Positions 1-64,000 of a DNA stretch of 64,000 nucleotides are shown one piece after another; the first letter of the stretch is position 1; each line of letters opens with the position of its first letter. The stretch comes from Eubacteriales bacterium. GTDB taxonomy: Bacteria; Bacillota; Clostridia; Oscillospirales; SIG627. The notes below the pieces were generated by a model that worked only from the letters and a program-made list of their open reading frames with translations, was not told where the DNA came from and did not search any database. The DNA lies in assembly GCA_045590615.1 (NCBI GenBank), contig JAZNRH010000099.1, positions 306 through 64,305 on the forward strand. The letters are read 5' to 3'. The translations under genes were made by a program, and so were the position numbers.

Positions 1-104
1 ATTCACTGCGATTTTTGATAGAGGATTTTTGGAAGTAATAAGTAATAGTGAATAGTTAAGAAGTTCGGTGTCTGCTTCGCAGACAAATTTATAAAATTTC
101 GCAA

Positions 105-132
105 AATGCCGATTTCGGCATTGTCTTTTTTT
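105..132 (+). terminator. Rho-independent terminator, presumably for a + strand gene off the left edge
   Basis: Stem aatgccg (105-111) / cggcatt (116-122), 4-nt loop, then gtcttttttt. Confidence 0.55.
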
Positions 133-371
133 GCGCTAGCTTATACGTTTTCACATTATCCTGTCGATTTTTACTGATTCAAAATTTTTAAGCAAACAAA
201 TAACATCTCTCCTTTCTTATTTGTTTTAATCATATTATATTTTGAAATATTGCTTTTCAGGAATTGAGAGTGTTATACACAGCAATCAGTGGATATGTAC
301 TGTTTTTGACTGCGAAGAACCTATTATTTATGCGGGTTTACGCTTGATTACTATAACGCTACTCCAACCAA

Positions 372-413
372 AAGAAGATAGTTAATGCGTAGCATTGGCT
401 ATCTTCTTTTTTG
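372..413. terminator. Hairpin plus T-run, terminator-like on either strand
   Basis: aagaagatag (372-381) pairs with ctatcttctt (399-408); inner aatgc/gcatt stem; followed by tttttt on + strand. Confidence 0.4.
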
Positions 414-420
414 TGGTAAA

Positions 421-465
421 CAAAGGGACTGTGGAAATCACTTTTTTGGTTTCCATAGTCCCTTG
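421..465. terminator. Long hairpin immediately 3' of the phosphoesterase gene, terminator-like
   Basis: caaagggactgtggaaa (421-437) pairs with tttccatagtcccttg (450-465), about 16 bp with one bulge. One pair is G-U on the + strand and A-C on the - strand. The + strand tail is TTTTAT, the - strand tail TTTACC. Confidence 0.45.
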
Positions 466-467
466 TT

Positions 468-1169
468 TTATATATAAAATTCTTCCATTGTATCAAGGCA
501 AAGGCAGGCAAGCTTGCCTGAAGCAAAGGTTGCACCACAATCGATGCAAATATTGTTGTGGCTATGATATATTTCTGCCTTCCCCGTAATTGCAAGCGTT
601 GGGGTATGCCCGGAGACAATGAAAATCTTGTCGTTTTCGAAATACTTTGTGTCGTAATCAGCACGAAGGAAAGCAAGCTCCTCTATGTCGTAATCGTCCA
701 AATCCTTATCAAGAGAAAAATTACCAAGTCCACTATGGACTAAAATAAACAACTTGTCCTTTATCTGAACAATTTCGTAATAAGCAAATTCGGACAAGTA
801 ATCGACAAGAGCTTCCCTGTCCTCTTTATCAAGCCTTTTGAAGCCTGCCATTGTGGGCTCGCCACCGTTTTGCTGCCAGCTCATAACTTCGCTGATAATC
901 TCGGCATTAATCTGTTGGTCGAAGTTTTCTTCGGTTATTTCGACAATTAGTTTTTTCAACAAATCCAAAGCCATAAAATCATGATTGCCCATAATAGGAT
1001 AAACGTTGGCTCTTGTGGACATATCCTTCAATAGCTCAACAGACTTTTCGCCTCGGTCTACAACATCGCCCAAAACAAAAAGCTCGTCGTCATCACCAAA
1101 GCCGATTTTTTCAAGCATAGCCTTATACTTATCATATTCTCCGTGTATATCGCTCATTACATAGATCAT
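468..1169 (-). CDS. Metallophosphoesterase (calcineurin-like Ser/Thr phosphatase family)
   Basis: Motifs SDIHG, GDVVDRG, GNHD, GH in canonical order. Start moved to ATG 1169 (MIYVMSDIHG) because the longer ORF runs through the upstream terminator hairpin. Confidence 0.85.
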   Translation of the reverse strand: MIYVMSDIHGEYDKYKAMLEKIGFGDDDELFVLGDVVDRGEKSVELLKDMSTRANVYPIMGNHDFMALDLLKKLIVEITEENFDQQINAEIISEVMSWQQNGGEPTMAGFKRLDKEDREALVDYLSEFAYYEIVQIKDKLFILVHSGLGNFSLDKDLDDYDIEELAFLRADYDTKYFENDKIFIVSGHTPTLAITGKAEIYHSHNNICIDCGATFASGKLACLCLDTMEEFYI

Positions 1170-1195
1170 AATTCTGTTCCTTCGATAGCTATTTT

Positions 1196-1248
1196 CAAGG
1201 GGAAAGAAAAGGGTGATTAAGACGCATAGCGTCAAAATCGCCCTTTTC
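1196..1248 (-). terminator. Compound hairpin terminator after the 1913-aa gene
   Basis: On - strand: GAAAAGGGCGA-UUUU-GACGC-UAU-GCGUC-UUAA-UCACCCUUUUC followed by UUUCCCC; one C-A mismatch. Confidence 0.5.
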
Positions 1249-1282
1249 GGAAATTAGTTCATTGTGAATAAAGCCTTAGGTC

Positions 1283-4200
1283 TTATTCTTCGGGAGACAT
1301 AATTACGTATGCACCCTCGTAGTTAGTAAATACCAACCAACCTGCATCTACTACTGCAGTCTCTTCTTTACGAAGCTTGCCTATTCTCTCATTATAGCTT
1401 CTGAGCTCTAATTCCATACCGTCATATTCCTGACTGATAAGAACGTGAAGCTCTGCTTCTGCGAAAGGAAGCTCGTTAACCGACTCGATGAAGAATTCAG
1501 CAACGAGAGCCTCGCCTGCGAACTCCTTAAGAGTTTCATAGCTTGTATCGTGTCTGCTCTCACCGTCAAATGATACGAGAAGGTCATAATAGTGAACAAG
1601 ACTGTCAGTTTCAATGTTCGAAGCTGTAACTACGAACTTGTAGTTGTTAGCCTTGAATACAATTGTTGAATCAGGTGATGTCAACTTGAGGTTATCAAGT
1701 GCGAGTGTTGCAATCCAGGTATTAACTGAAAGATCAACCTCGTAATCAGCCTTAACTTCTGTGAAGTCAGAAGCAAGGTGGATTTTTTCAACCTCATTTT
1801 CAAGTGTTGTAAATGGCTCATCATTGTAGCCAACCTCAACCTCACAATAGTTGGAAGCAAGGCAGGCGTCTGTAGCCTTAACTCTTATTCTGTACTCACC
1901 GGGCTTAACTCTGATGCTTGTTGAGCCTGCCGGAATTGTAATCCACTCAGCAGGAGTTTCTGCTTCACCATGGAAGCTGTCCTCGCCCTCAAACTTCTGC
2001 ATAAACTCGTATACGAGATACTGGCTGAGACCTGCGATTTCACCATAGCCTGTTGCGCTTGGCGCATCCTTTGCTCTGAGCTGAGGTGTTGCAGGGTCTG
2101 TCTTTACTAAGTAGCTATCGGGTGTAAAGGTGAGGTTACAAAGTGTTGCAAGGAATGGATTAGCACCACCAAGATTCTTTACTTCGAGGATATCTTCGGG
2201 ACCGTCAATAGCCCAAGGATTGATTGCAAAGCCTACAATGTATCCGTCTGTTGGCCAGCCTTCGATATCTGTATTGGGATTGATTGTATACGTTGTACTG
2301 CTATTGGTCGAAACCTTATCGCTGTTTTTCCATTCATACTTCTGAACTGAACCGTCTGCTACAGCTACATAGAAGTCTACCTTTGCTCTTGCAAGAAGTG
2401 TTGTAGAACCACCCATTCTGTCTCTTGATGAGAAGCTGAAGGTGATTAATTCACTTGTAGGAAGGATTTCATTGTCCTCGTATGCATACTTGTAAGTATA
2501 TCCTTCTGTGTACTTTGAGTGACCACCGTTTACAATACTTACAATATTCTCTCTGTGAGCCTGCTCGTCACCTGTACCGAGTGCATTGTAGAATGGCTCT
2601 TGTACGCTCTGGTCTAAGAAACCACCCGTCTGACCGAGAACGTGTACTCCTGCCCAGCTACCTGTGTTTGCAGTAAGGCCTGTCCAGGTACCCTGAATCC
2701 AATTGTAAGTTGAATTATCCTTTACGTAGTAGCCACTTGGATCTCTGTTACCAAGAACCTTGTCTTCGTTTGTTCCCTTAACGAGAATCAAAACGGGTTC
2801 TGAATCGGCATACTCAGACGTATTGCTCGACTTAACCTGAACGGAGTACAGTGCCTTATCAAAGACTCTGCTTGCAGCATCAGCTGTCCATGTCTCAGCA
2901 GTTCCTGCACCGAAAATGTTAATCTTCTTGATAACGTAGGTTTCACCAACCTTGAATCCTTCAATACCACGCTCGTCGTTTGCTTCATCAAGATAGAATG
3001 CAAGATACGTTGGCTGTGCCATCTTAGGTGTGTTTACTGAGTAAGCCATCAAGGTGAAGTTAGCCTTAAGATCACCTGTAGTTGCAACGTCATCTGAAAC
3101 TACACCGTAGGGATAAACCTTGATACCTACAAGATATCCATTTGTGTCAATAAAGTCAGCTGCTGTAACTGTGTGTGTAGCTGTGCTTACGTCAACCAAA
3201 ACCTCACGCTCTTCAATTGCGCCAGCCTCTGTAACAACTACTGCAACAACCTTAGTTTTAAGTGTAGTTGCATTGATTGTGCCTGTGCTGAGTCCGGTCT
3301 TAAGCTGAAGTGACTTAAGGATTGAAAGAGGAATGATGTTCTTGTCTGCAAAATTGAAGCTGAATGCTACGTCTGTAATATCTGCTATCGCATCTGTAGT
3401 AGCAGCCTTGTAGTTTGAAGAATGCTCAATTCCATAATTTGATGTCCAACCACTTGTTACAAGATTAGAGTTATCTCTGATTGAGAATTCAGCTGTTGCA
3501 CCCTTAACGTATACTACCTTGGAGTTTGAAGCTGTCTCACCATTGTTGATTCTTACTTCGTAAAGACCACAATCAACAAGATCAAAGGTTGTTGCGCCTT
3601 CGGTAATCTGTGTATAATCGCCGGCAAATCCGTTAGCATACTTGCGATACTCATAATTTGTATTATTATCAAGATTTACGAGATTAGTTCCGTCTACCTG
3701 TACGTTCTTGAGAGCTGTAGGAATTACAACTGTCTCGAAGGTGTTGGAAACTGCCCAATCGGTATAAACTGCGCCACCTGCACGAAGCACGTATACGCCT
3801 GCGTTTTCGTCCGAAATTCTGAAGCTGCTGCCAGCTACCTTGATCCAAGCATTGTCTTCTGCGCTCTCGGGCTTGTACTCATAAACGTAAAGAGGAGAAT
3901 AATTCTCGATTGTAATTGTAAAGCCGGATGCTTCTGTCTTAACAGATACTACGGGCTTAACTGCATCAACCTTTGTTACAGTAATATCAGCAGTCGTTAC
4001 AGTCTTGAATATGTCGCCACTCGCTCTTACCGTGTAGCTTGTAGCGTCGGTAACAATAAAGCTTCCGTCTGTAATCTCGCTCCAGCTTTCACCGTCTGTG
4101 CTGTATTCATACGTAGCAAGAGCATTATTTTGATTGCTATAATTTGTGATATTAATCTGGTATTCTGTTGGGCTTACAATAACCTGCTCCAACGTGGGAA

Positions 4201-7024
4201 CGGGTGTTGTGAGCTTGGTTACAACAATCGAAGCACGAGCTACGTTTGAATATGCAAGACCATCTGCATATACGTTAAGGCTTACCGAGTTGTTGTTGCC
4301 AAAATCATCTGCAGTAACCTTGATTGTACCTGCGAGTGACTTGTCGTAGGTGTACTTTGTTCCACCGAAATCATACTCGTATGCATAGCTTGTATCAAAG
4401 TTCTCGATTGTAACAACGATTGCATTCTTTTCGTATGCAGTAATTGCAAGTGTAGGCTGTACTGCAGGACTTGTCGCAGCTACGATTGTACTCTCAGCTG
4501 TGCCTGTAAGGAGCTTTTCACTTGAAACCTGAACAGTGTAAGTACCGGGCTCTGCAACGGTAATCACACCTGTTGTGCCCTCATATACTGTCCATTCACC
4601 TTCACCAAGCTTGTACTTGTAGGTGTATTCACTGTTATAATCCTTGATAGTGATATCGTAGATAGCCTGTGCAGTAGGAGCTGCGTTAGGAGCTATTTCA
4701 AGCTCGGGAGCTTCTGCAGGAAGCTTAATCTTATAGTTTACAGGGTTTACTGAAAGTATATATCTGATGTTTGCAACTGTTTTTACACTTACAAAGTTAT
4801 CAACAGTATTCTCACAGTTGGGGTAGATTTCAAAGCCTACCATATAGCCTTCTACATCCTTGAATATCTCGGTAAAGTCAAATGCAAAGGCAAACTCTGT
4901 GCTATATTTTCCGTTAATATCAATAGTTGAAGTAGCTTCCTTTGTAGTAATATTACCACTATTATCAGCGATATATGCTACAAACTTAACCGTTTGCTTC
5001 TTCATCTCTACGTATCCGTTATCCTGCTTTACCTTAACTGTGAAGGAAAGAGCATCCTTTACGTCGATGATTTCTACAGGAGCAAAAGCGTACTTTGCTA
5101 CGATAGCATTCTGCTTATCAACGAGCGCCTGAATAGCTGCAGCCTTTGCAGTTTCGTCTGCTGCATTATTTATGTTACTAAGTGTTGCGGCAGGAATCTG
5201 CTCACCACTTGTACAAATCATTCCGTATGGTGCATTGGAACCATAAGCATAATGCATATAATAGCCACCCGTATAGGTTTCTGTCTTAAAGGTTTTTGTT
5301 TTTATTTCTGCGTATACAGCGTCACTTCCATTATTGTCACTAGCAATCTTACCGATTGCAGTTCTTTCAGCGCTGTCGCCATATACAAGAATAGGTGCTG
5401 TAGGAGCCGAGAAAGCGTTCTTATCCTTGTTAGTTTCACGAACAAGGTAGAGACCACCAAGCGCTGTAGAAGAAGTTATATTCTTATACGTGCCTGTTGT
5501 GAGTCCTGTGCCTTCTGCATTAAGAACAAGCTCTGCTACCTGATAGTACTTATTGTCAAAGTCAACACCGTTAAGTTCAAAGCCACCGGTAATACCTGTA
5601 GGTGCTGCAAGAGCATTATTGCTGTAGCTTAAAGTTACGATAGTATACTGCTTTGTAGAAGTATCACGAACGTAAAGCTTGCTTGCGTCTGCATCAAACT
5701 TAGTATCTGCTGTGAACAATACAGGGTATGCTGTAAGCTTGCCTGTTGCTTCGTTATATGGAGCAGCCTCGTATGTGTGACCTTCCTCTAAGCCTGCGAT
5801 TGTATTAGCAAGTGTGAGGTAAAGCTCGGGCTGTGTCCACTGCGTATAAGGCGTACCGTTGTCGTTATCAACGTCGGGGATTGGTTGTACAGAAACGGGA
5901 CATACTGCCGAAACACCCGTACCATTTTCTGCAGTAACAATAACGTTAGCATTACCACCACCAACAACCGTTACAAGACCTGTCTGGTCAACGGTTACAA
6001 CAGTTTCATCGTCAGATGACCAAACGATTCTGCTGTCTGTGGGAGTTTCGTTTTCGTTTTCAGCCTTAATTGTTGCTACAAGCTGATAAGGAGCACTGTC
6101 AACACCCAAACCAAGCTCTGCAGGTGTAATTGTGATTGTGTGAACCTTAACGGGCTCAGAATATATACCCGAAAGGTCAAATCCAAGTCCACCGTCTAAC
6201 GTAAGGGTTGAAGCTACTCTGGTATTATTAGTCGCAAGCTCAACTGCTTCACCCCAAGGCATTACACCAATACCTACAAGATATCCGTCGTCGTTCTTCA
6301 TTCCTTCGGGAATGGTGATGTTGAGCTTACCTGTATTATGGCTGACCGTTGCAGTATAAACTGTATTTTCGGTATCGCCTACACCCTTGGTGTAGAACTT
6401 AACTGTAACGTTCTTTGCGTCGCTGCCATATACTGCGCTGTTGTCAAGAGTGATACCAAGGCTTTCTACTGTGTTTGCAGGGACAATCTGATCTGCTGCA
6501 AAGCCGTATTTTACCTCAGCGAAAGGAACATAAGCGTCACCTCTGCCTGAGAAACCAAAGCTAAGTGTTGTACCGTTGCTTGACAATGCTGCCGCGCCTG
6601 TTGTCAGCTGCCACTGGTTTCCGTCATCTGAACTTTTGTTTCTGTTCCATTTACCTAATTCAAAGGTATCTACCTGGTTAGAAACTACACTGTCAGTGCC
6701 AATATTAATCTTACCGTTATTAGTATTCTTAACAAATACGTAAACAAAGTTCTCTGAATTTTCAACCTCGGTAATCTTATAGATACCGGAAGTCTTTGAA
6801 AACATATCTGTTTGACCGTCTACAGACTCTGCTGTGCCTGTAAGTGCGCCTGCAATTATATCATATTGCTGTGCTGTATAGGTTTTTGTAGGGTCAAGGA
6901 CAAGCTTACCGTCATCCTGAATACCCAAAGCAACAGCAGCAAACGACGAAACTGCAAGTACTGCACAAAGCACGAGTGCCATAATCGCTACTGAAATAAA
7001 GCGATTTGCAATTCTTGTTTTCAT
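1283..7024 (-). CDS. Giant secreted repetitive surface protein (1913 aa); Big_2-like Ig domain plus many beta-sandwich-like repeats; no SLH, LPXTG or other recognisable anchor
   Basis: N-terminal signal peptide (MKTRIANRFISVAIMALVLCAVLAVSSFAA). Ig-like segment ITITPAELGL...VIVTAENGTGVSAVCPVSV (nt 5891-6139). Five tandem ~80-aa repeats with a Y-x-Y-E/K-Y...W core. Four copies of a GY(L/M/I)VG-ending module. RBS ggagg upstream. Confidence 0.8.
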   Translation of the reverse strand: MKTRIANRFISVAIMALVLCAVLAVSSFAAVALGIQDDGKLVLDPTKTYTAQQYDIIAGALTGTAESVDGQTDMFSKTSGIYKITEVENSENFVYVFVKNTNNGKINIGTDSVVSNQVDTFELGKWNRNKSSDDGNQWQLTTGAAALSSNGTTLSFGFSGRGDAYVPFAEVKYGFAADQIVPANTVESLGITLDNSAVYGSDAKNVTVKFYTKGVGDTENTVYTATVSHNTGKLNITIPEGMKNDDGYLVGIGVMPWGEAVELATNNTRVASTLTLDGGLGFDLSGIYSEPVKVHTITITPAELGLGVDSAPYQLVATIKAENENETPTDSRIVWSSDDETVVTVDQTGLVTVVGGGNANVIVTAENGTGVSAVCPVSVQPIPDVDNDNGTPYTQWTQPELYLTLANTIAGLEEGHTYEAAPYNEATGKLTAYPVLFTADTKFDADASKLYVRDTSTKQYTIVTLSYSNNALAAPTGITGGFELNGVDFDNKYYQVAELVLNAEGTGLTTGTYKNITSSTALGGLYLVRETNKDKNAFSAPTAPILVYGDSAERTAIGKIASDNNGSDAVYAEIKTKTFKTETYTGGYYMHYAYGSNAPYGMICTSGEQIPAATLSNINNAADETAKAAAIQALVDKQNAIVAKYAFAPVEIIDVKDALSFTVKVKQDNGYVEMKKQTVKFVAYIADNSGNITTKEATSTIDINGKYSTEFAFAFDFTEIFKDVEGYMVGFEIYPNCENTVDNFVSVKTVANIRYILSVNPVNYKIKLPAEAPELEIAPNAAPTAQAIYDITIKDYNSEYTYKYKLGEGEWTVYEGTTGVITVAEPGTYTVQVSSEKLLTGTAESTIVAATSPAVQPTLAITAYEKNAIVVTIENFDTSYAYEYDFGGTKYTYDKSLAGTIKVTADDFGNNNSVSLNVYADGLAYSNVARASIVVTKLTTPVPTLEQVIVSPTEYQINITNYSNQNNALATYEYSTDGESWSEITDGSFIVTDATSYTVRASGDIFKTVTTADITVTKVDAVKPVVSVKTEASGFTITIENYSPLYVYEYKPESAEDNAWIKVAGSSFRISDENAGVYVLRAGGAVYTDWAVSNTFETVVIPTALKNVQVDGTNLVNLDNNTNYEYRKYANGFAGDYTQITEGATTFDLVDCGLYEVRINNGETASNSKVVYVKGATAEFSIRDNSNLVTSGWTSNYGIEHSSNYKAATTDAIADITDVAFSFNFADKNIIPLSILKSLQLKTGLSTGTINATTLKTKVVAVVVTEAGAIEEREVLVDVSTATHTVTAADFIDTNGYLVGIKVYPYGVVSDDVATTGDLKANFTLMAYSVNTPKMAQPTYLAFYLDEANDERGIEGFKVGETYVIKKINIFGAGTAETWTADAASRVFDKALYSVQVKSSNTSEYADSEPVLILVKGTNEDKVLGNRDPSGYYVKDNSTYNWIQGTWTGLTANTGSWAGVHVLGQTGGFLDQSVQEPFYNALGTGDEQAHRENIVSIVNGGHSKYTEGYTYKYAYEDNEILPTSELITFSFSSRDRMGGSTTLLARAKVDFYVAVADGSVQKYEWKNSDKVSTNSSTTYTINPNTDIEGWPTDGYIVGFAINPWAIDGPEDILEVKNLGGANPFLATLCNLTFTPDSYLVKTDPATPQLRAKDAPSATGYGEIAGLSQYLVYEFMQKFEGEDSFHGEAETPAEWITIPAGSTSIRVKPGEYRIRVKATDACLASNYCEVEVGYNDEPFTTLENEVEKIHLASDFTEVKADYEVDLSVNTWIATLALDNLKLTSPDSTIVFKANNYKFVVTASNIETDSLVHYYDLLVSFDGESRHDTSYETLKEFAGEALVAEFFIESVNELPFAEAELHVLISQEYDGMELELRSYNERIGKLRKEETAVVDAGWLVFTNYEGAYVIMSPEE
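3500..4699 (-). repeat. Intragenic array of five tandem ~80-aa domain repeats (residues ~776-1175 of the giant protein)
   Basis: Recurring cores: SEYTYKYKLGEGEWTVY, TSYAYEYDFGGTKYTY, LATYEYSTDGESWSEI, PLYVYEYKPESAEDNAWIKV, NTNYEYRKYANGFAGDYTQI. Each is followed by G-x-Y-x-V-(R/Q). Confidence 0.7.
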
Positions 7025-7079
7025 AATGTTTCCTCCGTAAAGATTTTAATAAATCTTCATATTACTGTTTATTATCGTC

Positions 7080-7109
7080 CCGAGTAGGCTCTGAGAAGAG
7101 CCTGCTCGG
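7080..7109 (-). promoter_or_regulatory. Intercistronic stem-loop between the SLH gene and the giant gene, no U-tail
   Basis: ccgagtaggctc (7080-7091) / gagcctgctcgg (7098-7109), 12-bp stem and 6-nt loop; one C-A mismatch on the - strand transcript. Confidence 0.45.
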
Positions 7110-7126
7110 ATAAGTTATTACATGAA

Positions 7127-10100
7127 TTAAGGATTTGTATATTCTACGCCAGCCTTGGTGTAGGTATCAATCTCTTCGTTGTACTCGAACCAATCAATCA
7201 AGATGTAAGCAAGCTTTGTCTTGTTGTTGTCCTCGTAGGTACCAACCTTGGCAACGAATGAAGTTGTTCCTTCTGCGTTTTCGTTGTCAATGTCGTACTG
7301 CTTGATAGTATTGTATACGTCAACGAGTTCTTCGAAAGTAATAACTCTTGTTTCTGCTGTTTCGGCATCTGTTATTGCTATAATCTTAACAGTATCGTCA
7401 ATCTTCAAGCCTTCTGCATGCCAGTAGGTGAAGATTATGCTCATATCATCAAGAATTTCGGTAACTGTATCATTCTTGAGTGACTGTACTGCAGGATTGT
7501 TTTCTACGCTTACATAATCCTTTTGGGTTTCATCCCAAGCGTAAATACCACCCATGAAAATATCTGTTGCCTCATTGAAGCCCATTGCCTTGTTAACGCC
7601 TGTAACGTCCTCGTAGGTGTAAAGCTTCTTGAAGTTATATGAAGGACATACCTCTTCTCCGTGAGCTACCTGCTCCATATCGGTTACTGCGAAGAGATGC
7701 TCACGAGCATCCATCTTGTAATCGGAATCGGTAGTAGTCATACCGGAGAAGTCATCGTCAATTACTACAGATGAAAGCTTGTAAAGGGTTGTTTCCTTAT
7801 CATAGGTGAGGTAAATCTCACTATCGAGCTTAACTCTTGCAAAATCCGTGGGGATTTCGTCGCCCTTGTAATAGTCGATATATTCGTGCTCACCTGTTGC
7901 GTTCTTTGTATAAGGATAGTAAATAACTGTATTTTCGTCAAATACTATCTTAGCCTGCTTGGTTACGTACTCAACGGGGTCTGTTCCGGGAACAGCCTCT
8001 TCGATTGTAACAAGTCCCGTCTTTTCATCGATTACCATATACAAGTCCTTGCCTTGTTCTGCTACAAGAACTCTTTCAATCTCTACGCCCTCATCATTGG
8101 TAATGGTTGAAGCTGTGGTTGAAAGTGTATAGTAGCCCTTGGAGTCGATTGTATAGGTTACGAGCTTATTGGGATACATAACTCTTGCAATGCCGTCACC
8201 GTCGATATCCTTGATGTAAGGTCTGTATTCAGAACCATCGTCGGATACCGTCTCGCCTGAGAAGCCGTTGATAGCATTTGTAGCATTGAGGTTTACGAGC
8301 TGAGTTCTGCCGTTGATTACGAGATATGCAGGATAGAATACTTCGAATTCCTTTGTTGCTTCGTTAATCTGTGGCTTTGTAGCCTCGGTAACGTAGAGAA
8401 GGATTGCCTTGTTAAGTCCACCGTCACCCTGCTGTACGCGCTCTACAGAAATAGGCTCAGCGTAAAGGATTGCTCCGTCAACTACCCAATACTTAGCGTA
8501 ATTGTAGTTACCTGTATCAACGTTAACACCAAGAAGAGGATTCATACTCTCGTTGAAGGATACGAAAAAGTTAGTGTTACCATCGTTGCCGTCGCCATAG
8601 AAATATCTGTGTGTGTTCCAGAGTTTATAATATGGATAACCCGGACCACCGACACTCTTACCTGTATTAAGAGTCATTGTCTGTGAACGAGAGCCCCTGC
8701 TCTTAACAGACGTTGCATAACCGATTTCGATAGTTGGCTCAAGCATAACTGTGAAGGTGTCACCAAATGCGTAACCTACGACAATATCGCCTTCCTCAAT
8801 TTCAGAAAGCATTGATACGTTATCCTTAGGGAACACCATATCCATTGCAGGAATATCTGCAACACCCTCTACCTGTACGTAGTCCATTCTGTTCTTGTAC
8901 AAATACTCGAACTCAATTGACTTAGCTGTTATCTTCTTAACCTTGTAAGCGTCTGCATATTCCAAAATGAGATAGTCATAATAACCGTCTCCGTCCTTAT
9001 CAATGCCTGCGCTGTATCTCTGGAAACCTGAAACAGCCGTAAGGTTAGTCATATCAAGAATGGTAAACTGAATACATTCATTCCATCTGCTGCCTGATGT
9101 ATTATTATAAGAGAAAGCTCTTACAAGAGAATCTGATACAGAACCGTTAAGATTATAGCAACCGTAGGTTGCAACTGCAACGTCATCGTAATACGTAAGT
9201 CTCTTAAGGTTGAGCATTTCATCATTTTTATACTTCACACCGTCAAGTGTAATTTCATACAAAGCGTAATAGCCCTGCTGAAGGTTTCCTGCATCAAATG
9301 CCTTTCTCTTACTGTCAGGATAATTCTTTGCATCAACCAGAGCACCCGAGATACCCTCTTTTACGTTACCCTTAAGAGTAGCTGTGATATACTCGTCGCT
9401 TGTACCTATAGTAATAAGGTTGATATTACGTGTAAGAAGCTCGTCAGACTTACCAACGTATTCTTCAAGACCGTATTCTGTAAGAGAAAGTGTCTTGTAT
9501 TCAACGTTGTCGCCGTCAACAATTCTTACTACAATAGCATCAGGGTCATCTGTCTTTTCCTGGTCGATAATTGCATCAGCTCTTGTAAGCTCTGCTACGG
9601 GCTTGGCAGGGAACTCTACGAAGCCGTAGTTCTCGGTAGCAACTACCTGAGCAGGATACTCTTTGTACTTCCATACAGAGTCCTTAAGGGTGTTGATACC
9701 TGTGCTTGATGATGAAACTGAACCAAGAATACCCAAAAGTGTATCTGTGGGCTTAGCTGCGTTCTCGGTATACATAGGCTTGTCAAACGCATTGTAAACA
9801 AGCTGTACCACCTGAGCTCTTGTAAGAGGAGTTTCGCCGGCAACATCCTCAAGCTCTTCGTTGAGCTCAAGGTCAATAAGAGCCTTAGTTCTTACGTCTG
9901 TTGGCCACATTGCAGGTGAGAAATCCTTATAGCCGAGCATTACACAGACCATCTTAAGAGCTTCGTCGTATGTAATGTTTCCGTCAGGACGGAAGGTACC
10001 GTCCTCGTATCCACCAACGATACCGTTTTCTGCACACCAAGAAATATATCCTGCTGCCCAGTTGTTCTTTTTAACGTCAGGGAATGTTGTCGCGCCCTCA

Positions 10101-10351
10101 ACTGTGTCGTTGAATGTATGAGCAGTAACAAAGATAATCTTTGCCATCTCACATCTTCTTACAAGACCGTCAGGTTGGAAGGTGCCATCCTCATATCCAC
10201 CAAGGATACCGAGGTTTGTCATTGTTTCAATAGCGGCTGCGTGAGGATTGCTACTCTCAACATCGGGGAATGAAGCTGAAACCGATGTGAATGCACAAAT
10301 CATCATTGCCACAGCGAAAATGACCGCCAAATAGCGTATACTTGTTTTCAT
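7127..10351 (-). CDS. SLH-domain cell-wall/S-layer protein (1074 aa)
   Basis: Signal peptide, then three SLH-like repeats (FPDV...LGILGGYEDGTFQPDGLVRRCEMAKII; FPDVKKNNWAAGYISWCAENGIVGGYEDGTFRPDGNITYDEALKM; WPTDVRTKALIDLEL...LTRAQVVQLVYNAF). D-x-D-G-D-G Ca-binding-like motifs further on. RBS aggagg. Confidence 0.85.
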   Translation of the reverse strand: MKTSIRYLAVIFAVAMMICAFTSVSASFPDVESSNPHAAAIETMTNLGILGGYEDGTFQPDGLVRRCEMAKIIFVTAHTFNDTVEGATTFPDVKKNNWAAGYISWCAENGIVGGYEDGTFRPDGNITYDEALKMVCVMLGYKDFSPAMWPTDVRTKALIDLELNEELEDVAGETPLTRAQVVQLVYNAFDKPMYTENAAKPTDTLLGILGSVSSSSTGINTLKDSVWKYKEYPAQVVATENYGFVEFPAKPVAELTRADAIIDQEKTDDPDAIVVRIVDGDNVEYKTLSLTEYGLEEYVGKSDELLTRNINLITIGTSDEYITATLKGNVKEGISGALVDAKNYPDSKRKAFDAGNLQQGYYALYEITLDGVKYKNDEMLNLKRLTYYDDVAVATYGCYNLNGSVSDSLVRAFSYNNTSGSRWNECIQFTILDMTNLTAVSGFQRYSAGIDKDGDGYYDYLILEYADAYKVKKITAKSIEFEYLYKNRMDYVQVEGVADIPAMDMVFPKDNVSMLSEIEEGDIVVGYAFGDTFTVMLEPTIEIGYATSVKSRGSRSQTMTLNTGKSVGGPGYPYYKLWNTHRYFYGDGNDGNTNFFVSFNESMNPLLGVNVDTGNYNYAKYWVVDGAILYAEPISVERVQQGDGGLNKAILLYVTEATKPQINEATKEFEVFYPAYLVINGRTQLVNLNATNAINGFSGETVSDDGSEYRPYIKDIDGDGIARVMYPNKLVTYTIDSKGYYTLSTTASTITNDEGVEIERVLVAEQGKDLYMVIDEKTGLVTIEEAVPGTDPVEYVTKQAKIVFDENTVIYYPYTKNATGEHEYIDYYKGDEIPTDFARVKLDSEIYLTYDKETTLYKLSSVVIDDDFSGMTTTDSDYKMDAREHLFAVTDMEQVAHGEEVCPSYNFKKLYTYEDVTGVNKAMGFNEATDIFMGGIYAWDETQKDYVSVENNPAVQSLKNDTVTEILDDMSIIFTYWHAEGLKIDDTVKIIAITDAETAETRVITFEELVDVYNTIKQYDIDNENAEGTTSFVAKVGTYEDNNKTKLAYILIDWFEYNEEIDTYTKAGVEYTNP

Positions 10352-10388
10352 TGCCGAAAACCTCCTAAATCTTTAGCTGTGTTTTATA

Positions 10389-13181
10389 TTACTCTACACT
10401 GTTTTCAAAAATGTCCGTTAAGAAGTTGCCACTGTTCGACTGTGGACGATAACCGTTATCAGGGTCGATAATATATCTATCAAAGATGATTGTGGATGCA
10501 ACAACCTCGCCGTCGTCATTAAGATGTGTACCAATAATAGCCTTTACAACATCAGTTGTACCTTCCGTCTCGTTGTTATCTGCAACTACCTCAAGAGATG
10601 AAGCTATATCGGCAATCGTATATTTTCCGATACCTGTCACGCTGTTTCTTGAAAGTGCCCAAATTGAAGTGTCTGCTTCTACCTTGAACGCTTCACCCTC
10701 TGTGGTAATAATAACTCCGTTAATGATATCCTCGATTGTGTAAACGTCGATACACTTGATACCACGTTCCTCAACCGTCTTCTTGTTTATCATGAAATAC
10801 TTCTCTTCAACATCGTCCCAAGCGTAAAGTCTGAATGACTTAGCCTGTACAGCGCCCTCTGCTACTGTGCGAGACTTTTCGACTGTCTCGGAAATATTGC
10901 TTCCGTTGTAAATAGGTCTCATAAAGTATGAGTAGTAAAGGTCTGTTCCGTTTTCAGCAAGAGAAACGTTAGAATTGCCGTATGAATAGAAGAAGAGACG
11001 GCTGTCTTTTCTGTAATCCGAATCTGCATCAGTTCCAATCTTAATTGTCTCGTCGTCGATTACTGCTGCCTTGATTTCCCAGATGTTAGTATCAGGGTCT
11101 GCTACGCAATAAATCTTACTCAGAGCCTTCATTGACCGAATGTTTGAAGGAAGAACGTCTATTGTATAGGTCTTGAGATACTTATGTAAGCCTGTAGACT
11201 CAAGAGTGTAGCTCGAGTAAAGCATAATAGTATCAGCCATTACAACTCTGTTAGAATAAACAGTATCGCCAACAGACGCTACGTAAAGACCTGAATCCTT
11301 GTTATATCTGAGAGTTGCATCCTCAGGAATTACACGGTAATCCTCAGGTACTACGTCAAGAGTTGTCGTGAAGGTATAGAAACCGTCGTCGTCAACCTTA
11401 TAGGTTACAAGCTCCTGATAGTTTACTGCATACTTACCGTTGAGCTTAAAGCCGTATTCAGCATAAATCTCTTCATACTCGTCCTTAAGGTTGCGTCCGT
11501 CGATTGAATTCTCGGCAGCAACGTTAACGGTCTTTTCAACACCGTCGATTGTAACGAGAGCTGTATAGGGAGTTTCAAACTCTGCAGTCTCTGCATTGTA
11601 AACTGTTTCGCCCTTTTCCTTGAAGTAAGAAAGAACTGCGAACTGGAGAACTGTATCGTCTGCAGTGTTCTCGCTGTAGAAAACCTTTCCATTATATATA
11701 TAATAATCAAAGGCTTCTGTCTCTCCGTCTTCATTGAGAGTCATTACGGACTCTTCTACTCTGCGAAGGATACCCTGTCCCTCAAATACCTCGCTGTTGA
11801 TTTCAACTACGCCAACACCGTCGAGTGTAACCTTCTTGGAGTTATACTTAGTTGCCTTTGCTGAAACAACGTCAACAACCGTATCAACAACGAAATCGTC
11901 GTATACGTAATATCCAACTACAATATCATCCTCTTCAAGAGCTGTTTCTGTTATGAGGTCCTCAGCAAAAACATTAAATGCTGAAGATGTAGCCATATCT
12001 TCAAAGGAGGTCTTGTTTTCATTGGTTGTGCTAACCTTGTACGCCTTGGGGAATACCAAATAGAGCGCGTCATAAAGACCGTCGTTGTCCATATCGTATG
12101 CAATTGTCTTATAAATCTTATCTTCGATATCAACAAAAATGCTGTTATCAGCAACAGGAGTTTCAACTACTTCGTTGCCTGATAAGGTATAACGAACGAG
12201 GTTTTCGTCAGCCTTCTTGTCGCCTATGTAAAGAACGTCCTTCTTGTCGTCGTACTTGAGAGCAACGTCCTTTTCGCCCTTAACGGTTACTGAGGTTGCG
12301 TAAATGTACTTCGCCTCAAGGTCGCTTGTATCGGAAATTTTGCTGTTGTCATAGATGAACGAAATCTCTGCGCTTACAAGTTCGGTCATCTTATCTGCAT
12401 ATTCTTCAATGCCAAGCTCTTCGAGAGTGAAGTCAACGTCAATTCCTGCAACAGAAACATCCTTATCTTCCTCTACCTCTCCTATATCACCTGCAGCATC
12501 TACTCTGAACGAAGCCTTTGAGAAGCCCCATACGTCTACAGCAAGAACCTTGCTGGCAGTCGCAGGGATTGAAAGATTTTCGCTGATAATAACATCAACG
12601 TCCTTCTTCTCATTCATTGGCACGAAGAGAGCATTATATGCAATCTGTGCAATCTGTGCTCTTGTAACCTTAGCAGAGCCGTCAACACCTGTGATGTTTT
12701 CGCCAAGCTCAAGGTCACGAAGCGCCTTTGTTCTTACGTCAATCGGCCATTCGTTAGAATTCCAATCCGTATAACCGAGTGCACCACAAACCATCTTGAG
12801 AGCCTGGTCGTAGGTCACGTGGTCGTCAGGACCAAAGTTGCCGTTGCCATAACCACCGATTATACCCTTGGTAGCACACCAAGAAATATATCCGGACGCC
12901 CAGTTGCTTGCAGGAACATCCTTAAAGGAAACTGTGCCTTCACCTGCTTCCTTTAACGTGGTGTTAAGTACGAAAATTATTTTCGCCATTTCGTCACGCT
13001 CAACCAAGCTGTCAGGCTTGAGCGAGCCGTCTTCATAACCACCGAACACACCGAGGTCAACAAGAAGCTGAAGAGCCTCTTCATTAGCATTTTTCTCAGC
13101 GTTTGCAGTAGCCGTAAGAGCAGCACCTACTATCATAACAATAGCAAGAAGCATGCCTAAAAAGCGTACGCTTGTTTTCAT
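10389..13181 (-). CDS. SLH-domain cell-wall/S-layer protein (930 aa), diverged paralog of 7127-10351
   Basis: Same N-terminal triple SLH layout (LVDLGVFGGYEDGSLKPD; FKDVPASNWASGYISWCATKGIIGGYGNGNFGPDDHVTYDQALKM; WPIDVRTKALRDLEL...VTRAQIAQIAYNALF). Collinear similarity to the 1074-aa protein along the body (DNDGLYDALYLVFPKAYKV vs DGDGYYDYLILEYADAYKV; LVTYKVDDDGFYTFTTT vs LVTYTIDSKGYYTLSTT). Confidence 0.85.
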   Translation of the reverse strand: MKTSVRFLGMLLAIVMIVGAALTATANAEKNANEEALQLLVDLGVFGGYEDGSLKPDSLVERDEMAKIIFVLNTTLKEAGEGTVSFKDVPASNWASGYISWCATKGIIGGYGNGNFGPDDHVTYDQALKMVCGALGYTDWNSNEWPIDVRTKALRDLELGENITGVDGSAKVTRAQIAQIAYNALFVPMNEKKDVDVIISENLSIPATASKVLAVDVWGFSKASFRVDAAGDIGEVEEDKDVSVAGIDVDFTLEELGIEEYADKMTELVSAEISFIYDNSKISDTSDLEAKYIYATSVTVKGEKDVALKYDDKKDVLYIGDKKADENLVRYTLSGNEVVETPVADNSIFVDIEDKIYKTIAYDMDNDGLYDALYLVFPKAYKVSTTNENKTSFEDMATSSAFNVFAEDLITETALEEDDIVVGYYVYDDFVVDTVVDVVSAKATKYNSKKVTLDGVGVVEINSEVFEGQGILRRVEESVMTLNEDGETEAFDYYIYNGKVFYSENTADDTVLQFAVLSYFKEKGETVYNAETAEFETPYTALVTIDGVEKTVNVAAENSIDGRNLKDEYEEIYAEYGFKLNGKYAVNYQELVTYKVDDDGFYTFTTTLDVVPEDYRVIPEDATLRYNKDSGLYVASVGDTVYSNRVVMADTIMLYSSYTLESTGLHKYLKTYTIDVLPSNIRSMKALSKIYCVADPDTNIWEIKAAVIDDETIKIGTDADSDYRKDSRLFFYSYGNSNVSLAENGTDLYYSYFMRPIYNGSNISETVEKSRTVAEGAVQAKSFRLYAWDDVEEKYFMINKKTVEERGIKCIDVYTIEDIINGVIITTEGEAFKVEADTSIWALSRNSVTGIGKYTIADIASSLEVVADNNETEGTTDVVKAIIGTHLNDDGEVVASTIIFDRYIIDPDNGYRPQSNSGNFLTDIFENSVE

Positions 13182-13232
13182 AATGAAAACCTCCTAAAAT
13201 ATTTTGCCCATTATTTAATTTTTGGCACATAT

Positions 13233-13261
13233 ATTTTATCACATCAAGTGAAAAAACACAA
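13233..13261 (-). promoter_or_regulatory. Candidate sigma-A promoter of the surface-protein operon
   Basis: On - strand: TTGTGT (13261-13256), 17-nt spacer, TG-a-TAAAAT extended -10 (13241-13233), about 45 nt upstream of the start at 13181. Confidence 0.4.
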
Positions 13262-13276
13262 GCTTTTTTTTAAGTT

Positions 13277-13296
13277 TGTAACACAACTGTAACACA
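13277..13296 (-). promoter_or_regulatory. Direct repeat just upstream of the candidate -35; possible activator site
   Basis: tgtaacaca-ac-tgtaacaca on + strand (TGTGTTACA-GT-TGTGTTACA on - strand): exact 9-mer repeated with 11-bp period. Confidence 0.3.
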
Positions 13297-13402
13297 TTCA
13301 CGATTTTTGTGAAAACTTTTTATGCACAATCAACAAAAAAATTGGAAGTATTTTGTAATAGCTTACATTAAAAAATTTTTTAAGCGCAAATTTTGTATTT
13401 TT

Positions 13403-13443
13403 CTAAAAATATGAGGCTGCAAAAACTCGGTTTTTACAGCCTC
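13403..13443 (-). terminator. Terminator after the cyclophilin gene
   Basis: On - strand: GAGGCUG / CAGCCUC 7-bp stem (13443-13437 / 13419-13413) with 17-nt loop, then AUAUUUUUAG. Confidence 0.5.
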
Positions 13444-13453
13444 GTGTGAAAAG

Positions 13454-13939
13454 TTATTCTATGGTTATACTCTCAATTTTCTGGTCGATTAAGGGTCTGT
13501 CTCGCATATCGGTTCTTACACCTGCAATTTCATCAACAGCCTCAATGCCTTCGGTAACTCTTCCGAACGCAGCATACTGTCCGTCAAGATATGGAGCATC
13601 TGCGTGCATAATAAAGAATTGACTTCCTGCAGAATTAGGGTCCATAGCGCGAGCCATTGAAATTACGCCTCTCTCGTGCTTGATAGGATTATCAACACCG
13701 TTTGAAGCAAACTCGCCCTTTATAGTGTGTCCGGGACCACCCATTCCCGTTCCCTGAGGACAACCTCCCTGTATCATAAAGCCTGCTATTACACGGTGAA
13801 AAATAAGTCCGTCGTAAAAGCCCTCGTTTACAAGGTTTACAAAGTTTTCTACGGTAATCGGCGCAAGGTCGGGATAAAGCTCAAGCTTTATCTCGTTGCC
13901 ACTTGCCATTTTAATAGTTGCTTTAATTGTATTTGCCAT
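13454..13939 (-). CDS. ppiB: Peptidyl-prolyl cis-trans isomerase, cyclophilin type
   Basis: Cyclophilin signatures FHRVIAGFMIQGG, SMARA..PNSAGSQFFI. Start moved to ATG 13939 (MANTIKATIKM), since the longer ORF would overlap the ACP gene. Confidence 0.9.
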   Translation of the reverse strand: MANTIKATIKMASGNEIKLELYPDLAPITVENFVNLVNEGFYDGLIFHRVIAGFMIQGGCPQGTGMGGPGHTIKGEFASNGVDNPIKHERGVISMARAMDPNSAGSQFFIMHADAPYLDGQYAAFGRVTEGIEAVDEIAGVRTDMRDRPLIDQKIESITIE

Positions 13940-13943
13940 AATA

Positions 13944-14171
13944 TCAGCCCTGCCTTGCCTCGAGATATTCAACAAGGTCTCCCACGCTGAGAAGAGTGTG
14001 AATATCCTGTTCTTCAATTTCTACACCGAACTTATCCTCGCAAAGCACAACGAGGTCGGCAAGCTCTAAAGAATTGAGCTTAAGGTCGTTTACGAATTCT
14101 GCATCAAGTGTAATGAGCTCTGAAGGAACGTCAAGCTCCTCCTCGAGTGTTGATTTGATTTCTTCAAACAT
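13944..14171 (-). CDS. Stand-alone acyl carrier protein-like protein (75 aa)
   Basis: Size, acidic composition and the DLKLNSLELADLV helix-II-like segment with a candidate phosphopantetheine Ser (N-S-L in place of the usual D-S-L). Confidence 0.65.
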   Translation of the reverse strand: MFEEIKSTLEEELDVPSELITLDAEFVNDLKLNSLELADLVVLCEDKFGVEIEEQDIHTLLSVGDLVEYLEARQG

Positions 14172-14183
14172 AATCGTTCTCCT

Positions 14184-15890
14184 TTAGATTCTCTTAATCT
14201 TTTTTGTCGAGGTTTTGTCAAACTCGGTTTTTCTTATTTCAATACCCCTGATTTGCTTAAAAATCGGGAGCTTTTTATTAAGCTCTTGCACCTGAGCCTT
14301 TATTGCATCTCTGATTTCTTCGATTTCCTCAATGCCATTTTCTTTGGCTTTGTCAAAATCAGGGAAAATCTGAGCAGTTATAACGGTTTCGCCGGAAGCG
14401 TTTTCCTTGCCGACCACTATACATTCGGCAATATAATCAAGCTTATAGATATGTTCCTCAAGCTCCTCCGGAAAAACGTTCTTTCCGTTATCGAGAATTA
14501 TTATATTCTTCTTTCTGCCCGTGATATATATAAAGCCATCCTCGTCCACGTAGCCAATATCTCCCGTAGAAAACCAGCCCTCCTCGTCAATTGCCTGTTC
14601 AGTAAGCTCGGGTGCTTTATAATAGCCCTTCATTACGTTGGGGCCTCTTACTATAATTTCACCCTCTGCATCCTCAGGAGTAAGCTTATCAATTTTGACC
14701 TCTACACCCGGTACTGCCAGACCTACCGAGGCGTACTTCTTCCATTCAAACGGACATACCGAAACGAGTGGTGAGCACTCGGTTATACCATAGCCCTGAA
14801 CGAGATTTATGCCAAGCTCCTCAAAGCCCTTTACATAATCGGGAGAAAGAGCTGCGCCACCACATACAACCTTCTTGAGTCTGCCACCAAAGGCTGCGTT
14901 CACCTGAGAGAACAGCGCTGTTCTGAGGTCAATATTCAAACGTCTCAAAGCATTACTTATTGCTATTCCTCGCTTGAGCTTGGTAGTCTGATTATTCTTT
15001 GTCGCAGTGTCCCATATTCTCTTATAAATCGTGGTTACGAAAAGGGGAACAAGCACCATTCCCGTAGGCTTGAATATCTGGAAATTCTTGAGCAAATATT
15101 TCATACCGTCGTTTATACAAACAGTTGCGCCAATAAGAATAGGTGTGAGTATTCCACAGGTCATTTCGTAGGTGTGGTGCGTCGGAAGCACCGACATAAT
15201 AACGTCATTTTCATCAAAGCTAAGCATAGTTGCAGAAGCGTTGATTGCCGAAACGATATTGTTTTGTGAAAGAACGACTCCCTTCGAAGTACCCGTAGTA
15301 CCCGAGGTAAATATAATTACTGCGTCATCTTCAGGATTGATTTCATAATCAAGAAATTCCGTGCAGTCCTGTCTTAAAAGTCTCTTTCCCTTCTCTACAA
15401 GCTCTGCCGTACAAAGAAAGCTTTCTGCTTTTTTCTTTTCTTCGTCAAAATCGCCCACTCTTATAAAATAAGAAATCGAGCTTTTCTCGGAAAGCTGTTC
15501 AAAATACTTCTGAAATCTGTCCGAATATACTACAGCTGAAACCTCGGCAAGCTCAAGGAAGTTACCGATTTCTTCCTCTGTAAGCTCCTTGTCAAGAGGA
15601 ACTATTACCGAGCCTCCGTTAACAGCTGCAAGATACGTGGCAATCCACTCCTTAGAGGTTTCACCGATTACTGCTATATGCTTACCCTTTAATCCAAGTG
15701 AATAAAAGGCTGTTCCAAGTCTGTCAATATATTTATCAAAATCAAGAAAGCTAACGTCAACAAGCTCATCCTTGTTGACACCTTTATATCTTAAATAAGT
15801 TTTATCTTGGTGTATTTCAGCTGCAGATTTCACAAGCTCTTTGAGATTGGAGAATTCTCTGCGCTGAAAATTCGGATATGCTTTTTTCAT
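14184..15890 (-). CDS. AMP-dependent acyl-CoA/acyl-ACP synthetase (long-chain fatty acid ligase family)
   Basis: AMP-binding motif FTSGTTGTSKGV, YGITE, GWFSTGDIGYVDEDGFIYITGRKK, C-terminal KIKR. Confidence 0.85.
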   Translation of the reverse strand: MKKAYPNFQRREFSNLKELVKSAAEIHQDKTYLRYKGVNKDELVDVSFLDFDKYIDRLGTAFYSLGLKGKHIAVIGETSKEWIATYLAAVNGGSVIVPLDKELTEEEIGNFLELAEVSAVVYSDRFQKYFEQLSEKSSISYFIRVGDFDEEKKKAESFLCTAELVEKGKRLLRQDCTEFLDYEINPEDDAVIIFTSGTTGTSKGVVLSQNNIVSAINASATMLSFDENDVIMSVLPTHHTYEMTCGILTPILIGATVCINDGMKYLLKNFQIFKPTGMVLVPLFVTTIYKRIWDTATKNNQTTKLKRGIAISNALRRLNIDLRTALFSQVNAAFGGRLKKVVCGGAALSPDYVKGFEELGINLVQGYGITECSPLVSVCPFEWKKYASVGLAVPGVEVKIDKLTPEDAEGEIIVRGPNVMKGYYKAPELTEQAIDEEGWFSTGDIGYVDEDGFIYITGRKKNIIILDNGKNVFPEELEEHIYKLDYIAECIVVGKENASGETVITAQIFPDFDKAKENGIEEIEEIRDAIKAQVQELNKKLPIFKQIRGIEIRKTEFDKTSTKKIKRI

Positions 15891-15971
15891 AACTTCTCCT
15901 TTCTGTACTTCATCTATTATATTGTCTATTCATCGTTTTGTCAAGATTTATGGAAAAATTTTGTTTTTCAC

Positions 15972-16000
15972 TTTACAACTGCAAAACATTATGTTAATAT
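15972..16000 (+). promoter_or_regulatory. Candidate sigma-A promoter for trmL
   Basis: TTTACA (15972-15977), 17 nt, TAATAT (15995-16000). Confidence 0.4.
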
Positions 16001-16026
16001 TTATAAGAAACGAAAGGCAGGTCTTT

Positions 16027-16500
16027 ATGAATACAACATTACACATAAATATAGTTTTACACGAGCCCGAAATTCCACAAAATACGGGCAATATAGCACG
16101 AACCTGCGCCGTTACGGGCGCAAGTCTTCACCTCATTGAGCCACTCGGTTTTGAACTCGACTCAGCCAAGCTCAAACGTGCGGGACTCGATTATTGGGAC
16201 AAGCTTGACGTACACACATATTCGTCAATTGAGGAGTTTTTTGAAAAAACCGAGGGCAGCTATTTCTTTTTTACAACGAAAACAGACAAATCCTTTGCCG
16301 ACGCAAGCTACCACGGTAACGTATATCTGATTTTCGGCAAGGAAACAAAAGGGCTTCCAAAAGAATTAATCGACCGGCACCGTAACGAGGCAGTAAGAAT
16401 CCCTATGAAAAACGATTTAAGATGTCTCAATCTCTCAAATTCTGCTGCCGTAGCCGTATACGAGGTGTTGCGTCAAAATGAATATCCCGATATGCTTTGA
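16027..16500 (+). CDS. trmL: tRNA (cytidine/uridine-2'-O-)-methyltransferase TrmL (SpoU family)
   Basis: LHEPEIPQNTGNIARTCA, AGLDYWD, FGKETKGLP, LNLSNSAAVAVYEV match the TrmL pattern. Start set at ATG 16027. Confidence 0.85.
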   Translation: MNTTLHINIVLHEPEIPQNTGNIARTCAVTGASLHLIEPLGFELDSAKLKRAGLDYWDKLDVHTYSSIEEFFEKTEGSYFFFTTKTDKSFADASYHGNVYLIFGKETKGLPKELIDRHRNEAVRIPMKNDLRCLNLSNSAAVAVYEVLRQNEYPDML

Positions 16501-17069
16501 CCGTCCGAGCTCTCTGCATAAAAGAGGAGTACCAGCATAAACAACGATACGTTAAACGCTGACACGCTGACCAGGTACAATGATATAACACCCAACGCAA
16601 AGAGCGTTACGCGCGAAATCCTGCTTGCAAGTTTTTCTGCGTCGTAAAGCTCTTTTTTTCTCAACAGCAACGCCTTCAAAGCAGCACCACCGTCAAGACT
16701 TGAAATCGGAAGAAGATTAAATATTCCATAAAACGTATTTGACAAAAGCAAAAAGAATACGTCAGACGAAAAGCCCCTTTGTATTATTGCAAAAAATACA
16801 ATTGAAAATACAATATTGACAAGACAACCCGAAACAGCTACTATTGCCTCCTTGCCGTAGCTAATCAGTTTTTTGTCGAGAACAAGGGTGCCACCAAACA
16901 GGCTCAGAACAATCATTTTAAGCCTTATCCCAAAAAGCTTTAGCGTAAAAATGTGCCCGAGCTCGTGAACCAATGCCGAAAAAAGCATAAACAAAATGAG
17001 CTTTGGGTCATTCGTGAGAAACAGCGCTAACAAGGTGACAAGAAAGGATAGCTCCACCTTGATTTTCAA
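16473..17069 (-). CDS. Short site-2 protease (peptidase M50, SpoIVFB-like core without CBS/PDZ domain)
   Basis: HELGH zinc motif in a TM helix, later LLPISSLDGG motif, about 6 hydrophobic segments, 198 aa. Confidence 0.7.
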   Translation of the reverse strand: MKIKVELSFLVTLLALFLTNDPKLILFMLFSALVHELGHIFTLKLFGIRLKMIVLSLFGGTLVLDKKLISYGKEAIVAVSGCLVNIVFSIVFFAIIQRGFSSDVFFLLLSNTFYGIFNLLPISSLDGGAALKALLLRKKELYDAEKLASRISRVTLFALGVISLYLVSVSAFNVSLFMLVLLFYAESSDGQSISGYSF

Positions 17070-17251
17070 ACTAAACTTCCCCTCTCGTTCATGGCAAAAA
17101 CCTCTGTCAGCCTCTCACTTTCAAGCATTTTTGAAATCAGCCTCGCCTCAGCTCTGTCAAGACCTACGTTTTCTCCCCTGCCGAGCAATATAACTATCAA
17201 AAGGCAAATAAGCGCAACTATCAGCTTCTTAGACAAAAAAATCCCTCGCAT
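17066..17251 (-). CDS. Hypothetical small membrane protein (61 aa), translationally coupled to the M50 gene
   Basis: One TM helix (LIVALICLLIVILLG). Stop overlaps the M50 start as ATGA. The annotated ATG lies inside the secF terminator stem, so the start is uncertain. Confidence 0.35.
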   Translation of the reverse strand: MRGIFLSKKLIVALICLLIVILLGRGENVGLDRAEARLISKMLESERLTEVFAMNERGSLV

Positions 17252-17279
17252 ACAATTTATTAGAAATTATATGCGAGGT
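17233..17279 (-). terminator. Terminator after secF
   Basis: On - strand: ACCUCGCAUA / UAUGCGAGGG stem with 17-nt loop, then AUUUUUUUG. Confidence 0.6.
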
Positions 17280-17294
17280 TTATTTTTTTATGCT

Positions 17295-18485
17295 TTAGTT
17301 ACCCTTGTGCTTAGGTGTAAGAACGTACCAGAATGAACCTGAAAGGAAGATCGAAGAATAAAGTCCTGCTACTATACCGATGATAATCGGAAGAGCAAAT
17401 TCCTTGATTGAGTGTACACCGAGAATATAAATCATACCAATTGTAAAGAGTGTTGTAATATTGGTGTTGATTGAACGCATAAGGGTCTGACGGGTACTCG
17501 TGTTGATAACAACGCCAAAATCGGTTTTACCCATCCTTCTGCGATTTTCACGAATTCTGTCAAATAGAATAATCGTTGCGTTAATCGAATAACCGAGAAT
17601 GGTAAGAATTACAGCGATGATGTTCGAGCTTACAGGAATACCAAGAATTGAATATGAAGCAATTACGATTACAATGTCGTGAATGAGACAGAATATAGCG
17701 GCGATTGCTGAACGGAACTCAAAACGAATTGTAATGTAAACGAGCATAAGGATTACGGCGATAATCGTCGAAACGAATGCCGAACGCTTGATTTCATTTG
17801 AAATCGAAGCTCCTATTCTTGACTCTGAAAGAACTTCAACGGGCTCTGTGCCACCGTAAACGATTTCAACGGGCTCTCCCTCGATTTCTTCGGGAGCAGC
17901 TTCGGTTACGGGAGTCTCTTCTGCTTCGGGCTCTGACTCTTCACTTGCAGGAGCTACCTCTGATTCTTCGCTTGCAGGAGCTACTTCTGACTCTTCACTT
18001 GCAGGAGCTGCTTCTGACTCTTCGGCTTCGGTAGTTGCTTCATCGGGAGTAGCCTCTGACTCTTCCTCGATTTCGGAAGGGGTTGCAGTCTCTTCTACAG
18101 TCTCGTCCTCGCTCTCCTCGGTCTCTTCTGCAATCGGAGCGCCATAGGCAATGTTGAGAACCTCGTAAACCTCGTTAACTACCTCGGGAGCAACGTCTGC
18201 AGCCTTGATAATAACGCAGCTTGAATCATCACCCGACTTCTGAATCGAGGTAACTGTTATACCCTCAACCGAATCAACGAGCTCTCGAACATTATCAAGC
18301 TCTGCCTTGTCCATTGTCTTGTGAAGGTCGTACTGAAGTGAGATACCACCTGCAAAGTCTGTATCAAGGTTAAAGCCGTTAATAAACATAAATGCGATGC
18401 AAACAATCATCACAATCGCTGATATGGTAAACCAAATCTTGCGATTTCCTACTATTTCCATAGTGTCCTTATTAATAAATTTCAT
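17295..18485 (-). CDS. secF: Protein translocase subunit SecF with an acidic low-complexity insertion
   Basis: N-terminal TM, FAGGISL, C-terminal six-TM SecF core (LFDRIREN). About 90-aa E/S/P/A/T-rich insert at residues ~119-206. Confidence 0.9.
   Translation of the reverse strand: MKFINKDTMEIVGNRKIWFTISAIVMIVCIAFMFINGFNLDTDFAGGISLQYDLHKTMDKAELDNVRELVDSVEGITVTSIQKSGDDSSCVIIKAADVAPEVVNEVYEVLNIAYGAPIAEETEESEDETVEETATPSEIEEESEATPDEATTEAEESEAAPASEESEVAPASEESEVAPASEESEPEAEETPVTEAAPEEIEGEPVEIVYGGTEPVEVLSESRIGASISNEIKRSAFVSTIIAVILMLVYITIRFEFRSAIAAIFCLIHDIVIVIASYSILGIPVSSNIIAVILTILGYSINATIILFDRIRENRRRMGKTDFGVVINTSTRQTLMRSINTNITTLFTIGMIYILGVHSIKEFALPIIIGIVAGLYSSIFLSGSFWYVLTPKHKGN
17933..18031 (-). 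repeat. 27-bp in-frame tandem repeat (3 full units plus a partial) inside secF
   Basis: Units start at 17933, 17960, 17987 and 18014 (ctgactcttcacttgcaggagct...), encoding SEESEVAPA repeats. Confidence 0.85.
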
Positions 18486-18502
18486 TTTGCCTTACCCCCT
18501 TC

Positions 18503-19774
18503 TTATATTCCGTAAAGCTTGGGGTTCTTAGCACCAAGCTGTGCTACCGTAAGCATCAAGAAGCGTGTAACGACAAGTGCTGTGAACATCGAAACAACGA
18601 TACCGATGAACAAAGTAATCGCAAAGCCCTGAACCGTACCCGTACCGAAATACCAAAGCACAACAGAAGCGATAATCGTTGTAACGTTACTGTCAACAAT
18701 TGAAGTAAACGCACCCTTGAAGCCTGCCTTAACAGCCGAAAGAGTACCTTTACCAACACGAAGCTCAGCCTTGATACGCTCATTAATGATAACGTTAGCA
18801 TCCACTGCCATACCGATTGACAGTACGATACCTGCTACACCGGGAAGCGAAAGGTTTACCTTTGCAACGACAAGCACGATTGCCTCGATTACGATGTAAG
18901 CAAAAAGTGCTATAACCGAGATAAGACCGGGAAGTCTGTAAACGATAATGAGGAAAAGCGCAACAAGGAGAATACCTATAGCGCCTGCAACAATTGCAGT
19001 TTCAAGAGCTTTTTCACCAAGAGTAGGTCCGACGGTCTCGGCACGTACCTCATTAAGTGAGAAGGGAAGCTGTCCCGAAGCGATAACGCTTGCAAGATAG
19101 GTTGCACCGTCCTGGTCGAAGTTACCTGTAATGATAACGTCCTCCATGGTGAGCTGTTCTGAAACGTAGGGCATTGAGATAATCTCATCGTCAAGAACAA
19201 TCATAATAAAATTACTTCCATTTGTGATGTTCTCCTGACTTGAAGCCTTGAGAGTTGCCTCTGAAAACTTAGCAACTGCATCGGCCTTGAGCGTAATCTG
19301 TACGAAATACTCGGGGGCAAGAGATGCCTCACTTGTATTTCCATACTGCATAACTGCAGTCTTGATATCACTGCCCGTGAGAACAACAGTTCCGTCGGAA
19401 GCAACGAATGAAAGCTGACCGATGTTACCCAGAAGGTCTCTTGCTTTATCAAGGTTCTTTTCTTCGGGAATTTCAATCTGAATTCTTCCGTCGTCCTTGA
19501 GCTGAGTGAGAGTAGCCTCTGTGTAGCCTGCATTTGAAAGACGTCTTGTAAGTATTGAAATAACTGTATCAAGATCTGTATCGGTAACTTCCTTGCCTTC
19601 CTCTACGTCGGGCTGGTAAACAAGTAAAGTACCTCCAGCAAGATCAAGTCCTTTTCTTATAGCGCCTTCTTCAAAAACGCCGGGAAGAAAATTACCCAAT
19701 CCACAAATTGCAACATATGCCAAAATCGCAATAACAAGAAATGCGCATATGAGCTTGGTTAAATTCTTTGCCAT
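18503..19774 (-). CDS. secD: Protein translocase subunit SecD
   Basis: LGLDLAGG-like KGLDLAGGT, large periplasmic domain, C-terminal six-TM RND-like core. Start set at ATG 19774 (MAKNLTKL) with RBS aaaggaa, because the longer ORF would include the promoter. Confidence 0.9.
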   Translation of the reverse strand: MAKNLTKLICAFLVIAILAYVAICGLGNFLPGVFEEGAIRKGLDLAGGTLLVYQPDVEEGKEVTDTDLDTVISILTRRLSNAGYTEATLTQLKDDGRIQIEIPEEKNLDKARDLLGNIGQLSFVASDGTVVLTGSDIKTAVMQYGNTSEASLAPEYFVQITLKADAVAKFSEATLKASSQENITNGSNFIMIVLDDEIISMPYVSEQLTMEDVIITGNFDQDGATYLASVIASGQLPFSLNEVRAETVGPTLGEKALETAIVAGAIGILLVALFLIIVYRLPGLISVIALFAYIVIEAIVLVVAKVNLSLPGVAGIVLSIGMAVDANVIINERIKAELRVGKGTLSAVKAGFKGAFTSIVDSNVTTIIASVVLWYFGTGTVQGFAITLFIGIVVSMFTALVVTRFLMLTVAQLGAKNPKLYGI

Positions 19775-19814
19775 TTTTATATTCCTTTCGTTCATTAAAA
19801 AATAATCTTTTAGT

Positions 19815-19843
19815 ATTATACTACAATTAGCACAAAATGTCAA
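19815..19843 (-). promoter_or_regulatory. Consensus sigma-A promoter for secDF
   Basis: On - strand: TTGACA (19843-19838), 17 nt, TATAAT (19820-19815). Confidence 0.6.
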
Positions 19844-19865
19844 TCTTTCTTTTTATCAAATTTTA

Positions 19866-19894
19866 GTTGATTATTTGTGGAAGATGTGATATAC
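19866..19894 (+). promoter_or_regulatory. Candidate sigma-A promoter, divergent from secD
   Basis: TTGATT (19866-19871), 17 nt, TG-a-TATACT extended -10 (19886-19894). Confidence 0.45.
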
Positions 19895-19921
19895 TTATTT
19901 CTTAGGAAGGAATGAAAAGTT

Positions 19922-20461
19922 ATGAATAACAATTACATAAAAGCGAGCTCGGATTACGCCTTTAATTACACCGAGCATTTAGTAAGCAAAAAGCCCGACA
20001 AGAACACCTTTCTTGCGAGAATTGGTATTATATTTATGACTATAGTGCTTTTCTGCGCTGTCATATACTTCACCTTCGGACCGATTAAAATACCTCAGGT
20101 TGCCGTAGTTGCAACTGTTCTCATAATATACCTTGCAATCGTGCTCTGGAGCTTTACTAAAATCGAATACGAATATCTCATCGTATCGGGTACGATGTCG
20201 ATGGACAAAATTATTTCGGCAAGAAAAAGAAAGCAGTTGATTGAATTCAATATTCCCTCTGCCGAGAAAATCCTGCCCTACAAGGATGCAAAGCTTGACG
20301 GTATCAGCGTTATTTACGGCGTATCCTCTCCAAAGGACGAGGATGCGTACTGCGCTATTTTCAGCACCGACAAGGGTGAAAAAAAGGCTCTCGTTTTCAA
20401 CGCAACCGAAAAGGCGCTCAAAGCGCTTTACTACTACAACAAAAATTGTGTTATAAAATAA
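19922..20461 (+). CDS. Hypothetical membrane protein (two TM helices)
   Basis: 179-aa ORF with two adjacent hydrophobic helices (IGIIFMTIVLFCAVIYFTF; VAVVATVLIIYLAIVLWSF). RBS aggaagg. No family recognised. Confidence 0.55.
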   Translation: MNNNYIKASSDYAFNYTEHLVSKKPDKNTFLARIGIIFMTIVLFCAVIYFTFGPIKIPQVAVVATVLIIYLAIVLWSFTKIEYEYLIVSGTMSMDKIISARKRKQLIEFNIPSAEKILPYKDAKLDGISVIYGVSSPKDEDAYCAIFSTDKGEKKALVFNATEKALKALYYYNKNCVIK

Positions 20462-20500
20462 GCCCTGACCGAATAGTCTTTTCTTAAAGGAGTGTTCTTT

Positions 20501-20875
20501 ATGAAAAGAGTTATTCTGCTGTTTTTCGCGTTTTTATTAGTATCCTGTGCAAAGGAGCAAGACTACACCGTTATAGGTCGCAGTTACCTCGTCACAATCG
20601 ACGACGTAGAAGGAAGGCTGAGTATAAGCGAGGACTACGTACGCTTTGAGCCAACCGTCCCCGAGGGGCTGTGCATAACCCTTGATGACAAAGGTGGTAA
20701 TATTTCGTACAAAGAGCTTGTATTTGAGGGTGAAGCCCCAAAAATGACAATTGTCGCACCGTTGTACGAAGCACTTGAAAAAGACGAAATAAACTTAATA
20801 TTTGACAACGAAACACTCTGTGAAATTCAGGGCGAAGGATTTAGGATTACAATACACAAGGAGCTTTCTGATTAA
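20501..20875 (+). CDS. Hypothetical lipoprotein
   Basis: Signal peptide with lipobox MKRVILLFFAFLLVSC. RBS aaaggag 8 nt upstream of ATG 20501. Confidence 0.6.
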   Translation: MKRVILLFFAFLLVSCAKEQDYTVIGRSYLVTIDDVEGRLSISEDYVRFEPTVPEGLCITLDDKGGNISYKELVFEGEAPKMTIVAPLYEALEKDEINLIFDNETLCEIQGEGFRITIHKELSD

Positions 20876-22005
20876 TGGAATATCTAAGATGCTACGCAAA
20901 AATTTCAATAAAAAATCTATTACATAATTTCGATTGTATAAAAGAGCTTTTGAATGATGGATGTGAAATAATCCCCATCATAAAAGCCAATGCGTATTCC
21001 CACGGAGCAATTGAGATTGCACACGCCCTGTCATCAAGGGTAAGCACCTTCGCGGTGGCAGAGCTCAACGAGGCGCTTGCGCTGAGAGATGAGGGAATTA
21101 ACAACTCAATTCTCGTGCTCGGATACACCGACCCGTCGTTTGCTCCCCTGCTTGCCGAGAAAAATATTATTCAGACCGTAACGGGCTTTGAATATGCAAG
21201 AAAGCTATCCGAAAATACCGACCTGACTCCCCTGTACGTTCATATAAAGCTGGACACAGGTATGCGCAGATTTGGACTCGATGCAGACAACCCCGATACT
21301 ATAGAGGAAATTGAAAAAATTTCAAAGCTGAATAACATAGCAATCAAGGGGATATTCAGCCACTTTGCAGAAAGTGACGATATGAGCTCGGATTTCACAA
21401 GTATTCAATTCAAAAAATTCACCGACACCGTCGCAACGTTAAAAACGCGTGGTGTCGAAACGGGCATCTCGCACATAGCCAATTCGGCTGCTATTCTTGC
21501 AAGACCCAAGACACATTTGTCTGCAGTGAGACCCGGTATAGCTTTATACGGAGCGTATCCGTCAGAGGATATAAAAAACGCATATCTTTCAAAGCACCCT
21601 GACAAACCCTTGAAGGAGGTAATGACCCTTTGTGCAAGAGTCGGACAGCTCCACGAGGTGAAAAAAGGAGACGGAATCGGATATTCCAGAACACACACGT
21701 TTGAGAAGGACTCACGTATAGCAGTCGTTTCGGCAGGCTATGCCGACGGTATTCCAAGAGCACTGTCCAATAAAGGAAGAGTGAAAATCAATGGCGAATT
21801 CTTTAATATAGTCGGCAACGTATGTATGGATTTGCTCATGGTAGACATCACCGACGCCAAGGTTAATATTGCTCAGGGTGACGAGGTCACCTTCTGGGGC
21901 AGCGAAGGAATTACGATTGACGAATACGCAGCCCTTTCAAACAGGATCAATTACGAATTGTACACGGGAATGTCACCCCGAGTAGCAAGGAAATACGTAG
22001 AATAA
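20875..22005 (+). CDS. alr: Alanine racemase
   Basis: PLP-lysine motif IIKANAYSHG, HIANSAA, GYADG, C-terminal beta domain. Start overlaps the upstream stop. Confidence 0.9.
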   Translation: MEYLRCYAKISIKNLLHNFDCIKELLNDGCEIIPIIKANAYSHGAIEIAHALSSRVSTFAVAELNEALALRDEGINNSILVLGYTDPSFAPLLAEKNIIQTVTGFEYARKLSENTDLTPLYVHIKLDTGMRRFGLDADNPDTIEEIEKISKLNNIAIKGIFSHFAESDDMSSDFTSIQFKKFTDTVATLKTRGVETGISHIANSAAILARPKTHLSAVRPGIALYGAYPSEDIKNAYLSKHPDKPLKEVMTLCARVGQLHEVKKGDGIGYSRTHTFEKDSRIAVVSAGYADGIPRALSNKGRVKINGEFFNIVGNVCMDLLMVDITDAKVNIAQGDEVTFWGSEGITIDEYAALSNRINYELYTGMSPRVARKYVE

Positions 22006-22016
22006 TTTTGCATTGC

Positions 22017-22053
22017 AAAAAACGGTGTAGCCTTGAAGGCTACACCGTTTTTT
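22017..22053. terminator. Bidirectional terminator between convergent alr and the epimerase gene
   Basis: aaaaaacggtgtagcc (22017-22032) / ggctacaccgtttttt (22038-22053), 5-nt loop, A/T runs on both sides. Confidence 0.75.
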
Positions 22054-22903
22054 ATTTAAGAATTTCTATATTGTGAGTTCTGATATAGGTTGAACCTGCG
22101 CTCGCTTGTTGAATACCGATTTTATTTACGAAGTCCTTATTGGATTCCATAAAGTCGGGCACTCCATTCCAGGGCTCAATACAGATATATGGTGCTCCAC
22201 ACTTCTGCCATACCATAAGATTGAAAAATCCGTCGAACTCTACTCTGACTGCCTTTGAGCCGTCCTTCTTTTGAAGAATTACAGAACGAGATACGATTTC
22301 GGGGAAGACGAGAGCGTCTACCGAGAAATACTCCTCTTTGAGAGGAAGTCTGTCGGAATTGTCAACGATAAGCGTTCTTCTTGAATCGAGGTAATTACCT
22401 GTCAAGCCATAAGCGTAAAGAGTTTCTTTTTGTGGGAAAACAAGCTCGTATTCCTCTATTCCCTCGGGGGTAGCGTAGCCCTCGTGAGAGCCGATTGAGA
22501 AGTACATTGTGTCCTTACCCGTATTGGTTACCTCATATCTTACCTGAAGCTGTTTGCCAACAAGAGTATAAACAACGCGAAGCTCGAAGGTGAAGGGATA
22601 CTGCTTGAGTGTTTCTTCGTTGCTTCTGAGAAGGAAGGTAACCGAATTTTCACTTTGCTTTTCAACCTCGAATTCCATCGTCTTGGCAAAGCCATGCTTC
22701 TTTACGGTGTATGTCTTTGAATCATAGATAAACTCATCGTCCATAAGTCCACCACAAATGGGGAACATAAGAGGAGAGGTTTGCGCCCACCATGCAGGGT
22801 CTGCCTGCCACATATATTCCTTACCGTCGCAAACAAGATTTCTGAGCTCTGCGCCCTTTGTATTAAAGCTTGCGCTTATATAATCATTTTTTATGGTAAT
22901 CAT
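22052..22903 (-). CDS. Aldose 1-epimerase family protein (mutarotase-like)
   Basis: Pattern MFPICGG, H-G-F-A, GSHEGYA, IEPW typical of the YihR/LacX-like aldose epimerase family. Start at ATG 22903 with GGAG 8 nt upstream. Confidence 0.7.
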   Translation of the reverse strand: MITIKNDYISASFNTKGAELRNLVCDGKEYMWQADPAWWAQTSPLMFPICGGLMDDEFIYDSKTYTVKKHGFAKTMEFEVEKQSENSVTFLLRSNEETLKQYPFTFELRVVYTLVGKQLQVRYEVTNTGKDTMYFSIGSHEGYATPEGIEEYELVFPQKETLYAYGLTGNYLDSRRTLIVDNSDRLPLKEEYFSVDALVFPEIVSRSVILQKKDGSKAVRVEFDGFFNLMVWQKCGAPYICIEPWNGVPDFMESNKDFVNKIGIQQASAGSTYIRTHNIEILK

Positions 22904-22916
22904 ATTTTTCTCCATA

Positions 22917-24401
22917 TTAATCGTCAATTTCCTTGTTAGTACCCTTTTCGTAGATTGCAATTACTTCATCTGAAGGCTTTTTATCAGCTGCAGAAACAAC
23001 CATGGTTACAATCCAGCTTATAATAAATGCGGGAACGATTTCATAAACGCCCGTAGCAGAGAAGCTGAAGAGCCATACGATATCAACGATTGCACCTACT
23101 ATAATACCTGCCAATGCACCCTTATACGTAAGTCTCTTCCAGAAGAGCGAAAGAATTACAACAGGACCAAAGGCTGCACCGAAGAGTGCCCACGCATTAG
23201 ATACCATATTCATAACAGCCTGAGCTCCCGAGCCCTTACTGCTTGCAATAAAGTAAGCAACAACAGATACGATAACAACTACGAGTCTGCCTACCCAAAG
23301 AACCTCCTTCTCGGATGCGTTCTTTCTGATAATGGGCTTGTAGATATCGCTTGTAAAGGACGATGAAGCAACGAGAAGCTGTGAGTCAGCTGTTGACATT
23401 GATGCTGCGATAATAGCTGCAAGGAGAATGCCTGCGATAAATGCAGGGAAAAGCCTTCTTGCAAGTGTAACGAAAACAAGCTCCTGAGCGCCATTAGCCA
23501 AAAGCTCTGCACCAACCACCATTCTTCCAAGGTATGCAATCATAATCGCTGCAAAGAGTGTAATAACAACCCAGATAATAGCAACGATTGCGCTCTTCTT
23601 AACCATACTTGGTTTCTCGATACCCATAAAACGAACGAGAATGTGAGGCATTCCAAAGTAGCCAAGACCCCAGCCGAGACCCGAAACGATTTCCTGCCAG
23701 CTTGCGCTGAAGAGGTTGGTTGTAAACGAATAGGTCGTGTCACCAACTACAATCGGGGTAAGAGCAGATGTGTCAAAGTCTTGTGTTACAACCATTACAA
23801 TCGGAACTGTAACAAGTGCAAGGAACATCAAAATACCCTGGAAAAAGTCTGTCCAGCAAACAGCCTTATAGCCACCGAGGAAGGTGTAAATAAGAATAAT
23901 AACTGCAAAGATAAGCATTGCATTTTCAGGACCAAGCTTGGGGAAAAGGTCACTGAACACCTTTGCGCCTGCCGAGAATGCCGATGCAACGTAAAGAGTA
24001 AAGCTTATGAGAAATACAACTGCACATATAATCTTAAGAGCAGGGTTAGCCGTTGCAAATCTGTTTGAAAGATACTGAGGAAGAGTAATTGAGTCGCCCG
24101 ATGCCTTAGAAAACTTCCTAAGTCTCTTTGCCACGATAATCCAGTTGAGCGCTGTACCAATCGCAAGACCGATACCAATCCACGCCTGACCGAGACCAAA
24201 AGCAAGGATACTTCCGGGAAGTCCCATAAGAAGCCATGCACTCATATCGGACGCCTGAGCACTCATAGCTGTTACCCAAGGTCCCATTTGTCTGCCACCT
24301 AAAAAATAATCTTTTTCGTTAGCGCCCTTTGACTTGAGAAAAAATACAATTCCTATAGCCAATACGATAACGAAATATAAAACGAATGCTAAAATTTCCA
24401 T
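22917..24401 (-). CDS. putP: Sodium:proline symporter (SSS family)
   Basis: About 13 TM segments, YFLGGR, SAQASDMSAWLLMGLPG, C-terminal pattern of PutP. Start at ATG 24401 with GGAGG RBS. Confidence 0.85.
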   Translation of the reverse strand: MEILAFVLYFVIVLAIGIVFFLKSKGANEKDYFLGGRQMGPWVTAMSAQASDMSAWLLMGLPGSILAFGLGQAWIGIGLAIGTALNWIIVAKRLRKFSKASGDSITLPQYLSNRFATANPALKIICAVVFLISFTLYVASAFSAGAKVFSDLFPKLGPENAMLIFAVIILIYTFLGGYKAVCWTDFFQGILMFLALVTVPIVMVVTQDFDTSALTPIVVGDTTYSFTTNLFSASWQEIVSGLGWGLGYFGMPHILVRFMGIEKPSMVKKSAIVAIIWVVITLFAAIMIAYLGRMVVGAELLANGAQELVFVTLARRLFPAFIAGILLAAIIAASMSTADSQLLVASSSFTSDIYKPIIRKNASEKEVLWVGRLVVVIVSVVAYFIASSKGSGAQAVMNMVSNAWALFGAAFGPVVILSLFWKRLTYKGALAGIIVGAIVDIVWLFSFSATGVYEIVPAFIISWIVTMVVSAADKKPSDEVIAIYEKGTNKEIDD

Positions 24402-24433
24402 TATGTATTTCCTCCGAAACAAAAATTTATATA

Positions 24434-24462
24434 ATTATAACACACAATTTACAAAAAATCAA
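24434..24462 (-). promoter_or_regulatory. Candidate sigma-A promoter for putP
   Basis: On - strand: TTGATT (24462-24457), 17 nt, TG-t-TATAAT extended -10 (24442-24434). Confidence 0.5.
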
Positions 24463-24471
24463 CCAATTTTT

Positions 24472-24513
24472 GCATAAAAATACATTCCCCCAAGAAAAAT
24501 TCTCGGGGGAATG
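24472..24513 (-). terminator. Terminator ending the two-component/glycolipid/ABC operon
   Basis: On - strand: CAUUCCCCCGAG / CUUGGGGGAAUG stem with 7-nt loop, then UAUUUUUAUG. Confidence 0.65.
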
Positions 24514-24516
24514 TCG

Positions 24517-27510
24517 TTATTCTGTTCTTAGAGCAACCACGGGATCCTTCTTGGCTGCGCTTCTTGAAGGTATAATTCCTGAAAACAAAGTAAGTATTAC
24601 ACTTATTATAACCAGCGTGCAAGCAACCGGGATTGGCAAATACGCATTGAGAGTCGCAATTCCCGTAAGAGAGTGAATAACGGCGTTAATCGGTACGCAT
24701 AACAGATAAGTCACCCCGACTCCAAGCAAGCCCGATGCCATACCTATAATGACGGTCTCGGCATTGAACATAAGAGAAACGTCTCTCTTTGATGCACCGA
24801 TTGCACGAAGTATTCCTATTTCCTTTGTTCTCTCCTGCACCGAAATGAGCGTAATAACACCTATCATAATAGAGGAAACAATAAGTGAAATCGCAACGAA
24901 GGCAATAAGGACGTAGGTAATGGTGTTGATTATCGTTGTAATCGACGAAAGCATTATTCCGATATAGTCGATATACTTGATTCGGAAAAGCTCATCAACA
25001 CTACTGTTGTATTCCTCGATTACCTCTTCGATTACGTCCTTGTTTTCAAAGCTTGAGGCATACAGATTTATGCTTGACGGAGAGTCCAGCGAAACATATC
25101 CGAGCGTCTTGAGATTTGCATCGTAGCTCGATTTTGAAAAATCCATAACGCCGTCGTAATAACGCACGAAGTCCTCGGTAGTGAAGCCCGAAACGAATTC
25201 ATTTAACATCGTTACAAGCTGAGGCGTTGGAAGTGTAGAAAGCTGAGATTTCACCTTTAGGGCATAGTCTGACCTCACCCTCTCGGAAATAGAAGCCGTC
25301 ATAAAGGCATCGAGGTCCTTGTCGTCCATCGAGCTAACGTACTCTCTCACCTCGTCCTCCGAGCTACCCATTTCCGAAACGATAGCTTCAACGATAGCGT
25401 TTTCTATATCCTGCCTGGTCATAACTCCAAGCATTCCCTCTACCTGCGCGCTGACGAAGGCTTCGTCGGGAATTGCCTGAATTCTGATATAAAGCTCTGC
25501 CTTCTCGGTGTCGTTGAGCTTTTCGATATAAGACTTGAACTCCTTCTCCTTGATTTCGGGAGTAATTGCTGCAGAATCACGGAAGGGCTTGCCGGTGAAT
25601 ATATCTTTGCCCTCATTTTCAAGCTGTGCCTTGACAGCAGATGAGCTGCTTGTGTTTTCAATTATATATTCGGTCAAAAGAGAGGTGTAAGCTATTGAAC
25701 CCGTAAGGAGCATCGTTGAGCTGTCCTCGGCAGGACGGATTACACCTACTACCTTAAGAGGAATTGCGTTTGCATAGAGATATCTCAACCCTGCGTCCGA
25801 CTGTCTCATATCGGTGTAAAGCCCCGTCGACTCGTCAAGAGTATAGCAGGACGAATTGAGAACGGCACGATATTCCTTGTCACAGATTTCCTTGTAGCTC
25901 CAGCTCCTGTCATTATAGTCAAGCTCGGTTTTTTCGGTTGCAGACCGCACTATTTTGCCTGCATCCTCCTCGGAGGTAAGACCGAGTGCATAAAGTGTCA
26001 TATCGTCAAGCTCGTTGTTCTCGTCAAGCACGAGAACAACCTCGTTATAGCTGTTAGGCCAAGCTCCGTAAACCAGCTCGTACTGCTCTGTTATAAGCTC
26101 GCTGACAGGCGCTCCGTTTTTGCCCGAAAGCATTTCCTGCCAGAGCTTTACTCCGTCCATACCGGCAAAGCCACTCATTGCCGAGCCACTCGAGGCAAGC
26201 TGGTCTCTTGCGCTGAGCATAGTCGAAAAATCTACACCCATATGCTTCAAAATCAATTCCTGAAGCATCGTTTGAGTGTCGGAATATATGATTTTACCGT
26301 CGGGACTCTCGGTATAAACCAAAAGCTGAATATCATAGGTGTACTGCACTCCGTTGAGCGCCTCTGCAAGCCTTGAATCAGGCTGACTTTTTTCTTTTTC
26401 AATAAAGCTCTTGAACGCCTTCAGGTCATTTTTCTCTGCCTCAAGGTTGTTCATTGAGCTAACCATATTATAGATTGCAGGCTTTACGTAAACTGCATCG
26501 AGCTCGTGCTCGGCATCTCCCGACGAAGCTCCCATAAAGGTTTCTATCAGGGTAGACATATCCATTACCGAAGCCTCAACACTCAAGGGATATGAGGACA
26601 GAGCCTTTTCCTGAACCTCGTCAATATAGGTTGTAAAGCCCTGAGAAAGTGCGTAAATCAAGGCTATTCCAATAATACCGATTGAGCCAGCAAAGGCTGT
26701 CAGAATAGTTCTGCCACGCTTTGTTATAAGGTTTTTAAGAGAAAGTCCAAAAGAGGTTTTCAAAGACATCGACGGCTTTTTTACTCCCTTGAGGCTTTCA
26801 GAGCTCTTACTCTCCTCGTCGGACAAAATCGGATTTGAATCGTCTGTTATAACTCCATCGAGCATCTTGATTATTCTCGTTGAATAACGCTGAGCAAGCT
26901 CGGGATTATGAGTAACCATAATTACGAGGCGCTCGTGAGAAATTTCCTTTAGGATTTCCATTACCTGAACGCTGGTCGCAGTATCAAGAGCGCCCGTCGG
27001 CTCGTCGGCAAGAATTATATCGGGATTGTTCACAAGCGCTCTTGCAATAGCAACTCTCTGCATCTGACCACCCGACATCTCGGAGGGGCGCTTGTAAATC
27101 TGCTCCGAAAGTCCAACCTCATCAAGCGCCTTTTTGGCGCGCTCTCGTCTCTCTGACTTGCCGACTCCCGAAAGAGTAAGGGCAAGCTCAACGTTTTGCA
27201 AAACCGTCTGATGTGGAATGAGGTTGTAGCTTTGAAAAACAAAGCCGATAGAATGGTTTCTGTAGGTGTCCCAATCCCTGTCGCTGAAGCTCCCGGTCGA
27301 TTCCCCGTTAATTATAAGGTCACCCTCGGTGTATTGGTCGAGTCCACCAATAATATTAAGCATAGTAGTTTTGCCACAGCCCGATGGTCCGAGGATTGAA
27401 ACAAATTCGCTTTTTCTAAATTTCAAATTAATTCCACGAAGTGCCTCAACCTTCAGGTTGCCTGCAGGATATTCTTTTTTAATTCCCTTCAGTTCTAACA
27501 TTATTATCAC
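24517..27510 (-). CDS. Fused ABC transporter: ATP-binding domain plus MacB/FtsX-type permease with a very large extracytoplasmic domain (997 aa)
   Basis: Walker A GPSGCGKTT, signature LSGGQMQRVAIARAL, Walker B IILADEPT. TM1 at ~268-292, ~560-aa non-hydrophobic region, C-terminal FtsX core (QERTKEIGILRAIGASKRDV plus 3 TM). Start could be M1 or M4. Confidence 0.85.
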   Translation of the reverse strand: MIIMLELKGIKKEYPAGNLKVEALRGINLKFRKSEFVSILGPSGCGKTTMLNIIGGLDQYTEGDLIINGESTGSFSDRDWDTYRNHSIGFVFQSYNLIPHQTVLQNVELALTLSGVGKSERRERAKKALDEVGLSEQIYKRPSEMSGGQMQRVAIARALVNNPDIILADEPTGALDTATSVQVMEILKEISHERLVIMVTHNPELAQRYSTRIIKMLDGVITDDSNPILSDEESKSSESLKGVKKPSMSLKTSFGLSLKNLITKRGRTILTAFAGSIGIIGIALIYALSQGFTTYIDEVQEKALSSYPLSVEASVMDMSTLIETFMGASSGDAEHELDAVYVKPAIYNMVSSMNNLEAEKNDLKAFKSFIEKEKSQPDSRLAEALNGVQYTYDIQLLVYTESPDGKIIYSDTQTMLQELILKHMGVDFSTMLSARDQLASSGSAMSGFAGMDGVKLWQEMLSGKNGAPVSELITEQYELVYGAWPNSYNEVVLVLDENNELDDMTLYALGLTSEEDAGKIVRSATEKTELDYNDRSWSYKEICDKEYRAVLNSSCYTLDESTGLYTDMRQSDAGLRYLYANAIPLKVVGVIRPAEDSSTMLLTGSIAYTSLLTEYIIENTSSSSAVKAQLENEGKDIFTGKPFRDSAAITPEIKEKEFKSYIEKLNDTEKAELYIRIQAIPDEAFVSAQVEGMLGVMTRQDIENAIVEAIVSEMGSSEDEVREYVSSMDDKDLDAFMTASISERVRSDYALKVKSQLSTLPTPQLVTMLNEFVSGFTTEDFVRYYDGVMDFSKSSYDANLKTLGYVSLDSPSSINLYASSFENKDVIEEVIEEYNSSVDELFRIKYIDYIGIMLSSITTIINTITYVLIAFVAISLIVSSIMIGVITLISVQERTKEIGILRAIGASKRDVSLMFNAETVIIGMASGLLGVGVTYLLCVPINAVIHSLTGIATLNAYLPIPVACTLVIISVILTLFSGIIPSRSAAKKDPVVALRTE

Positions 27511-28150
27511 CTTTCATTCTATATATGACGACGTATGCAATCGCACACAGTGGAAGCGCAAGAAAGACGTCCCAAACCGAATGCTGCTTAAGAAACACGG
27601 TTGAAAGAGAAATCACAACGGTAGTCAACACGGCGTATACCCTCCAGCCCTTCGCCGAAAAGCACTTTGAATCAAGCATTCCGAACATTGCGGCAAACGA
27701 GCCGATAACGTGAATTGAGGGACATACGTTGGTGTTGGTATCAAAATTATAAAAGTGAGATATAAAGAGGGTAAATATATTGTCTCTTTCAAATTCAACA
27801 GGCCTGAGATTCTGACAAGTGGGAAATAAAAGATATATCACCATCGTAACCGAATAAGTAACAATTATAAAATACATCATTCTGCGAAAGGCTGGAATAT
27901 CGAAGAAAAACAGATATGCAAGCGTTCCCACAAGAAAGACAAACCAATACATATAAGGAATTACGAAAAATTCGCAAAACGGAATTAAATCGTCAAGTGG
28001 CGAATGCATCGGTATGTAAAAATCCACCTCATATATTCTCTCTACGAACAAGAACATTATTCCATAAATTACCCAAAAAATCAATAACTTTATGTGACTA
28101 AACTGTGGCGAATTTATTTTTGAGAACCGAAATTCCTTGTAATTTGTCAT
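27479..28150 (-). CDS. PAP2-superfamily membrane protein (lipid phosphatase / phosphotransferase-like)
   Basis: Six hydrophobic segments. PSIHV and KQHSVWDV motifs spaced as in PAP2 C2/C3 motifs. The 3' end overlaps the ABC gene start. Confidence 0.6.
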   Translation of the reverse strand: MTNYKEFRFSKINSPQFSHIKLLIFWVIYGIMFLFVERIYEVDFYIPMHSPLDDLIPFCEFFVIPYMYWFVFLVGTLAYLFFFDIPAFRRMMYFIIVTYSVTMVIYLLFPTCQNLRPVEFERDNIFTLFISHFYNFDTNTNVCPSIHVIGSFAAMFGMLDSKCFSAKGWRVYAVLTTVVISLSTVFLKQHSVWDVFLALPLCAIAYVVIYRMKGDNNVRTEGN

Positions 28151-28152
28151 TT

Positions 28153-29241
28153 TTACATCCTTTTCAATGCTTCATATATTAGTCCCTGAGGGTTTAACGG
28201 AGCAATTGCAGCGAGATTTGCCGACATTTCCCCGAGTCTTTCGGGCGACGAAAGCAACGATACAATGCTATCGAAAAGCACTCCTATATCCTCGGCAGAC
28301 ACTGCGCAGTTTCTTGACACAAAATAATTTTTATTGTGCTCCTCACAGCCTGCAACTGTATTTATAAGTGCCATGGGAACAGCCATTGCCATAGACTCGC
28401 TCGTGCTTATTCCACCCGGCTTTGTAACGAACAGGTCTGCCGACGAAAGAAGGTCAGACACCTTATCGGTAAAGGAATAAATCCTGAAGCTCTTATGCTC
28501 GGAAAATTTATCCGAAAGACTTTTATAAAGCTTGTTATTGCTCCCACATACTATACTCACAATATGCTCTTCACCAAGCGTGTCTGCAAGCATTTCTGCA
28601 AGCTCCTCAATCGGACCACAGCCCATACTTCCACACATCACAAGAACGTGTGTTGTGGATTCGGGTATGCCAAGCTCACGCCTTGCGTTTGTATTCTTGG
28701 AAAAAAATTCGCGCCTTACAGGTATTCCACTTTCCACAACGCTCGTAATTCCATTGTCTGCAAACTCACCCTTCAAGCCACGGGGAACAAAATAAATATC
28801 CATTTTGGACTCGGAAACGCTCGGAGCGCAGGTATAGTCTGTTGCAACAAAGGCTGTTTTGAAGCTGTAGCTACACTGTCTTTTTGCTTCGGCAAGAATT
28901 AAGGAGGCAAGAGGGTGGGTGGAAATTACCACGTCGGCATCTGCGATTTCATGCGATAAGTCCTCTGCTCCCTTTTTTAAGCACCTTGAAACAATCGACC
29001 TTTCCTCAAACACCGACGGATTATTCTCGCAAAAACGGTAGCCCTTGTCAAACGCCTTGGGCAGATGTCTGTATATTGCTGAATGGCTTTTTGCAATCAG
29101 GCTGGAAAACCTTTGCGAAATAAATGAAAATGCATCGAGCACCCTTGAGGTCTCAGAATTCAGTAAAAGCTCCTCGTTTATGGCATCTGCCACCGAGTTG
29201 TGCCCCTGACCCGTATTACAGCTAAGAATTACAAATTTCAT
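28153..29241 (-). CDS. UgtP / MGDG-synthase-family glycosyltransferase (diacylglycerol glycosyltransferase-like, GT28)
   Basis: MKFVILSCNTGQGHNSVA, ATDY, GIPVRREF, VTKPGGISTSES parallel B. subtilis UgtP (ILTANYGNGH, TDF, GIPIRPQF, ITKPGGITLTEA). Start at ATG 29241 forms an ATGA overlap with the upstream stop. Confidence 0.8.
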   Translation of the reverse strand: MKFVILSCNTGQGHNSVADAINEELLLNSETSRVLDAFSFISQRFSSLIAKSHSAIYRHLPKAFDKGYRFCENNPSVFEERSIVSRCLKKGAEDLSHEIADADVVISTHPLASLILAEAKRQCSYSFKTAFVATDYTCAPSVSESKMDIYFVPRGLKGEFADNGITSVVESGIPVRREFFSKNTNARRELGIPESTTHVLVMCGSMGCGPIEELAEMLADTLGEEHIVSIVCGSNNKLYKSLSDKFSEHKSFRIYSFTDKVSDLLSSADLFVTKPGGISTSESMAMAVPMALINTVAGCEEHNKNYFVSRNCAVSAEDIGVLFDSIVSLLSSPERLGEMSANLAAIAPLNPQGLIYEALKRM

Positions 29242-29708
29242 TTTACCGTCTCCCTTTGCATACGCTCTAACAGTCTTTCGAGGCGTGGCCTTTCGTAACG
29301 CTGGATTATGATGTACGGCAGATTTCCTAAAAAATACAAAATGCTCACCACAACTCCACCAAGCCCCTTCCATATAAACACTGCACCAAAGCCAAATAAT
29401 AACAGCCCAACGTGTATAACCTCGGCTACGCAGGTTTCCATAAGCATATCCTCTACGACCTCTTTTTTAGGCCGTGACACCATTTCTCGCTTGGTTATCA
29501 GCCCGGGAAAAAGCTTACTCATATCAAGAAAGAACTTCTGCCACATTTTTACCGACATACGCTCGTATATTTCCCCGTTTTTTTCAAAGCTGAACTGACG
29601 GTAGGGATATTTGCCTTTTTTGAACATTCTCTTCGGCAACAGCCTACCCGTAACAAAAGCTATTATTCCTATTATGGCAAAATAAATAATACATTTAATT
29701 GCGCTCAT
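29238..29708 (-). CDS. Small membrane protein resembling glycosyl-4,4'-diaponeurosporenoate acyltransferase (CrtO-like)
   Basis: 156 aa. N-terminal TM, central ETCVAEVIH and C-terminal IIIQRYERPRLERLL resemble, from memory, the E-T-x-x-A-E-x-x-H and QRYNRPRL motifs of CrtO-family proteins. Confidence 0.5.
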   Translation of the reverse strand: MSAIKCIIYFAIIGIIAFVTGRLLPKRMFKKGKYPYRQFSFEKNGEIYERMSVKMWQKFFLDMSKLFPGLITKREMVSRPKKEVVEDMLMETCVAEVIHVGLLLFGFGAVFIWKGLGGVVVSILYFLGNLPYIIIQRYERPRLERLLERMQRETVK

Positions 29709-29726
29709 AATAACCCTCTCAAAACA

Positions 29727-30779
29727 TTATTTTGTAAATATTACTCTGAATTCTGCGCCACCACAGGTTCGGTTATTGACCTCTATTTCAGCTCCGATTT
29801 TTGCGCAGATCCGGGACACAAGGGCAAGACCGAGACCGTTACCCTCTTCTCTTCTTGACGAGTCGCCCTGATAAAAACGCTCGAAAATATGCTCGATATC
29901 CTCACTCTTTATTCCAACTCCACTGTCAGTCACCGTAAAAACGACCCTATCGGCTTCTTCGGTAAGATAGATTCCGACAAATCCGTTCTGAGTATTGAAT
30001 TTTATAGCATTTGCTATCAGATTGGTCCATACGTGGAAAAGAAGTCCTCTGTTGCCGACCCACACGACACTCTCAAGTTCTATATCAAAATCAATATTTT
30101 TTTCGGTCCACTCCTTTTCAAGCGAAAAAATGGATTGACGGATTTCCTCATCGAGCCTGAACTGCTCGTCGTGATTGGAAATCGTTCCGTTTTCTACCTT
30201 CGAAAGAAGCAAAACGTTTCTCACAAGCTCCGAAAGCCTTGCCGTGCTCACCCTGATTTTTTCAACGTACTCATCTCTTTGCTCGTCGCTGAGTGTCTTA
30301 TCCTGAAGAAGAGTAGCATAGCCTTCTATGGTAGCAAGAGGCGTCTTGAATTCGTGCGAGACATTTGAAACAAAATCATTTTGCAAAAGCTCGGTGCTTT
30401 TCAGCTCCTTAGTCATACGATTGAAGCTGGCGTAAAGCTGTTTGGTTTCCCTTACTGCCCCCTTTTTGTCAAAATGTATATCAAAATCTCCCTCTGCTAC
30501 CCTCATCATTGCATGGCTCAGCTCGGTTATTGGATTGAGCAAATAATATGTGATGACGTATGTAACTATTCCACCGATTGAAACTGCAAGAATAAGCACC
30601 CAGATAAAAGATGGTAGCTTTACAACGGCTGTCGGAATAAGGGCGGCTATACCGTTTGATAAAAGGGTAACGAATAACAGCTCAATAAATATTACGAGCA
30701 TAAAAAGAAGCCTTATAGAAAACCTTGTCTTTACCTCTATTTTATTCTTCTTTTCGCTTAATTTGAATACCTCTTTCAT
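29727..30779 (-). CDS. Sensor histidine kinase, intramembrane-sensing type
   Basis: Two TM helices separated by ~9 residues (PTAVVKLPS), HAMP-like linker, H-box SHEFKTPL, N/G boxes (NLIANAIKF, DSGVGI, GNGLGL). Confidence 0.9.
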   Translation of the reverse strand: MKEVFKLSEKKNKIEVKTRFSIRLLFMLVIFIELLFVTLLSNGIAALIPTAVVKLPSFIWVLILAVSIGGIVTYVITYYLLNPITELSHAMMRVAEGDFDIHFDKKGAVRETKQLYASFNRMTKELKSTELLQNDFVSNVSHEFKTPLATIEGYATLLQDKTLSDEQRDEYVEKIRVSTARLSELVRNVLLLSKVENGTISNHDEQFRLDEEIRQSIFSLEKEWTEKNIDFDIELESVVWVGNRGLLFHVWTNLIANAIKFNTQNGFVGIYLTEEADRVVFTVTDSGVGIKSEDIEHIFERFYQGDSSRREEGNGLGLALVSRICAKIGAEIEVNNRTCGGAEFRVIFTK

Positions 30780-31447
30780 AGCTTTTCCACCTTATATCCC
30801 ATTCCTCGCATTGTCACTATTTTGAAATCGGGGTTATCCCTGAATTTTTCTCTCAGCCTTCCTATGTGCACGTCTACCGTATGAGTATCGCTTTCGGTAT
30901 CATAACCCCACACATCGTCCATCATCTGCTGACGGGTAAAAATCCTGCCCGAATAGGATGCCATTTTATAAAGAAGCATAAATTCCTTTTGAGGCAAAAC
31001 AATTATCTTATCCCCACTTTTCACGCTGAGAGAATCGTATTCCATAACGGTTGAGCCAATTGTCAGACGTCTTTCATGAATTGAATTTGCCCTTCTGAGT
31101 AGTGCACCCACGCGCAAAACCATTTCGTTGATATTAATCGGCTTGACCATATAATCGTCACCACCCAGCATAAAGCCTCGTCTCATATCGTCGAACTGGT
31201 CTTTTGCCGTTATTATAAGTACAGGGAGCTCGCTATTTGTTTTTTTCAGCTCACGAACAAGCTCGTAACCGTCCATTACAGGCATCATTATATCCGAAAT
31301 GACCAAATCAAAGCGTTCTTTGTCAATTTGCTCAAGAGCCTCCTGACCGTTTGATACTCCTTTTACAACGTATCCACTCTGTTCAAGTACTTTTTCGTAA
31401 AGATTTCTCAGCTCTCTGTCGTCCTCAGCCACAAGTATTTTGAACAT
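30776..31447 (-). CDS. OmpR/PhoB-family response regulator
   Basis: Receiver domain (ILVAEDD, DLVISDIMMP, ITAK) plus winged-helix output (LPQKEFMLLY, VDVHIGRLREK, GMGYK). ATGA overlap with the kinase gene. Confidence 0.9.
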   Translation of the reverse strand: MFKILVAEDDRELRNLYEKVLEQSGYVVKGVSNGQEALEQIDKERFDLVISDIMMPVMDGYELVRELKKTNSELPVLIITAKDQFDDMRRGFMLGGDDYMVKPININEMVLRVGALLRRANSIHERRLTIGSTVMEYDSLSVKSGDKIIVLPQKEFMLLYKMASYSGRIFTRQQMMDDVWGYDTESDTHTVDVHIGRLREKFRDNPDFKIVTMRGMGYKVEKL

Positions 31448-31479
31448 TTTTACACCTCTTCATTCCATATTATGCTAAT

Positions 31480-31509
31480 ATTGTACACAGTTTACACCCA
31501 AAAAATCAA
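31480..31509 (-). promoter_or_regulatory. Candidate promoter of the response-regulator operon
   Basis: On - strand: TTGATT (31509-31504), 18 nt, TACAAT (31485-31480). Confidence 0.35.
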
Positions 31510-31548
31510 CTCAGCATAAACAATTTGAAATAAAATATAATTTTTTAC

Positions 31549-31577
31549 TTGACTTTTTTATTATCTGATGTTACACT
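31549..31577 (+). promoter_or_regulatory. Candidate promoter of the SGNH hydrolase gene
   Basis: TTGACT (31549-31554), 17 nt, TG-t-TACACT (31569-31577). Confidence 0.4.
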
Positions 31578-31608
31578 CGTCTTAAAGTAATCTAACTTGG
31601 AGTGTAAT

Positions 31609-32256
31609 ATGAAAAAAATCAAACTTCTATTTCAAGGCGACAGCATAACAGACGCAGGACGCGACAGAGAGGACATACATAATCTCGGATACGGATACCC
31701 GAAGTATGCCGCAGAAATTCTCAAAAAGAATAACCCCGACATTGAATTTGAATTCGTTGATTTAGGTATCAGTGGAAACGAAGTAAGCCATGTGCTTGCA
31801 AGAATGGAAAAAGACATTATAGACATTCAGCCTGATATTGTTTCAATCCTTTTGGGAATAAACGACGTTTGGCACTATGCCGAAAAGAAAAATTGGATTG
31901 ACAACACTGAATTTGAAAATGATTATCGCACAATACTCACGGCTATAAAGGAACGCACTAATGCTAAAATTATGATATTAGAGCCCTTCCTCGGTCCTGT
32001 TGAGGAGAAGGCCGGCTTCAGAGAGGACCTTCCCATCAAGACCGAAATCATAAGAAAGCTTGCACGTGAATTTGCCGACGAGTACGTTCCTCTTGACGGT
32101 CTCTTCGCATCTGAGTTTATCAATCACAACCATCTCGATTATATGAGAGACGGAGTTCACCCAACCAACATCAGCAACGCAGGTATTTCTACGGGATCAG
32201 AATTTTTAGCAGGTATCTATGCAGAGTATATGCAAAGAATAATTGACAGAATGTAA
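31609..32256 (+). CDS. SGNH/GDSL-family hydrolase (lipase/acylhydrolase)
   Basis: Block I FQGDSITD, block III GINDV, C-terminal DGVHP. Start at ATG 31609 with GGAG RBS. Confidence 0.8.
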   Translation: MKKIKLLFQGDSITDAGRDREDIHNLGYGYPKYAAEILKKNNPDIEFEFVDLGISGNEVSHVLARMEKDIIDIQPDIVSILLGINDVWHYAEKKNWIDNTEFENDYRTILTAIKERTNAKIMILEPFLGPVEEKAGFREDLPIKTEIIRKLAREFADEYVPLDGLFASEFINHNHLDYMRDGVHPTNISNAGISTGSEFLAGIYAEYMQRIIDRM

Positions 32257-32311
32257 AAAACTGATGTTCGCTAACGCTCACGATTTAATAAGTAGACTTT
32301 GCTTGTAATAA

Positions 32312-32349
32312 AAATCAGCTTGTAGCAAAATGCTACAAGCTGATTTTTT
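32312..32349. terminator. Bidirectional terminator between the SGNH hydrolase gene and uxuA
   Basis: atcagcttgtagca (32314-32327) / tgctacaagctgat (32331-32344), flanked by aaaa and tttttt. Confidence 0.75.
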
Positions 32350-33397
32350 ATTTCTTGATTGCCTTTTCACAAGCCTCAAAGAGTCCGTTGATATAGGTTG
32401 CACCCAGTGCTCTGTCATAAAGTCCATAGCCCGGCTTGCCCGTTTCTCCCCATATCATTCTTCCGTGGTCGGGTCTTACGTATCCGTCAAAGCCTGTTTC
32501 TACAAGAGCCTTAGTAATCTCGTACATATCGAGACTTCCACAAGCAGAGAGGTGTCCGCTTTCTTCAAAGCTTCCGTCGTCCATAATTGCGATATTTCTC
32601 ATATGCATAAATGCAATTCTGTCCATTGCAGAATACTTTCTGACCATTGCAACCGTATCGTTGGTCTTAGCGCAACCGAGTGAGCCTGTGCAAAGGCAAA
32701 GGCTATTTGCAGGGCTGTCAACTATTTTGAGCATTCTGTCAAGGTTAGCCTCGCAGGTGATTATACGGGGAATACCGAAGATTGAATATGGTGGGTCATC
32801 GGGGTGAATTGCCATTCTTACTCCACATTCCTCGGCAACGGGTATAATCTTCTTGAGGAATTTTTCAAGATTTCTCCAAAGCCCCTCCTCACCGATTTCG
32901 CCGTAAGCAGTTATAAGCTCACGAACCTCCTCCTGCGAATAGCTCGAGTCCCAACCCGGAAGATGAATATCGTCCTTGAGGGGATCAAGGTCCTTCATCT
33001 GTTCCCAATACATAACAAGACTCGTTGAGCCGTCGGGAGCTTTCTTGTCAAGCTGTGTTCTCGTCCAGTCAAAAACAGGCATAAAGTTATAAGTAATGCA
33101 CTTTACTCCGTATTTTGCGCATCTTCTTATATTCTCGCAATATACGTCGATGAGATGGTCTGCATCTTCTCTGCCGAGCTTGATGTTCTCCGGAACGGGA
33201 ACTGACTCTACGATATCGAAAATCAATCCGTTTGCTTCTACCGTCTCCTTCATTTTTTTGAGGCTCTCCTCGGGCCACACCTCACCGGGCGCAACGTCAT
33301 AAATTGCGCTTACTACCGAACGCATACCCGGAATCTGACGGATATACTCAAGTGAAATGGGGTCGGATTCGCCATACCAGCGAAATGACATTTTCAT
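32348..33397 (-). CDS. uxuA: Mannonate dehydratase
   Basis: N-terminus [24 protein letters not shown] and overall length are typical of UxuA. Confidence 0.9.
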
Positions 33398-33412
33398 AAT
33401 TGTTTCCTCCTA

Positions 33413-33448
33413 TTTTATAAAAAAGGCTGACTGCGAAAGTCAGCCTTT
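33413..33448 (-). terminator. Terminator or attenuator between the GH2 gene and uxuA
   Basis: On - strand: AAAGGCUGAC / GUCAGCCUUU stem with 7-nt loop, then UUUUAUAAAA. Confidence 0.6.
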
Positions 33449-33458
33449 CGTTTTCGTT

Positions 33459-35681
33459 TTATGGTTTTCTTATTCTGTTAAGACGTCTGTTAAGTGTAAG
33501 AAGCTCGTCCTTGGTGAAGGCGACGTCAAGCATTGCCACCATCGAGGTTAATCTGAGCAAAGTGAACGAGCCAAGCATCTTGAACATATCTGCGCCCATA
33601 CCCTCGGTTTTTACAGGAAGTGCTTCGTTGATTTTTGAAAAGAACTCTGCCATAACCCTTGCGCCATCGTGACTTGCCAAAATGACCTCAACCTTATCGT
33701 TAAGACTCAGACACCCCTCGGGCTCGGTAATATCAAACCAATTGAGCACAGCGCCCTTTTCTTTTAGAATATAATCCTCGTTTACGCTGTCAACCTTACG
33801 GATTTCTGCACAGTCGCGACAGCTTCCGGCAACAGCCTCAAGCTTTGTTACCCCGACGTTTTCAACCTCGAATTTGAAAAATCTATCCGAAGCCTTCTTC
33901 TTGCCAAGGCTCTTTCCGTTAGCAAAAAGCTCAACGGTATCAAGATTGGAATATACGGTTACAACCGTCGTGTCCTCTACCCTGTCAACGTAGCGCTTGC
34001 CTGCAATATGAACGAAGGGCACAGAAGATAAATGCGCCTTATAGGCATAGAACGAGTCTTTTTTGTACTTTCTGTCAAAGGTAACGAGTCCCTTGTGGTT
34101 TTGTCCGTTCTCTCCACCCTCGGCTCTTGCGTCAGCGCCAAAATCAAACATATTCCAGACGTAAGTCGCCCAGATATATTTTCTTGAAAAGAGCTGTTTT
34201 ATAAGCTCCTCGTGGTAATACGCCTGATATTCCTCGGTATAATCGCCCTGAGTCGGCTTTGAGCTATGCCAATTCAAGCCCTCTGCCCCATATTCCGATA
34301 TAGCAATCGGACGAAGAGGATACTCCTTGTGAAAATTATCAAACCATTCACCGTTCATCGAAGTGTTACCACCGTACCAGCCAAAATAATGATTGTAGGC
34401 AATAAGGTCGGGGATTCCAAGGTATGCATCCTTGATTGAACACATTGTCAGAACAGCCATGGTAGTATATCTCGTGCTGTCAAGCTTATGGGCAAGGTCG
34501 TTGAGTACTCTGTGATTTTCAAGTAGCTCTTCCTTATCGTAGCCACCCATAGTAATTTCGTTTGAAAGACCCCAAAAGCAAATTGAGGGGTGATTGTAAT
34601 TCTGAATAATCAGCTCCTTGAGCTGTGAGACGGTGTTATCAAAGCCGGCAGACAAATGATTTGAAATATAAGGGATTTCTGCCCATACAACCATTCCGTA
34701 TTCATCGCAAAGGTCATAGAAAAACTGGTCGTGCTGATAATGGGCAAGTCTTATAGTATTCGCTCCAAGCTCGCTGATCAGCTCCATATCCTCACGGTGC
34801 TCTTTTTGAGTAATGGCATTACCCATTCCCCATCTGTCCTGATGCCTCGAAACGCCTCTTAAAGCGTATTCGCTTCCGTTGAGTAAAAAACCCCTTTTGG
34901 CGCTGACCTCGAAGGTACGGCAGCCAAATCTTGTCTCAACTGCATCGTAGCTATCGGTACTGTCGAAAAGCGTAGCTCTGGCAGTGTAGAGATAAGGGTC
35001 ATATACACCGTTCCAAAGGTGAGCCTTTTCAATGGGAAGGGTTGCCTTTTTCAATGCCGAATCGTTTGTCTGACTTGCAACGAGCTCGCCACTTGCATCA
35101 TATATTTCAAAAAGAATGTTTTTGTCCTTGACGTCTTCAAGATAGACCTCGATTTCAACCTCTGCCATATCACCGAGCATTTTCGGGGTGACTGCAATTC
35201 CCTGAGAGCCGTGATAATCAAGGTCGAAATGGCATTTTGGCACAGAGATAATTCTCACGTCACGATATATTCCACCGTAAAAGGTGAAGTCTGCCATCTG
35301 TGGATAAACCGAATCGTTTGGCGAATTGTCAACCGATACGGCAACCGTATTATCCTCTTTGAGAAAGGGAGTCATATTGACTCTGAAGGTGGAATATCCA
35401 CCCTCGTGGCATTTGAGCATTTCTCCGTTTATATATATCTTTGCAGTCGAATTTGCTCCGAGGATTTCCAGCCAAAGCTCCTCGCCCTCATAATCAGTTT
35501 TTGAAAAGCTCTTGAAATAAAAGCACTCGCCTCTGTAATAATCATTTCCACCGTCCTGACCGTCAACTGCGTTCCAGGTATGTGGAAGGTTGAGCTTTTC
35601 TCCTTTTGGAAGGTCGGTAAGGCTTTCGGGCTTTTCTTTAGTAAAAATCCAATTGTCGTTAAAGTTAAAAATTCTTCTCAT
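33459..35681 (-). CDS. GH2 glycoside hydrolase, probable beta-glucuronidase with a ~200-aa C-terminal extension
   Basis: GH2 sugar-binding N-terminus, acid/base WGLSNE, nucleophile ISEYGAEG, and N-H-K-G (nt 34089-34100) matching the glucuronate-specific N-x-K-G of E. coli GUS (GNKKGIFTRDRKPK vs QNHKGLVTFDRKYK). Confidence 0.75.
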   Translation of the reverse strand: MRRIFNFNDNWIFTKEKPESLTDLPKGEKLNLPHTWNAVDGQDGGNDYYRGECFYFKSFSKTDYEGEELWLEILGANSTAKIYINGEMLKCHEGGYSTFRVNMTPFLKEDNTVAVSVDNSPNDSVYPQMADFTFYGGIYRDVRIISVPKCHFDLDYHGSQGIAVTPKMLGDMAEVEIEVYLEDVKDKNILFEIYDASGELVASQTNDSALKKATLPIEKAHLWNGVYDPYLYTARATLFDSTDSYDAVETRFGCRTFEVSAKRGFLLNGSEYALRGVSRHQDRWGMGNAITQKEHREDMELISELGANTIRLAHYQHDQFFYDLCDEYGMVVWAEIPYISNHLSAGFDNTVSQLKELIIQNYNHPSICFWGLSNEITMGGYDKEELLENHRVLNDLAHKLDSTRYTTMAVLTMCSIKDAYLGIPDLIAYNHYFGWYGGNTSMNGEWFDNFHKEYPLRPIAISEYGAEGLNWHSSKPTQGDYTEEYQAYYHEELIKQLFSRKYIWATYVWNMFDFGADARAEGGENGQNHKGLVTFDRKYKKDSFYAYKAHLSSVPFVHIAGKRYVDRVEDTTVVTVYSNLDTVELFANGKSLGKKKASDRFFKFEVENVGVTKLEAVAGSCRDCAEIRKVDSVNEDYILKEKGAVLNWFDITEPEGCLSLNDKVEVILASHDGARVMAEFFSKINEALPVKTEGMGADMFKMLGSFTLLRLTSMVAMLDVAFTKDELLTLNRRLNRIRKP

Positions 35682-35841
35682 TTTTCTCCTTTACGCAACG
35701 GAAAACCGTTACAATTATACTTTATTTTTTTCTGCAAGTCAAGTGTAGTTTGTCCTGAAATACAAAATTTAACCTGATTTGTATTTTTTATTGAATTCGG
35801 GGAATTTATAAAGGTGAAAAACAAAAAGAAAGGACAATGTT

Positions 35842-37221
35842 ATGAACAACACAAAGCCATTTGGCATAAAAGATAAAATCGGCTACTTACTCGGTGATTT
35901 TGGAAACGATTTTACCTTCCTCATCTCCTCTTCATTCCTGCTGAAATTCTATACCGACGTTATGGGAATTGACGGATATATAGTAGGTATAGTTATGATG
36001 GTAGCTCGATTTGTCGATGCCTTTACCGACGTTATTATGGGTAGAATTTGCGACAAAAGCCGTATTACCCCCGTCGGAAAATTCAAGCCCTGGCTCAGAC
36101 GTATGTGCGCCCCCGTCGCAATTTCTTCCTTCCTTATATATCAAAGCGCCTTTGCCTCCTATTCCACAACCTTCAAGGTTGTCTGGCTCTTCGTAACCTA
36201 TATTCTTTGGGGCTCGATTTTCTACACATCTATTAATATTCCCTACGGCTCAATGGCTTCTGCCATATCAGCCGAGCCCTCCGACCGTCAATCGCTTTCC
36301 ACCTTCAGAACAATGGGTGGTGCATTGGCAGGCTTGATTGTAGGTGCAGGTATTCCTCTTTTCGCGTATAACACCGTCGACGGAAAAAGCATTCTTGACG
36401 GTACGAAATTCACTTTGATTGCAGGTATTTTCTCTATTCTCGCCGTACTTTCTTATATTGGCTGCTACTACCTTACAACAGAGCGTGTCAAGGTAGATAA
36501 CTCATCTGCAGAGTCAAATGAGCCCTTCTTTGCGATATTCAAAAAAGCCTTTACCAACAAGGCGCTCATCTCCATCATCGTTGCCTCGGTTGTAATGCTG
36601 GTGGCACAGCTGACCATGCAGTCAATGTCCAATTATATTTACCCGAATTACTACGGAAACGCACGACTGCAAACGGTATCAACAATTATGATGATGGTGG
36701 GTATGGTAGTGTCGGCAAGTGTAGCAAAGCCTCTGGCAAAAAGATTTGGCAAAGCCGAGGTAAGCGCAGTGGCAAATCTCTTGGCAGGTCTTATAACACT
36801 CTCGCTCTTCTTTATCCGACCACAAAACGTTTGGGGTTATATCTTTATTACCTTCTTTGCGTGGTTGGGGCTTGGAATATTCTCAATGGTTTCCTGGGCG
36901 CTCATAACCGACGTAATAGACTACTCCGAAATAAAAAACGGCAAGCGTGAGGACGGCTCGATTTACGCTCTGTATTCTTTTGCAAGAAAGCTCGGTCAGG
37001 CAGCTGCAGCAGGACTTGCCGGCTCACTCCTTACAGCTATAGGATACAGCGAAGCTACTGCCTTCGACCCTGATATTCTTGACGGAATTTTCAATATTGC
37101 AACTATAGTCCCGTCGATTGGATTTATACTGCTCGCCATCGTTTTGTGGTTCTGGTATCCACTGCACAAAAAGGTGGTTGATGAAAACGTGAGAATTCTC
37201 AAAGAAAAACACGACAAGTAA
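35842..37221 (+). CDS. Glycoside-pentoside-hexuronide (GPH):cation symporter
   Basis: 12-TM MFS-like protein. N-terminal KIGYLLGDFGNDF and DAFTDVIMGRICD are typical GPH (MelB/UidB/YicJ) motifs. Confidence 0.85.
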   Translation: MNNTKPFGIKDKIGYLLGDFGNDFTFLISSSFLLKFYTDVMGIDGYIVGIVMMVARFVDAFTDVIMGRICDKSRITPVGKFKPWLRRMCAPVAISSFLIYQSAFASYSTTFKVVWLFVTYILWGSIFYTSINIPYGSMASAISAEPSDRQSLSTFRTMGGALAGLIVGAGIPLFAYNTVDGKSILDGTKFTLIAGIFSILAVLSYIGCYYLTTERVKVDNSSAESNEPFFAIFKKAFTNKALISIIVASVVMLVAQLTMQSMSNYIYPNYYGNARLQTVSTIMMMVGMVVSASVAKPLAKRFGKAEVSAVANLLAGLITLSLFFIRPQNVWGYIFITFFAWLGLGIFSMVSWALITDVIDYSEIKNGKREDGSIYALYSFARKLGQAAAAGLAGSLLTAIGYSEATAFDPDILDGIFNIATIVPSIGFILLAIVLWFWYPLHKKVVDENVRILKEKHDK

Positions 37222-37270
37222 ACGGATATGTAAAAAAAGCAGGTTTCGCCTTTCTCTGATTTATATGGAA

Positions 37271-37305
37271 AAAGAGGAAAATCCAACGGATTTCCCTCTT
37301 TTTCT
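37271..37305. terminator. Bidirectional terminator between the GPH gene and metA
   Basis: agaggaaaatcc (37273-37284) / ggatttccctct (37288-37299), 11 of 12 bp, then ttttct. A T-run is also present on the other strand. Confidence 0.6.
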
Positions 37306-37323
37306 ATTTCTTTATATTGATTG

Positions 37324-38238
37324 TCAAATCTCGTCAATATTATATGGGGTAGTCTGATATACGAAATAATTGAGCCAATTTGAAAAGAGCAAATTTGCGT
37401 GTGCACGCCACTTAACAACAGGTGCAAGAGTATCGTCGTCGTGTGGAAAATAATTCTCGGGCACTTTAATCTCAAGGCCTGCATTTTTATCTCTGAGATA
37501 TTCGTTCTTGAGAGTTTCTGCATCGTACTCCGAATGTCCCGTAACGAAAATCTGACGTCCACCCTCGGTCATACAGCAATGAAGCCCTGCCTTGTCGGAC
37601 AAGGTAAGAATTTTGAGCTCGGGGTGACGGCGCACCTCTTCAACGTCTACGGTTGTATGCCTTGAATGAGGAACGTAAAACTCGTCATCGACGCCCCTGA
37701 AAAGTATGGCGTTCTTGTGTACTACCTTATGAGGAAATACACCAAAGAGCTTTTCCTTCAAGGGCTTCTTATCTATCCCGTAATGATAATAAAGTCCTGC
37801 CTGAGCGCCCCAGCATATATGGAGAGTGCTGGTTACGTGTGTTTTTGACCACTCCATAATCTCACAGAGCTCATTCCAATAATTCACTTCCTCAAAGGGC
37901 ATCTGCTCAACAGGCGCACCCGTTATTATCATACCGTCATATTTCTTGTGCTTTATTTCATCGAACACCTTGTAAAAAGCTAAAAGGTGGTCGGACGGGG
38001 TATGCGTTGACTTATGAGTCGAGGTCTGCAAAAAATCAAGCTCTACCTGAAGAGGAGTATTGCCGAGCAGTCTTGCAAACTGCGTTTCGGTCACAATTTT
38101 TGTGGGCATAAGGTTGAGAAGTAAAATCTGCAACGGACGAATATCCTGCGTCAGAGCTCTCGTCTCGGTCATTACGAAAATGTTTTCGTCAATGAGCGTC
38201 TGAGTAGCAGGTAACGTATTAGGTATTCTGATTGGCAT
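37324..38238 (-). CDS. metA: Homoserine O-acyltransferase (MetA family)
   Basis: [11 protein letters not shown]...ILNLMP, ITGAPVE, CWGAQA, HSRH motifs of MetA. Confidence 0.9.
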
Positions 38239-38240
38239 TA

Positions 38241-39530
38241 TTATTCACCGACCTTTTCGAGTGCCTGAGCGATATCTGCAATAAGGTCATCTGCATTTTC
38301 AAGTCCGACGGAAAGTCTTACGAGGTCGGGAGATACTCCTGCAGCCTCAAGCTCAGCGTCGTTCATCTGACGGTGTGTAGCCGATGCAGGATGCAGACAA
38401 CAGGTCTTGGCATCTGCAACGTGAGTTTCAATAGCTGCAAGGCGAAGGTTCTTCATAAAGAGCTCTGCCGCCTTTCTGCCACCCTTTACTCCAAAGCTTA
38501 CTACGCCGCAAGAGCCAAGTGGGAGATATTTCTGAGCCAGAGCGTAATCCTTGTCCGACTTGAGTCCACTGTACTTGACCCATGAAATCTTGGGGTTAGC
38601 TTCGAGAAATTCTGCAATCTTCAATGCGTTGTAGCAATGGCGCTCCATTCTTACGTGGAGACTTTCTATTCCAAGGTTCAAGATGTAAGCGTTCTGTGGC
38701 GACTGAATTGAGCCGAAGTCACGCATAAGCTGAGCCGTAGCCTTAGTGATAAACGCGCCCTCAAGTCCAAATCTCTCGGTATAGGTCACTCCGTGATAGC
38801 TGTCGTCGGGTGTGCAAAGTCCGGGGAACTTATCGGGATACTTGGTCCAATCAAATTTACCACTGTCAACTATACAGCCACCTACTCCTGCACCGTGACC
38901 GTCAAGGTACTTGGTAGTCGAGTGAGTAACGATGTCTGCTCCGAACTCGAAGGGACGACAAAGGAATGGAGTTGCAAAGGTGTTGTCTATGATAAGTGGT
39001 ACACCGTGAGAATGCGCAGCGTTTGCAAATCTTTCGATGTCAAGAACAACGAGGGCGGGATTTGCAATTGTTTCGCCAAAAACAGCCTTGGTATTAGGAC
39101 GGAACGCCTTTTCAAGCTCCTCGTCGGTACAATAAGGAGAAACAAAGGTAAAATCAATTCCCATTCTCTTCATGGTAACCGAGAAAAGATTGAAGGTGCC
39201 ACCGTAAATCGTAGATGCAGCGACGATGTGATCTCCACAAGAAGCGATATTGAATATCGAATAAAAGTTAGCTGCCTGACCCGATGAGGTGAGCATTGCA
39301 GCAGTACCACCCTCAAGGTCTGCGAGCTTCTTTGCTACGTAGTCATTGGTGGGATTCTGAAGTCTGGTGTAAAAATAACCACTTGCTTCGAGGTCGAAAA
39401 GCTTTCCCATATCCTCGCTGGTATCGTACTTGAAGGTCGTGCTCTGGATAATCGGGATTTGTCTGGGCTCTCCGTTTCCGGGAACGTAGCCCGACTGAAT
39501 ACATTTAGTTTCAATTTTATAATTTGACAT
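38241..39530 (-). CDS. metY: O-acetylhomoserine aminocarboxypropyltransferase / sulfhydrylase
   Basis: Cys/Met-metabolism PLP enzyme. [11 protein letters not shown] lysine motif. Start at ATG 39530 with GGAGG RBS. Confidence 0.9.
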
Positions 39531-39548
39531 ATTTACCTCCAATTTAAC

Positions 39549-39575
39549 AAAAAAGACAGAGAGCCAATCTCTGCC
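39549..39575 (-). terminator. Terminator after the yitT-like gene
   Basis: On - strand: GGCAGAGA / UCUCUGUC stem with 5-nt loop, then UUUUUU. Confidence 0.6.
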
Positions 39576-39630
39576 TTTTGCTCTTTATTACAATGAATTT
39601 TAACACAAAATAATTGCGTTGTCAAGATAT

Positions 39631-40476
39631 TTATCTATATACGTAAAAGCCATTTCCAACAATCTGCTGTGACTCGGAATATATTATAAACACGTTGGGG
39701 TCAAATTTTTCTATTCTGTGTTGGAATTTGGGGATTTCGGAATTTTTCAGGGCACAAATAAGCACCTGTCTGTCCTCTCCCGTATAAGCGCCCTTCGCCT
39801 TGATAAGCGTAACTCCTCTTGGCGAATTTGACACGAGCAGTCTTGAAAGGTCGTCACCCTTTGAGGTTATTACAAAGGCGAGCTTTGATATATTCATCTT
39901 TGAAATAAGAAAATCTACTGCAAAGGTGGAAATTGCAAGGGCAATAATGCCAAACAGAGCAAGGTTTATTTCCTTGAATGCAATAAGCGAAATCAGAATT
40001 ATTGTGCCGTCAACGAACAAGAGCAGTCTGCCTATTGCTATACTCGGATTGAAGTGCTGAATTATACGGGCAGCAATATCCGTACCCCCTGTAGATGCAC
40101 CCGACAAAAAGGCGATACCTATTCCACAACCGTAAAAGACAGAGCCGAACACCGTTGCAAGAAAGGGCTCGGTGGTAATGGGAGGAAGGTAGGACAAAAG
40201 CTGTACGAAAAGCGAAAGAGAGCCTGCACCTATAAGAGTATTCAAAACGAATTTCTTTCCGAGTATAAAGAACGCTGCAAACAATAATACTATATTAAGA
40301 AGACCGTAGGTAAGACCCGGCTGAATACCCATAGAATGAAACAAAACCGTAGCAAGACCCGACACGCCACCACTTACGATTTTTGCAGGAATATAAAAAA
40401 GAGATACCCCCACAGACGTAATAAAAGAACCCAGCACTGTTAACAGCAATGACTTTATATAATTTTTTTTAATCAT
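39631..40476 (-). CDS. YitT-family membrane protein (DUF161 repeats plus DUF2179)
   Basis: Pattern GSFITSVGVSLFYIPAKIVSGGVSGLA and a second GGTD-containing repeat, with a soluble C-terminal domain. Confidence 0.8.
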   Translation of the reverse strand: MIKKNYIKSLLLTVLGSFITSVGVSLFYIPAKIVSGGVSGLATVLFHSMGIQPGLTYGLLNIVLLFAAFFILGKKFVLNTLIGAGSLSLFVQLLSYLPPITTEPFLATVFGSVFYGCGIGIAFLSGASTGGTDIAARIIQHFNPSIAIGRLLLFVDGTIILISLIAFKEINLALFGIIALAISTFAVDFLISKMNISKLAFVITSKGDDLSRLLVSNSPRGVTLIKAKGAYTGEDRQVLICALKNSEIPKFQHRIEKFDPNVFIIYSESQQIVGNGFYVYR

Positions 40477-40658
40477 AAGACCACCATTTGCAAATACAAT
40501 TAATGTTATCGCTTACATTGTACAACTTAATTGAGAAATATTCAAGTGCTAAAGAAAAATTATTTCTTTTTTTGCAAAGATTTTACATACCCTCACGGTT
40601 TCGAGCATTTTTTTACACACCGTAATATAAAATCAAAAGTGTTGAAAGGAGTGGTATT

Positions 40659-42545
40659 ATGAAAAATCCAAACACAAATCCTGACGCCTACTATTTCCAC
40701 CAGGGTACGAGCACAAAAGCGTATGAATACCTCGGAGTACACCCCGACGAAAAGGGCTTTTGCTTCAGAGTATGGGCGCCAAATGCCGATAGTGTTGCTC
40801 TGATAGGAGATTTTAACAATTGGCAGTGCGACAGCCTTTTTATGAAGAAAATCACCCCTAACGGCATCTGGGAAATCGTCTGCGACAATGCTAAAGAGGG
40901 CGACAGATACAAGTACCACATAAGAAAAGGCTCAAAGGAAGCCTATAAAGCCGACCCTTACGGCTTTTACGCAGAATTGCCACCTGCCACTGCGAGCATA
41001 ATTTATAACCTTCCATCATATAATTGGCGGGATGATGGGTATATTAAATATAGAAAAAAGCGCTACACGAGAGAAAAGGTCATCTCCTCTCCACTCAATA
41101 TATACGAGGTGCATTTATCCTCGTGGAAGAGACACGACGACTCATCGCCACTCAGCTACAGTGAGCTTGCCGATGAGCTGTCGGTTTATGCAAAGCAGAT
41201 GGGCTACACTCACGTTGAGCTGATGCCGATTGCCGAGCACCCCTTCGACGGTTCCTGGGGGTATCAAATCTGTGGCTACTACGCCCCCACCTCTCGCTTT
41301 GGCACACCCCTTGATTTTATGAAATTCGTGGACAAGCTGCACGAGGCAGGACTCGGAGTGATCGTGGATTGGGTGCCTGCTCATTTTCCAAAGGACGCTC
41401 ACGGGCTTTATGAATTTGATACGGGACTGCTTTACGAATATCAGGGGTGGGACAGAATTGAGCACCAGGCATGGGGCACACGGCGCTTTGACGTAGGGCG
41501 CGAGGAGGTACAAAGCTTTCTTGTGTCAAACGCTTATTATTGGATAGAAAAATACCATATAGACGGAATAAGAGTGGATGCCGTAGCCTCTATGCTATAC
41601 CTCGACTACGACAAAAAGCCTGACGAATGGGTGGCGAACATCTACGGTGAAAACAAATGCCTTGAAGCCATCAGCTTTTTTCAAAAGCTCAACGGTATGC
41701 TATCGAAGGAGCATCCCGACGTTATGATAATTGCCGAGGAATCTACGGCTATGTCAAACGTAACGGGATTTGAAAACAACGGGCTGGGCTTTACTCTCAA
41801 ATGGAATATGGGCTGGATGAACGACACCCTCTCCTACGCAGAGGTGGATCCGATTTTTAAGAAATACCATCACAACAAGCTCAACTTCTCGCTCTCCTAC
41901 GCTTTCTCTGAAAACTATATACTGCCTATTTCTCACGATGAGGTCGTACACGGCAAAAAAACGCTATTGGACAGAATGGTAGGAAATTACGATGAAAAAT
42001 TTGCCTCAACAAGAGCCTTTTTGGCATATATGATGACACACCCGGGAAAAAAGCTACTGTTTATGGGCTGTGAAATCGGGCAATTTGCCGAGTGGGATTA
42101 CAAGGGAAGCGTAGAATGGTTTTTGACCGATTATGAAAGGCACGCTCAGCTTCAGCAATACGTGGCAGAGCTCAACCACCTATATCTTGCTTACCCTCAG
42201 CTTTGGGAGCTTGACGGTAGCTGGGAGGGCTTTGAATGGATTGACCCCGACAATGCCGAAGGAAGCGTTATTTCCTATCGCAGAAAGGACAAAAAAGGCA
42301 GAGAGCTTGCCGTAATTATAAATTTCACCCCCGTCGATTACCCGGAATTTTTATTGGGTGTACCCAAGGGGAATTGGAAGGAAATTTTCAACAGTGACGA
42401 CCAACGCTACGGTGGTATGGGAAGAACTAACGACGGTGCACTAAAGCTGTGCGAGTGCTTGCTTGGCAGCTATTCTCAGGCGATAAAAATAAAGCTTCCA
42501 CCGTTGTCGGCAATAATTTTCAAATGCACGAGAAAAAATAAATAA
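40659..42545 (+). CDS. glgB: 1,4-alpha-glucan branching enzyme
   Basis: GH13 catalytic blocks DWVPAHF, GIRVDAVASM, IAEEST, SHDEV. N-terminal CBM48-like region. Confidence 0.95.
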   Translation: MKNPNTNPDAYYFHQGTSTKAYEYLGVHPDEKGFCFRVWAPNADSVALIGDFNNWQCDSLFMKKITPNGIWEIVCDNAKEGDRYKYHIRKGSKEAYKADPYGFYAELPPATASIIYNLPSYNWRDDGYIKYRKKRYTREKVISSPLNIYEVHLSSWKRHDDSSPLSYSELADELSVYAKQMGYTHVELMPIAEHPFDGSWGYQICGYYAPTSRFGTPLDFMKFVDKLHEAGLGVIVDWVPAHFPKDAHGLYEFDTGLLYEYQGWDRIEHQAWGTRRFDVGREEVQSFLVSNAYYWIEKYHIDGIRVDAVASMLYLDYDKKPDEWVANIYGENKCLEAISFFQKLNGMLSKEHPDVMIIAEESTAMSNVTGFENNGLGFTLKWNMGWMNDTLSYAEVDPIFKKYHHNKLNFSLSYAFSENYILPISHDEVVHGKKTLLDRMVGNYDEKFASTRAFLAYMMTHPGKKLLFMGCEIGQFAEWDYKGSVEWFLTDYERHAQLQQYVAELNHLYLAYPQLWELDGSWEGFEWIDPDNAEGSVISYRRKDKKGRELAVIINFTPVDYPEFLLGVPKGNWKEIFNSDDQRYGGMGRTNDGALKLCECLLGSYSQAIKIKLPPLSAIIFKCTRKNK

Positions 42546-42560
42546 ATTCTGGAGGAGAAT

Positions 42561-43736
42561 ATGTACAAAAAGAAAGAATGTGTTGTAATGCTTCTTGCAG
42601 GTGGACAGGGAAGCCGTCTGTACACCCTGACAAAAAAGACTGCCAAGCCGTCGGTATCCTATGGTGGCAAATATAAAATTATAGATTTTCCTCTCTCAAA
42701 CTGCGTGAACTCCGGGCTTGATACGGTGGGAGTACTCACCCAATATCAGCCCTTGTACCTGAATGACTACATAGGTACGGGTCTTCCCTGGGATTTGGAC
42801 AGAACCTTTGGTGGAGTAAAGATACTCCCTCCTTACCAAAGGCAAAACGGTTCTGATTGGTACAAGGGCACAGCAAACGCAATATGGCAAAATATGGAGT
42901 TTATCAACCGTTACAATGCAGAGCTCGTTCTGATTTTGTCGGGAGACCATATCTACAAAATGGACTATGCAAAAATGCTTGATTTTCATAAAAAGAGTGG
43001 CGCTGTCTGTACAATCTCGGTAATAGACGTGCCCATTGAAGAGGCGAGCAGATTTGGAATTATGTCACTCAATCCCGACGGCTCAATTTATAAATTCACC
43101 GAAAAGCCTCAAAACCCCGACAGCACCAAGGCATCGATGGGAATATACGTTTTCAACCGAGCTACCCTTGAGAGCTATCTTGCCTCGGACTCACTCGATG
43201 CAAACAGCGACAATGATTTCGGTAAAAATATAATCCCTAAAATGCTTGATGCAGGAGAAAAAATGTTTGCATATTCCTTTGACGGATATTGGAAGGACGT
43301 CGGTACAATTCCGTCACTTTGGGAAGCTAATATGGACCTGCTTGGAAATACTCCGGAGCTCACCCTCGACGACGAGGGGTGGAGAATATATTCTCGTCAG
43401 ACTGCATCTGCGCCACAATACCTCGGTGAAAATGCCACGATTATAAATACCACTATGACTGCAGGCTGTGAGGTCTACGGAAGCGTAAAAAACAGCGTTC
43501 TCGGAAATAACGTAAGAGTGGAAGAAGGGGCTGTAATCGAAAACAGCGTAATTATGGACAACGTCACAATCGGCTCGGGTACAAGGGTGGAATACGCTAT
43601 AATTGACTCGGGTGTCACAACGGGAGCTGACTGCGAAATAGGACTCGGAGGCACACCCGACTCGATTACGGTAATCGGTGCTGACACGGTGCTTAGTGAT
43701 AAAAGCGTTATTAAATCGGGAGATATGATTTCTTAA
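42561..43736 (+). CDS. glgC: Glucose-1-phosphate adenylyltransferase
   Basis: [17 protein letters not shown]-terminal left-handed beta-helix repeats. Confidence 0.95.
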
Positions 43737-43747
43737 GGAGGAGAAAA

Positions 43748-44881
43748 ATGAACGTTGCAGGACTTATTTTTTCAAGCTTTCACGGTACGGGAATTCCCGA
43801 AATGACAAGATTTCGCACAATGGCAAGTATACCCTTTGGCTGTCGTTATCGGCTTGTGGACTTTGCTCTTTCAAATATGGTTAATTCCAACATTACAAAT
43901 ATCGGTATAATAACCCACTACAACTACCGTTCACTGCTCGAACATATAGGAACGGGAAAAGATTGGGATCTGGCAAGGCGCTCGGGTGGTATAAAGGTGA
44001 TTCCCCCCTACGTCACAGCCTACGAAACACCTATTGCCAAACAGCTATATGAGGGCAGGCTCGAGGCAATAATCAACGCAAAAAGCTTTATCAACAGCTC
44101 GGGCGCCGACTACGTAGTGCTTTCCGACTGCGACGTAATCCTCAACGTTGATTTAACTAAGATAATAAGAGAGCATATAAACTCAGGCGCTTATATAACA
44201 ATCGTAACAAAAAAAATAACTGCAAGAGATGCTGACTTTGACTCGGACGTAAAGGTGGTTTCAATCGGAGAAAACAATGCCGTCACCGATATTGCAAGCT
44301 ACAAGCCTAAAAACTCAGAGGTCAATATAAGCACTAACGTTATGGTTATTTCAAAAACCGACCTTCAGGATATAATAGATGACTCGGTTGCTCACGGCTA
44401 CAAGGACTTCACACGTGACGTTATTCGCCGACGTATGAAAAAGAAGCTCATCAGAGCATACGAATACGACGGCTGGTATGCCCGTATTTCCTCGCTTGAA
44501 AGCTATTTCGACGTGTCTATGAAGCTTCTTGACACGGTGGCAAGAGATGGGCTTTTTGGCAACAAGGACAGAAAAATCTATACCAGACTGAGAAACTCTG
44601 CTCCTGCAAGATATACTGCAGATGCAAAAGTCAAGCGCTCGTTGATTGCAGACGGTTGTGTAGTTGAGGGAGAGGTTGAAAATTCAATTCTGTTCAGAGG
44701 CGTTCACGTTGCCAAGGGAAGCGTTGTCAAAAACTGTATTCTCCTTCAAGACACCCACGTTGGATGCAACGCAAATATAAGCTGTGTCATTGCCGACAAA
44801 AACGTTGTTATCAAGCCCAACAGAATACTCTCAGGTCACAATACGATGCCCTTCTTCATATCGAAGGGTGCAACGGTTTGA
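43748..44881 (+). CDS. glgD: Glucose-1-phosphate adenylyltransferase subunit GlgD
   Basis: GlgC paralog lacking the GGxGxRL loop, located immediately after glgC as in Bacillus and Clostridia. Confidence 0.9.
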   Translation: MNVAGLIFSSFHGTGIPEMTRFRTMASIPFGCRYRLVDFALSNMVNSNITNIGIITHYNYRSLLEHIGTGKDWDLARRSGGIKVIPPYVTAYETPIAKQLYEGRLEAIINAKSFINSSGADYVVLSDCDVILNVDLTKIIREHINSGAYITIVTKKITARDADFDSDVKVVSIGENNAVTDIASYKPKNSEVNISTNVMVISKTDLQDIIDDSVAHGYKDFTRDVIRRRMKKKLIRAYEYDGWYARISSLESYFDVSMKLLDTVARDGLFGNKDRKIYTRLRNSAPARYTADAKVKRSLIADGCVVEGEVENSILFRGVHVAKGSVVKNCILLQDTHVGCNANISCVIADKNVVIKPNRILSGHNTMPFFISKGATV

Positions 44882-44895
44882 CAGAAAGGAAAAAC

Positions 44896-46350
44896 ATGAA
44901 AAAGATTTTATTTGCAGGCTCTGAGGCAATGCCATTTGTGTCTACGGGTGGTCTGGGCGACGTACTCGGCTCTCTGCCCACTGCGCTTGCACAAAACGAA
45001 AATCTGGACGTAAGGGTGATTTTGCCCTTATATTCAGCTATCGACGAGCGATACAAAAAAGAAATGCAAAGTGTAGCGCAAATCAGCGTCAGGCTTTCGT
45101 GGAGAAGGCGCTTATGTGAAATCTACAGCCTCGAAAAAAACGGGGTAACCTACTATTTTATTGACGACGAATACTATTTTGCAAGAAGGGGCATCTACGG
45201 AGAATTCGATGACGGAGAGCGTTTTGCCTATTTTTCAATGGCAGTCATCGAGGCAATGTCGGCAATCAATTTTATTCCCGACGTGATGCACGCACACGAT
45301 TGGCAGAGCGCACTCTGTATCGTTTACCTCAATCACATTTACAAGAATAATCCCAGGTATCAAGGCGTAAAAACGATTTTTACCATTCACAATATCGAAT
45401 ACCAGGGCAAATACGAGCTTTCTATTCTGAAAGACGTTTTTTCACTCGGAGAAAATGAGCGCTCTCTTATGGAGCATAACGGCTGTATAAATCTGATGAA
45501 GGCAGCAATCGAGGACGCTGATATAGTAACAACCGTAAGCCCAAAGTATTCCGAAGAAATAAAAACTCCCGAATTTGCTCACGGTCTGCACGCAAGCCTC
45601 ACAAACAACGCTCATAAGCTCAGAGGAATACTCAACGGCATTGACTACAGCTACTACGACCCAAAAAATAACAAGGTGATTGCCGAAAACTATTCGTCGG
45701 CAAACACAAGTGGAAAGGCTGTCTGCAAGAGCGCTCTGCAAAAGGAGCTGGGGCTCGAGGTAAGAGAGAACGTGCCTGTGCTTGCAATTATCTCAAGACT
45801 CGCTCATCACAAGGGTGTTGATATTATCGAGGGTTGTATTCACGATATTTTATCAAGCCACGACGTTCAGCTTGTGATTCTGGGCAAGGGAGAGGAAAAA
45901 TACGAGCGATTCTTTTGCTGTCTGCAGGAATCGTTTCCCACAAAGGTAAGGGCTATGATTACCTACGACAGAGACTTTTCCAAAAGACTTTATTCAGCCT
46001 GCGATATTTTTCTTATGCCGTCGATAAGCGAGCCCTGTGGACTTTCGCAGATGATTGCCTCTCGCTATGGGGCGATACCCGTAGTTCGTGAAACGGGTGG
46101 CCTCTACGATTCAATCAAGCACTTCTGGCTCGACAAAAACAAAATCGTCGGCAACGGCTTTACCTTTGCGGGAACAAGCTCTGACGAGCTGAGAGGAAAA
46201 ATAGAAGAAGCTATTGCCTTATACCACGACAAAGAGCTTTTGAAAAGGCTTGTTTACAAGATAATGAGAACCGATTTCTCGTGGAAAAAATCGGCTATTG
46301 AATACGCTGATTTATATACTGCCATAACGGAGGATAAAAATGAACTATAG
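44896..46350 (+). CDS. glgA: Glycogen synthase
   Basis: MKKILFAGSEAMPFVSTGGLGDV, HAHDWQ, PSISEPCGLSQM. Start set at ATG 44896, since the longer ORF overlaps glgD. Confidence 0.95.
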   Translation: MKKILFAGSEAMPFVSTGGLGDVLGSLPTALAQNENLDVRVILPLYSAIDERYKKEMQSVAQISVRLSWRRRLCEIYSLEKNGVTYYFIDDEYYFARRGIYGEFDDGERFAYFSMAVIEAMSAINFIPDVMHAHDWQSALCIVYLNHIYKNNPRYQGVKTIFTIHNIEYQGKYELSILKDVFSLGENERSLMEHNGCINLMKAAIEDADIVTTVSPKYSEEIKTPEFAHGLHASLTNNAHKLRGILNGIDYSYYDPKNNKVIAENYSSANTSGKAVCKSALQKELGLEVRENVPVLAIISRLAHHKGVDIIEGCIHDILSSHDVQLVILGKGEEKYERFFCCLQESFPTKVRAMITYDRDFSKRLYSACDIFLMPSISEPCGLSQMIASRYGAIPVVRETGGLYDSIKHFWLDKNKIVGNGFTFAGTSSDELRGKIEEAIALYHDKELLKRLVYKIMRTDFSWKKSAIEYADLYTAITEDKNEL

Positions 46351-48769
46351 TCCAAACAAGGATGAAGTTAAAGCGCTTTTAGAGGGGGTTCTGCTCAGGC
46401 ATTTTGGGTGCAGTGCAAAAGAGGCGTCAAGCGAGCAAATGTACAAGGCTTGTGCCATAACCGTCAAGAACCTTTTGAGTGACAAGCGCTCGGAATACAA
46501 GAAAAAAGTAAATGAGGCAGGCGCAAAGCGAGTTTATTATATGTGTATGGAATTTCTCGTGGGGCGCAGTCTCAAAACCAATCTATGCAATTTAGGTCTT
46601 GATAAAGCCTACTCCGAGGCTCTTTCTTCGCTCGGCTTTGAGCTTGATGAGTTGTACGAATGCGAGCCCGATGCCGCCCTTGGCAACGGAGGGCTCGGCA
46701 GACTTGCAGCCTGCTTTATGGACTCGCTTTCAAGTCTCGATTACCCTGCTACAGGCTTTTCAATCTGCTACGAATACGGCCTTTTCCGTCAGATGATAGT
46801 CGATGGCATACAGCTTGAGCTTCCCGACGTTTGGCTGCCCGGTGGAGAGGTATGGCTGGTTCCGAGGACCGACAGAATTTACAAGGTCAGATTTGGTGGA
46901 AAAATTACTGAGGGCTGGAAAGACGGACATTGCGAAATAATATATCAGAATGCCGAGGAAATAGAAGCAGTACCCTACGATATGTTTATTTCAGGCGCTT
47001 CTTCTTCGGCAGTCAGCCAGCTCAGGCTATGGCGAGCAAGAGATATTCAGAACTTTAATATGGGACTTTTCACTCAAGGGCAGTACACTAAGGCGCTGGA
47101 AGAAAGCACTAACGCAGAAATTATTTCAAAGGTGCTCTACCCCTCCGACAATCACACCGAGGGCAAGCTGCTCAGACTCTCACAACAATATTTCCTCGTG
47201 TCAGCCTCGGTGCAAAGTATATTACGCGACCATATTGCAGTTTATAAAACCCTTGACAACCTAAGCGACAAGGTGGCAATTCACATCAACGACACGCACC
47301 CTGCCCTATGTATTCCCGAACTGATGAGAATACTCGTGGACGATTATTTTTATTCATGGGAAAGGGCTTGGGACATTGTTACAAAAACCGTATCGTATAC
47401 CAATCACACCGTTATGCCCGAGGCTCTTGAGGTATGGAACGAGGACTTGTTTGCCCTTAAGCTACCCCGTATTTACACGATTGTAAAGGAAATAAACGAA
47501 CGCTTCTGCCGTCGTGCCTGGGAGGTATTTACAGGTGATTGGGACAGAATATCAAGAATGAGTATCGTTGCAGACTCTCAAATCAGAATGGCAAATCTTT
47601 CGGTGGTGGCGTCTCATTCGGTCAACGGAGTATCAAGGCTGCACAGCTCTATTCTGAAAAAATCAACCTTCAACGATTTTTACAAGATGTACCCCGAGCG
47701 CTTTGACAACGTAACCAACGGTGTTGCGCACAGAAGGTGGCTATGCTACTCAAACCCTGCCCTCGCCTCTCTCATCGAGGACTGCATCGGCAGCGACTAC
47801 CGACACGAGCCCGAAAAGCTCGCAGAATTAAAGGAATTTGCAAACGACACTCAGGTACTCGACAGACTACGCGCAATAAAGCACGAAAACAAGGTAGCAT
47901 TTGCCGATTTAATATACAAAAAAACGGGGCGCGCCCTCAACACACACTCTATATTCGACGTGCAAATAAAGAGACTGCACGAATACAAAAGACAGTTGCT
48001 CAACGCTCTCAACATCATTGGCTTGTACCTTGACCTAAAGGACAATCCCGATACCGATATTCAGCCACAAACCTTTATATTCGGTGCAAAGGCGGCACCC
48101 GGCTACGATATGGCAAAGCGAATAATCAAGCTAATTTGCTGTCTCGGAAAGGACATAAGTGAAAATCCAAATGCCAAAATCCGAGAAAAGCTGTCGGTTG
48201 TATTCCTCGAGGACTATAACGTAAGCATGGCAGAGGCACTCATACCCTCGGCTGAAATAAGCGAACAGATTTCACTCGCAGGCAAGGAAGCAAGTGGTAC
48301 AGGCTGTATGAAGCTGATGCTCAACGGAGCATTGACAATCGGCACTCTCGACGGTGCTAACGTCGAAATGTGCGAGGCTGTAGGTAAAGAAAATATTTTT
48401 ATCTTCGGACTCAGTGCAAGCGAGGTTGAGGAATTGTGGCTGAGAGGCTATAATTCTGCCTCCTGCTATACCTCAAGCCCGAGGCTGACAAGAATTATAA
48501 ACGCTCTTTCAATAGGCTTTGCCGGAGAGAGCTTTGCTGATATTTCAGCTTACCTGCTGAACGCTCAGGGCGTTGCCGACCCTTATATGTGTCTTGCAGA
48601 TTTTGACTCCTACCACACCACGCACAAAACTATGACAGAAGCATACAAAAACAGAGAGTGGTGGTGTCGCGCATCTCTTATGAACGTTGCAAGCGCAGGA
48701 TATTTTTCGGCAGACAGAAGCATTGAGGAATATGCCGTACGGCTATGGAATTTGAAGAAGGTTAAATAA
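46340..48769 (+). CDS. glgP: Glycogen/maltodextrin phosphorylase
   Basis: LGNGGLGRLAACF, EASGTGCMKLMLNGALTIGTLDGANVE (PLP-lysine region). Confidence 0.95.
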   Translation: MNYSPNKDEVKALLEGVLLRHFGCSAKEASSEQMYKACAITVKNLLSDKRSEYKKKVNEAGAKRVYYMCMEFLVGRSLKTNLCNLGLDKAYSEALSSLGFELDELYECEPDAALGNGGLGRLAACFMDSLSSLDYPATGFSICYEYGLFRQMIVDGIQLELPDVWLPGGEVWLVPRTDRIYKVRFGGKITEGWKDGHCEIIYQNAEEIEAVPYDMFISGASSSAVSQLRLWRARDIQNFNMGLFTQGQYTKALEESTNAEIISKVLYPSDNHTEGKLLRLSQQYFLVSASVQSILRDHIAVYKTLDNLSDKVAIHINDTHPALCIPELMRILVDDYFYSWERAWDIVTKTVSYTNHTVMPEALEVWNEDLFALKLPRIYTIVKEINERFCRRAWEVFTGDWDRISRMSIVADSQIRMANLSVVASHSVNGVSRLHSSILKKSTFNDFYKMYPERFDNVTNGVAHRRWLCYSNPALASLIEDCIGSDYRHEPEKLAELKEFANDTQVLDRLRAIKHENKVAFADLIYKKTGRALNTHSIFDVQIKRLHEYKRQLLNALNIIGLYLDLKDNPDTDIQPQTFIFGAKAAPGYDMAKRIIKLICCLGKDISENPNAKIREKLSVVFLEDYNVSMAEALIPSAEISEQISLAGKEASGTGCMKLMLNGALTIGTLDGANVEMCEAVGKENIFIFGLSASEVEELWLRGYNSASCYTSSPRLTRIINALSIGFAGESFADISAYLLNAQGVADPYMCLADFDSYHTTHKTMTEAYKNREWWCRASLMNVASAGYFSADRSIEEYAVRLWNLKKVK

Positions 48770-48770
48770 A

Positions 48771-50591
48771 ATGCTGATTAAAAATCATATATTGCTCGAA
48801 AAAGAAGCAACGGTAACCCTGACAAAATATATTAACGGTAAAAAAACGGTGTTCGGCGCATTTCCCGAGAGCAGTAATATAAGCTTCTCGATTTCCCTAT
48901 CCCGAAGCCTTGGCGCATCGGGGGTAGTATTGAGACTGAATAAAGATGGGAAGGATTGCGCTGATATTCCGTTTACGTTTATTGGCGAAAGCCTCAGCCA
49001 AGACAGATATGAAGTGAGCATCAATGAAAAAACGGGACTGTATTTCTACGAAATTCTGCTGCTTCGTGGCAATCAAACGCTCTTTTTGTCAAGTATAAAC
49101 AATCACGATTTTATACTTCGGGAAGGGTCAGGAAAAAAATTCAGTCTCCTTTTTTACAAAAAAGACTTTTCTACACCAAAATGGGTAAAGGGTGGGATAA
49201 TATACCATATTTTCGTCGACCGTTTTTGCCGTGGAAAAGGAGAGTGTTTCCTTCACAGTGGCGAAATCAATGAGGATTGGGACAACGGAACACCTCAATT
49301 TGCCGAATCGGTGGGGGACTCTTTATCAAACGACGTCTTTTTCGGGGGCAATTTATGGGGTGTTGTGGAGAAGCTCGACTATCTCAAATCGCTCGGTGTC
49401 ACCATTATTTACCTCTCCCCGATTTTTGAAGCTCGCTCAAATCATCGCTACGATACAGGTGACTACGAAAAAATCGACTCTCTGTTAGGTGGCATAAAGG
49501 CGTTTGACACCCTTGTGAAAAAAGCTCACGAAAAAGGGATAAAAATAATCCTCGACGGTGTTTTCAACCACACGGGTAACGACAGCAAATACTTCAACGC
49601 CTTTGGAACCTACGACACTATTGGTGCTTGTCAATCCGAAAGCTCCCCCTATTTTGAATGGTATAACTTCACGCAATTCCCCATCGCCTACGAATCGTGG
49701 TGGGGAATTAAAATAATGCCTCGCCTCATGCACGAAAATCCCTCCTGCCGTAGCTACTTTACAGGAAAAAACGGCATAATAGAGCATTGGCTGAAATCGG
49801 GAGCAGACGGCTGGAGGCTCGACGTTGCAGACGAGCTTTGCGACGAATTCCTTGTCGAATTGAATATGCGTGCAAAAAGCACAAAAGACTCTTTTGTCAT
49901 CGGTGAGGTATGGGAAAACGCTGTGCTGAAGACGGCTTACGGAAAACGGCGCCGATATTTTTGGGGAAATGAATTAGATAGCGTTATGAATTATCCCCTG
50001 AGAAACGCAATTCTCTCACTGTTGATAGACAAGGACAGCGAATGCTTTTACAACACCGTCACCGAAATATATTCGTCCTACCCTGAGCCTGTGCTCCATT
50101 CTCTTATGAATATTATTTCCACCCACGATACCGAGCGCATTACAACGCTTCTCGGTGACGGGGGTGAAGGTATAGGAAAAAACAACACAGAGCTGTCTAT
50201 GATGAGGCTCACCGACGAAAAACGAAGGCATGCAATTAAAATGCTAAGGCTCGCCTCTCTCATTCAGTTTACTGTCTTCGGGCTTCCGTCAATCTACTAC
50301 GGAGACGAGACGGGACTCGAGGGCTATCGCGACCCTTTTTCTCGCATGCCGTTTCCCTGGAAGAAGAGAGACAAAGAGCTTTTCGCTCACTATACTTTTC
50401 TCGCCTCTCTCAGAGAAAAATACGATTGCCTCAAAAGTGGTCATTTTCGCTTTTTATATCACGAAAACGGAGTGGTCGGCTACGAGAGAAAAAGCAAAAA
50501 GGACTCTCTCAGAATATGGATAAACTCACAAAACCAAGACATTTTTATTAATAATATGAAAATTGATGGAAATTCCTTCAAGATTATTTGA
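48771..50591 (+). CDS. GH13 alpha-amylase-family enzyme (neopullulanase / cyclomaltodextrinase / debranching-like)
   Basis: GH13 regions I-IV: DGVFNHTG, GWRLDVADE, GEVWE, STHDTER. Confidence 0.85.
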   Translation: MLIKNHILLEKEATVTLTKYINGKKTVFGAFPESSNISFSISLSRSLGASGVVLRLNKDGKDCADIPFTFIGESLSQDRYEVSINEKTGLYFYEILLLRGNQTLFLSSINNHDFILREGSGKKFSLLFYKKDFSTPKWVKGGIIYHIFVDRFCRGKGECFLHSGEINEDWDNGTPQFAESVGDSLSNDVFFGGNLWGVVEKLDYLKSLGVTIIYLSPIFEARSNHRYDTGDYEKIDSLLGGIKAFDTLVKKAHEKGIKIILDGVFNHTGNDSKYFNAFGTYDTIGACQSESSPYFEWYNFTQFPIAYESWWGIKIMPRLMHENPSCRSYFTGKNGIIEHWLKSGADGWRLDVADELCDEFLVELNMRAKSTKDSFVIGEVWENAVLKTAYGKRRRYFWGNELDSVMNYPLRNAILSLLIDKDSECFYNTVTEIYSSYPEPVLHSLMNIISTHDTERITTLLGDGGEGIGKNNTELSMMRLTDEKRRHAIKMLRLASLIQFTVFGLPSIYYGDETGLEGYRDPFSRMPFPWKKRDKELFAHYTFLASLREKYDCLKSGHFRFLYHENGVVGYERKSKKDSLRIWINSQNQDIFINNMKIDGNSFKII

Positions 50592-50599
50592 AATAACAC

Positions 50600-50628
50600 T
50601 TTACAAATTTCATTTTTTAGGTTACAAT
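50600..50628 (+). promoter_or_regulatory. Candidate sigma-A promoter for the pyrH-to-polC block
   Basis: TTTACA (50600-50605), 17 nt, TACAAT (50623-50628). Confidence 0.45.
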
Positions 50629-50667
50629 GTAAGGTAGTAATCGTTGAAAAAATGTGAGGTTGAAAAA

Positions 50668-51432
50668 ATGACGGCTAAATTCAAAAGAGTTTTAATCAAG
50701 CTGTCGGGGGAGGCAATATACGGAAACGAAATTGCCGAATATACCACCGACAAAAACGGAGAAAAAACAGTCAAAAGTGTTCCCATAATTGACAGAGCTA
50801 AGCTTGACGGAATCAGCGAACAGATTAAGAAGGTCACAGAGCTTGGCGTTGAGGTTGCAATCGTAATTGGTGGTGGAAACATCTGGCGAGGCGGAAGGCT
50901 TGGCGAAGGCTTCGACAGAACGAGAGCAGACCATATGGGTATGCTTGCAACCGTCATAAATTCTATTGCGCTTTCGGAAACGCTTGAGGGCGTTGGCGTT
51001 CAGACTCGCGTTATGTCCTCGGTGGAAATGCCACAGTTTGCCGAAAGCTACATAAAATCCCGTGCAGTTCATCACCTTGAAAAGAAAAGAGTCGTAATTT
51101 TTGCAGGTGGCTCGGGTATCTCACACATGACAACCGATACAACCTCTGTGCTTCGTGGAGTTGAAATCGGTGCCGACGTGGTTATGCTTGCAAAGAACAT
51201 TGATGCAATCTATACTGCCGACCCGAGACTCGATCCGAGCGCAGTAAGAATTCCGAAAATTGATTATAGCGAAATTCTTGCAAAGGGACTCAAGGCAATC
51301 GACGCAACAGCGACAGCCTATGCTATGGAAAACGGAATGCCCCTGCTCCTCTTCGGACTTGATCAGCCCGAAAACATCGTCTCAGCGATTTGTGGTGGCG
51401 AAACAGGTACTATTGTAGAAAAATTAAACTGA
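50668..51432 (+). CDS. pyrH: UMP kinase
   Basis: KRVLIKLSGEA, VIGGGNIWRG, DHMGMLATVINS. Start at ATG 50668 with GAGG RBS. Confidence 0.95.
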   Translation: MTAKFKRVLIKLSGEAIYGNEIAEYTTDKNGEKTVKSVPIIDRAKLDGISEQIKKVTELGVEVAIVIGGGNIWRGGRLGEGFDRTRADHMGMLATVINSIALSETLEGVGVQTRVMSSVEMPQFAESYIKSRAVHHLEKKRVVIFAGGSGISHMTTDTTSVLRGVEIGADVVMLAKNIDAIYTADPRLDPSAVRIPKIDYSEILAKGLKAIDATATAYAMENGMPLLLFGLDQPENIVSAICGGETGTIVEKLN

Positions 51433-51449
51433 TTGAAAGGAATAAAAAT

Positions 51450-52004
51450 ATGAAAGCTAACCTTAAAGAATTTGAAGAAAAAATGCAAAAATCCTGCGCT
51501 TCACTCGAAACCGAATTGAAGTCTATCAGAGTAGGTCGCGCAAGCGCAGCCGTACTCGACAAGATTACCGTTGATTACTACGGCTCTGCAACTCCCATCA
51601 ACCAGATTGCAGCTATCTCGACAACAGATGCAAGAACTCTTGTAATCACTCCCTGGGATGCATCTACCGTTAAGGAAATTGAAAAGGCAATCCTTGCCTC
51701 TGACCTCGGTATCAACCCTCAGAACGACGGTAAAATCATCCGTCTCACCTTCCCTTCTCTGACAGAGGAGCGCAGAAAAGAGGTTTCAAAACAGGTTGCA
51801 AAATGTGGTGAAGACTCTAAGGTTGCAATCCGTAACATCCGTCGCGATGCAAACGATTTCCTCAAGAATGAAAAGAAGGCTGGCAATCTCACAGAGGACG
51901 AGGCAAAGGCAGGAGAAAAGGACGCTCAGGACCTTACCGACAAGTACATCAAGAATATTGATGCCCTCGTAGCAGCAAAAACTCAAGAGGTAATGGAAAT
52001 CTAA
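51450..52004 (+). CDS. frr: Ribosome recycling factor
   Basis: LKSIRVGRASAAVLD, ITPWD, LTEERRKE, IRNIRRDAND. Confidence 0.95.
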   Translation: MKANLKEFEEKMQKSCASLETELKSIRVGRASAAVLDKITVDYYGSATPINQIAAISTTDARTLVITPWDASTVKEIEKAILASDLGINPQNDGKIIRLTFPSLTEERRKEVSKQVAKCGEDSKVAIRNIRRDANDFLKNEKKAGNLTEDEAKAGEKDAQDLTDKYIKNIDALVAAKTQEVMEI

Positions 52005-52747
52005 TGAGCCTCTTCTCATTAAGAAAAAAAGACGTTAAAAGTGGCGGACAGCAACCGCCACTTCGTCATATAGGATTTATCATGGATGGAAACGGAAGAT
52101 GGGCTACTTCGAGAGGTCTCCCTCGTGAAGCAGGACATTCTTCAGGGGCAGCCACCTTCCGAAAAATTGTGGAGTACTGTATAGAACGTGATATTGAATA
52201 CGTGACGGTATATGCCTTTTCAACGGAAAACTGGAAGCGTCCCCAAGCTGAAATTGACGGCATAATGAAGCTGCTCGTAGAATATCTGCATGACGGATTG
52301 GCAAATCCGCATAAGCGAAACTCAAGGGTGAGATTTTTAGGAGATATTTCTTGCTTTTCGCCCGAAATCCAAAAGCTTATGGCAGACATCGTGGAAAAGT
52401 CAAAGGACTATCCTCACGCCCTTAACATAGCTTTGAACTACGGTGGCAGAGACGATATTGTCCACGCAGTAAACTCACTTGTTTCAGAGGGAAAAACCAA
52501 CATTACCGAGGAGGATATTTCATCTCATCTCTACACCTCGGGACAACCCGACCCCGATTTGATTGTACGAACGGGTGGCGAGTGGAGACTGTCCAACTTT
52601 CTCACCTGGCAATCGACCTATTCGGAGCTCTATTTCACAAAAACTCTCTGGCCCGATATGAAAGAAAAAGACGTTGACGAGGCACTTGATTTCTTTGCAA
52701 AGCGTCAAAGACGCTTTGGCGACGTAAAAAGCAGGAGCGTAAAATGA
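52004..52747 (+). CDS. uppS: Isoprenyl transferase (undecaprenyl diphosphate synthase)
   Basis: HIGFIMDGNGRWA, YAFSTENWKRP, RTGGEWRLSNFLTWQSTYSELYF. Confidence 0.95.
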   Translation: MSLFSLRKKDVKSGGQQPPLRHIGFIMDGNGRWATSRGLPREAGHSSGAATFRKIVEYCIERDIEYVTVYAFSTENWKRPQAEIDGIMKLLVEYLHDGLANPHKRNSRVRFLGDISCFSPEIQKLMADIVEKSKDYPHALNIALNYGGRDDIVHAVNSLVSEGKTNITEEDISSHLYTSGQPDPDLIVRTGGEWRLSNFLTWQSTYSELYFTKTLWPDMKEKDVDEALDFFAKRQRRFGDVKSRSVK

Positions 52748-53547
52748 AAACAAGAATTATAACAGCCATTGTGGCTCTTCTCATTTTTGTACCAATACTT
52801 ATTTTTGCAGATACTGCTCTTTTTGGAACGGTAAAGCTGCTCAATTTGGCTATCGCCGTCCTTTCGGCTGTCGGAGCTTATGAGGCAATAAAGTGCGTTG
52901 GAGAAAAAGCTTTAATCGTCAGACTTCCCGTAGTTATAACAGCATTCATTCTCCCCTTACTGACGGTAGACACTCTCAACGCTTACACAAGTGCTTTTAT
53001 ATTGCTTCTCTTTCTCCTTCTCTTTGTAGGGGTACTCAAGAACAGAAACGTAAAATGCGACAGCGTTCTTACAGCCTTTGCCCTCACCTTCTACGTGACG
53101 GCATCCTTTGGCTCGATTATCATTCTTTATAACAACGCTATCAAGCTGTTCCCACTCATTTTTATCGGTGCTTGGGTAACCGATACCTTTGCATATTTTT
53201 CGGGCTACTTTTTTGGAAAGCGCAAGCTTATTCCCGAGGTCAGCCCAAAGAAAACCGTTGAAGGCGCAATAGGCGGCTCGCTTGCTACTACCATCGTATA
53301 CGGTGTTTATGCGTGGTTTGTAACCAAAGATATCACGCTCACAATAATTCTCACCCTCGTTGGTCTTATAGCAAGCATCGTTTCTCAGCTCGGGGACCTT
53401 TCGGCATCCCTGATAAAGAGACATTGGAGTATCAAGGACTACGGAAATCTATTCCCCGGACACGGTGGGGTGCTTGACAGATTTGACAGCATTTTAGCCG
53501 TATCGGCATTTCTCTACTGTGTATCTCTGTTTTTGAAGCTTAATTAA
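52744..53547 (+). CDS. cdsA: Phosphatidate cytidylyltransferase
   Basis: Multi-TM protein with the CTP-transferase signature SLIKRHWSIKDYGNLFPGHGGVLDRFDS. Confidence 0.9.
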   Translation: MKTRIITAIVALLIFVPILIFADTALFGTVKLLNLAIAVLSAVGAYEAIKCVGEKALIVRLPVVITAFILPLLTVDTLNAYTSAFILLLFLLLFVGVLKNRNVKCDSVLTAFALTFYVTASFGSIIILYNNAIKLFPLIFIGAWVTDTFAYFSGYFFGKRKLIPEVSPKKTVEGAIGGSLATTIVYGVYAWFVTKDITLTIILTLVGLIASIVSQLGDLSASLIKRHWSIKDYGNLFPGHGGVLDRFDSILAVSAFLYCVSLFLKLN

Positions 53548-53559
53548 TTTGGTGAGAAA

Positions 53560-54717
53560 ATGAAAAAACTTGCATTACTTGGTTCGACGGGCTCAATCGG
53601 CAGACAGACGATTGAGGTCGCTCGTGAAAAAGGAATAAAAATCACAGCCCTTGCAGCTCACTCAAGCATAGGACTGCTCGAGGAACAAATCAGGGAATTC
53701 AAGCCATCTCTCGTTGCAGTCGTTGACGAGTCGGCAGGAAATGAATTGAAAATCAAGGTTTCCGACACCGACACCAAGGTGTTGATTGGCGAAGAGGCTG
53801 TTACAAAGGTTGCCGAAGAGTCGGATGCCGATATTCTTCTCAACTCTCTGATGGGCAGATGTGGAATAAGACCGACTGTCGCCGCAATTCGTTCGGGCAA
53901 GGATATTGCAATGGCGAATAAAGAGCCGTTGGTGGCAGCAGGTGACATAATTCTTGACGAGGTAAAGAGGGCAGGCGTCAGACTGTTGCCCGTTGACAGC
54001 GAGCATTCGGCTATTTTTCAATGCCTCGACAACGCTCACAACTCACCTGAATTTATAAAAAGACTGATTATAACGGCATCGGGTGGTCCTTTCTATAATA
54101 AAACGAAAAAGGACTTGGAAAAGGTAACTCTTGCCGATGCGCTCAATCACCCGACCTGGTCTATGGGCGCAAAAATTACGGTAGACTCGGCAAGCCTTAT
54201 GAACAAGGGCCTTGAAGTAATTGAGGCTGTAAGACTTTTTGGAGTCCCTGCCGATAAAATTGACGTCACTGTACACAGGCAGAGCATCGTTCATTCTATG
54301 GTGGAATTCGTGGATTCGTCAATCCTTGCTCAGCTTGGAAATCCCGATATGAAGCATTGTATCGCATTCGCACTCACCTATCCTCAAAGAAAAGAAGCTT
54401 TATGCAAGCCTCTTGATTTCACAAAGGCGTTTTCTCTCACCTTTGACAAGCCCGACGAGGAAACCTTTACCCTTCTGCCTCTTGCTCGCAGGGCAGTTAC
54501 TATGGGTGGAAACGCTCCTGCAATTATGAATAGTGCAAACGAAGAAGCAGTTGCGTTATTCCTTAAAGAAAAAATTCGTTTTATAGATATATTCACGCTT
54601 GTAGAAGATGCTGTACGCTGTCTTCCACACACCGAAGCAATAACACTTAATTCACTTGAAGAAGACGACCTTTTATCCCGTGACTTCGTGAGAAAAAGCG
54701 TTGGAATAAAGGATTAA
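53560..54717 (+). CDS. dxr: 1-deoxy-D-xylulose 5-phosphate reductoisomerase
   Basis: LGSTGSIG, ANKE, PVDSEHSAIFQC, HPTWSMG, NKGLEVIEA. Confidence 0.95.
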   Translation: MKKLALLGSTGSIGRQTIEVAREKGIKITALAAHSSIGLLEEQIREFKPSLVAVVDESAGNELKIKVSDTDTKVLIGEEAVTKVAEESDADILLNSLMGRCGIRPTVAAIRSGKDIAMANKEPLVAAGDIILDEVKRAGVRLLPVDSEHSAIFQCLDNAHNSPEFIKRLIITASGGPFYNKTKKDLEKVTLADALNHPTWSMGAKITVDSASLMNKGLEVIEAVRLFGVPADKIDVTVHRQSIVHSMVEFVDSSILAQLGNPDMKHCIAFALTYPQRKEALCKPLDFTKAFSLTFDKPDEETFTLLPLARRAVTMGGNAPAIMNSANEEAVALFLKEKIRFIDIFTLVEDAVRCLPHTEAITLNSLEEDDLLSRDFVRKSVGIKD

Positions 54718-54763
54718 AAAACACATAAACTAATCTCAACGTCAGTTTTTACGGAGGTTTACA

Positions 54764-55804
54764 ATGTTCTGGAAAATACTATTGGCAGTTCTCTTTTTTG
54801 GATTTCTCATTCTCTCTCACGAATTCGGGCACTTCATTACGGCAAGAATGTTCAAGGTTGGAGTTAACGAATTTTCAATCGGTATGGGACCAAAGCTGTT
54901 TTCAAAGGTCAGCAAAAAAACGGGAACGGCATATTCTCTCAGAGCTCTGCCAATCGGTGGCTTTGTCAGCCTCGTTGGCGAGGATGAAAACGTAGACAGC
55001 GAGAATTCACTTTCAAAAAAACCGTGGTGGCAAAGATTTATCGTACTTATTGCAGGCTCTTTTATGAATATTCTCACAGCTGTGGTCGTAATGTTCATTC
55101 TTCTTTCGCTCTCCCCCTTCTATCCCACGACCTATATTGCCGACCGTGAGGGTTACTCGGTAATCGAGGATTCTGTGCTCTCGGAATACGGAGTTCAGGA
55201 TATGGACAAAATCGTCGAAATTGACGGTGAAAAAATGAACGTATGGCAGGACATTTCCTACAAGATTATGTCCGACGGAATTGAGCCTCTTGATATTACA
55301 ATCGAACGCAACGGTGAAAAAATAGTACTTGAGGACGTAGTGTTCAAAACCGAAACGGTAGAAGGACTTTTATGTGGAGTAGTTGATTTTGCCCCTCTGT
55401 ACACAGAAAGAAGCTTTAGCTCTCTTGTAAAGGAGGCTATATTCCAATCTTTCTCCACCGTCAAGATGATTATTACCTCGCTTACCGACCTTATCACCGG
55501 AAGGTACGGACTTGAGGCAGTATCAGGGCCTGTGGGTACGGTTCAGGTAATAGCAGAAAGCGCAAGCCAGGGTATAAAGACGATGCTCTATCTCTTCGTG
55601 TTCATAAGTATGAACCTTGGCGTTTTCAATCTTCTGCCCTTTCCTGCCCTCGACGGAGGCAGACTCGTATTCGTAATAATTGAGGCGATAAGAGGAAAGC
55701 CCATCAAGCCCGAAAAGGAAGGTCTCGTACACGCAATAGGTATGGCAATTCTACTTGCATTTATGGCTGTTGTGCTTGTAAGCGACATTATAAAGCTGGT
55801 GTAA
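54764..55804 (+). CDS. rseP: RIP zinc metalloprotease RseP/RasP (M50 with PDZ)
   Basis: HEFGHFITARMF, central PDZ-like region, NLLPFPALDGG. Confidence 0.9.
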   Translation: MFWKILLAVLFFGFLILSHEFGHFITARMFKVGVNEFSIGMGPKLFSKVSKKTGTAYSLRALPIGGFVSLVGEDENVDSENSLSKKPWWQRFIVLIAGSFMNILTAVVVMFILLSLSPFYPTTYIADREGYSVIEDSVLSEYGVQDMDKIVEIDGEKMNVWQDISYKIMSDGIEPLDITIERNGEKIVLEDVVFKTETVEGLLCGVVDFAPLYTERSFSSLVKEAIFQSFSTVKMIITSLTDLITGRYGLEAVSGPVGTVQVIAESASQGIKTMLYLFVFISMNLGVFNLLPFPALDGGRLVFVIIEAIRGKPIKPEKEGLVHAIGMAILLAFMAVVLVSDIIKLV

Positions 55805-55808
55805 AATT

Positions 55809-56885
55809 ATGAGAAAATTAACTAACAAGGTCGTTGCAGGAACCATCGAAATCGGTGGGAACGCTCCCATTTCTATTCAATCGATGATAACTGCAAACCC
55901 ACATGACAAAAATGCATGTATAAAGGATATATTAAGACTCGCCGAGGCAGGCTGTGATATTATTCGCTTTACTCTGCCCGACGTCGAGTCTGCCGAGAAT
56001 ATCCCCTTTTATAAAAAAGAGCTCGGCAAGCACAAGGTTGCTCTGGTAGCTGATATTCATTTTGATTATAGAGTTGCGCTGAGAGCGTGTGAGCTCGGTA
56101 TAGATAAAATAAGAATTAATCCGGGTAACATCGGAGACGAGAGCAAGGTCAAGGCTGTAGCAGACGCCTGCCGTGAAAGAAGCATCCCCATCAGAATAGG
56201 TGTAAACAGTGGCTCTCTTGAAAAGAAGCTACTCGAAAAATACGGCTCACCGACCTCAGATGCGTTAGTTGAGTCGGCTCTCGGTGAAATTGAGGCGCTT
56301 GAACGCTTTGGCTTCTCTGACGTCGTAGTGTCGGTAAAGTCGTCCGACGTTGCCACAATGATAGACGCATACAAAAAGCTCTCGGCTAAAACGAGCTGTC
56401 CTCTGCACCTTGGTGTAACCGAGGCAGGAACACTCAAGAAAAGCCTTATTAAATCCTCTGTCGGTATCGGAACGCTTCTCAGTCAGGGAATTGGCGACAC
56501 AATTCGCGTATCTATTACCGACGACGTTATAGAGGAGGTCATTGCAGGAAGAGAAATTCTCTCCTCGCTCGGACTTTTTAATAAGGGCTCGTTTGACCTG
56601 ACCTCCTGTCCCACCTGTGGTAGAACGAAAATCAATCTCGTTGAAATTGCTAAAAAAGTGGAGAGCGCTCTCGAAACGCTCCCACCAATAGAAAACAAAA
56701 AAATCAAGGTTGCCGTTATGGGCTGTGTAGTAAACGGACCCGGTGAAGCAAGAGAGGCAGATATCGGAATTGCAGGTGGCATAGGCGAAGCGCTTCTCTT
56801 CAAGAAGGGTGAGCCGATTTGCAAAATACCCGAGGATAAAATTGTTGAGGTATTGATAGAAGAAATTGAAAAAATGAGGAATTGA
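55809..56885 (+). CDS. ispG: 4-hydroxy-3-methylbut-2-en-1-yl diphosphate synthase
   Basis: IQSMITAN, RINPGNIG, SCPTCGR, MGCVVNGPGEA. Confidence 0.95.
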   Translation: MRKLTNKVVAGTIEIGGNAPISIQSMITANPHDKNACIKDILRLAEAGCDIIRFTLPDVESAENIPFYKKELGKHKVALVADIHFDYRVALRACELGIDKIRINPGNIGDESKVKAVADACRERSIPIRIGVNSGSLEKKLLEKYGSPTSDALVESALGEIEALERFGFSDVVVSVKSSDVATMIDAYKKLSAKTSCPLHLGVTEAGTLKKSLIKSSVGIGTLLSQGIGDTIRVSITDDVIEEVIAGREILSSLGLFNKGSFDLTSCPTCGRTKINLVEIAKKVESALETLPPIENKKIKVAVMGCVVNGPGEAREADIGIAGGIGEALLFKKGEPICKIPEDKIVEVLIEEIEKMRN

Positions 56886-56887
56886 AA

Positions 56888-59800
56888 TTGGAATTTGAAA
56901 AAAACAGTATTTCCCTTGCCGAAAAGCTGACGAAGTATCAGCCCGAGGGAATAAAAAGGGCGTTGCTTGAAGCTACTTATCAATACAAGTGCGCAGTAAA
57001 TAAAGAAAACAGGTCTTTTATAATACATATAGCCTCAGACAAGCTTTTACAAAAGGCTCTGCTCTATGAAATAGAGTCAGAGCTTGTATCTGCTTATGCG
57101 CTCAGCGCCTGCTTTATACTCCCACACTATCCCGAAAAGCTCTTCAGTGAGAGCTATTACTCGGAGCTTATAACCGAGCTTAAGCGCAATACTGCCTTTG
57201 CAAACGGATTTTTTGACAACGGAAAAATGGAGCTCGAGGGAAACAAGCTTGTTTTCAAGCTCGACGGTGGACTTGGAAAGCTCCCTCACGATGCCGAGTG
57301 CTCAAGAATTCTTGCCGATATTATAAAAAGCGAATTCGACCTTGCACTCGAGGTTGTAATCGACGATTCAATCCCCTTTGATATGAGCTCCTACATCAAG
57401 GAATCGGAGCGCTCTATGCCAATGCCCAAGATCGTCGAGAAAGTTCAAGAGGAAGCAAAGGAACAGATTCACTCCCTTATGGAAGAAGAAAATGAAGTGG
57501 ACGAGAAGAGCGAAAACTCCGAGAAAGAGGACAGCTTCCGTTCAGGCTTTATTGAATTCGACCTCTCTAAAAGAGAGCTCGTATATGGCAAGGAGAGAAA
57601 AAAAGAAGCTAACTTCGTTGCAATAAAAAACGTATTCGGACTTGAACCGAAAAAGCTTATTGCAGTATGTGGTAAGGTTTTCTTTACGGACAGCCGAGAA
57701 ACAAGAGCAGGAGACAAAACCATTGCCACAGTACAGATTACCGACGAAAGCTCGTCGATATCGGTTAAATTCTTTTGCCCCGTAGAAAATTGGAACGATG
57801 CCAAAGGTGCGTTCAAAACGGGCACTGCTATCGAGGTAATCGGTCAGGTAGATTTTGATAAATATGAAAATGAAACGGTTATAAAGCCGGTTTCGGTATA
57901 TAAAATTTCAGAGAAAAAAAGAACGGACGATGCCGAGGAAAAGAGAGTTGAGCTTCATATTCACTCCACCCTATCGGCAATGGACGCAGTAGCTTCCCCC
58001 ACTCAGATAGTGGAAACTGCTCACGCATGGGGACACAAGGCTGTCGCAATCACCGACCACGGAAACGTGCAGGGCTTCCCCGATGCAATGATTGCCGCCG
58101 AAAAGCTTGGTATGAAGGTGCTCTACGGAATAGAAGCATATTTCGTAGACGATACTGCAAGAGCCGTTTACGGTGACTCCAACGCAAGCTTTGAGGATGA
58201 CACCTTTATAATTTTTGATATAGAAACAACGGGTCTTTCCCCACTGACCTGTGGCATTACCGAAATAGGTGCAGTAAAGTATCGTGGTGGAAAAATCGAG
58301 GACAGGTTTTCAACCTTCGTCAACCCACAAATACCAATTCCTCAGAATATCGTTGAATTGACGGGCATTACCGACGATATGGTAAAAGATGCCCCCGATA
58401 CACAAAGCGCTGTAAAGAGCTTTGTGGAATTTTGTGGCAATGACATTCTTGTTGCGCATAACGCTAACTTTGATATGGGCTTTATGAAAAAGGCTGCAGA
58501 GGACTATTCAATCCCCTTTACCAATCCGTATCTTGACACTCTTGCGTTGTCGAGACATATCAACACAGACCTGAAAAAGCACAAGCTTGACACCCTTCAG
58601 GAATATTACGGACTTGAGGCCTTCAATCACCACAGAGCGTGTGACGATGCCGAAATGCTTGCTAAAATTTTTGAATGTATGTGTCAGAAGCTCAAAAAAG
58701 AGGGCGTTGCAAATATTTCGGATATGATTTTATCAATGTCCGAAAAAACCGACCCAAAAAAGCTTCGTCCATATCATATGATTATTCTCGTAAAGAGTCA
58801 GGCAGGTATGTTCAATTTATACCGTCTTGTTTCGGAGTCCTATCTTACGTATTTTAACCGTCAGCCGAGAATTCCAAAGACTCTTCTCGAGAGATACCGT
58901 GACGGCTTGATTATAGGCTCGGCTTGTGAAGCAGGCGAGCTCTATCAGGCGATTTTATCGGGTAAAAATACGGGCGACCTTTTGAAGATTGCCTCGTTCT
59001 ACGATTATCTTGAAATTCAGCCTCTGTCCAACAACGCCTTTATGATAGAAAACGGCACTGTGCCAAACGAGGACAAGCTGATTGAAATCAATAAAGAAAT
59101 TATTTCTCTTGCAAGAAAGGCAAAGAAGCCTGTCGTTGCAACCTGTGATGCGCACTTCTTGAATAAGCAGGACGAGATTTACAGAAGAATTCTCGTTTCG
59201 GCAAAATTCACAGATGCAGACCGACCAAATCCCTTGTATTTCAGAACGACCAAGGAAATGCTCGCCGAGTTCTCATATCTTGACGAAGCTACTGCAAAAG
59301 AGGTTGTCATTACCAATCCCAACCTCATAGCCGATATGGTTGACGATGAAATACGTCCAATCCCCAAGGGTACATTCACCCCGAATCTCGAGGGTGCAGA
59401 AGAGGACCTGCAGAATATGTGCTGGAAAAAGGCAAAAAGCATATACGGAGACCCTCTTCCCGAAATCGTTTATAACCGTCTTGACAAGGAGCTTACGTCG
59501 ATTATCAAGAACGGCTATGCCGTGCTTTATATCATTGCTCAAAAGCTTGTACATTACAGTGAAAGTCAAGGCTATCTCGTAGGCTCAAGAGGCTCGGTAG
59601 GCTCTTCCTTCGTTGCATCGATGGCAAGTATATCCGAGGTAAATCCCCTTCCACCACACTATTACTGCCCCGAGTGTAAATACAGCGAATTTATCACTAA
59701 CGGCTCGGTGGGCTCGGGCTTTGACTTACCCGACAAAAAGTGCCCTAAGTGTAACGCCGACCTCAAGGGTGACGGACACGATATCCCCTTTGAAACCTTC

Positions 59801-61249
59801 CTCGGCTTCTACGGAGACAAATCACCCGATATCGACCTCAACTTCTCGGGAGAGGTACAGGGACGGGTACACAAGTACACCGAAGAGCTCTTCGGCAGTG
59901 AAAACGTTTTCCGTGCAGGAACGTTGGGTACGCTTGCCGAAAAGACGGCGTACGGCTTTGTTCTCAAATATCTTGAAAGTAAAAACCTTACTATGAACAA
60001 AGCAGAAATGAATCGCCTTGCAAACGGCTGTGTAGGTGTAAAGCGCACTACGGGTCAGCACCCGGGTGGTATCATAGTTGTGCCACGTGAGAACAGCGTT
60101 TACGAATTCACTCCCGTTCAGCACCCTGCCGACGACCCTAACTCGGATATCGTTACAACTCACTTTGCATTCTCCTATCTGCACGATACCATTCTCAAGC
60201 TCGACGAGCTTGGACACGATATTCCAACCAAATATAAAATGATAGAGCGCTTCTCAGGCACCAATATAATGGACGTTCCTATGAACGTGCCCGAGGTGTA
60301 CGAGCTTTTCCGTTCTACCAAGCCTCTCGGGGTAACCCCTGAGGATATCGGCTGTCCTCTCGGTACACTCGGCTTGCCCGAGCTGTCAACCTCCTTCGTT
60401 CAGCAGGTTCTCGTTGAAGCTAAGCCAAAGAACTTTGCCGACTTGTTGCAGGTATCGGGACTTACTCACGGTACGGACGTATGGCTCGGAAATGCTCAGG
60501 ATTTGATTAACGAGGGCATCTGTGACATTTCAAAGGTTATAGGTACCCGTGACGGTATCATGCTCGACCTTATCAACTACGGACTCGAAAACAAGCTTTC
60601 GTTTGATATAATGGAAAAGGTTCGTAAGGGTAAGGGGCTTTCACCGGAGCACGAGGCGGCAATGAGAGAAAAGAACGTACCCGATTGGTACATAGACTCG
60701 TGTAAAAAAATCAAATATATGTTCCCTAAGGCTCACGCAGCGGCATACGTAATGAGTGCTATCAGAATCGGCTGGTATAAAATCTTTATGCCCGTTGCCT
60801 TCTATGCAGGTTTCTTCACAGCAGCCCCCGGTGGCTTTGATGCAGGAATAGTTATGGGTGGCAGAGCAAACGTCGTTCGCACAATTGAGGACATCAAGCA
60901 AAGAGGACACGACGCAAGCCAGAAGGAGCAGTCTCTCATACCTACTCTTCAGCTTGCAAACGAATGTATGGCACGTGGAGTAGAATTTCTGCCAATCAAC
61001 CTCTATAAATCACATTCGCACGACTTCTTGCCAGAGGGTGACAAAATCCGTCTCCCCTTCTCTACGCTTGGTGGAGTAGGCGACGCTGCTGCTATAAGCA
61101 TCTACAAGGCTATGAATTCGGGCGAGGCGATTTTGTCCGTAGAGGACCTTAGAACACGCTCAGGAATTTCCAAGGCAGTTATAGATACACTTCGCGAATT
61201 CGGTGTGTTGGATGAGCTTCCCGAAACCAATCAATTAACGCTGTTTTAA
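56888..61249 (+). CDS. polC: DNA polymerase III PolC-type (Gram-positive replicase with internal exonuclease)
   Basis: PHP motif VELHIHS, exo motifs FDIETTGLS / AHNANFDMGF / HHRACDDA, zinc-finger CPECKY...CPKC, pol core. No ATG available. TTG 56888 sits 7 nt after GAGGA (TTG 56882 only 1 nt after). Confidence 0.93.
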   Translation: MEFEKNSISLAEKLTKYQPEGIKRALLEATYQYKCAVNKENRSFIIHIASDKLLQKALLYEIESELVSAYALSACFILPHYPEKLFSESYYSELITELKRNTAFANGFFDNGKMELEGNKLVFKLDGGLGKLPHDAECSRILADIIKSEFDLALEVVIDDSIPFDMSSYIKESERSMPMPKIVEKVQEEAKEQIHSLMEEENEVDEKSENSEKEDSFRSGFIEFDLSKRELVYGKERKKEANFVAIKNVFGLEPKKLIAVCGKVFFTDSRETRAGDKTIATVQITDESSSISVKFFCPVENWNDAKGAFKTGTAIEVIGQVDFDKYENETVIKPVSVYKISEKKRTDDAEEKRVELHIHSTLSAMDAVASPTQIVETAHAWGHKAVAITDHGNVQGFPDAMIAAEKLGMKVLYGIEAYFVDDTARAVYGDSNASFEDDTFIIFDIETTGLSPLTCGITEIGAVKYRGGKIEDRFSTFVNPQIPIPQNIVELTGITDDMVKDAPDTQSAVKSFVEFCGNDILVAHNANFDMGFMKKAAEDYSIPFTNPYLDTLALSRHINTDLKKHKLDTLQEYYGLEAFNHHRACDDAEMLAKIFECMCQKLKKEGVANISDMILSMSEKTDPKKLRPYHMIILVKSQAGMFNLYRLVSESYLTYFNRQPRIPKTLLERYRDGLIIGSACEAGELYQAILSGKNTGDLLKIASFYDYLEIQPLSNNAFMIENGTVPNEDKLIEINKEIISLARKAKKPVVATCDAHFLNKQDEIYRRILVSAKFTDADRPNPLYFRTTKEMLAEFSYLDEATAKEVVITNPNLIADMVDDEIRPIPKGTFTPNLEGAEEDLQNMCWKKAKSIYGDPLPEIVYNRLDKELTSIIKNGYAVLYIIAQKLVHYSESQGYLVGSRGSVGSSFVASMASISEVNPLPPHYYCPECKYSEFITNGSVGSGFDLPDKKCPKCNADLKGDGHDIPFETFLGFYGDKSPDIDLNFSGEVQGRVHKYTEELFGSENVFRAGTLGTLAEKTAYGFVLKYLESKNLTMNKAEMNRLANGCVGVKRTTGQHPGGIIVVPRENSVYEFTPVQHPADDPNSDIVTTHFAFSYLHDTILKLDELGHDIPTKYKMIERFSGTNIMDVPMNVPEVYELFRSTKPLGVTPEDIGCPLGTLGLPELSTSFVQQVLVEAKPKNFADLLQVSGLTHGTDVWLGNAQDLINEGICDISKVIGTRDGIMLDLINYGLENKLSFDIMEKVRKGKGLSPEHEAAMREKNVPDWYIDSCKKIKYMFPKAHAAAYVMSAIRIGWYKIFMPVAFYAGFFTAAPGGFDAGIVMGGRANVVRTIEDIKQRGHDASQKEQSLIPTLQLANECMARGVEFLPINLYKSHSHDFLPEGDKIRLPFSTLGGVGDAAAISIYKAMNSGEAILSVEDLRTRSGISKAVIDTLREFGVLDELPETNQLTLF

Positions 61250-61251
61250 GA

Positions 61252-61775
61252 GGCTATAAAAAAAGGTGACACCGAAAAAACGATGAATACTTTTTGAAAG
61301 TCATATAGTAATAAACAAACAAAACCTTTCAAAAGTTATGCTTTTTATATGTAGTAAAATTTGAAGATTCAAATTTTACAAAAATAATATTCGTTTTTTC
61401 TTTGCACGAACCTCGCTACTCCCGTACATAAGTACGGCGACGAGCGTCGGTTCGCACAATCTCCCTCTTTTTTTAGGCGCCTCTCAAAAAACACTTGGCT
61501 GTAAAAAAAAGTGACACCGAAAAAACGATGAGAAGCTTTTGAAAGCCATATAGTAATAAACAAACAAAACCTTTCAAGAGTTATGCTTTTATAGGTAGTA
61601 AAATTTGATTAGCCAAATTTTACAAAAATAGTATTCGTTTTTTCTTTGCACGAACCTCGCTACTGCCGTACATAAGTACGGCGACGAGCGTCGGTTCGCA
61701 CAATCTCCCTCTTTTTTTAGGCGCCTCTCAAAAAATGGCTATAAAAAAAGTGACACCGAAAAACAATGAGAAAAT
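61252..61775 (+). repeat. Non-coding structured tandem repeat, unit ~245 bp, two full copies plus a partial third
   Basis: Unit starts (GGCT-R-TAAAAAAA..GTGACACCGAAAAA) at 61252, 61497 and 61737. Copies 1 and 2 align end to end with about 20 differences by eye. Each has three hairpins (copy 1: 61289-61336, 61354-61379, 61407-61454). Confidence 0.9.
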
Positions 61776-61816
61776 AGAAGTTACATAATAGTAGTAATTA
61801 ACACATAGGAGTTATT

Positions 61817-62980
61817 ATGACAAGGCTGATATTGAAAAAATACAAGGACAATCTTGATACGCAACAGACCAAGGCGTCAATAGGTAAGCTGTCGGGCGCA
61901 GTTGGAATATGCGCTAATATGCTTTTGGCTGTGGCAAAGCTTTTTGCCGGTACTCTTTCGGGCTCGGTTTCAATTACTGCAGATGCCTTGAATAATTTTA
62001 CCGATGCGGCAAGCTCGCTCATTACTCTCGTCGGCTTCAAGCTCAGCGAACAGCCTGCCGATGACGAGCATCCTTACGGACACGCAAGATTTGAATACCT
62101 TTCAGCTTTAGCCGTTTCTGTGCTGATTATATTTATCGGCTTTGAATTGGCAAAAACTTCAATTGGTAAAATTATCAACCCGACTGCTACTACGCTTTCA
62201 CTTGTATCCGGAGCAATTCTCGTAATATCAATTATGGTCAAGCTCTGGCTGTCTTATTTTAATAAGGTACTTGGACGGGCAATTGATTCTGCTACCCTCG
62301 TAGCTTCATCGGCTGATAGCAGAAACGACGTTATTGCTACCCTTGCAGTCCTTGTCGCTTCTCTTGTAGAGCATTTTACAAGCTTTAAGATAGACGGATT
62401 TATGGGACTTGCAGTTGCTATATTTATACTGTATAGTGGAATTACTCTTGCAAAGGACACTATTTCGCCAATTCTCGGAGAAAACGCAACGCCCGAGCTG
62501 AAGGAAGAAATTGTCGATTACGTAAGCTCTTGCCCAAAGGTGCTTGGTTATCACGACCTTATGGTACACGATTACGGAATGGGCAGACGCTTTGCGAGTC
62601 TACACGTTGAAATGGACAAGAACGAGGACCCTATTTTATGCCATGAGCTAATTGACGATATGGAGCGTGAGTGTAAAAAAAGCCACGGAGTAGAGCTTGT
62701 TATTCACTACGATCCCGTGACTATAGACGACCCCATATTCGATTTGCTTAGAGAACATTCGCTTGAGGCTCTCAAAAGCATTGACGATAGAATAACCCTT
62801 CACGACTTCAGGGTGGTAATAGGTGAAGGTCATACCAACGTGGTTTTTGATGCAGTAATTCCTACCGACCTCAAGTGCAATAAGGACGATATAAAGCTTT
62901 GCGTCGAAAAAACGCTCGAAGATAAGAACGATAAAAAATTCTACGCAGTTATAACCTATGACCTGATAGCATTTAATTAA
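61817..62980 (+). CDS. Cation diffusion facilitator family metal exporter
   Basis: Six-TM N-terminal domain with ADALNNFTD and HPYGHARFEY motifs, plus a cytoplasmic C-terminal domain. RBS taggag. Confidence 0.85.
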   Translation: MTRLILKKYKDNLDTQQTKASIGKLSGAVGICANMLLAVAKLFAGTLSGSVSITADALNNFTDAASSLITLVGFKLSEQPADDEHPYGHARFEYLSALAVSVLIIFIGFELAKTSIGKIINPTATTLSLVSGAILVISIMVKLWLSYFNKVLGRAIDSATLVASSADSRNDVIATLAVLVASLVEHFTSFKIDGFMGLAVAIFILYSGITLAKDTISPILGENATPELKEEIVDYVSSCPKVLGYHDLMVHDYGMGRRFASLHVEMDKNEDPILCHELIDDMERECKKSHGVELVIHYDPVTIDDPIFDLLREHSLEALKSIDDRITLHDFRVVIGEGHTNVVFDAVIPTDLKCNKDDIKLCVEKTLEDKNDKKFYAVITYDLIAFN

Positions 62981-63137
62981 ATAACTCTCTATCCGAGATA
63001 AATATTGGTAAACAAAAAATATACGGTTTCAAAGATAATTATGCATTCTTATCTCCGGAGCGAGACAAATGGATAGAAGTATGCTATGATGTAGCTGTAA
63101 TACAAGTAAGACAAACTTGAATTTGGCGGTGAAATAA

Positions 63138-63578
63138 ATGAATTATATTAGACAAGCAAGATATGATGACATAGAGAGAATTGCAGAAATTTTAGTATTC
63201 AATTATAGGCTAAATTTCTATCCAATATTTCGTGATGATTGTTTCTATTTTGAAGAACTAACGGTTGCTAAACAAACGGCTAACTATATGAATAAGTTGG
63301 ACAGCATTTGGGTTTATGATGATGGTGTTGTAAAAGGATTTATTCAAATAGAAAATGCAGAAGTTAAAAAACTGTTTGTAGAGCCTGTACTTCAAGGTAA
63401 TTCTATCGGAGCGAAATTGTTGGAATACGCGATAGCCGAAAGTAATGTCAATTTTTTGTGGGCTTTAGAGAAAAACACAAAAGCAATAGCATTTTATAAG
63501 CGACATGGTTTTAATATAACAAATGACAAAAAATATGAAGAAGATACAACGGAATTTCTTGTTCGTATGGAACGATAA
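63138..63578 (+). CDS. GNAT-family N-acetyltransferase
   Basis: 146 aa. Motif A-like LFVEPVLQGNSIGAKLLEYA and FYKRHGF. Markedly AT-rich (16 G+C in the first 60 nt). Confidence 0.75.
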   Translation: MNYIRQARYDDIERIAEILVFNYRLNFYPIFRDDCFYFEELTVAKQTANYMNKLDSIWVYDDGVVKGFIQIENAEVKKLFVEPVLQGNSIGAKLLEYAIAESNVNFLWALEKNTKAIAFYKRHGFNITNDKKYEEDTTEFLVRMER

Positions 63579-63652
63579 ATTCCAATATGTCGAACAGATC
63601 AAGGCCGCACTTCTATACACTGTTCGGTGTAGTGCATTGAGCGCATCGCTTG

Positions 63653-63671
63653 CCTCTCCCTTTGGGAGAGG
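63653..63671 (+). other. GC-rich hairpin in the leader of the DUF559 gene
   Basis: cctctccc (63653-63660) ttt gggagagg (63664-63671), 8-bp perfect stem. Confidence 0.5.
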
Positions 63672-63704
63672 TGGCCGAGCAAAGCGAGGACGGAGAGGGT
63701 GAAC

Positions 63705-64000
63705 ATGCCCATACCAAAAGATAACAGCCAATTGGAAAACGCCCGGCGGCTCCGCAGGGAAATGACTCCCCATGAGCGCAAGCTTTGGTATCTTTTTCTC
63801 CGTAAATATCCGGTTAAGGTTTACAAGCAGCGGATTATTGGCAGGTTTATCGTAGACTTTTACTGTGCTTCTGCAAAGCTGGTTATCGAAGTGGATGGTT
63901 CGCAGCATTTTGCGCCGCAGGGTATGGTATATGACGCAGAACGTTCTGCGTTTTTGTCGGCTTTGGGCTTGGAAATCTTGCGATTTTCCAACCGGGACAT
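63705..64000 (+). CDS. DUF559 (Vsr/endonuclease-like) domain protein, 3' end beyond the window
   Basis: My own translation from ATG 63705: MPIPKDNSQLENARRLRREMTPHERKLWYLFLRKYPVKVYKQRIIGRFIVDFYCASAKLVIEVDGSQH.... This shows the typical DUF559 pattern (MT..E..LW, YK..RQ..IG.YI.DFYC, L.IE.DG..H). It is absent from the ORF track because no stop occurs before 64000. Confidence 0.7.
   Translation, partial: MPIPKDNSQLENARRLRREMTPHERKLWYLFLRKYPVKVYKQRIIGRFIVDFYCASAKLVIEVDGSQHFAPQGMVYDAERSAFLSALGLEILRFSNRD

Follow-up and report, generated by a model that had tools for sequence, protein, structure and literature searches.

The locus considered here raises the question of whether six adjacent genes, tightly packed on the minus strand between 24517 and 31447 of a 64,000-nt stretch of DNA (the window), form one functional system. 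As read from the sequence, they encode a response regulator (RR), a histidine kinase (HK), a CrtO-like protein, a glycosyltransferase (GT), a PAP2-like protein and a fused ABC transporter. The first-pass annotation proposed that the two-component system (TCS) senses envelope stress through the ABC protein and responds by making or acylating a membrane glycolipid. Our analysis suggests instead, with reasonable though not high confidence, that the region is a composite, made up of a five-gene membrane-lipid module and a resident MacB-type ABC gene that would stand outside it functionally.

Gene content and junctions

All six open reading frames lie on the minus strand where they had first been placed (Table 1), and the junctions described for them can be read in the sequence. 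The RR and HK genes overlap by ATGA, and the 18-nt gap between the HK and CrtO-like genes holds a ribosome-binding site, GAGAGGG. The CrtO-like and GT genes likewise share an ATGA, which requires the GT start at 29241 (MKFVILSC...) instead of the alternative ATG farther upstream, at 29373. The GT stop and the PAP2 ATG are 2 nt apart, and the PAP2 stop codon (27479-27481) lies inside the ABC gene by 20 nt, with the ABC ATG at 27501; translation of the ABC gene could instead start from a GTG at 27510. A signal scan found no credible minus-strand terminator between any of the six genes and, 3' of the ABC gene, the expected hairpin with a 15-bp stem followed by a T-run. The promoter proposed upstream of the RR gene is present but is an ordinary match: 17 promoter-like sites were found here against 15.2 expected from shuffled sequence, which is no excess.

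Table 1. Features of the locus, in window coordinates
Feature	Coordinates	Strand	Basis
Intrinsic-terminator-like hairpin and T-run, end of unit	24482..24514	-	Signal scan
Fused NBD-FtsX ABC protein, MacB-type, 4 TM, 994 aa	24517..27501	-	Pfam, model, fold
Divergent PAP2-superfamily membrane enzyme, 223 aa, 6 TM	27479..28150	-	Motifs, AlphaFold, Foldseek
GT28-family diacylglycerol-type glycosyltransferase, 362 aa	28153..29241	-	MGDG_synth and Glyco_tran_28_C
CrtO-like membrane acyltransferase, 156 aa	29238..29708	-	Pfam CrtO PF18927
Intramembrane-type histidine kinase, 350 aa	29727..30779	-	2 TM, then HAMP, HisKA and HATPase_c (Pfam)
OmpR/PhoB-family response regulator, 223 aa	30776..31447	-	Pfam: Response_reg 109 bits, Trans_reg_C 79 bits
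Promoter-like TTGATT-18-TACAAT, 5' of RR gene	31480..31509	-	9/12 match
Divergent GDSL/SGNH lipase-acylhydrolase gene (context)	31597..32256	+	Lipase_GDSL_2, 83 bits
Segment missing from closest relative's collinear locus	27514..32347	.	Five-gene module and divergent GDSL lipase gene

The kinase appears to be of the intramembrane type, as had been thought: its two transmembrane (TM) helices are joined by a loop of about 5-9 residues (script value about 5), without an extracytoplasmic domain, and in its family this loop is about 4-12 residues long. It does, however, contain a Pfam HAMP domain, at 34.6 bits. Its nearest solved relatives are generic HisKA kinases, with BceS absent at E<=1e-15.

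The 156-aa protein is CrtO-like, scoring 99.8 bits against PF18927 (cut-off 27.3), a family found in 91/91 of its homologues. Within this family E91, T92, E96, H99, N129, Q136, R137 and R140 are invariant. The N-terminus is predicted to lie outside and, from the loop charge distribution, the conserved E, H, N, Q and R residues at the cytoplasmic membrane interface. The staphyloxanthin acyltransferase CrtO of S. aureus is likewise a small three-helix membrane protein with PF18927 that is presumed to O-acylate a lipid-linked hexose, but the window protein has no carotenoid gene context and its partner is a diacylglycerol (DAG)-type glycosyltransferase. For that partner, the initial family guess also stands, with Pfam scores of 46.6 bits for MGDG_synth and 37.4 bits for Glyco_tran_28_C, both over their cut-offs. 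The best solved relative in the PDB is 9wde, a processive DAG beta-glucosyltransferase (E 1.6e-23), and plant MGD1 (4wyi) matches at E 2.4e-19. The two-domain GT28/MGDG_synth architecture is common to the window GT, UgtP/YpfP and MGD1. The score against the NCBIfam UgtP model NF010135, however, is 132.7 bits, far under the equivalog cut-off of 500.

A lipid cassette and its two-component system

The gene order CrtO > GT > PAP2 on one strand recurs in Oscillospiraceae and other Clostridia. Loci around CrtO-like genes were surveyed in species-representative genomes, and among the 41 with enough flanking sequence a GT gene was found in 36, a PAP2-like gene in 28 and both in 24. Recurrent neighbours include genes for a CDP-alcohol phosphatidyltransferase (7 loci), a DAG-kinase-like YegS protein (6), PlsY (4) and DegV (4), and there is a cardiolipin synthase neighbour in one locus, L074. 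The recurrence of the cassette and its lipid-gene neighbours bear out the suggestion that the three enzymes are linked functionally, both to one another and to the metabolism of membrane lipids. Gut Clostridia thus widely carry a genuine but uncharacterised lipid cassette: in the literature we found no published description of a CrtO-GT-PAP2 cassette or of the lipid product of any of its members.

An orthologous TCS is adjacent in 13 of the 41 well-flanked loci, and the RR orthologues beside CrtO cassettes score about 330-350 bits. A search from the kinase side found orthologues beside CrtO-GT-PAP2, beside cardiolipin synthase and CDP-alcohol phosphatidyltransferase, or beside GNAT-DegV. This two-component family looks like a membrane-lipid regulator and not like a Bce-type detoxification sensor. 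In relatives, an OmpR-type array of three or four direct repeats of TTGAnnnnnnn, with an 11-bp period, overlaps the -35 region immediately 5' of CrtO. Where a TCS is adjacent, 13 of 21 loci have such arrays, versus 4 of 59 where none is; their density 5' of CrtO is about 95x that elsewhere, and they are found 5' of RR genes too. Control of the CrtO-GT cassette by this two-component family is thus supported in relatives. The window itself has no 11-bp-spaced TTGA array: its best PWM score is 3.8, whereas real arrays have a median of 26.7. At the RR promoter there is no more than a degenerate TTCAAA-N14-TTGATT, and the 18-nt gap before the CrtO-like gene lacks an array, so that control of this particular operon by its own TCS is at most putative.

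The ABC gene and its genomic context

The proposal of a MacB-type ATPase-FtsX fusion holds. Pfam detects ABC_tran (residues 24-172) and FtsX (870-990), but MacB_PCD (PF12704) has no match in the window protein and none precomputed for its homologues, although the whole-chain structural alignment does span MacB. Residues 2-284 align with the MacB equivalog model, and in a Foldseek search with the ABC model (pLDDT 74) the full-length MacB structures 5lil, 5gko and 5lj7 come out on top (E about 1e-28, target-normalised TM-score 0.67-0.72). Full-length MacB, of the type VII MacAB-TolC system, is the best match in both sequence and fold, and shares with the window protein an N-terminal NBD and a 4-TM FtsX part with the extracytoplasmic domain between TM1 and TM2. 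This outside domain is about 200 aa long in MacB but about 560 aa in the window protein, which has an extra helical region at about residues 648-785 and whose clostridial host is presumably Gram-positive. No MacA-like adaptor gene adjoins the ABC gene in the window or in five stand-alone orthologue contexts checked. In one relative, L165, there is a separate MFP-ABC-FtsX operon nearby, which is another transporter's.

Orthologues of the ABC protein, about 1000 aa long and 62-78% identical to it, fall into over 100 clusters, and in 6/6 sampled genomic contexts they stand alone, with neither a TCS nor any CrtO-like, GT or PAP2-like gene in the vicinity. The closest relative (L081/L082) has MFS, GH2 and UxuA genes collinear with the window and then the ABC gene directly, the other five genes being missing; tblastx of L081 jumps from window position 32354 to 27513. 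The 379-bp spacer before the ABC gene in L081/L082 contains, by eye, a terminator-like hairpin and an AT-rich upstream region. In L165 the GDSL gene (minus) is head-to-head with the ABC gene (plus), and the 24 nt 5' of the window ABC ATG are identical to those of L165 at 22 positions. In the window these nucleotides are now within the PAP2 reading frame, the last ~12 codons of which run through the ancestral ABC ribosome-binding site. From these three relatives only, we infer an insertion here rather than a loss in the relatives. On this comparative evidence the ABC gene is best read as a resident, widely conserved gene outside the lipid module, and since it is conserved separately from the five-gene set, the six-gene arrangement appears to be a local juxtaposition. 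The module would have been placed directly 5' of it, most simply by insertion, and, lying immediately upstream, would therefore now be co-transcribed with an ABC gene that is functionally separate.

These results bear on whether the six genes are a Bce-like envelope-stress module, in which the fused ABC protein would act as sensor or co-sensor of antimicrobial peptides or bacitracin and signal to the kinase, the response being export plus glycolipid modification. The kinase, with its two TM helices and negligible outside loop, and the adjoining FtsX-family ABC gene do recall BceRS-BceAB, and the terminator-free packing of all six genes is what such a module would lead one to expect. PAP2 > ABC adjacency is seen again in L074, where a 45%-identical paralogue of the ABC gene begins about 20 nt beyond PAP2. 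Among more distant relatives of the kinase, 7 of 80 loci contain, within 8 kb upstream and on the other strand, a gene for a fused NBD-FtsX homologue, and in two of them, L114 and L119, TTGA boxes lie directly 5' of this divergent gene. The kinase/cassette family may therefore have some functional link with the fused ABC family. However, the gene-neighbourhood check does not sustain the claim that the six genes are a conserved module: L074 is the only one of the 41 well-flanked loci with a fused ABC gene 3' of the cassette, and 12 of the 13 that have the TCS as well as the cassette are without one. Moreover, in Bce modules the 10-TM permease BceB and the ATPase BceA are separate proteins, whereas the window protein is a single 4-TM fusion of MacB type; Bce modules are defined by co-occurrence of TCS and transporter, a pairing that the window families do not show; and the kinase contains a HAMP domain, with BceS not among its close solved relatives. 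Because the six genes do not co-occur, and because the ABC orthologues and the closest relative lack the module, sensing by the kinase through the ABC protein is unlikely, and we give a Bce-like module little credence.

The PAP2-like enzyme and the probable role of the module

The same genes could also be read as a bacitracin-type resistance locus, in which the PAP2-like protein would be an undecaprenyl-pyrophosphate phosphatase (BcrC/PgpB-like) acting with an ABC exporter, the GT and CrtO-like proteins being bystanders. Known bacitracin loci (BceRS-AB/BcrC) combine a TCS, an ABC transporter and a PAP2 protein, a set that the locus resembles. The first assignment of the 223-aa protein to PAP2 falls short for the window sequence alone, which scores 20.4 bits against a cut-off of 27.2, but stands for its family, in which 32/32 members match PAP2/PAP2_3 (E values down to about 1e-8). 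In a Foldseek search with its AlphaFold model (pLDDT 90), the top five matches are all PAP2-fold enzymes, and its motifs LRP, PSIH and STxxxxQHSxxD are predicted at the outer face, as in BcrC/PgpB. The family invariants RP, PSxH and SxX5HX3D keep the catalytic His/His/Asp and the C1 Arg; compared with KX6RP, PSGH and SRX5HX3D, however, the C1 Lys is absent and the C3 Arg is replaced by Thr, which makes the activity uncertain. The model is also nearer to SMSr and the IPC synthases (query-normalised TM-score 0.60-0.64) than to PgpB of B. subtilis (0.44) or E. coli (0.35), and Foldseek ranks LpxE too above PgpB. The top structural matches (8ijq, 9vj4, 9ivc) and the PAP2_3 match point to sphingomyelin synthase/IPC synthase (Aur1), but these matches have weak E values (6e-3 to 4e-2) and 10-12% identity, and the window protein keeps the C1 'RP'. 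That the PAP2-like enzyme is a transferase is no more than a hypothesis. Its gene goes with the CrtO-like and GT genes, not with ABC genes, and in L016 a DAG-kinase-like YegS gene lies immediately 3' of the GT gene with no PAP2-like gene detected in the locus. Bacitracin-type resistance is accordingly an unlikely explanation, even though the loss of HexSDF, discussed below, also alters the bacitracin MIC (PMC10128005). It is very improbable that the locus is a remnant of a carotenoid pathway like that of staphyloxanthin, with a glycosylated C30 carotenoid as the acyl acceptor of the CrtO-like protein: the Pfam CrtO match is well over its cut-off, but the partner is a GT28 DAG-type enzyme and not a CrtQ-like GT2, the hosts are gut Oscillospiraceae, and in 78 loci no recurrent cluster was identified as a carotenoid (crtMNPQ) gene, the annotated ones being lipid, regulator and transporter genes and some smaller clusters being unannotated.

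The closest characterised analogue is HexRK-HexSDF of C. difficile, in which a TCS lies beside an operon with an annotated MGDG synthase as its first enzyme; the system controls the synthesis of a specialised glycosyl-diradylglycerol that affects daptomycin and bacitracin susceptibility, and no inducing signal was found for HexRK (PMC10128005). The window TCS also adjoins an operon with an MGDG-synthase-like GT. Its other partners differ, being CrtO-like and PAP2-like proteins instead of the polysaccharide deacetylase HexD and the MprF-like flippase HexF, families absent from the six genes and from the annotated recurrent neighbour clusters.

For the five-gene lipid module we therefore favour a role in which the three enzymes make or remodel a glycosyl-diacylglycerol, probably building a modified sugar-lipid. 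The kinase, without an outside sensor domain, would probably read a property of the bilayer itself and signal to the OmpR-type regulator. The GT28/MGDG-synthase-type transferase would transfer a hexose at the cytoplasmic face, the acceptor being diacylglycerol or a pre-existing glycolipid, and the CrtO-like protein may, by analogy with CrtO and the glucose of staphyloxanthin, O-acylate the sugar. The PAP2-like enzyme, with its predicted active site at the outer face, could dephosphorylate a lipid phosphate and so supply diacylglycerol, or, as sphingomyelin/IPC synthases do, could move a phospho-head group between lipids with release of diacylglycerol. The HexRK-HexSDF precedent indicates that a TCS beside an MGDG-synthase-like GT operon can control the synthesis of a special glycolipid (PMC10128005).

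The three-enzyme cassette and its neighbours

The six minus-strand ORFs reported in the first-pass annotation, for a response regulator (RR), a histidine kinase (HK), a CrtO-like protein, a glycosyltransferase (GT), a PAP2-like protein and a fused NBD-FtsX ABC protein, were all found as described, as were their junctions. These are the ATGA overlap of the RR stop with the HK start, the 18-nt spacing from HK to the CrtO-like gene with a ribosome binding site (RBS) within the gap, the ATGA overlap of the CrtO-like stop with the GT start (given a GT start at 29241), a 2-nt gap between the GT and PAP2-like genes, and a PAP2-like frame that stops 20 nt within the ABC gene. As claimed, there is no credible minus-strand terminator between the six genes and a strong hairpin with a T-run follows the last of them. 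The promoter site proposed upstream of RR exists but is an ordinary 9/12 consensus match, and such matches occur at chance rate in the region. Nothing in the window matched Rfam families or tRNA models. Pfam bore out the guessed families, the exception being the 223-aa PAP2-like protein, which by itself scores under the PAP2 cut-off; all 32 aligned members of its family match PAP2 and PAP2_3.

A CrtO-like profile scan of one genome per species confirmed at least 583 relatives, the hosts among the matches listed being mostly Oscillospiraceae, plus other Clostridia MAGs. Matches to the six window proteins were mapped in 80 retrieved loci, and counts were made over the 41 that extend at least 3 kb upstream and 6.5 kb downstream. 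The recurring unit, on a single strand, is CrtO-like, GT, PAP2-like: GT is present in 36 of these 41 well-flanked loci, the PAP2-like gene in 28 and both together in 24. An orthologous two-component system (TCS; RR and HK) is present in 13 (RR ~330-350 bits, HK ~300-330 bits) and a fused ABC gene in a single one, L074, where it is ~45% identical to that of the window. The three enzymes make up the conserved unit, and the intramembrane TCS joins them in about one third of the well-flanked loci. In 12 loci a MarR-like regulator is found instead of the TCS, which suggests one cassette with alternative regulators. This MarR-like gene, of ~157 aa and with a MarR_2 match of 25 bits (under the cut-off), lies directly 5' of the CrtO-like gene on the shared strand in loci without the TCS.

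Membrane lipid metabolism is the theme of the cassette neighbourhood. Neighbours include a CDP-alcohol phosphatidyltransferase (7 loci), a DAG-kinase-like YegS protein (6), PlsY (4) and DegV (4), and in L074 a cardiolipin synthase. At L016 the YegS gene is directly 3' of GT and a PAP2-like gene was not detected. In 11 loci the next gene after PAP2-like, in the same orientation, codes for a transporter of the AI-2E family (PF01594) that might serve the cassette as exporter or flippase.

Features of the window and of comparison loci
Feature	Locus	Position	Strand	Remark
RR	window		-	Pfam Response_reg + Trans_reg_C
HK	window		-	Pfam HAMP + HisKA + HATPase_c
CrtO-like	window		-	Pfam PF18927, 99.8 bits
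GT	window		-	Pfam MGDG_synth + Glyco_tran_28_C
ABC	window	24517-27501	-	Pfam ABC_tran + FtsX
Terminator after ABC	window	24514-24482	-	
Promoter site	window	31509-31480		
GDSL/SGNH lipase-acylhydrolase	window	31597-32256	+	divergent from the RR-to-PAP2-like genes; absent in L081/L082
GDSL	L165	6201-6854		
MGDG_synth-type GT (second)	L074	3602-4726	-	downstream of the HK gene
Cardiolipin synthase	L074	7478-8878	-	upstream of RR and HK
TTGA-box array	L074	5630-5655	-	between HK and second GT
MarR-like	L014 (and 11 others)	7792-8265		
AI-2E transporter	L025 (example)	13642-14778		
TTGA-box arrays	L012, L016-L018, L022, L025, L033, L035, L041, L057, L059, L063, L073			~40-110 nt upstream of CrtO-like gene
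TTGA-box arrays	L057, L063, L073			5' of RR
TTGA-box arrays	L091 (position given), L092, L100	9092-9117		5' of GNAT-DegV operon
TTGA-box array	L114	5550-5586		5' of divergent fused ABC
TTGA-box array	L119	2868-2904		5' of divergent fused ABC
TCS with cardiolipin synthase (PLDc_2 x2) directly upstream, FUSC_2 downstream	L087	5883-7316		human-gut metagenome contig
as L087	L090	5879-7282 and 10100-10672		human-gut metagenome contig
TCS with cardiolipin synthase and FUSC_2	L093	5885-7318 and 10232-11812		human-gut contig
as L093	L096			human-gut contig

The fused ABC gene

The ABC protein is a MacB-type, 4-TM fused transporter. Its AlphaFold model (mean pLDDT 74, the outside domain mostly 80-90) has full-length MacB structures as best fold matches (E ~1e-28, target-normalised TM-score 0.67-0.72), and the sequence search also points to MacB. 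The outside domain comprises ~560 aa and has a helical region at about residues 648-785. The MacB_PCD Pfam domain was not found in the protein and no adaptor gene adjoins it. The protein is not BceB-like, and the present cassette is neither a Bce module nor a MacAB-TolC pump.

Across Oscillospiraceae and other Clostridia the ABC family is strongly conserved and of very large size, the best 120 clusters all being ~1000 aa long and 62-78% identical (P0093-P0211). In each of the six genomic contexts that were sampled, the orthologue stands by itself amid unrelated genes. The closest relatives, at L081/L082 (78% identity), are collinear with the window through genes for an MFS protein (80% aa identity), a GH2 protein (81%) and UxuA (95%), and this collinear block runs straight into the ABC gene over a 379-bp spacer, in which a terminator-like hairpin and an AT-rich upstream part were seen by eye. 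Window positions 27514-32347, which hold the GDSL gene and the five genes from RR to PAP2-like (hereafter the module), have no counterpart there. At L165, where the ABC protein is 73% identical, the ABC gene has a GDSL gene as its head-to-head neighbour, and in the window the module lies between this same pair. The 24 nt 5' of the window ABC start, including the GAAAGG RBS, are identical to L165 at 22 positions, and in the window they now code for the C-terminal end of the PAP2-like protein. Most simply, the ABC gene was already resident here, stands outside the module and became its neighbour by insertion. The module would have inserted just upstream of the ABC RBS, so that the ABC gene lost the promoter region it had and is now presumably transcribed by read-through from the module. 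Alternatively the relatives may have lost the module, although this requires more events than an insertion in the window. As to a direct repeat flanking the insertion, a weak similarity of the RBS-proximal regions upstream of RR and ABC (z 4.8) was missed by a neutral repeat finder, whose matches in the region, of 16-20 nt, were all different ones. L074 is the sole other locus in which PAP2 is followed by a fused ABC gene.

The interpretation of the six genes as a system for envelope sensing and export does not hold, and sensing by the kinase through the ABC protein is unlikely: the ABC orthologues stand alone in the six contexts sampled, and a fused ABC gene accompanies the cassette at only 1 of 41 well-flanked loci. 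Nor are the six genes a conserved set, the five module genes being missing from the collinear L081/L082. What stands of the proposed glycolipid response is that the three enzymes form a conserved cassette amid lipid genes. The observation made in the first-pass annotation is confirmed, and its interpretation partly supported.

The two-component system and TTGA-box arrays

The kinase is of the intramembrane type, as proposed, with two TM helices and a connector of ~4-12 residues, uniform across its family; among solved structures those nearest to it are of generic HisKA kinases and not of BceS. In loci with an adjoining TCS, direct repeats of TTGAnnnnnnn in 3-4 copies with an exact 11-bp period are found 5' of CrtO, the final repeat overlapping the -35 region (for example, at L017, 9922-9958, TTCAACAATTC TTGATAATTGC TTGAGCCTTTG TTGACAATAAG). 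The strict three-box pattern, with a chance expectation of 0.22 per 64 kb, occurs 56 times in the retrieved loci and is concentrated just upstream of CrtO, where array density in a 430-nt interval is ~95 times that found elsewhere. It is found there in 13 of the 21 loci that have an adjacent TCS and in 4 of the other 59. Further arrays stand in front of RR genes, of a GNAT-DegV operon that follows kinase orthologues, and of divergent fused ABC genes beside more distant kinase relatives. A direct-repeat array at the -35 region is the classic OmpR/PhoB-type arrangement. The TTGA array is a candidate binding site of the RR family, and the comparison of loci gives good evidence that the RR would drive the cassette in relatives.

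The arrays are absent from the window, where position-weight scores between 24.4 and 31.65 kb reach 3.8 at most, the median for real arrays being 26.7. The HK-CrtO gap that carries the boxes is ~130-155 nt in the relatives inspected (e.g. L017, L025, L057) and 18 nt in the window, and the window RR promoter has only TTCAAA-N14-TTGATT. Because there are no arrays, the gap is short and the RR promoter is degenerate, the window operon need not still be under its own RR. Part of the GDSL-RR spacer weakly resembles the GDSL-ABC spacer of L165 (z 3.6), a hint that the operon may now use the former ABC promoter.

In a kinase-side metagenome search three contexts of the orthologues were found: CrtO-GT(-PAP2) on the 3' side; cardiolipin synthase, a FUSC_2 membrane protein and a CDP-alcohol phosphatidyltransferase in flanking positions; and GNAT-DegV. 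In L087, L090, L093 and L096 a CDP-alcohol phosphatidyltransferase or a second cardiolipin synthase is nearby and the CrtO cassette is absent. The kinase family is therefore not dedicated to the cassette, yet it is consistently tied to membrane-lipid genes. More distant kinase relatives (HK 210-280 bits; L106, L114, L118, L119, L123, L139 and L143) have a fused NBD-FtsX homologue at most 8 kb upstream on the opposite strand, 39-57% identical to the window ABC over aligned parts; in three of them, L118, L123 and L139, this homologue has the RR gene as its immediate divergent neighbour.

Possible chemistry and related systems

The GT scores 132.7 bits against the NCBIfam UgtP equivalog model (threshold 500), and its nearest solved structures are those of a processive DAG beta-glucosyltransferase and plant MGD1. 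It would act at the cytoplasmic face on diacylglycerol or glycosyl-DAG. The CrtO-like protein, in which an N-terminal helix is followed by ~70 residues of loop rich in Lys and Arg, a helical hairpin and a C-terminus of basic character, may acylate the sugar of the freshly made glycolipid; this fits because its invariant residues (E91, T92, E96, H99, N129, Q136, R137, R140) lie at the predicted cytoplasmic interface. In the alignment of the PAP2-like family R116-P117, P144-S145-x-H147 and S183-x5-H190-x3-D194 are invariant, the C1 Lys is missing and Thr occupies the C3 Arg position. A manual positive-inside reading predicts an N-in protein of six helices with these motifs at the outer face, in agreement with the helix pattern of its AlphaFold model (pLDDT 90). 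The model matches human SMSr and two IPC synthases at a query-normalised TM-score of 0.60-0.64, with weak E-values, and scores lower against LpxE (0.50) and PgpB proteins (0.44, 0.35). The enzyme could be a lipid-phosphate phosphatase supplying diacylglycerol to the GT, which agrees with the recurring DAG-kinase-like genes near cassettes, or a sphingomyelin-synthase-type head-group transferase, likewise releasing diacylglycerol. Apparent fusions of PAP2-like proteins with a CrtO-like N-terminus (P0271), a GT C-terminus (P0260) and a cardiolipin-synthase N-terminus (P0263) were dropped as Rosetta-stone evidence because an identical PAP2-like part sits on truncated partners; deletion variants or chimeric assemblies of one lineage are more probable than true fusions.

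As a speculation that is unlikely to hold, the cassette might make a new membrane-lipid class in dominant gut Clostridia: a glycosyl-DAG O-acylated by the CrtO-like protein, to which a sphingomyelin/IPC-synthase-like PAP2 transferase would add a phospholipid-derived phospho-head group on the outer leaflet, the released DAG returning to the GT. A bilayer-sensing kinase would set this cycle via an 11-bp TTGA-box regulon that would also cover cardiolipin, fatty-acid-binding (DegV) and, in some lineages, MacB-type ABC genes.

The closest characterised system to the cassette and TCS is HexRK-HexSDF of C. difficile, a TCS adjoining an operon that begins with an MGDG-synthase-like GT; a special aminoglycolipid and resistance to daptomycin and bacitracin depend on it, and no inducer has been found (PMC10128005; PMC11898633). 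Its plan is the same as that of the present cassette, while the tailoring enzymes differ. To our knowledge it is the only TCS-controlled glycolipid pathway that has been worked out. In the literature searched we found no description of the CrtO-like/GT28/PAP2 trio or of intramembrane kinases linked to glycolipids. TCS-linked glycolipid remodelling is already known; this widespread cassette is uncharacterised. The window also carries a caution, that tight operon packing, even start/stop overlap, can come from insertion beside an unrelated resident gene. How susceptible Firmicutes are to daptomycin, bacitracin, bile acids and host peptides is set by their membrane glycolipids. At least 583 stretches of genomes that each represent one species, Oscillospiraceae for the most part, carry the three-enzyme cassette, and this points to an undescribed lipid in common gut bacteria; the cassette would give the CrtO family its first non-carotenoid role, and the TTGA-box arrays offer a testable regulon for the intramembrane-kinase family.

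Follow-up and report, generated by a model that had tools for sequence, protein, structure and literature searches.

A tandem repeat between polC and a CDF gene

In the window (the whole 64-kb stretch of DNA analysed), a tandem array occupies the spacer between polC and a gene for a CDF cation-efflux protein. The features of this locus are as follows.

56882 to 61249, + strand: polC, DNA polymerase III PolC-type (ORF list; Pfam DNA_pol3_alpha, RNase_T, PHP, finger and HHH_6)
61252 to 61496, + strand: repeat unit 1, 245 nt (Tandem Repeats Finder [TRF], BLASTN, family HMM with E = 6e-65; fold z −6.2/−6.8)
61497 to 61736, + strand: repeat unit 2, 240 nt (TRF, BLASTN, family HMM; 93.3% identity with unit 1)
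61737 to 61793 (approximate end), + strand: terminal truncated unit, consisting of the X motif and the start of hairpin H1 (family HMM positions 2 to 63, E = 0.003)
61806 to 62980, + strand: ribosome-binding site (AGGAG) and CDF cation-efflux gene, a neighbour outside the repeat element

The polC stop codon (TAA) is located at 61247 to 61249, and the array begins 2 nt further on. The CDF protein (61817 to 62980) matches Pfam Cation_efflux/ZT_dimer, and Pfam agrees with both neighbours as named in a preliminary description of the locus. TRF detected a single array at 61252 to 61772 with a period of 244, 2.2 copies, 91% matches, and a score of 873. BLASTN with unit 1 aligned unit 2 at 93.3% identity over 240 nt, bearing out the full-length alignment of the two copies in that description; it also gave a third match of 28 to 31 nt at 61737 to 61772, and no further copy in the 64-kb window. 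The opening 20-mer of the unit occurs three times in the window (61260, 61505, and 61744), against a chance expectation of 0.02. The reported recurrence at 61252, 61497, and 61737 was confirmed by TRF, BLASTN, and the 20-mer count alike. The third copy is present as had been described, but its length had been put too low, at about 35 nt; the family HMM aligns about 57 nt (61737 to 61793). This truncated unit represents the extra 3'-end X motif that is typical of the arrays of the family.

The only ORFs inside the window units encode 64 and 34 aa, both on the minus strand, and their frames are not conserved, in agreement with the earlier statement that no credible ORF is present. A coding reading of the minus strand, with a Shine-Dalgarno sequence and GTG/ATG past the A-run, was rejected because the frame shifts between subfamilies and an early stop occurs in L029 and L050_2. 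ARAGORN predicted no tRNA or tmRNA-like element (0 genes) between 60900 and 62000.

Fold of the unit and its covariation

The following elements were assigned in unit 1.

61252 to 61283, + strand: X motif, GGCTATAAAAAAAGGTGACACCGAAAAAACGA, the most conserved part of the family
61290 to 61336, + strand: hairpin H1, the variable inner module (arms 61290 to 61300 and 61326 to 61336)
61354 to 61379, + strand: hairpin H2, GTAAAATTTG / CAAATTTTAC (arms 61354 to 61363 and 61370 to 61379)
61391 to 61400, + strand: 3' strand of the long-range helix P3, TCGTTTTTTC (partner 61272 to 61283)
61404 to 61457, + strand: H3, a GC-rich nested hairpin (outer stem GCACGAACC/GGTTCGCAC, inner stem CCGTAC-ATAA-GTACGG)
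61465 to 61482, + strand: 3' strand of the closing helix P1, CTCTTTTTTTA, and the palindrome AGGCGCCT

All arms of the three hairpins recognised earlier were found where they had been placed, the outer-stem arms of H3 lying at 61404 to 61412 and 61449 to 61457 and its inner stem at 61422 to 61437. What had been missed are the long-range helices between the X motif and the 3' part of the unit, in which AAAAAAAGG pairs with CTCTTTTTTT and CCGAAAAAACGA with TCGTTTTTTC. The X motif, which in the window reads GGCTnTAAAAAAAGGTGACACCGAAAAA, pairs with the 3' end of the unit, and in unit 1 it holds the 5' strands of both P1 and P3. GCC near the 3' end of the unit pairs with GGC at its start, and the T-run (61465 to 61475) leads into the palindrome AGGCGCCT (61475 to 61482). 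Because X pairs both with the 3' end of its own unit (P1/P2) and with the segment past the inner hairpins (P3), the unit closes as a Y-shaped fold, one arm of which carries the GC-rich H3, while the other consists of P3 with H2 and the variable H1 at its tip. In every subfamily, imperfect inverted termini of 16 to 24 nt form the closing helix. In the window units, the T-run stands 8 nt past H3 and does not make an intrinsic terminator of it; no canonical intrinsic terminator was found on their + strand, and the sole terminator-like site on their minus strand is a weak one of 5 bp in X.

In an alignment of 21 units, 89.7% of the cells at paired positions can pair, compared with 79.1 +/- 0.8% in shuffled alignments (0/500 reached the observed value) and 40 to 52% when the partners were slid. 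Double changes occur at 22 of the 47 pairs, the covariation score is 0.314 versus 0.152, and six helices of the family covary. P3 (helix 4 of the alignment) is 94.8% paired with double changes at 4 pairs, the sequence of H1 changes among the subfamilies with its pairing retained, and H2 is replaced in other units by GAAAGGC/GCCTTTC and GGAATCC/GGATTCC. P1 switches as a block between AAAAAAG..GCAGA/TCTGC..CTTTTTT and AAAATCGT..GGA/TCC..ACGATTTT, in step with the type of X. The earlier impression from copies 1 and 2 that stems are kept while loops vary agrees with this family-wide covariation. Across the family, the modules of the unit form a mosaic. Covariation of six helices exceeds the needs of a passive repeat, and suggests selection on a single-stranded form. 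A register switch, in which the 3' part would alternate between the upstream and the downstream X, was rejected because in mixed arrays the 3' part matches the X type upstream of it and no other.

Distribution of the family

A 20-mer scan of species-representative genomes identified full-length homologues on two contigs of the Eubacteriales MAG JAZSLY01, where the units follow an IMP-dehydrogenase-family gene, nrdD, and trxB; most genome matches to the 20-mer were due to chance. In a MAG labelled "Ruminococcaceae bacterium" by NCBI, which encodes the TrxB homologue P0128, trxB is followed by a diverged unit (loci L024-L027). Scanning metagenomes with the H3 motif gave 29 loci, 18 of which contain units (about 38 in total), and the remaining 11 were chance matches in high-GC coding DNA. 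The contigs with these units come from human-gut metagenomes; the genes on either side are unrelated housekeeping genes, and a single 14-kb locus may hold as many as three arrays. The metagenome scan with the 3' motif CGCRCAATCTCCCTCTTTTT found nothing. Overall, about 45 non-coding units of 220 to 330 nt are known from more than 15 loci, many copies per genome, each beside unrelated housekeeping genes. Only some uncultured Oscillospirales/Eubacteriales carry the family. No match to the repeat was obtained in phage and plasmid collections (BLASTN) or in viral contigs.

The Rfam covariance-model check proposed in the preliminary description was run, and no family matches. Rfam 15 gave 0 matches in the whole window at the gathering threshold; at E<=10, the best score for 61000 to 62000 was 21.6 bits (gathering score 60), and all E-values were above 2. 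In five related loci at E<=1, the only match was to Gut-1, outside the units. The NiCo/czcD, yybP-ykoY, and Clostridiales-1 models gave no match in these Rfam 15 scans. Strings from the repeat were not found in the literature or in the first 200 supplementary files of the human-microbiome structured-RNA catalogue. A rolling-circle-plasmid single-strand origin (suggested by a TAGCGA string in H3) and domain 5 of a group II intron were considered and rejected, their features being unconserved across the subfamilies.

Another check that had been proposed, a search for homologues in relatives, yielded units elsewhere whose stems covary. With homologous units at many unrelated loci and no Rfam match, the suggestion of a novel intergenic repeat family has held up. 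The polC-CDF tandem repeat is a local two-copy array of a dispersed, apparently undescribed, folded intergenic repeat. If the repeat were a mere locus-specific duplication of the spacer, or had arisen in assembly, and belonged to no wider family, the presence of only one array in the 64-kb window would be accounted for, and a CDF gene of 99% identity is found on a contig of 1.2 kb, the assembly of which may have stopped at the repeat. However, it is contradicted by other genomes and metagenomes, which contain full-length homologues whose helices covary, and the 7% divergence of the copies argues against collapse or expansion, which leaves this explanation with almost no credibility.

Genomic context, orientation, and turnover between strains

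The neighbours of the arrays are polC, the IMP-dehydrogenase-family gene, nrdD, trxB, era-recO, ybbR-pfk, gdpP-dnaB, an ABC-transporter pair, and a dockerin protein gene. All arrays between co-oriented genes (at least 9) are oriented like the genes. An array starts at or on the stop codon of the co-oriented upstream gene, and this stop is often the TAA/TGA within GGCTAAAA or GGCTGAAA. Arrays consist of one to three units, usually followed by one more X or a truncated unit, and a 20- to 57-nt copy of the 5' motif stands behind most of them. Wherever a terminator is visible, the array precedes it; in L019 and L040, a sense-strand terminator was found past the unit region, and the L019_C and L024 units contain an inner hairpin that itself scores as a terminator. 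The positions of the terminators imply that the units are transcribed with the upstream gene. Two 294-aa ORFs beside arrays were considered as a shared neighbour protein and proved to be unrelated, and neither belongs to a known family.

Metal exporters are commonly under riboswitch control (NiCo, yybP-ykoY), and the window array immediately precedes the start codon of the CDF gene without an intervening terminator; in addition, unit 1 contains a promoter-like site on the + strand (TTGAAG-16-AATAAT, 61361 to 61388). It could be supposed from this that the repeat is a duplicated cis-regulatory leader, a riboswitch or attenuator, of the exporter gene. Elsewhere, however, the unit lies behind at least 12 unrelated genes, and three arrays are located between convergent genes and so have no downstream gene to regulate. 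CDF homologues with 61 to 73% identity have other upstream regions without the unit, and Rfam gave no match even at E<=10. Such a leader is thus very improbable. The preliminary description had offered a duplicated sRNA gene or a cis-regulator of the exporter, and the fact that units elsewhere adjoin genes unrelated to metal transport speaks against that proposal.

The units differ between closely related strains. The flanks of L037 and L039 are 99.2% identical over 600 nt, whereas their units are 80% identical; the inner module is replaced, and one unit is present versus at least two. L031 and L039 agree on the pfk side (97%) and differ in their upstream genes. The nrdD-trxB spacer is a plain 52 to 91 nt in relatives and contains a unit in JAZSLY01. 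Between era and recO, L050 has a unit and L058-L060 lack one; the filled and empty spacers of this sole such pair are wholly different, so that the boundaries of the insertion are unreadable. Neither a short direct repeat nor a clean empty site was seen at the junctions inspected. No transposase, reverse transcriptase, or integrase is encoded among the flanking ORFs scanned. Because no target-site duplication, empty site, or transposase was found, mobility is inferred from distribution and turnover only.

Strand preference of the fold

The fold of unit 1 has an energy of −62.5 kcal/mol on the + strand (z −6.2 versus shuffles) and −78.7 kcal/mol on the minus strand (z −6.8), and for the L039 unit z is −5.6 on the strand antisense to the genes versus −4.0. 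The antisense strand is likewise favoured by the wobble count (61 G.U versus 9 A.C cells), by the consensus energy (−23.3 versus −11.1 kcal/mol), and by the minimum free energy, which is lower on this strand in 21 of 24 units. When the folds are made without wobble pairs and each site is counted once, the columns bearing G.U are only 9 versus 4. A wobble-free consensus fold recovered the invariant pairs alone and was uninformative on the strand. In the outer stem of H3, two A.C mismatches on the + strand become G.U pairs on the minus strand. The + strand had earlier been taken as the RNA from one U-G pair; that argument is right for the pair itself but is outweighed family-wide, and the wobble pairs and fold energies lean towards the minus strand. 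The antisense-leaning wobble pairs fit poorly with a purely mRNA-borne role.

These wobble pairs and energies, including the z-values for the window and L039, would be expected if the units were free-standing structured sRNA genes antisense to their neighbours (on the minus strand in the window) that end at their own U-run beside the neighbour's stop codon. The strong covariation would also be in keeping with such genes, as would the H2 loops of the gut units, which read GNNA on the antisense strand (GCAA, GUAA, GCGA, GUCA, and GAUA). On the other hand, no conserved antisense promoter lies upstream of the units, and within arrays only about 15 nt separate neighbouring units. The hairpin of the module behind the arrays scores as an antisense terminator, and transcription from outside would therefore be blocked. 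Dozens of copies per genome, mosaic modules, and replacement at the strain level would be unusual for sRNA genes, and the strand bias shrinks to the 9 versus 4 sites given above. We regard free-standing sRNA genes as unlikely.

The conservation of structure above sequence and the asymmetry of the strands would also suit substrates of single-strand DNA recombination or transposition, comparable to attC, REPINs, or IS200/IS605, in which the fold would be read as DNA and X would be the recombination or target site, duplicated whenever a unit is added. Arrays of n units usually hold n+1 X motifs, short "solo X" modules exist, the inner module is replaced between strains in a cassette-like manner, and the orientation is fixed relative to the genes, hence probably relative to replication. 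However, ORF and Pfam/NCBIfam scans of about 250 kb of flanks revealed no integrase, HUH transposase, or RAYT-like gene, and neither GTTRRRY-type cores nor a conserved target tetranucleotide was seen by eye at the junctions. If the genes run in the direction of replication, the strand preferred here would serve as template for the leading strand, contrary to the rule known for IS608; the units also exceed the size of attC sites (57 to 141 bp). A role as such a substrate seems rather improbable. We give about the same small chance to the units being a new class of Y-shaped single-stranded element (RNA or DNA) of about 230 nt whose selected strand is the antisense one. In a mobile variant, it could be a non-autonomous intermediate homing to gene ends, its 3' segment pairing with an X-like target; the addition of a unit would duplicate X, somewhat like the duplication of repeats in CRISPR arrays. 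Alternatively, the units could form a family of antisense RNAs, present in many copies, that fulfil a function in the cell.

Proposed explanation and its significance

We consider it probable (roughly 0.6) that the units belong to a dispersed family of MITE/BOX/BIME-like structured repeats that form a 3'-UTR or intercistronic adduct, tandemly expanded at the polC-CDF locus. Such a family would behave as selfish repeats of the MITE/BOX/BIME type, spreading or recombining between gene ends, and only units placed in the short stretch from stop codon to terminator, in a single orientation, would be tolerated. They would ride on the transcript of the upstream gene as a folded 3'-UTR or intercistronic adduct, where they may hinder exonucleases that attack from the 3' end or reduce read-through. 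At the polC-CDF locus, one resident unit would have been duplicated in tandem recently, as the 7% divergence suggests, and its place in this spacer would be happenstance.

Interspersed repeats that are small and structured affect how operons are expressed, how stable mRNAs are, and how genomes rearrange. To our knowledge, they are well studied in a few cultured pathogens only. The present family is abundant in uncultured Oscillospirales, including a lineage prevalent in the human gut; the exact sequence of the PFK beside the L039 array is recorded on 78 contigs. It adds a well-defined fold, supported by covariation, that is missing from Rfam, and it marks assembly breaks in MAGs and points of rearrangement. 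Its units may be mistaken for riboswitches or sRNAs upstream of any adjoining gene, as at the CDF gene. The strand asymmetry and the usual extra terminal X are concrete, testable oddities.

Comparison with known systems

A CRISPR array, in which short identical repeats alternate with unique spacers of similar length, was rejected because the segments between the X motifs are homologous to each other (93% in the window) and pair with X. Integron attC arrays consist of imperfect palindromes of 57 to 141 bp, one per cassette ORF, with an integrase nearby. The present units are larger, tandem without ORFs, and located beside housekeeping genes at many loci; no RYYYAAC/GTTRRRY cores were seen by eye and no integrase domain was found in the flanks scanned, and this assignment was also rejected.

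The window array resembles the NiCo (czcD) and yybP-ykoY riboswitches in being a structured non-coding element upstream of a metal-exporter gene in Clostridia, but no covariance model matches and elsewhere the unit is not linked to exporter genes. Gut-1 RNA (RF01706) is an orphan structured motif known only from human-gut metagenomes (PMC2864571); it is a separate element and, unlike the present unit, consists of small hairpins in a row over 77 nt. One copy of it lies directly behind the array in L015, on the same strand, and it is absent from the window and the other arrays searched.

As in MITEs (ERIC, Correia, and bcr1 of Bacillus cereus), the units have imperfect terminal inverted repeats (GGGGAGGCTAAAAAAG versus the reverse complement GGGGAGAGATAAAAAAG; in the window units, AGAGGCTATAAAAAAAG versus AGAGGCGCCTAAAAAAAG), lack an ORF, are shorter than 350 bp, and occur in many dispersed copies whose presence varies between related genomes. 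They differ from MITEs in that neither a target-site duplication nor a parent insertion sequence was found, the sequence of the inverted repeats covaries between subfamilies, and tandem arrays are the rule.

A REP is a palindrome of about 35 nt in which GTAG is conserved; REPs alternate in orientation and are linked to RAYT transposases. The family shares with REP/BIME and REPINs of Proteobacteria the mosaic clusters of structured repeats, the several subtypes, the location at gene ends or inside operons, and the conservation of structure. In contrast to REP/BIME, the units are about seven times larger and all co-oriented within an array, no RAYT was seen, and the GTAG position reads GTAG, GCAG, or AAAG depending on the subfamily. 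REP/BIME have been proposed to act as stabilisers of mRNA 3' ends or as attenuators (PMC3049150).

BOX, together with RUP and SPRITE, is a small non-coding high-copy intergenic repeat of the Firmicute Streptococcus pneumoniae (PMC3049150). It is modular with internal modules in variable tandem number, its terminal inverted repeats hybridise and close a tightly folded RNA, and it forms 5' or 3' adducts of operons whose genes share no functional theme (PMC3049150), in all of which the present family is like it. A sequence relation between the two was neither seen nor specifically sought. Whole units of 220 to 330 nt are repeated here, whereas BOX repeats the 45-nt boxB. The present family is further set apart by its Y-shaped three-way junction with six covarying helices, the extra 5' motif that usually ends its arrays, and the abutment of the arrays on the stop codon in an apparently strict orientation to the genes.

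Tandem array between polC and a CDF gene

Tandem Repeats Finder detected a single array at 61252-61772 (period 244, 2.2 copies, 91% matches) between polC and a cation-diffusion-facilitator (CDF) gene, and no further unit-like sequence was found elsewhere in the 64-kb window. The three-copy repeat of the preliminary description was recovered by this program and by alignment as two full units and a partial copy, with all of the described hairpin arms in place. The opening 20-mer of the unit occurs three times, compared with 0.02 occurrences expected by chance.

Features of the polC-CDF region (+ strand)
56882-61249, polC (Pfam)
61252-61496, unit 1
61497-61736, unit 2, 93.3% identical to unit 1
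61737-61793, third partial copy (extra X, the conserved 5' motif, or truncated unit) ending the array
61817-62980, Cation_efflux/ZT_dimer gene (CDF; Pfam)

The unit fold was far more stable than that of shuffled sequence, with z-scores of -6.2 (+ strand) and -6.8 (minus strand). The predicted folds contained long-range helices absent from the preliminary description: the 5' A-run and CCGAAAAAACGA of the window unit pair with CTCTTTTTTT and TCGTTTTTTC, making the entire unit a closed structure. No Rfam match to the repeat region was obtained even at E<=10, nor any in the whole window at gathering scores, so the unit, previously left without an RNA family, fits none in Rfam. No tRNA or tmRNA was found at the repeat region. 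Promoter-like hexamer pairs occur inside the window units, TTGAAA-16-TACTAT in hairpin H1 of each unit on the minus strand (61332-61305 and 61577-61550) and TTGAAG-16-AATAAT at hairpin H2 on the + strand (61361-61388), at a frequency not above that in shuffled sequence.

Distribution of the units

Genomes, one per species, were searched with the 20-mer AAAAARGTGACACCGAAAAA. JAZSLY01, the MAG of another Eubacteriales bacterium, carried full-length homologues on two contigs (69-73% identity) and partial matches of 79-81%.

Arrays in JAZSLY01 (unit positions given in motif orientation)
Directly behind an IMP-dehydrogenase-family gene, two units and one more 5' motif
Behind nrdD, one unit and the motif
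Behind trxB, one unit

The nrdD-trxB spacer in related genomes is plain (52-91 nt, with hairpins unrelated to the unit), which indicates that the JAZSLY01 unit is an addition. A Ruminococcaceae MAG species has a diverged unit behind trxB, with a copy of its own 5' motif on either side, and a second fragment elsewhere on that contig. A metagenome search with the apical H3 motif returned 29 loci, 18 of which held units (about 38 in total, the majority on contigs from the human gut); a 14-kb locus could hold as many as three separate arrays. The other 11 were chance matches. These homologues in JAZSLY01, the Ruminococcaceae MAG and gut metagenomes support the earlier proposal of a novel intergenic repeat family. 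A purely local duplication, the last-ranked alternative, is contradicted by this distribution and is extremely improbable.

The 20-mer AAAAARGTGACACCGAAAAA also occurs in isolation between genes in MAGs of Lachnospiraceae and Eubacteriales (loci L008, 1719-1741, +, and L012, 4202-4225, -), with promoter-like sequence just downstream and the remainder of the unit absent; these could be chance occurrences or solo X motifs. On a 1.4-kb high-GC contig (L034), the surroundings of the match at 38-58 (-) form a long hairpin, CGATTTTCGCCGAGATGGG...CCCATCTCGGCGAAAAG, with the same apex, GCCGTACGCAAGTACGGC, as family hairpin H3; it may represent a distantly related high-GC form.

Outside the source genome, the closest CDF homologue (73% identity) is located after asd, and its upstream 200 nt showed insignificant resemblance to the unit. 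No unit was present near the CDF genes of two further loci, L062 and L063. It is therefore apparent that the repeat is not tied to the exporter, and the suggestion of a duplicated cis-regulator was not upheld. That the repeat is a CDF leader, the third-ranked alternative, is also contradicted by the distribution of units and is very unlikely.

Anatomy and covariation of the unit

X provides the 5' strands of the closing helix P1/P2 and of P3.

Types of X
Window type, GGCTnTAAAAAAAGGTGACACCGAAAAA
Gut type a, GGCTAAAAAAGCGCAGACCGAAAAAGCG
Gut type b, GGCTAAAATCGTCCGGACCGAAAAAGCG

P3 encloses the variable hairpin region H1 and hairpin H2. H3, long and GC-rich with the nearly invariant tip CGTAC-N4-GTACG, is located 3' of P3 and is followed by the P1/P2 3' strands, a run of T and a tail rich in C (ATCTCCCTC or ATCTCTCC). 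The unit is predicted to fold as a three-way junction.

P1/P2 covaries between subfamilies (AAAAAAG..GCAGA with TCTGC..CTTTTTT versus AAAATCGT..GGA with TCC..ACGATTTT), as do P3 (ACGA/TCGT, GCGAAAAC/GTTTTCGC, GCGGATA/TATCCGC, GTGAAAA/TTTTCAC and ATAAAAA/TTTTTAT), H2 (AAAATTTG/CAAATTTT, GAAAGGC/GCCTTTC, GGAATCC/GGATTCC and GAAATCC/GGATTTC) and the H3 mid stem (CTCG/CGAG versus CCCC/GGGG); the H3 outer stem occurs in several versions. In an alignment of 21 units and 47 pairs, standard pairs occupied 89.7% of cells. Column shuffles gave 79.1 +/- 0.8%, none of 500 reaching the value for the alignment, and sliding the partners gave 40-52%. Double changes were seen in 22 of the 47 pairs, and the covariation score was 0.314 (0.152 shuffled, <=0.107 slid). 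Because the units share kinship, these figures exceed the count of independent events; nevertheless, without a pairing constraint it is hard to explain why entire helices switch as blocks from one subfamily to another.

Genomic setting and strand of the arrays

The arrays adjoin housekeeping genes that are unrelated to one another, among them polC, the IMP-dehydrogenase-family gene, nrdD, trxB, era-recO, ybbR-pfk, gdpP-dnaB, spoIVA, a dockerin protein gene and two ABC-transporter genes. Genes for a transposase, integrase or reverse transcriptase were not seen among the flanking genes. Wherever an array is bounded by genes of one orientation, at nine loci or more, it runs in the gene direction, with none reversed. 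Arrays start a few bases from the upstream stop codon, which in several cases is a TAA or TGA within GGCTAAAA, GGCTGAAA, GGCTTGTAA or GGGCTTTAA, and most close with an additional X or a truncated unit. In two loci, L019 and L040, a sense-strand terminator lies 3' of the unit region, which places the units within the transcription unit of the upstream gene.

Several smaller modules were also seen. Short solo X modules (GGCTAAAA..GACCGAAAAAGC then TYTCGRGGA), immediately upstream of full units, look like units with the entire interior deleted. A recurrent module 3' of arrays consists of a hairpin (GAAAATYGCAARCRATTTTC or GATTTGCAAAGCAAATC), CCTTAATT and three to four heptad-like repeats (TTCATCA, TCTGCAT, CTCTTCA). 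Ordinary terminator hairpins, GAGCTGTTAAAAA..TTTTTAACAGCTC or GGGCTGTAAAA..TTTTACAGCCC, have a 5' arm similar to X, a hint that X and the unit 3' end derive from, or mimic, two terminator arms.

Smaller modules and terminator hairpins by locus
L031 ~3350-3385 (-), L040 ~6840-6872 (+), L030 ~1313-1345 (-), solo X
L015 ~1225-1290 (-), L019 ~4955-5010 (-) and ~3640-3700 (-), L024 11200-11262 (+), post-array module
L040 1013-1043, L050 ~8100-8135, L028 10915-10945, L019 4929-4949, X-like terminator hairpin

In L015, a match to Gut-1 RNA (RF01706; 1270-1343, - strand; 55.7 bits, gathering score 50), a run of small hairpins spaced by ATGAAAT, directly adjoins the 3' side of the X that ends the array and shares its strand; this orphan motif is known solely from human-gut metagenomes (PMC2864571). 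Downstream of trxB in a related MAG (L023, 5600-5720), two tRNA T-arm-like strings, GGTCGATTCCCG and GGGTTCGATTCCCGA, may be tRNA-derived fragments.

MFE was lower on the strand antisense to the genes (minus in the window) in 21 of 24 units, and RNAalifold gave -23.3 kcal/mol antisense versus -11.1 kcal/mol sense. Single mismatches in wobble-free folds of the gene-sense strand were of the A.C type 30 times versus six of the G.T type, and G.U cells in consensus helices numbered 61 antisense versus nine sense, although distinct wobble sites were only 9 versus 4, which limits the antisense reading. Read antisense, the H2 loops of gut units have the form GNNA, and two A.C mismatches in the window H3 outer stem on + become G.U on minus. 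Composition-corrected z-scores differed modestly between strands. The U-G pair previously noted in unit 2 (H1) is real; as an argument for a + strand RNA, though, it is outweighed by the other strand evidence. We therefore lean, tentatively, towards the antisense strand.

An antisense sRNA gene family, the first-ranked alternative, would fit this lean. However, no promoter for antisense units was evident, the post-array hairpin, terminator-like in score on the antisense strand, appears to oppose antisense reading, and terminator placement points to sense-strand co-transcription; we regard such a family as unlikely. The lean may instead reflect a single-stranded form during copying or moving, not an RNA at each site. 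That the units are a single-strand DNA recombination substrate, with X the site duplicated, ranks second and is a doubtful alternative as well.

Turnover between strains and nature of the repeat

In two strains whose ybbR flanks are 99.2% identical (600 nt), the units are merely 80% identical: the inner module is swapped, the outer one is almost unchanged, and one strain has one unit versus at least two in the other. The kinds of inner module are found with the types of outer module in all four combinations. On two contigs the pfk side matches (97%) but the upstream genes differ, which locates the array at a rearrangement point. Between era and recO, L050 has a unit, whereas L058-L060 (Era 99% identical) have an unrelated 102-nt spacer. 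Neither a clean empty site nor a target-site duplication was definable among the loci compared.

The best-supported reading places the units in a new MITE/BOX/BIME-like family of structured repeats interspersed between genes, because imperfect terminal inverted repeats hybridise, the units have no coding capacity, many copies adjoin unrelated genes, the modules are mosaic with gain, loss and replacement at strain level, and the neighbours have no functional theme. One resident unit would recently have duplicated in tandem to give the window array (7% divergence), whose position in the polC-CDF spacer would be an accident of insertion. The array would likely act as a folded adduct in the 3'-UTR or between cistrons, forming a barrier to exonucleases or a partial attenuator.

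No match was found in Rfam 15 (units), in phage, plasmid and viral collections (unit), in a literature search by sequence string and topic (repeat family), or in the first 200 supplementary files of a human-microbiome structured-RNA catalogue (family). The family, its size, Y-shaped covarying fold, strict orientation and array-closing extra X appear to be undescribed. The kind of element is already known, and the same lines of argument have been applied to the pneumococcal BOX, RUP and SPRITE repeats (PMC3049150).
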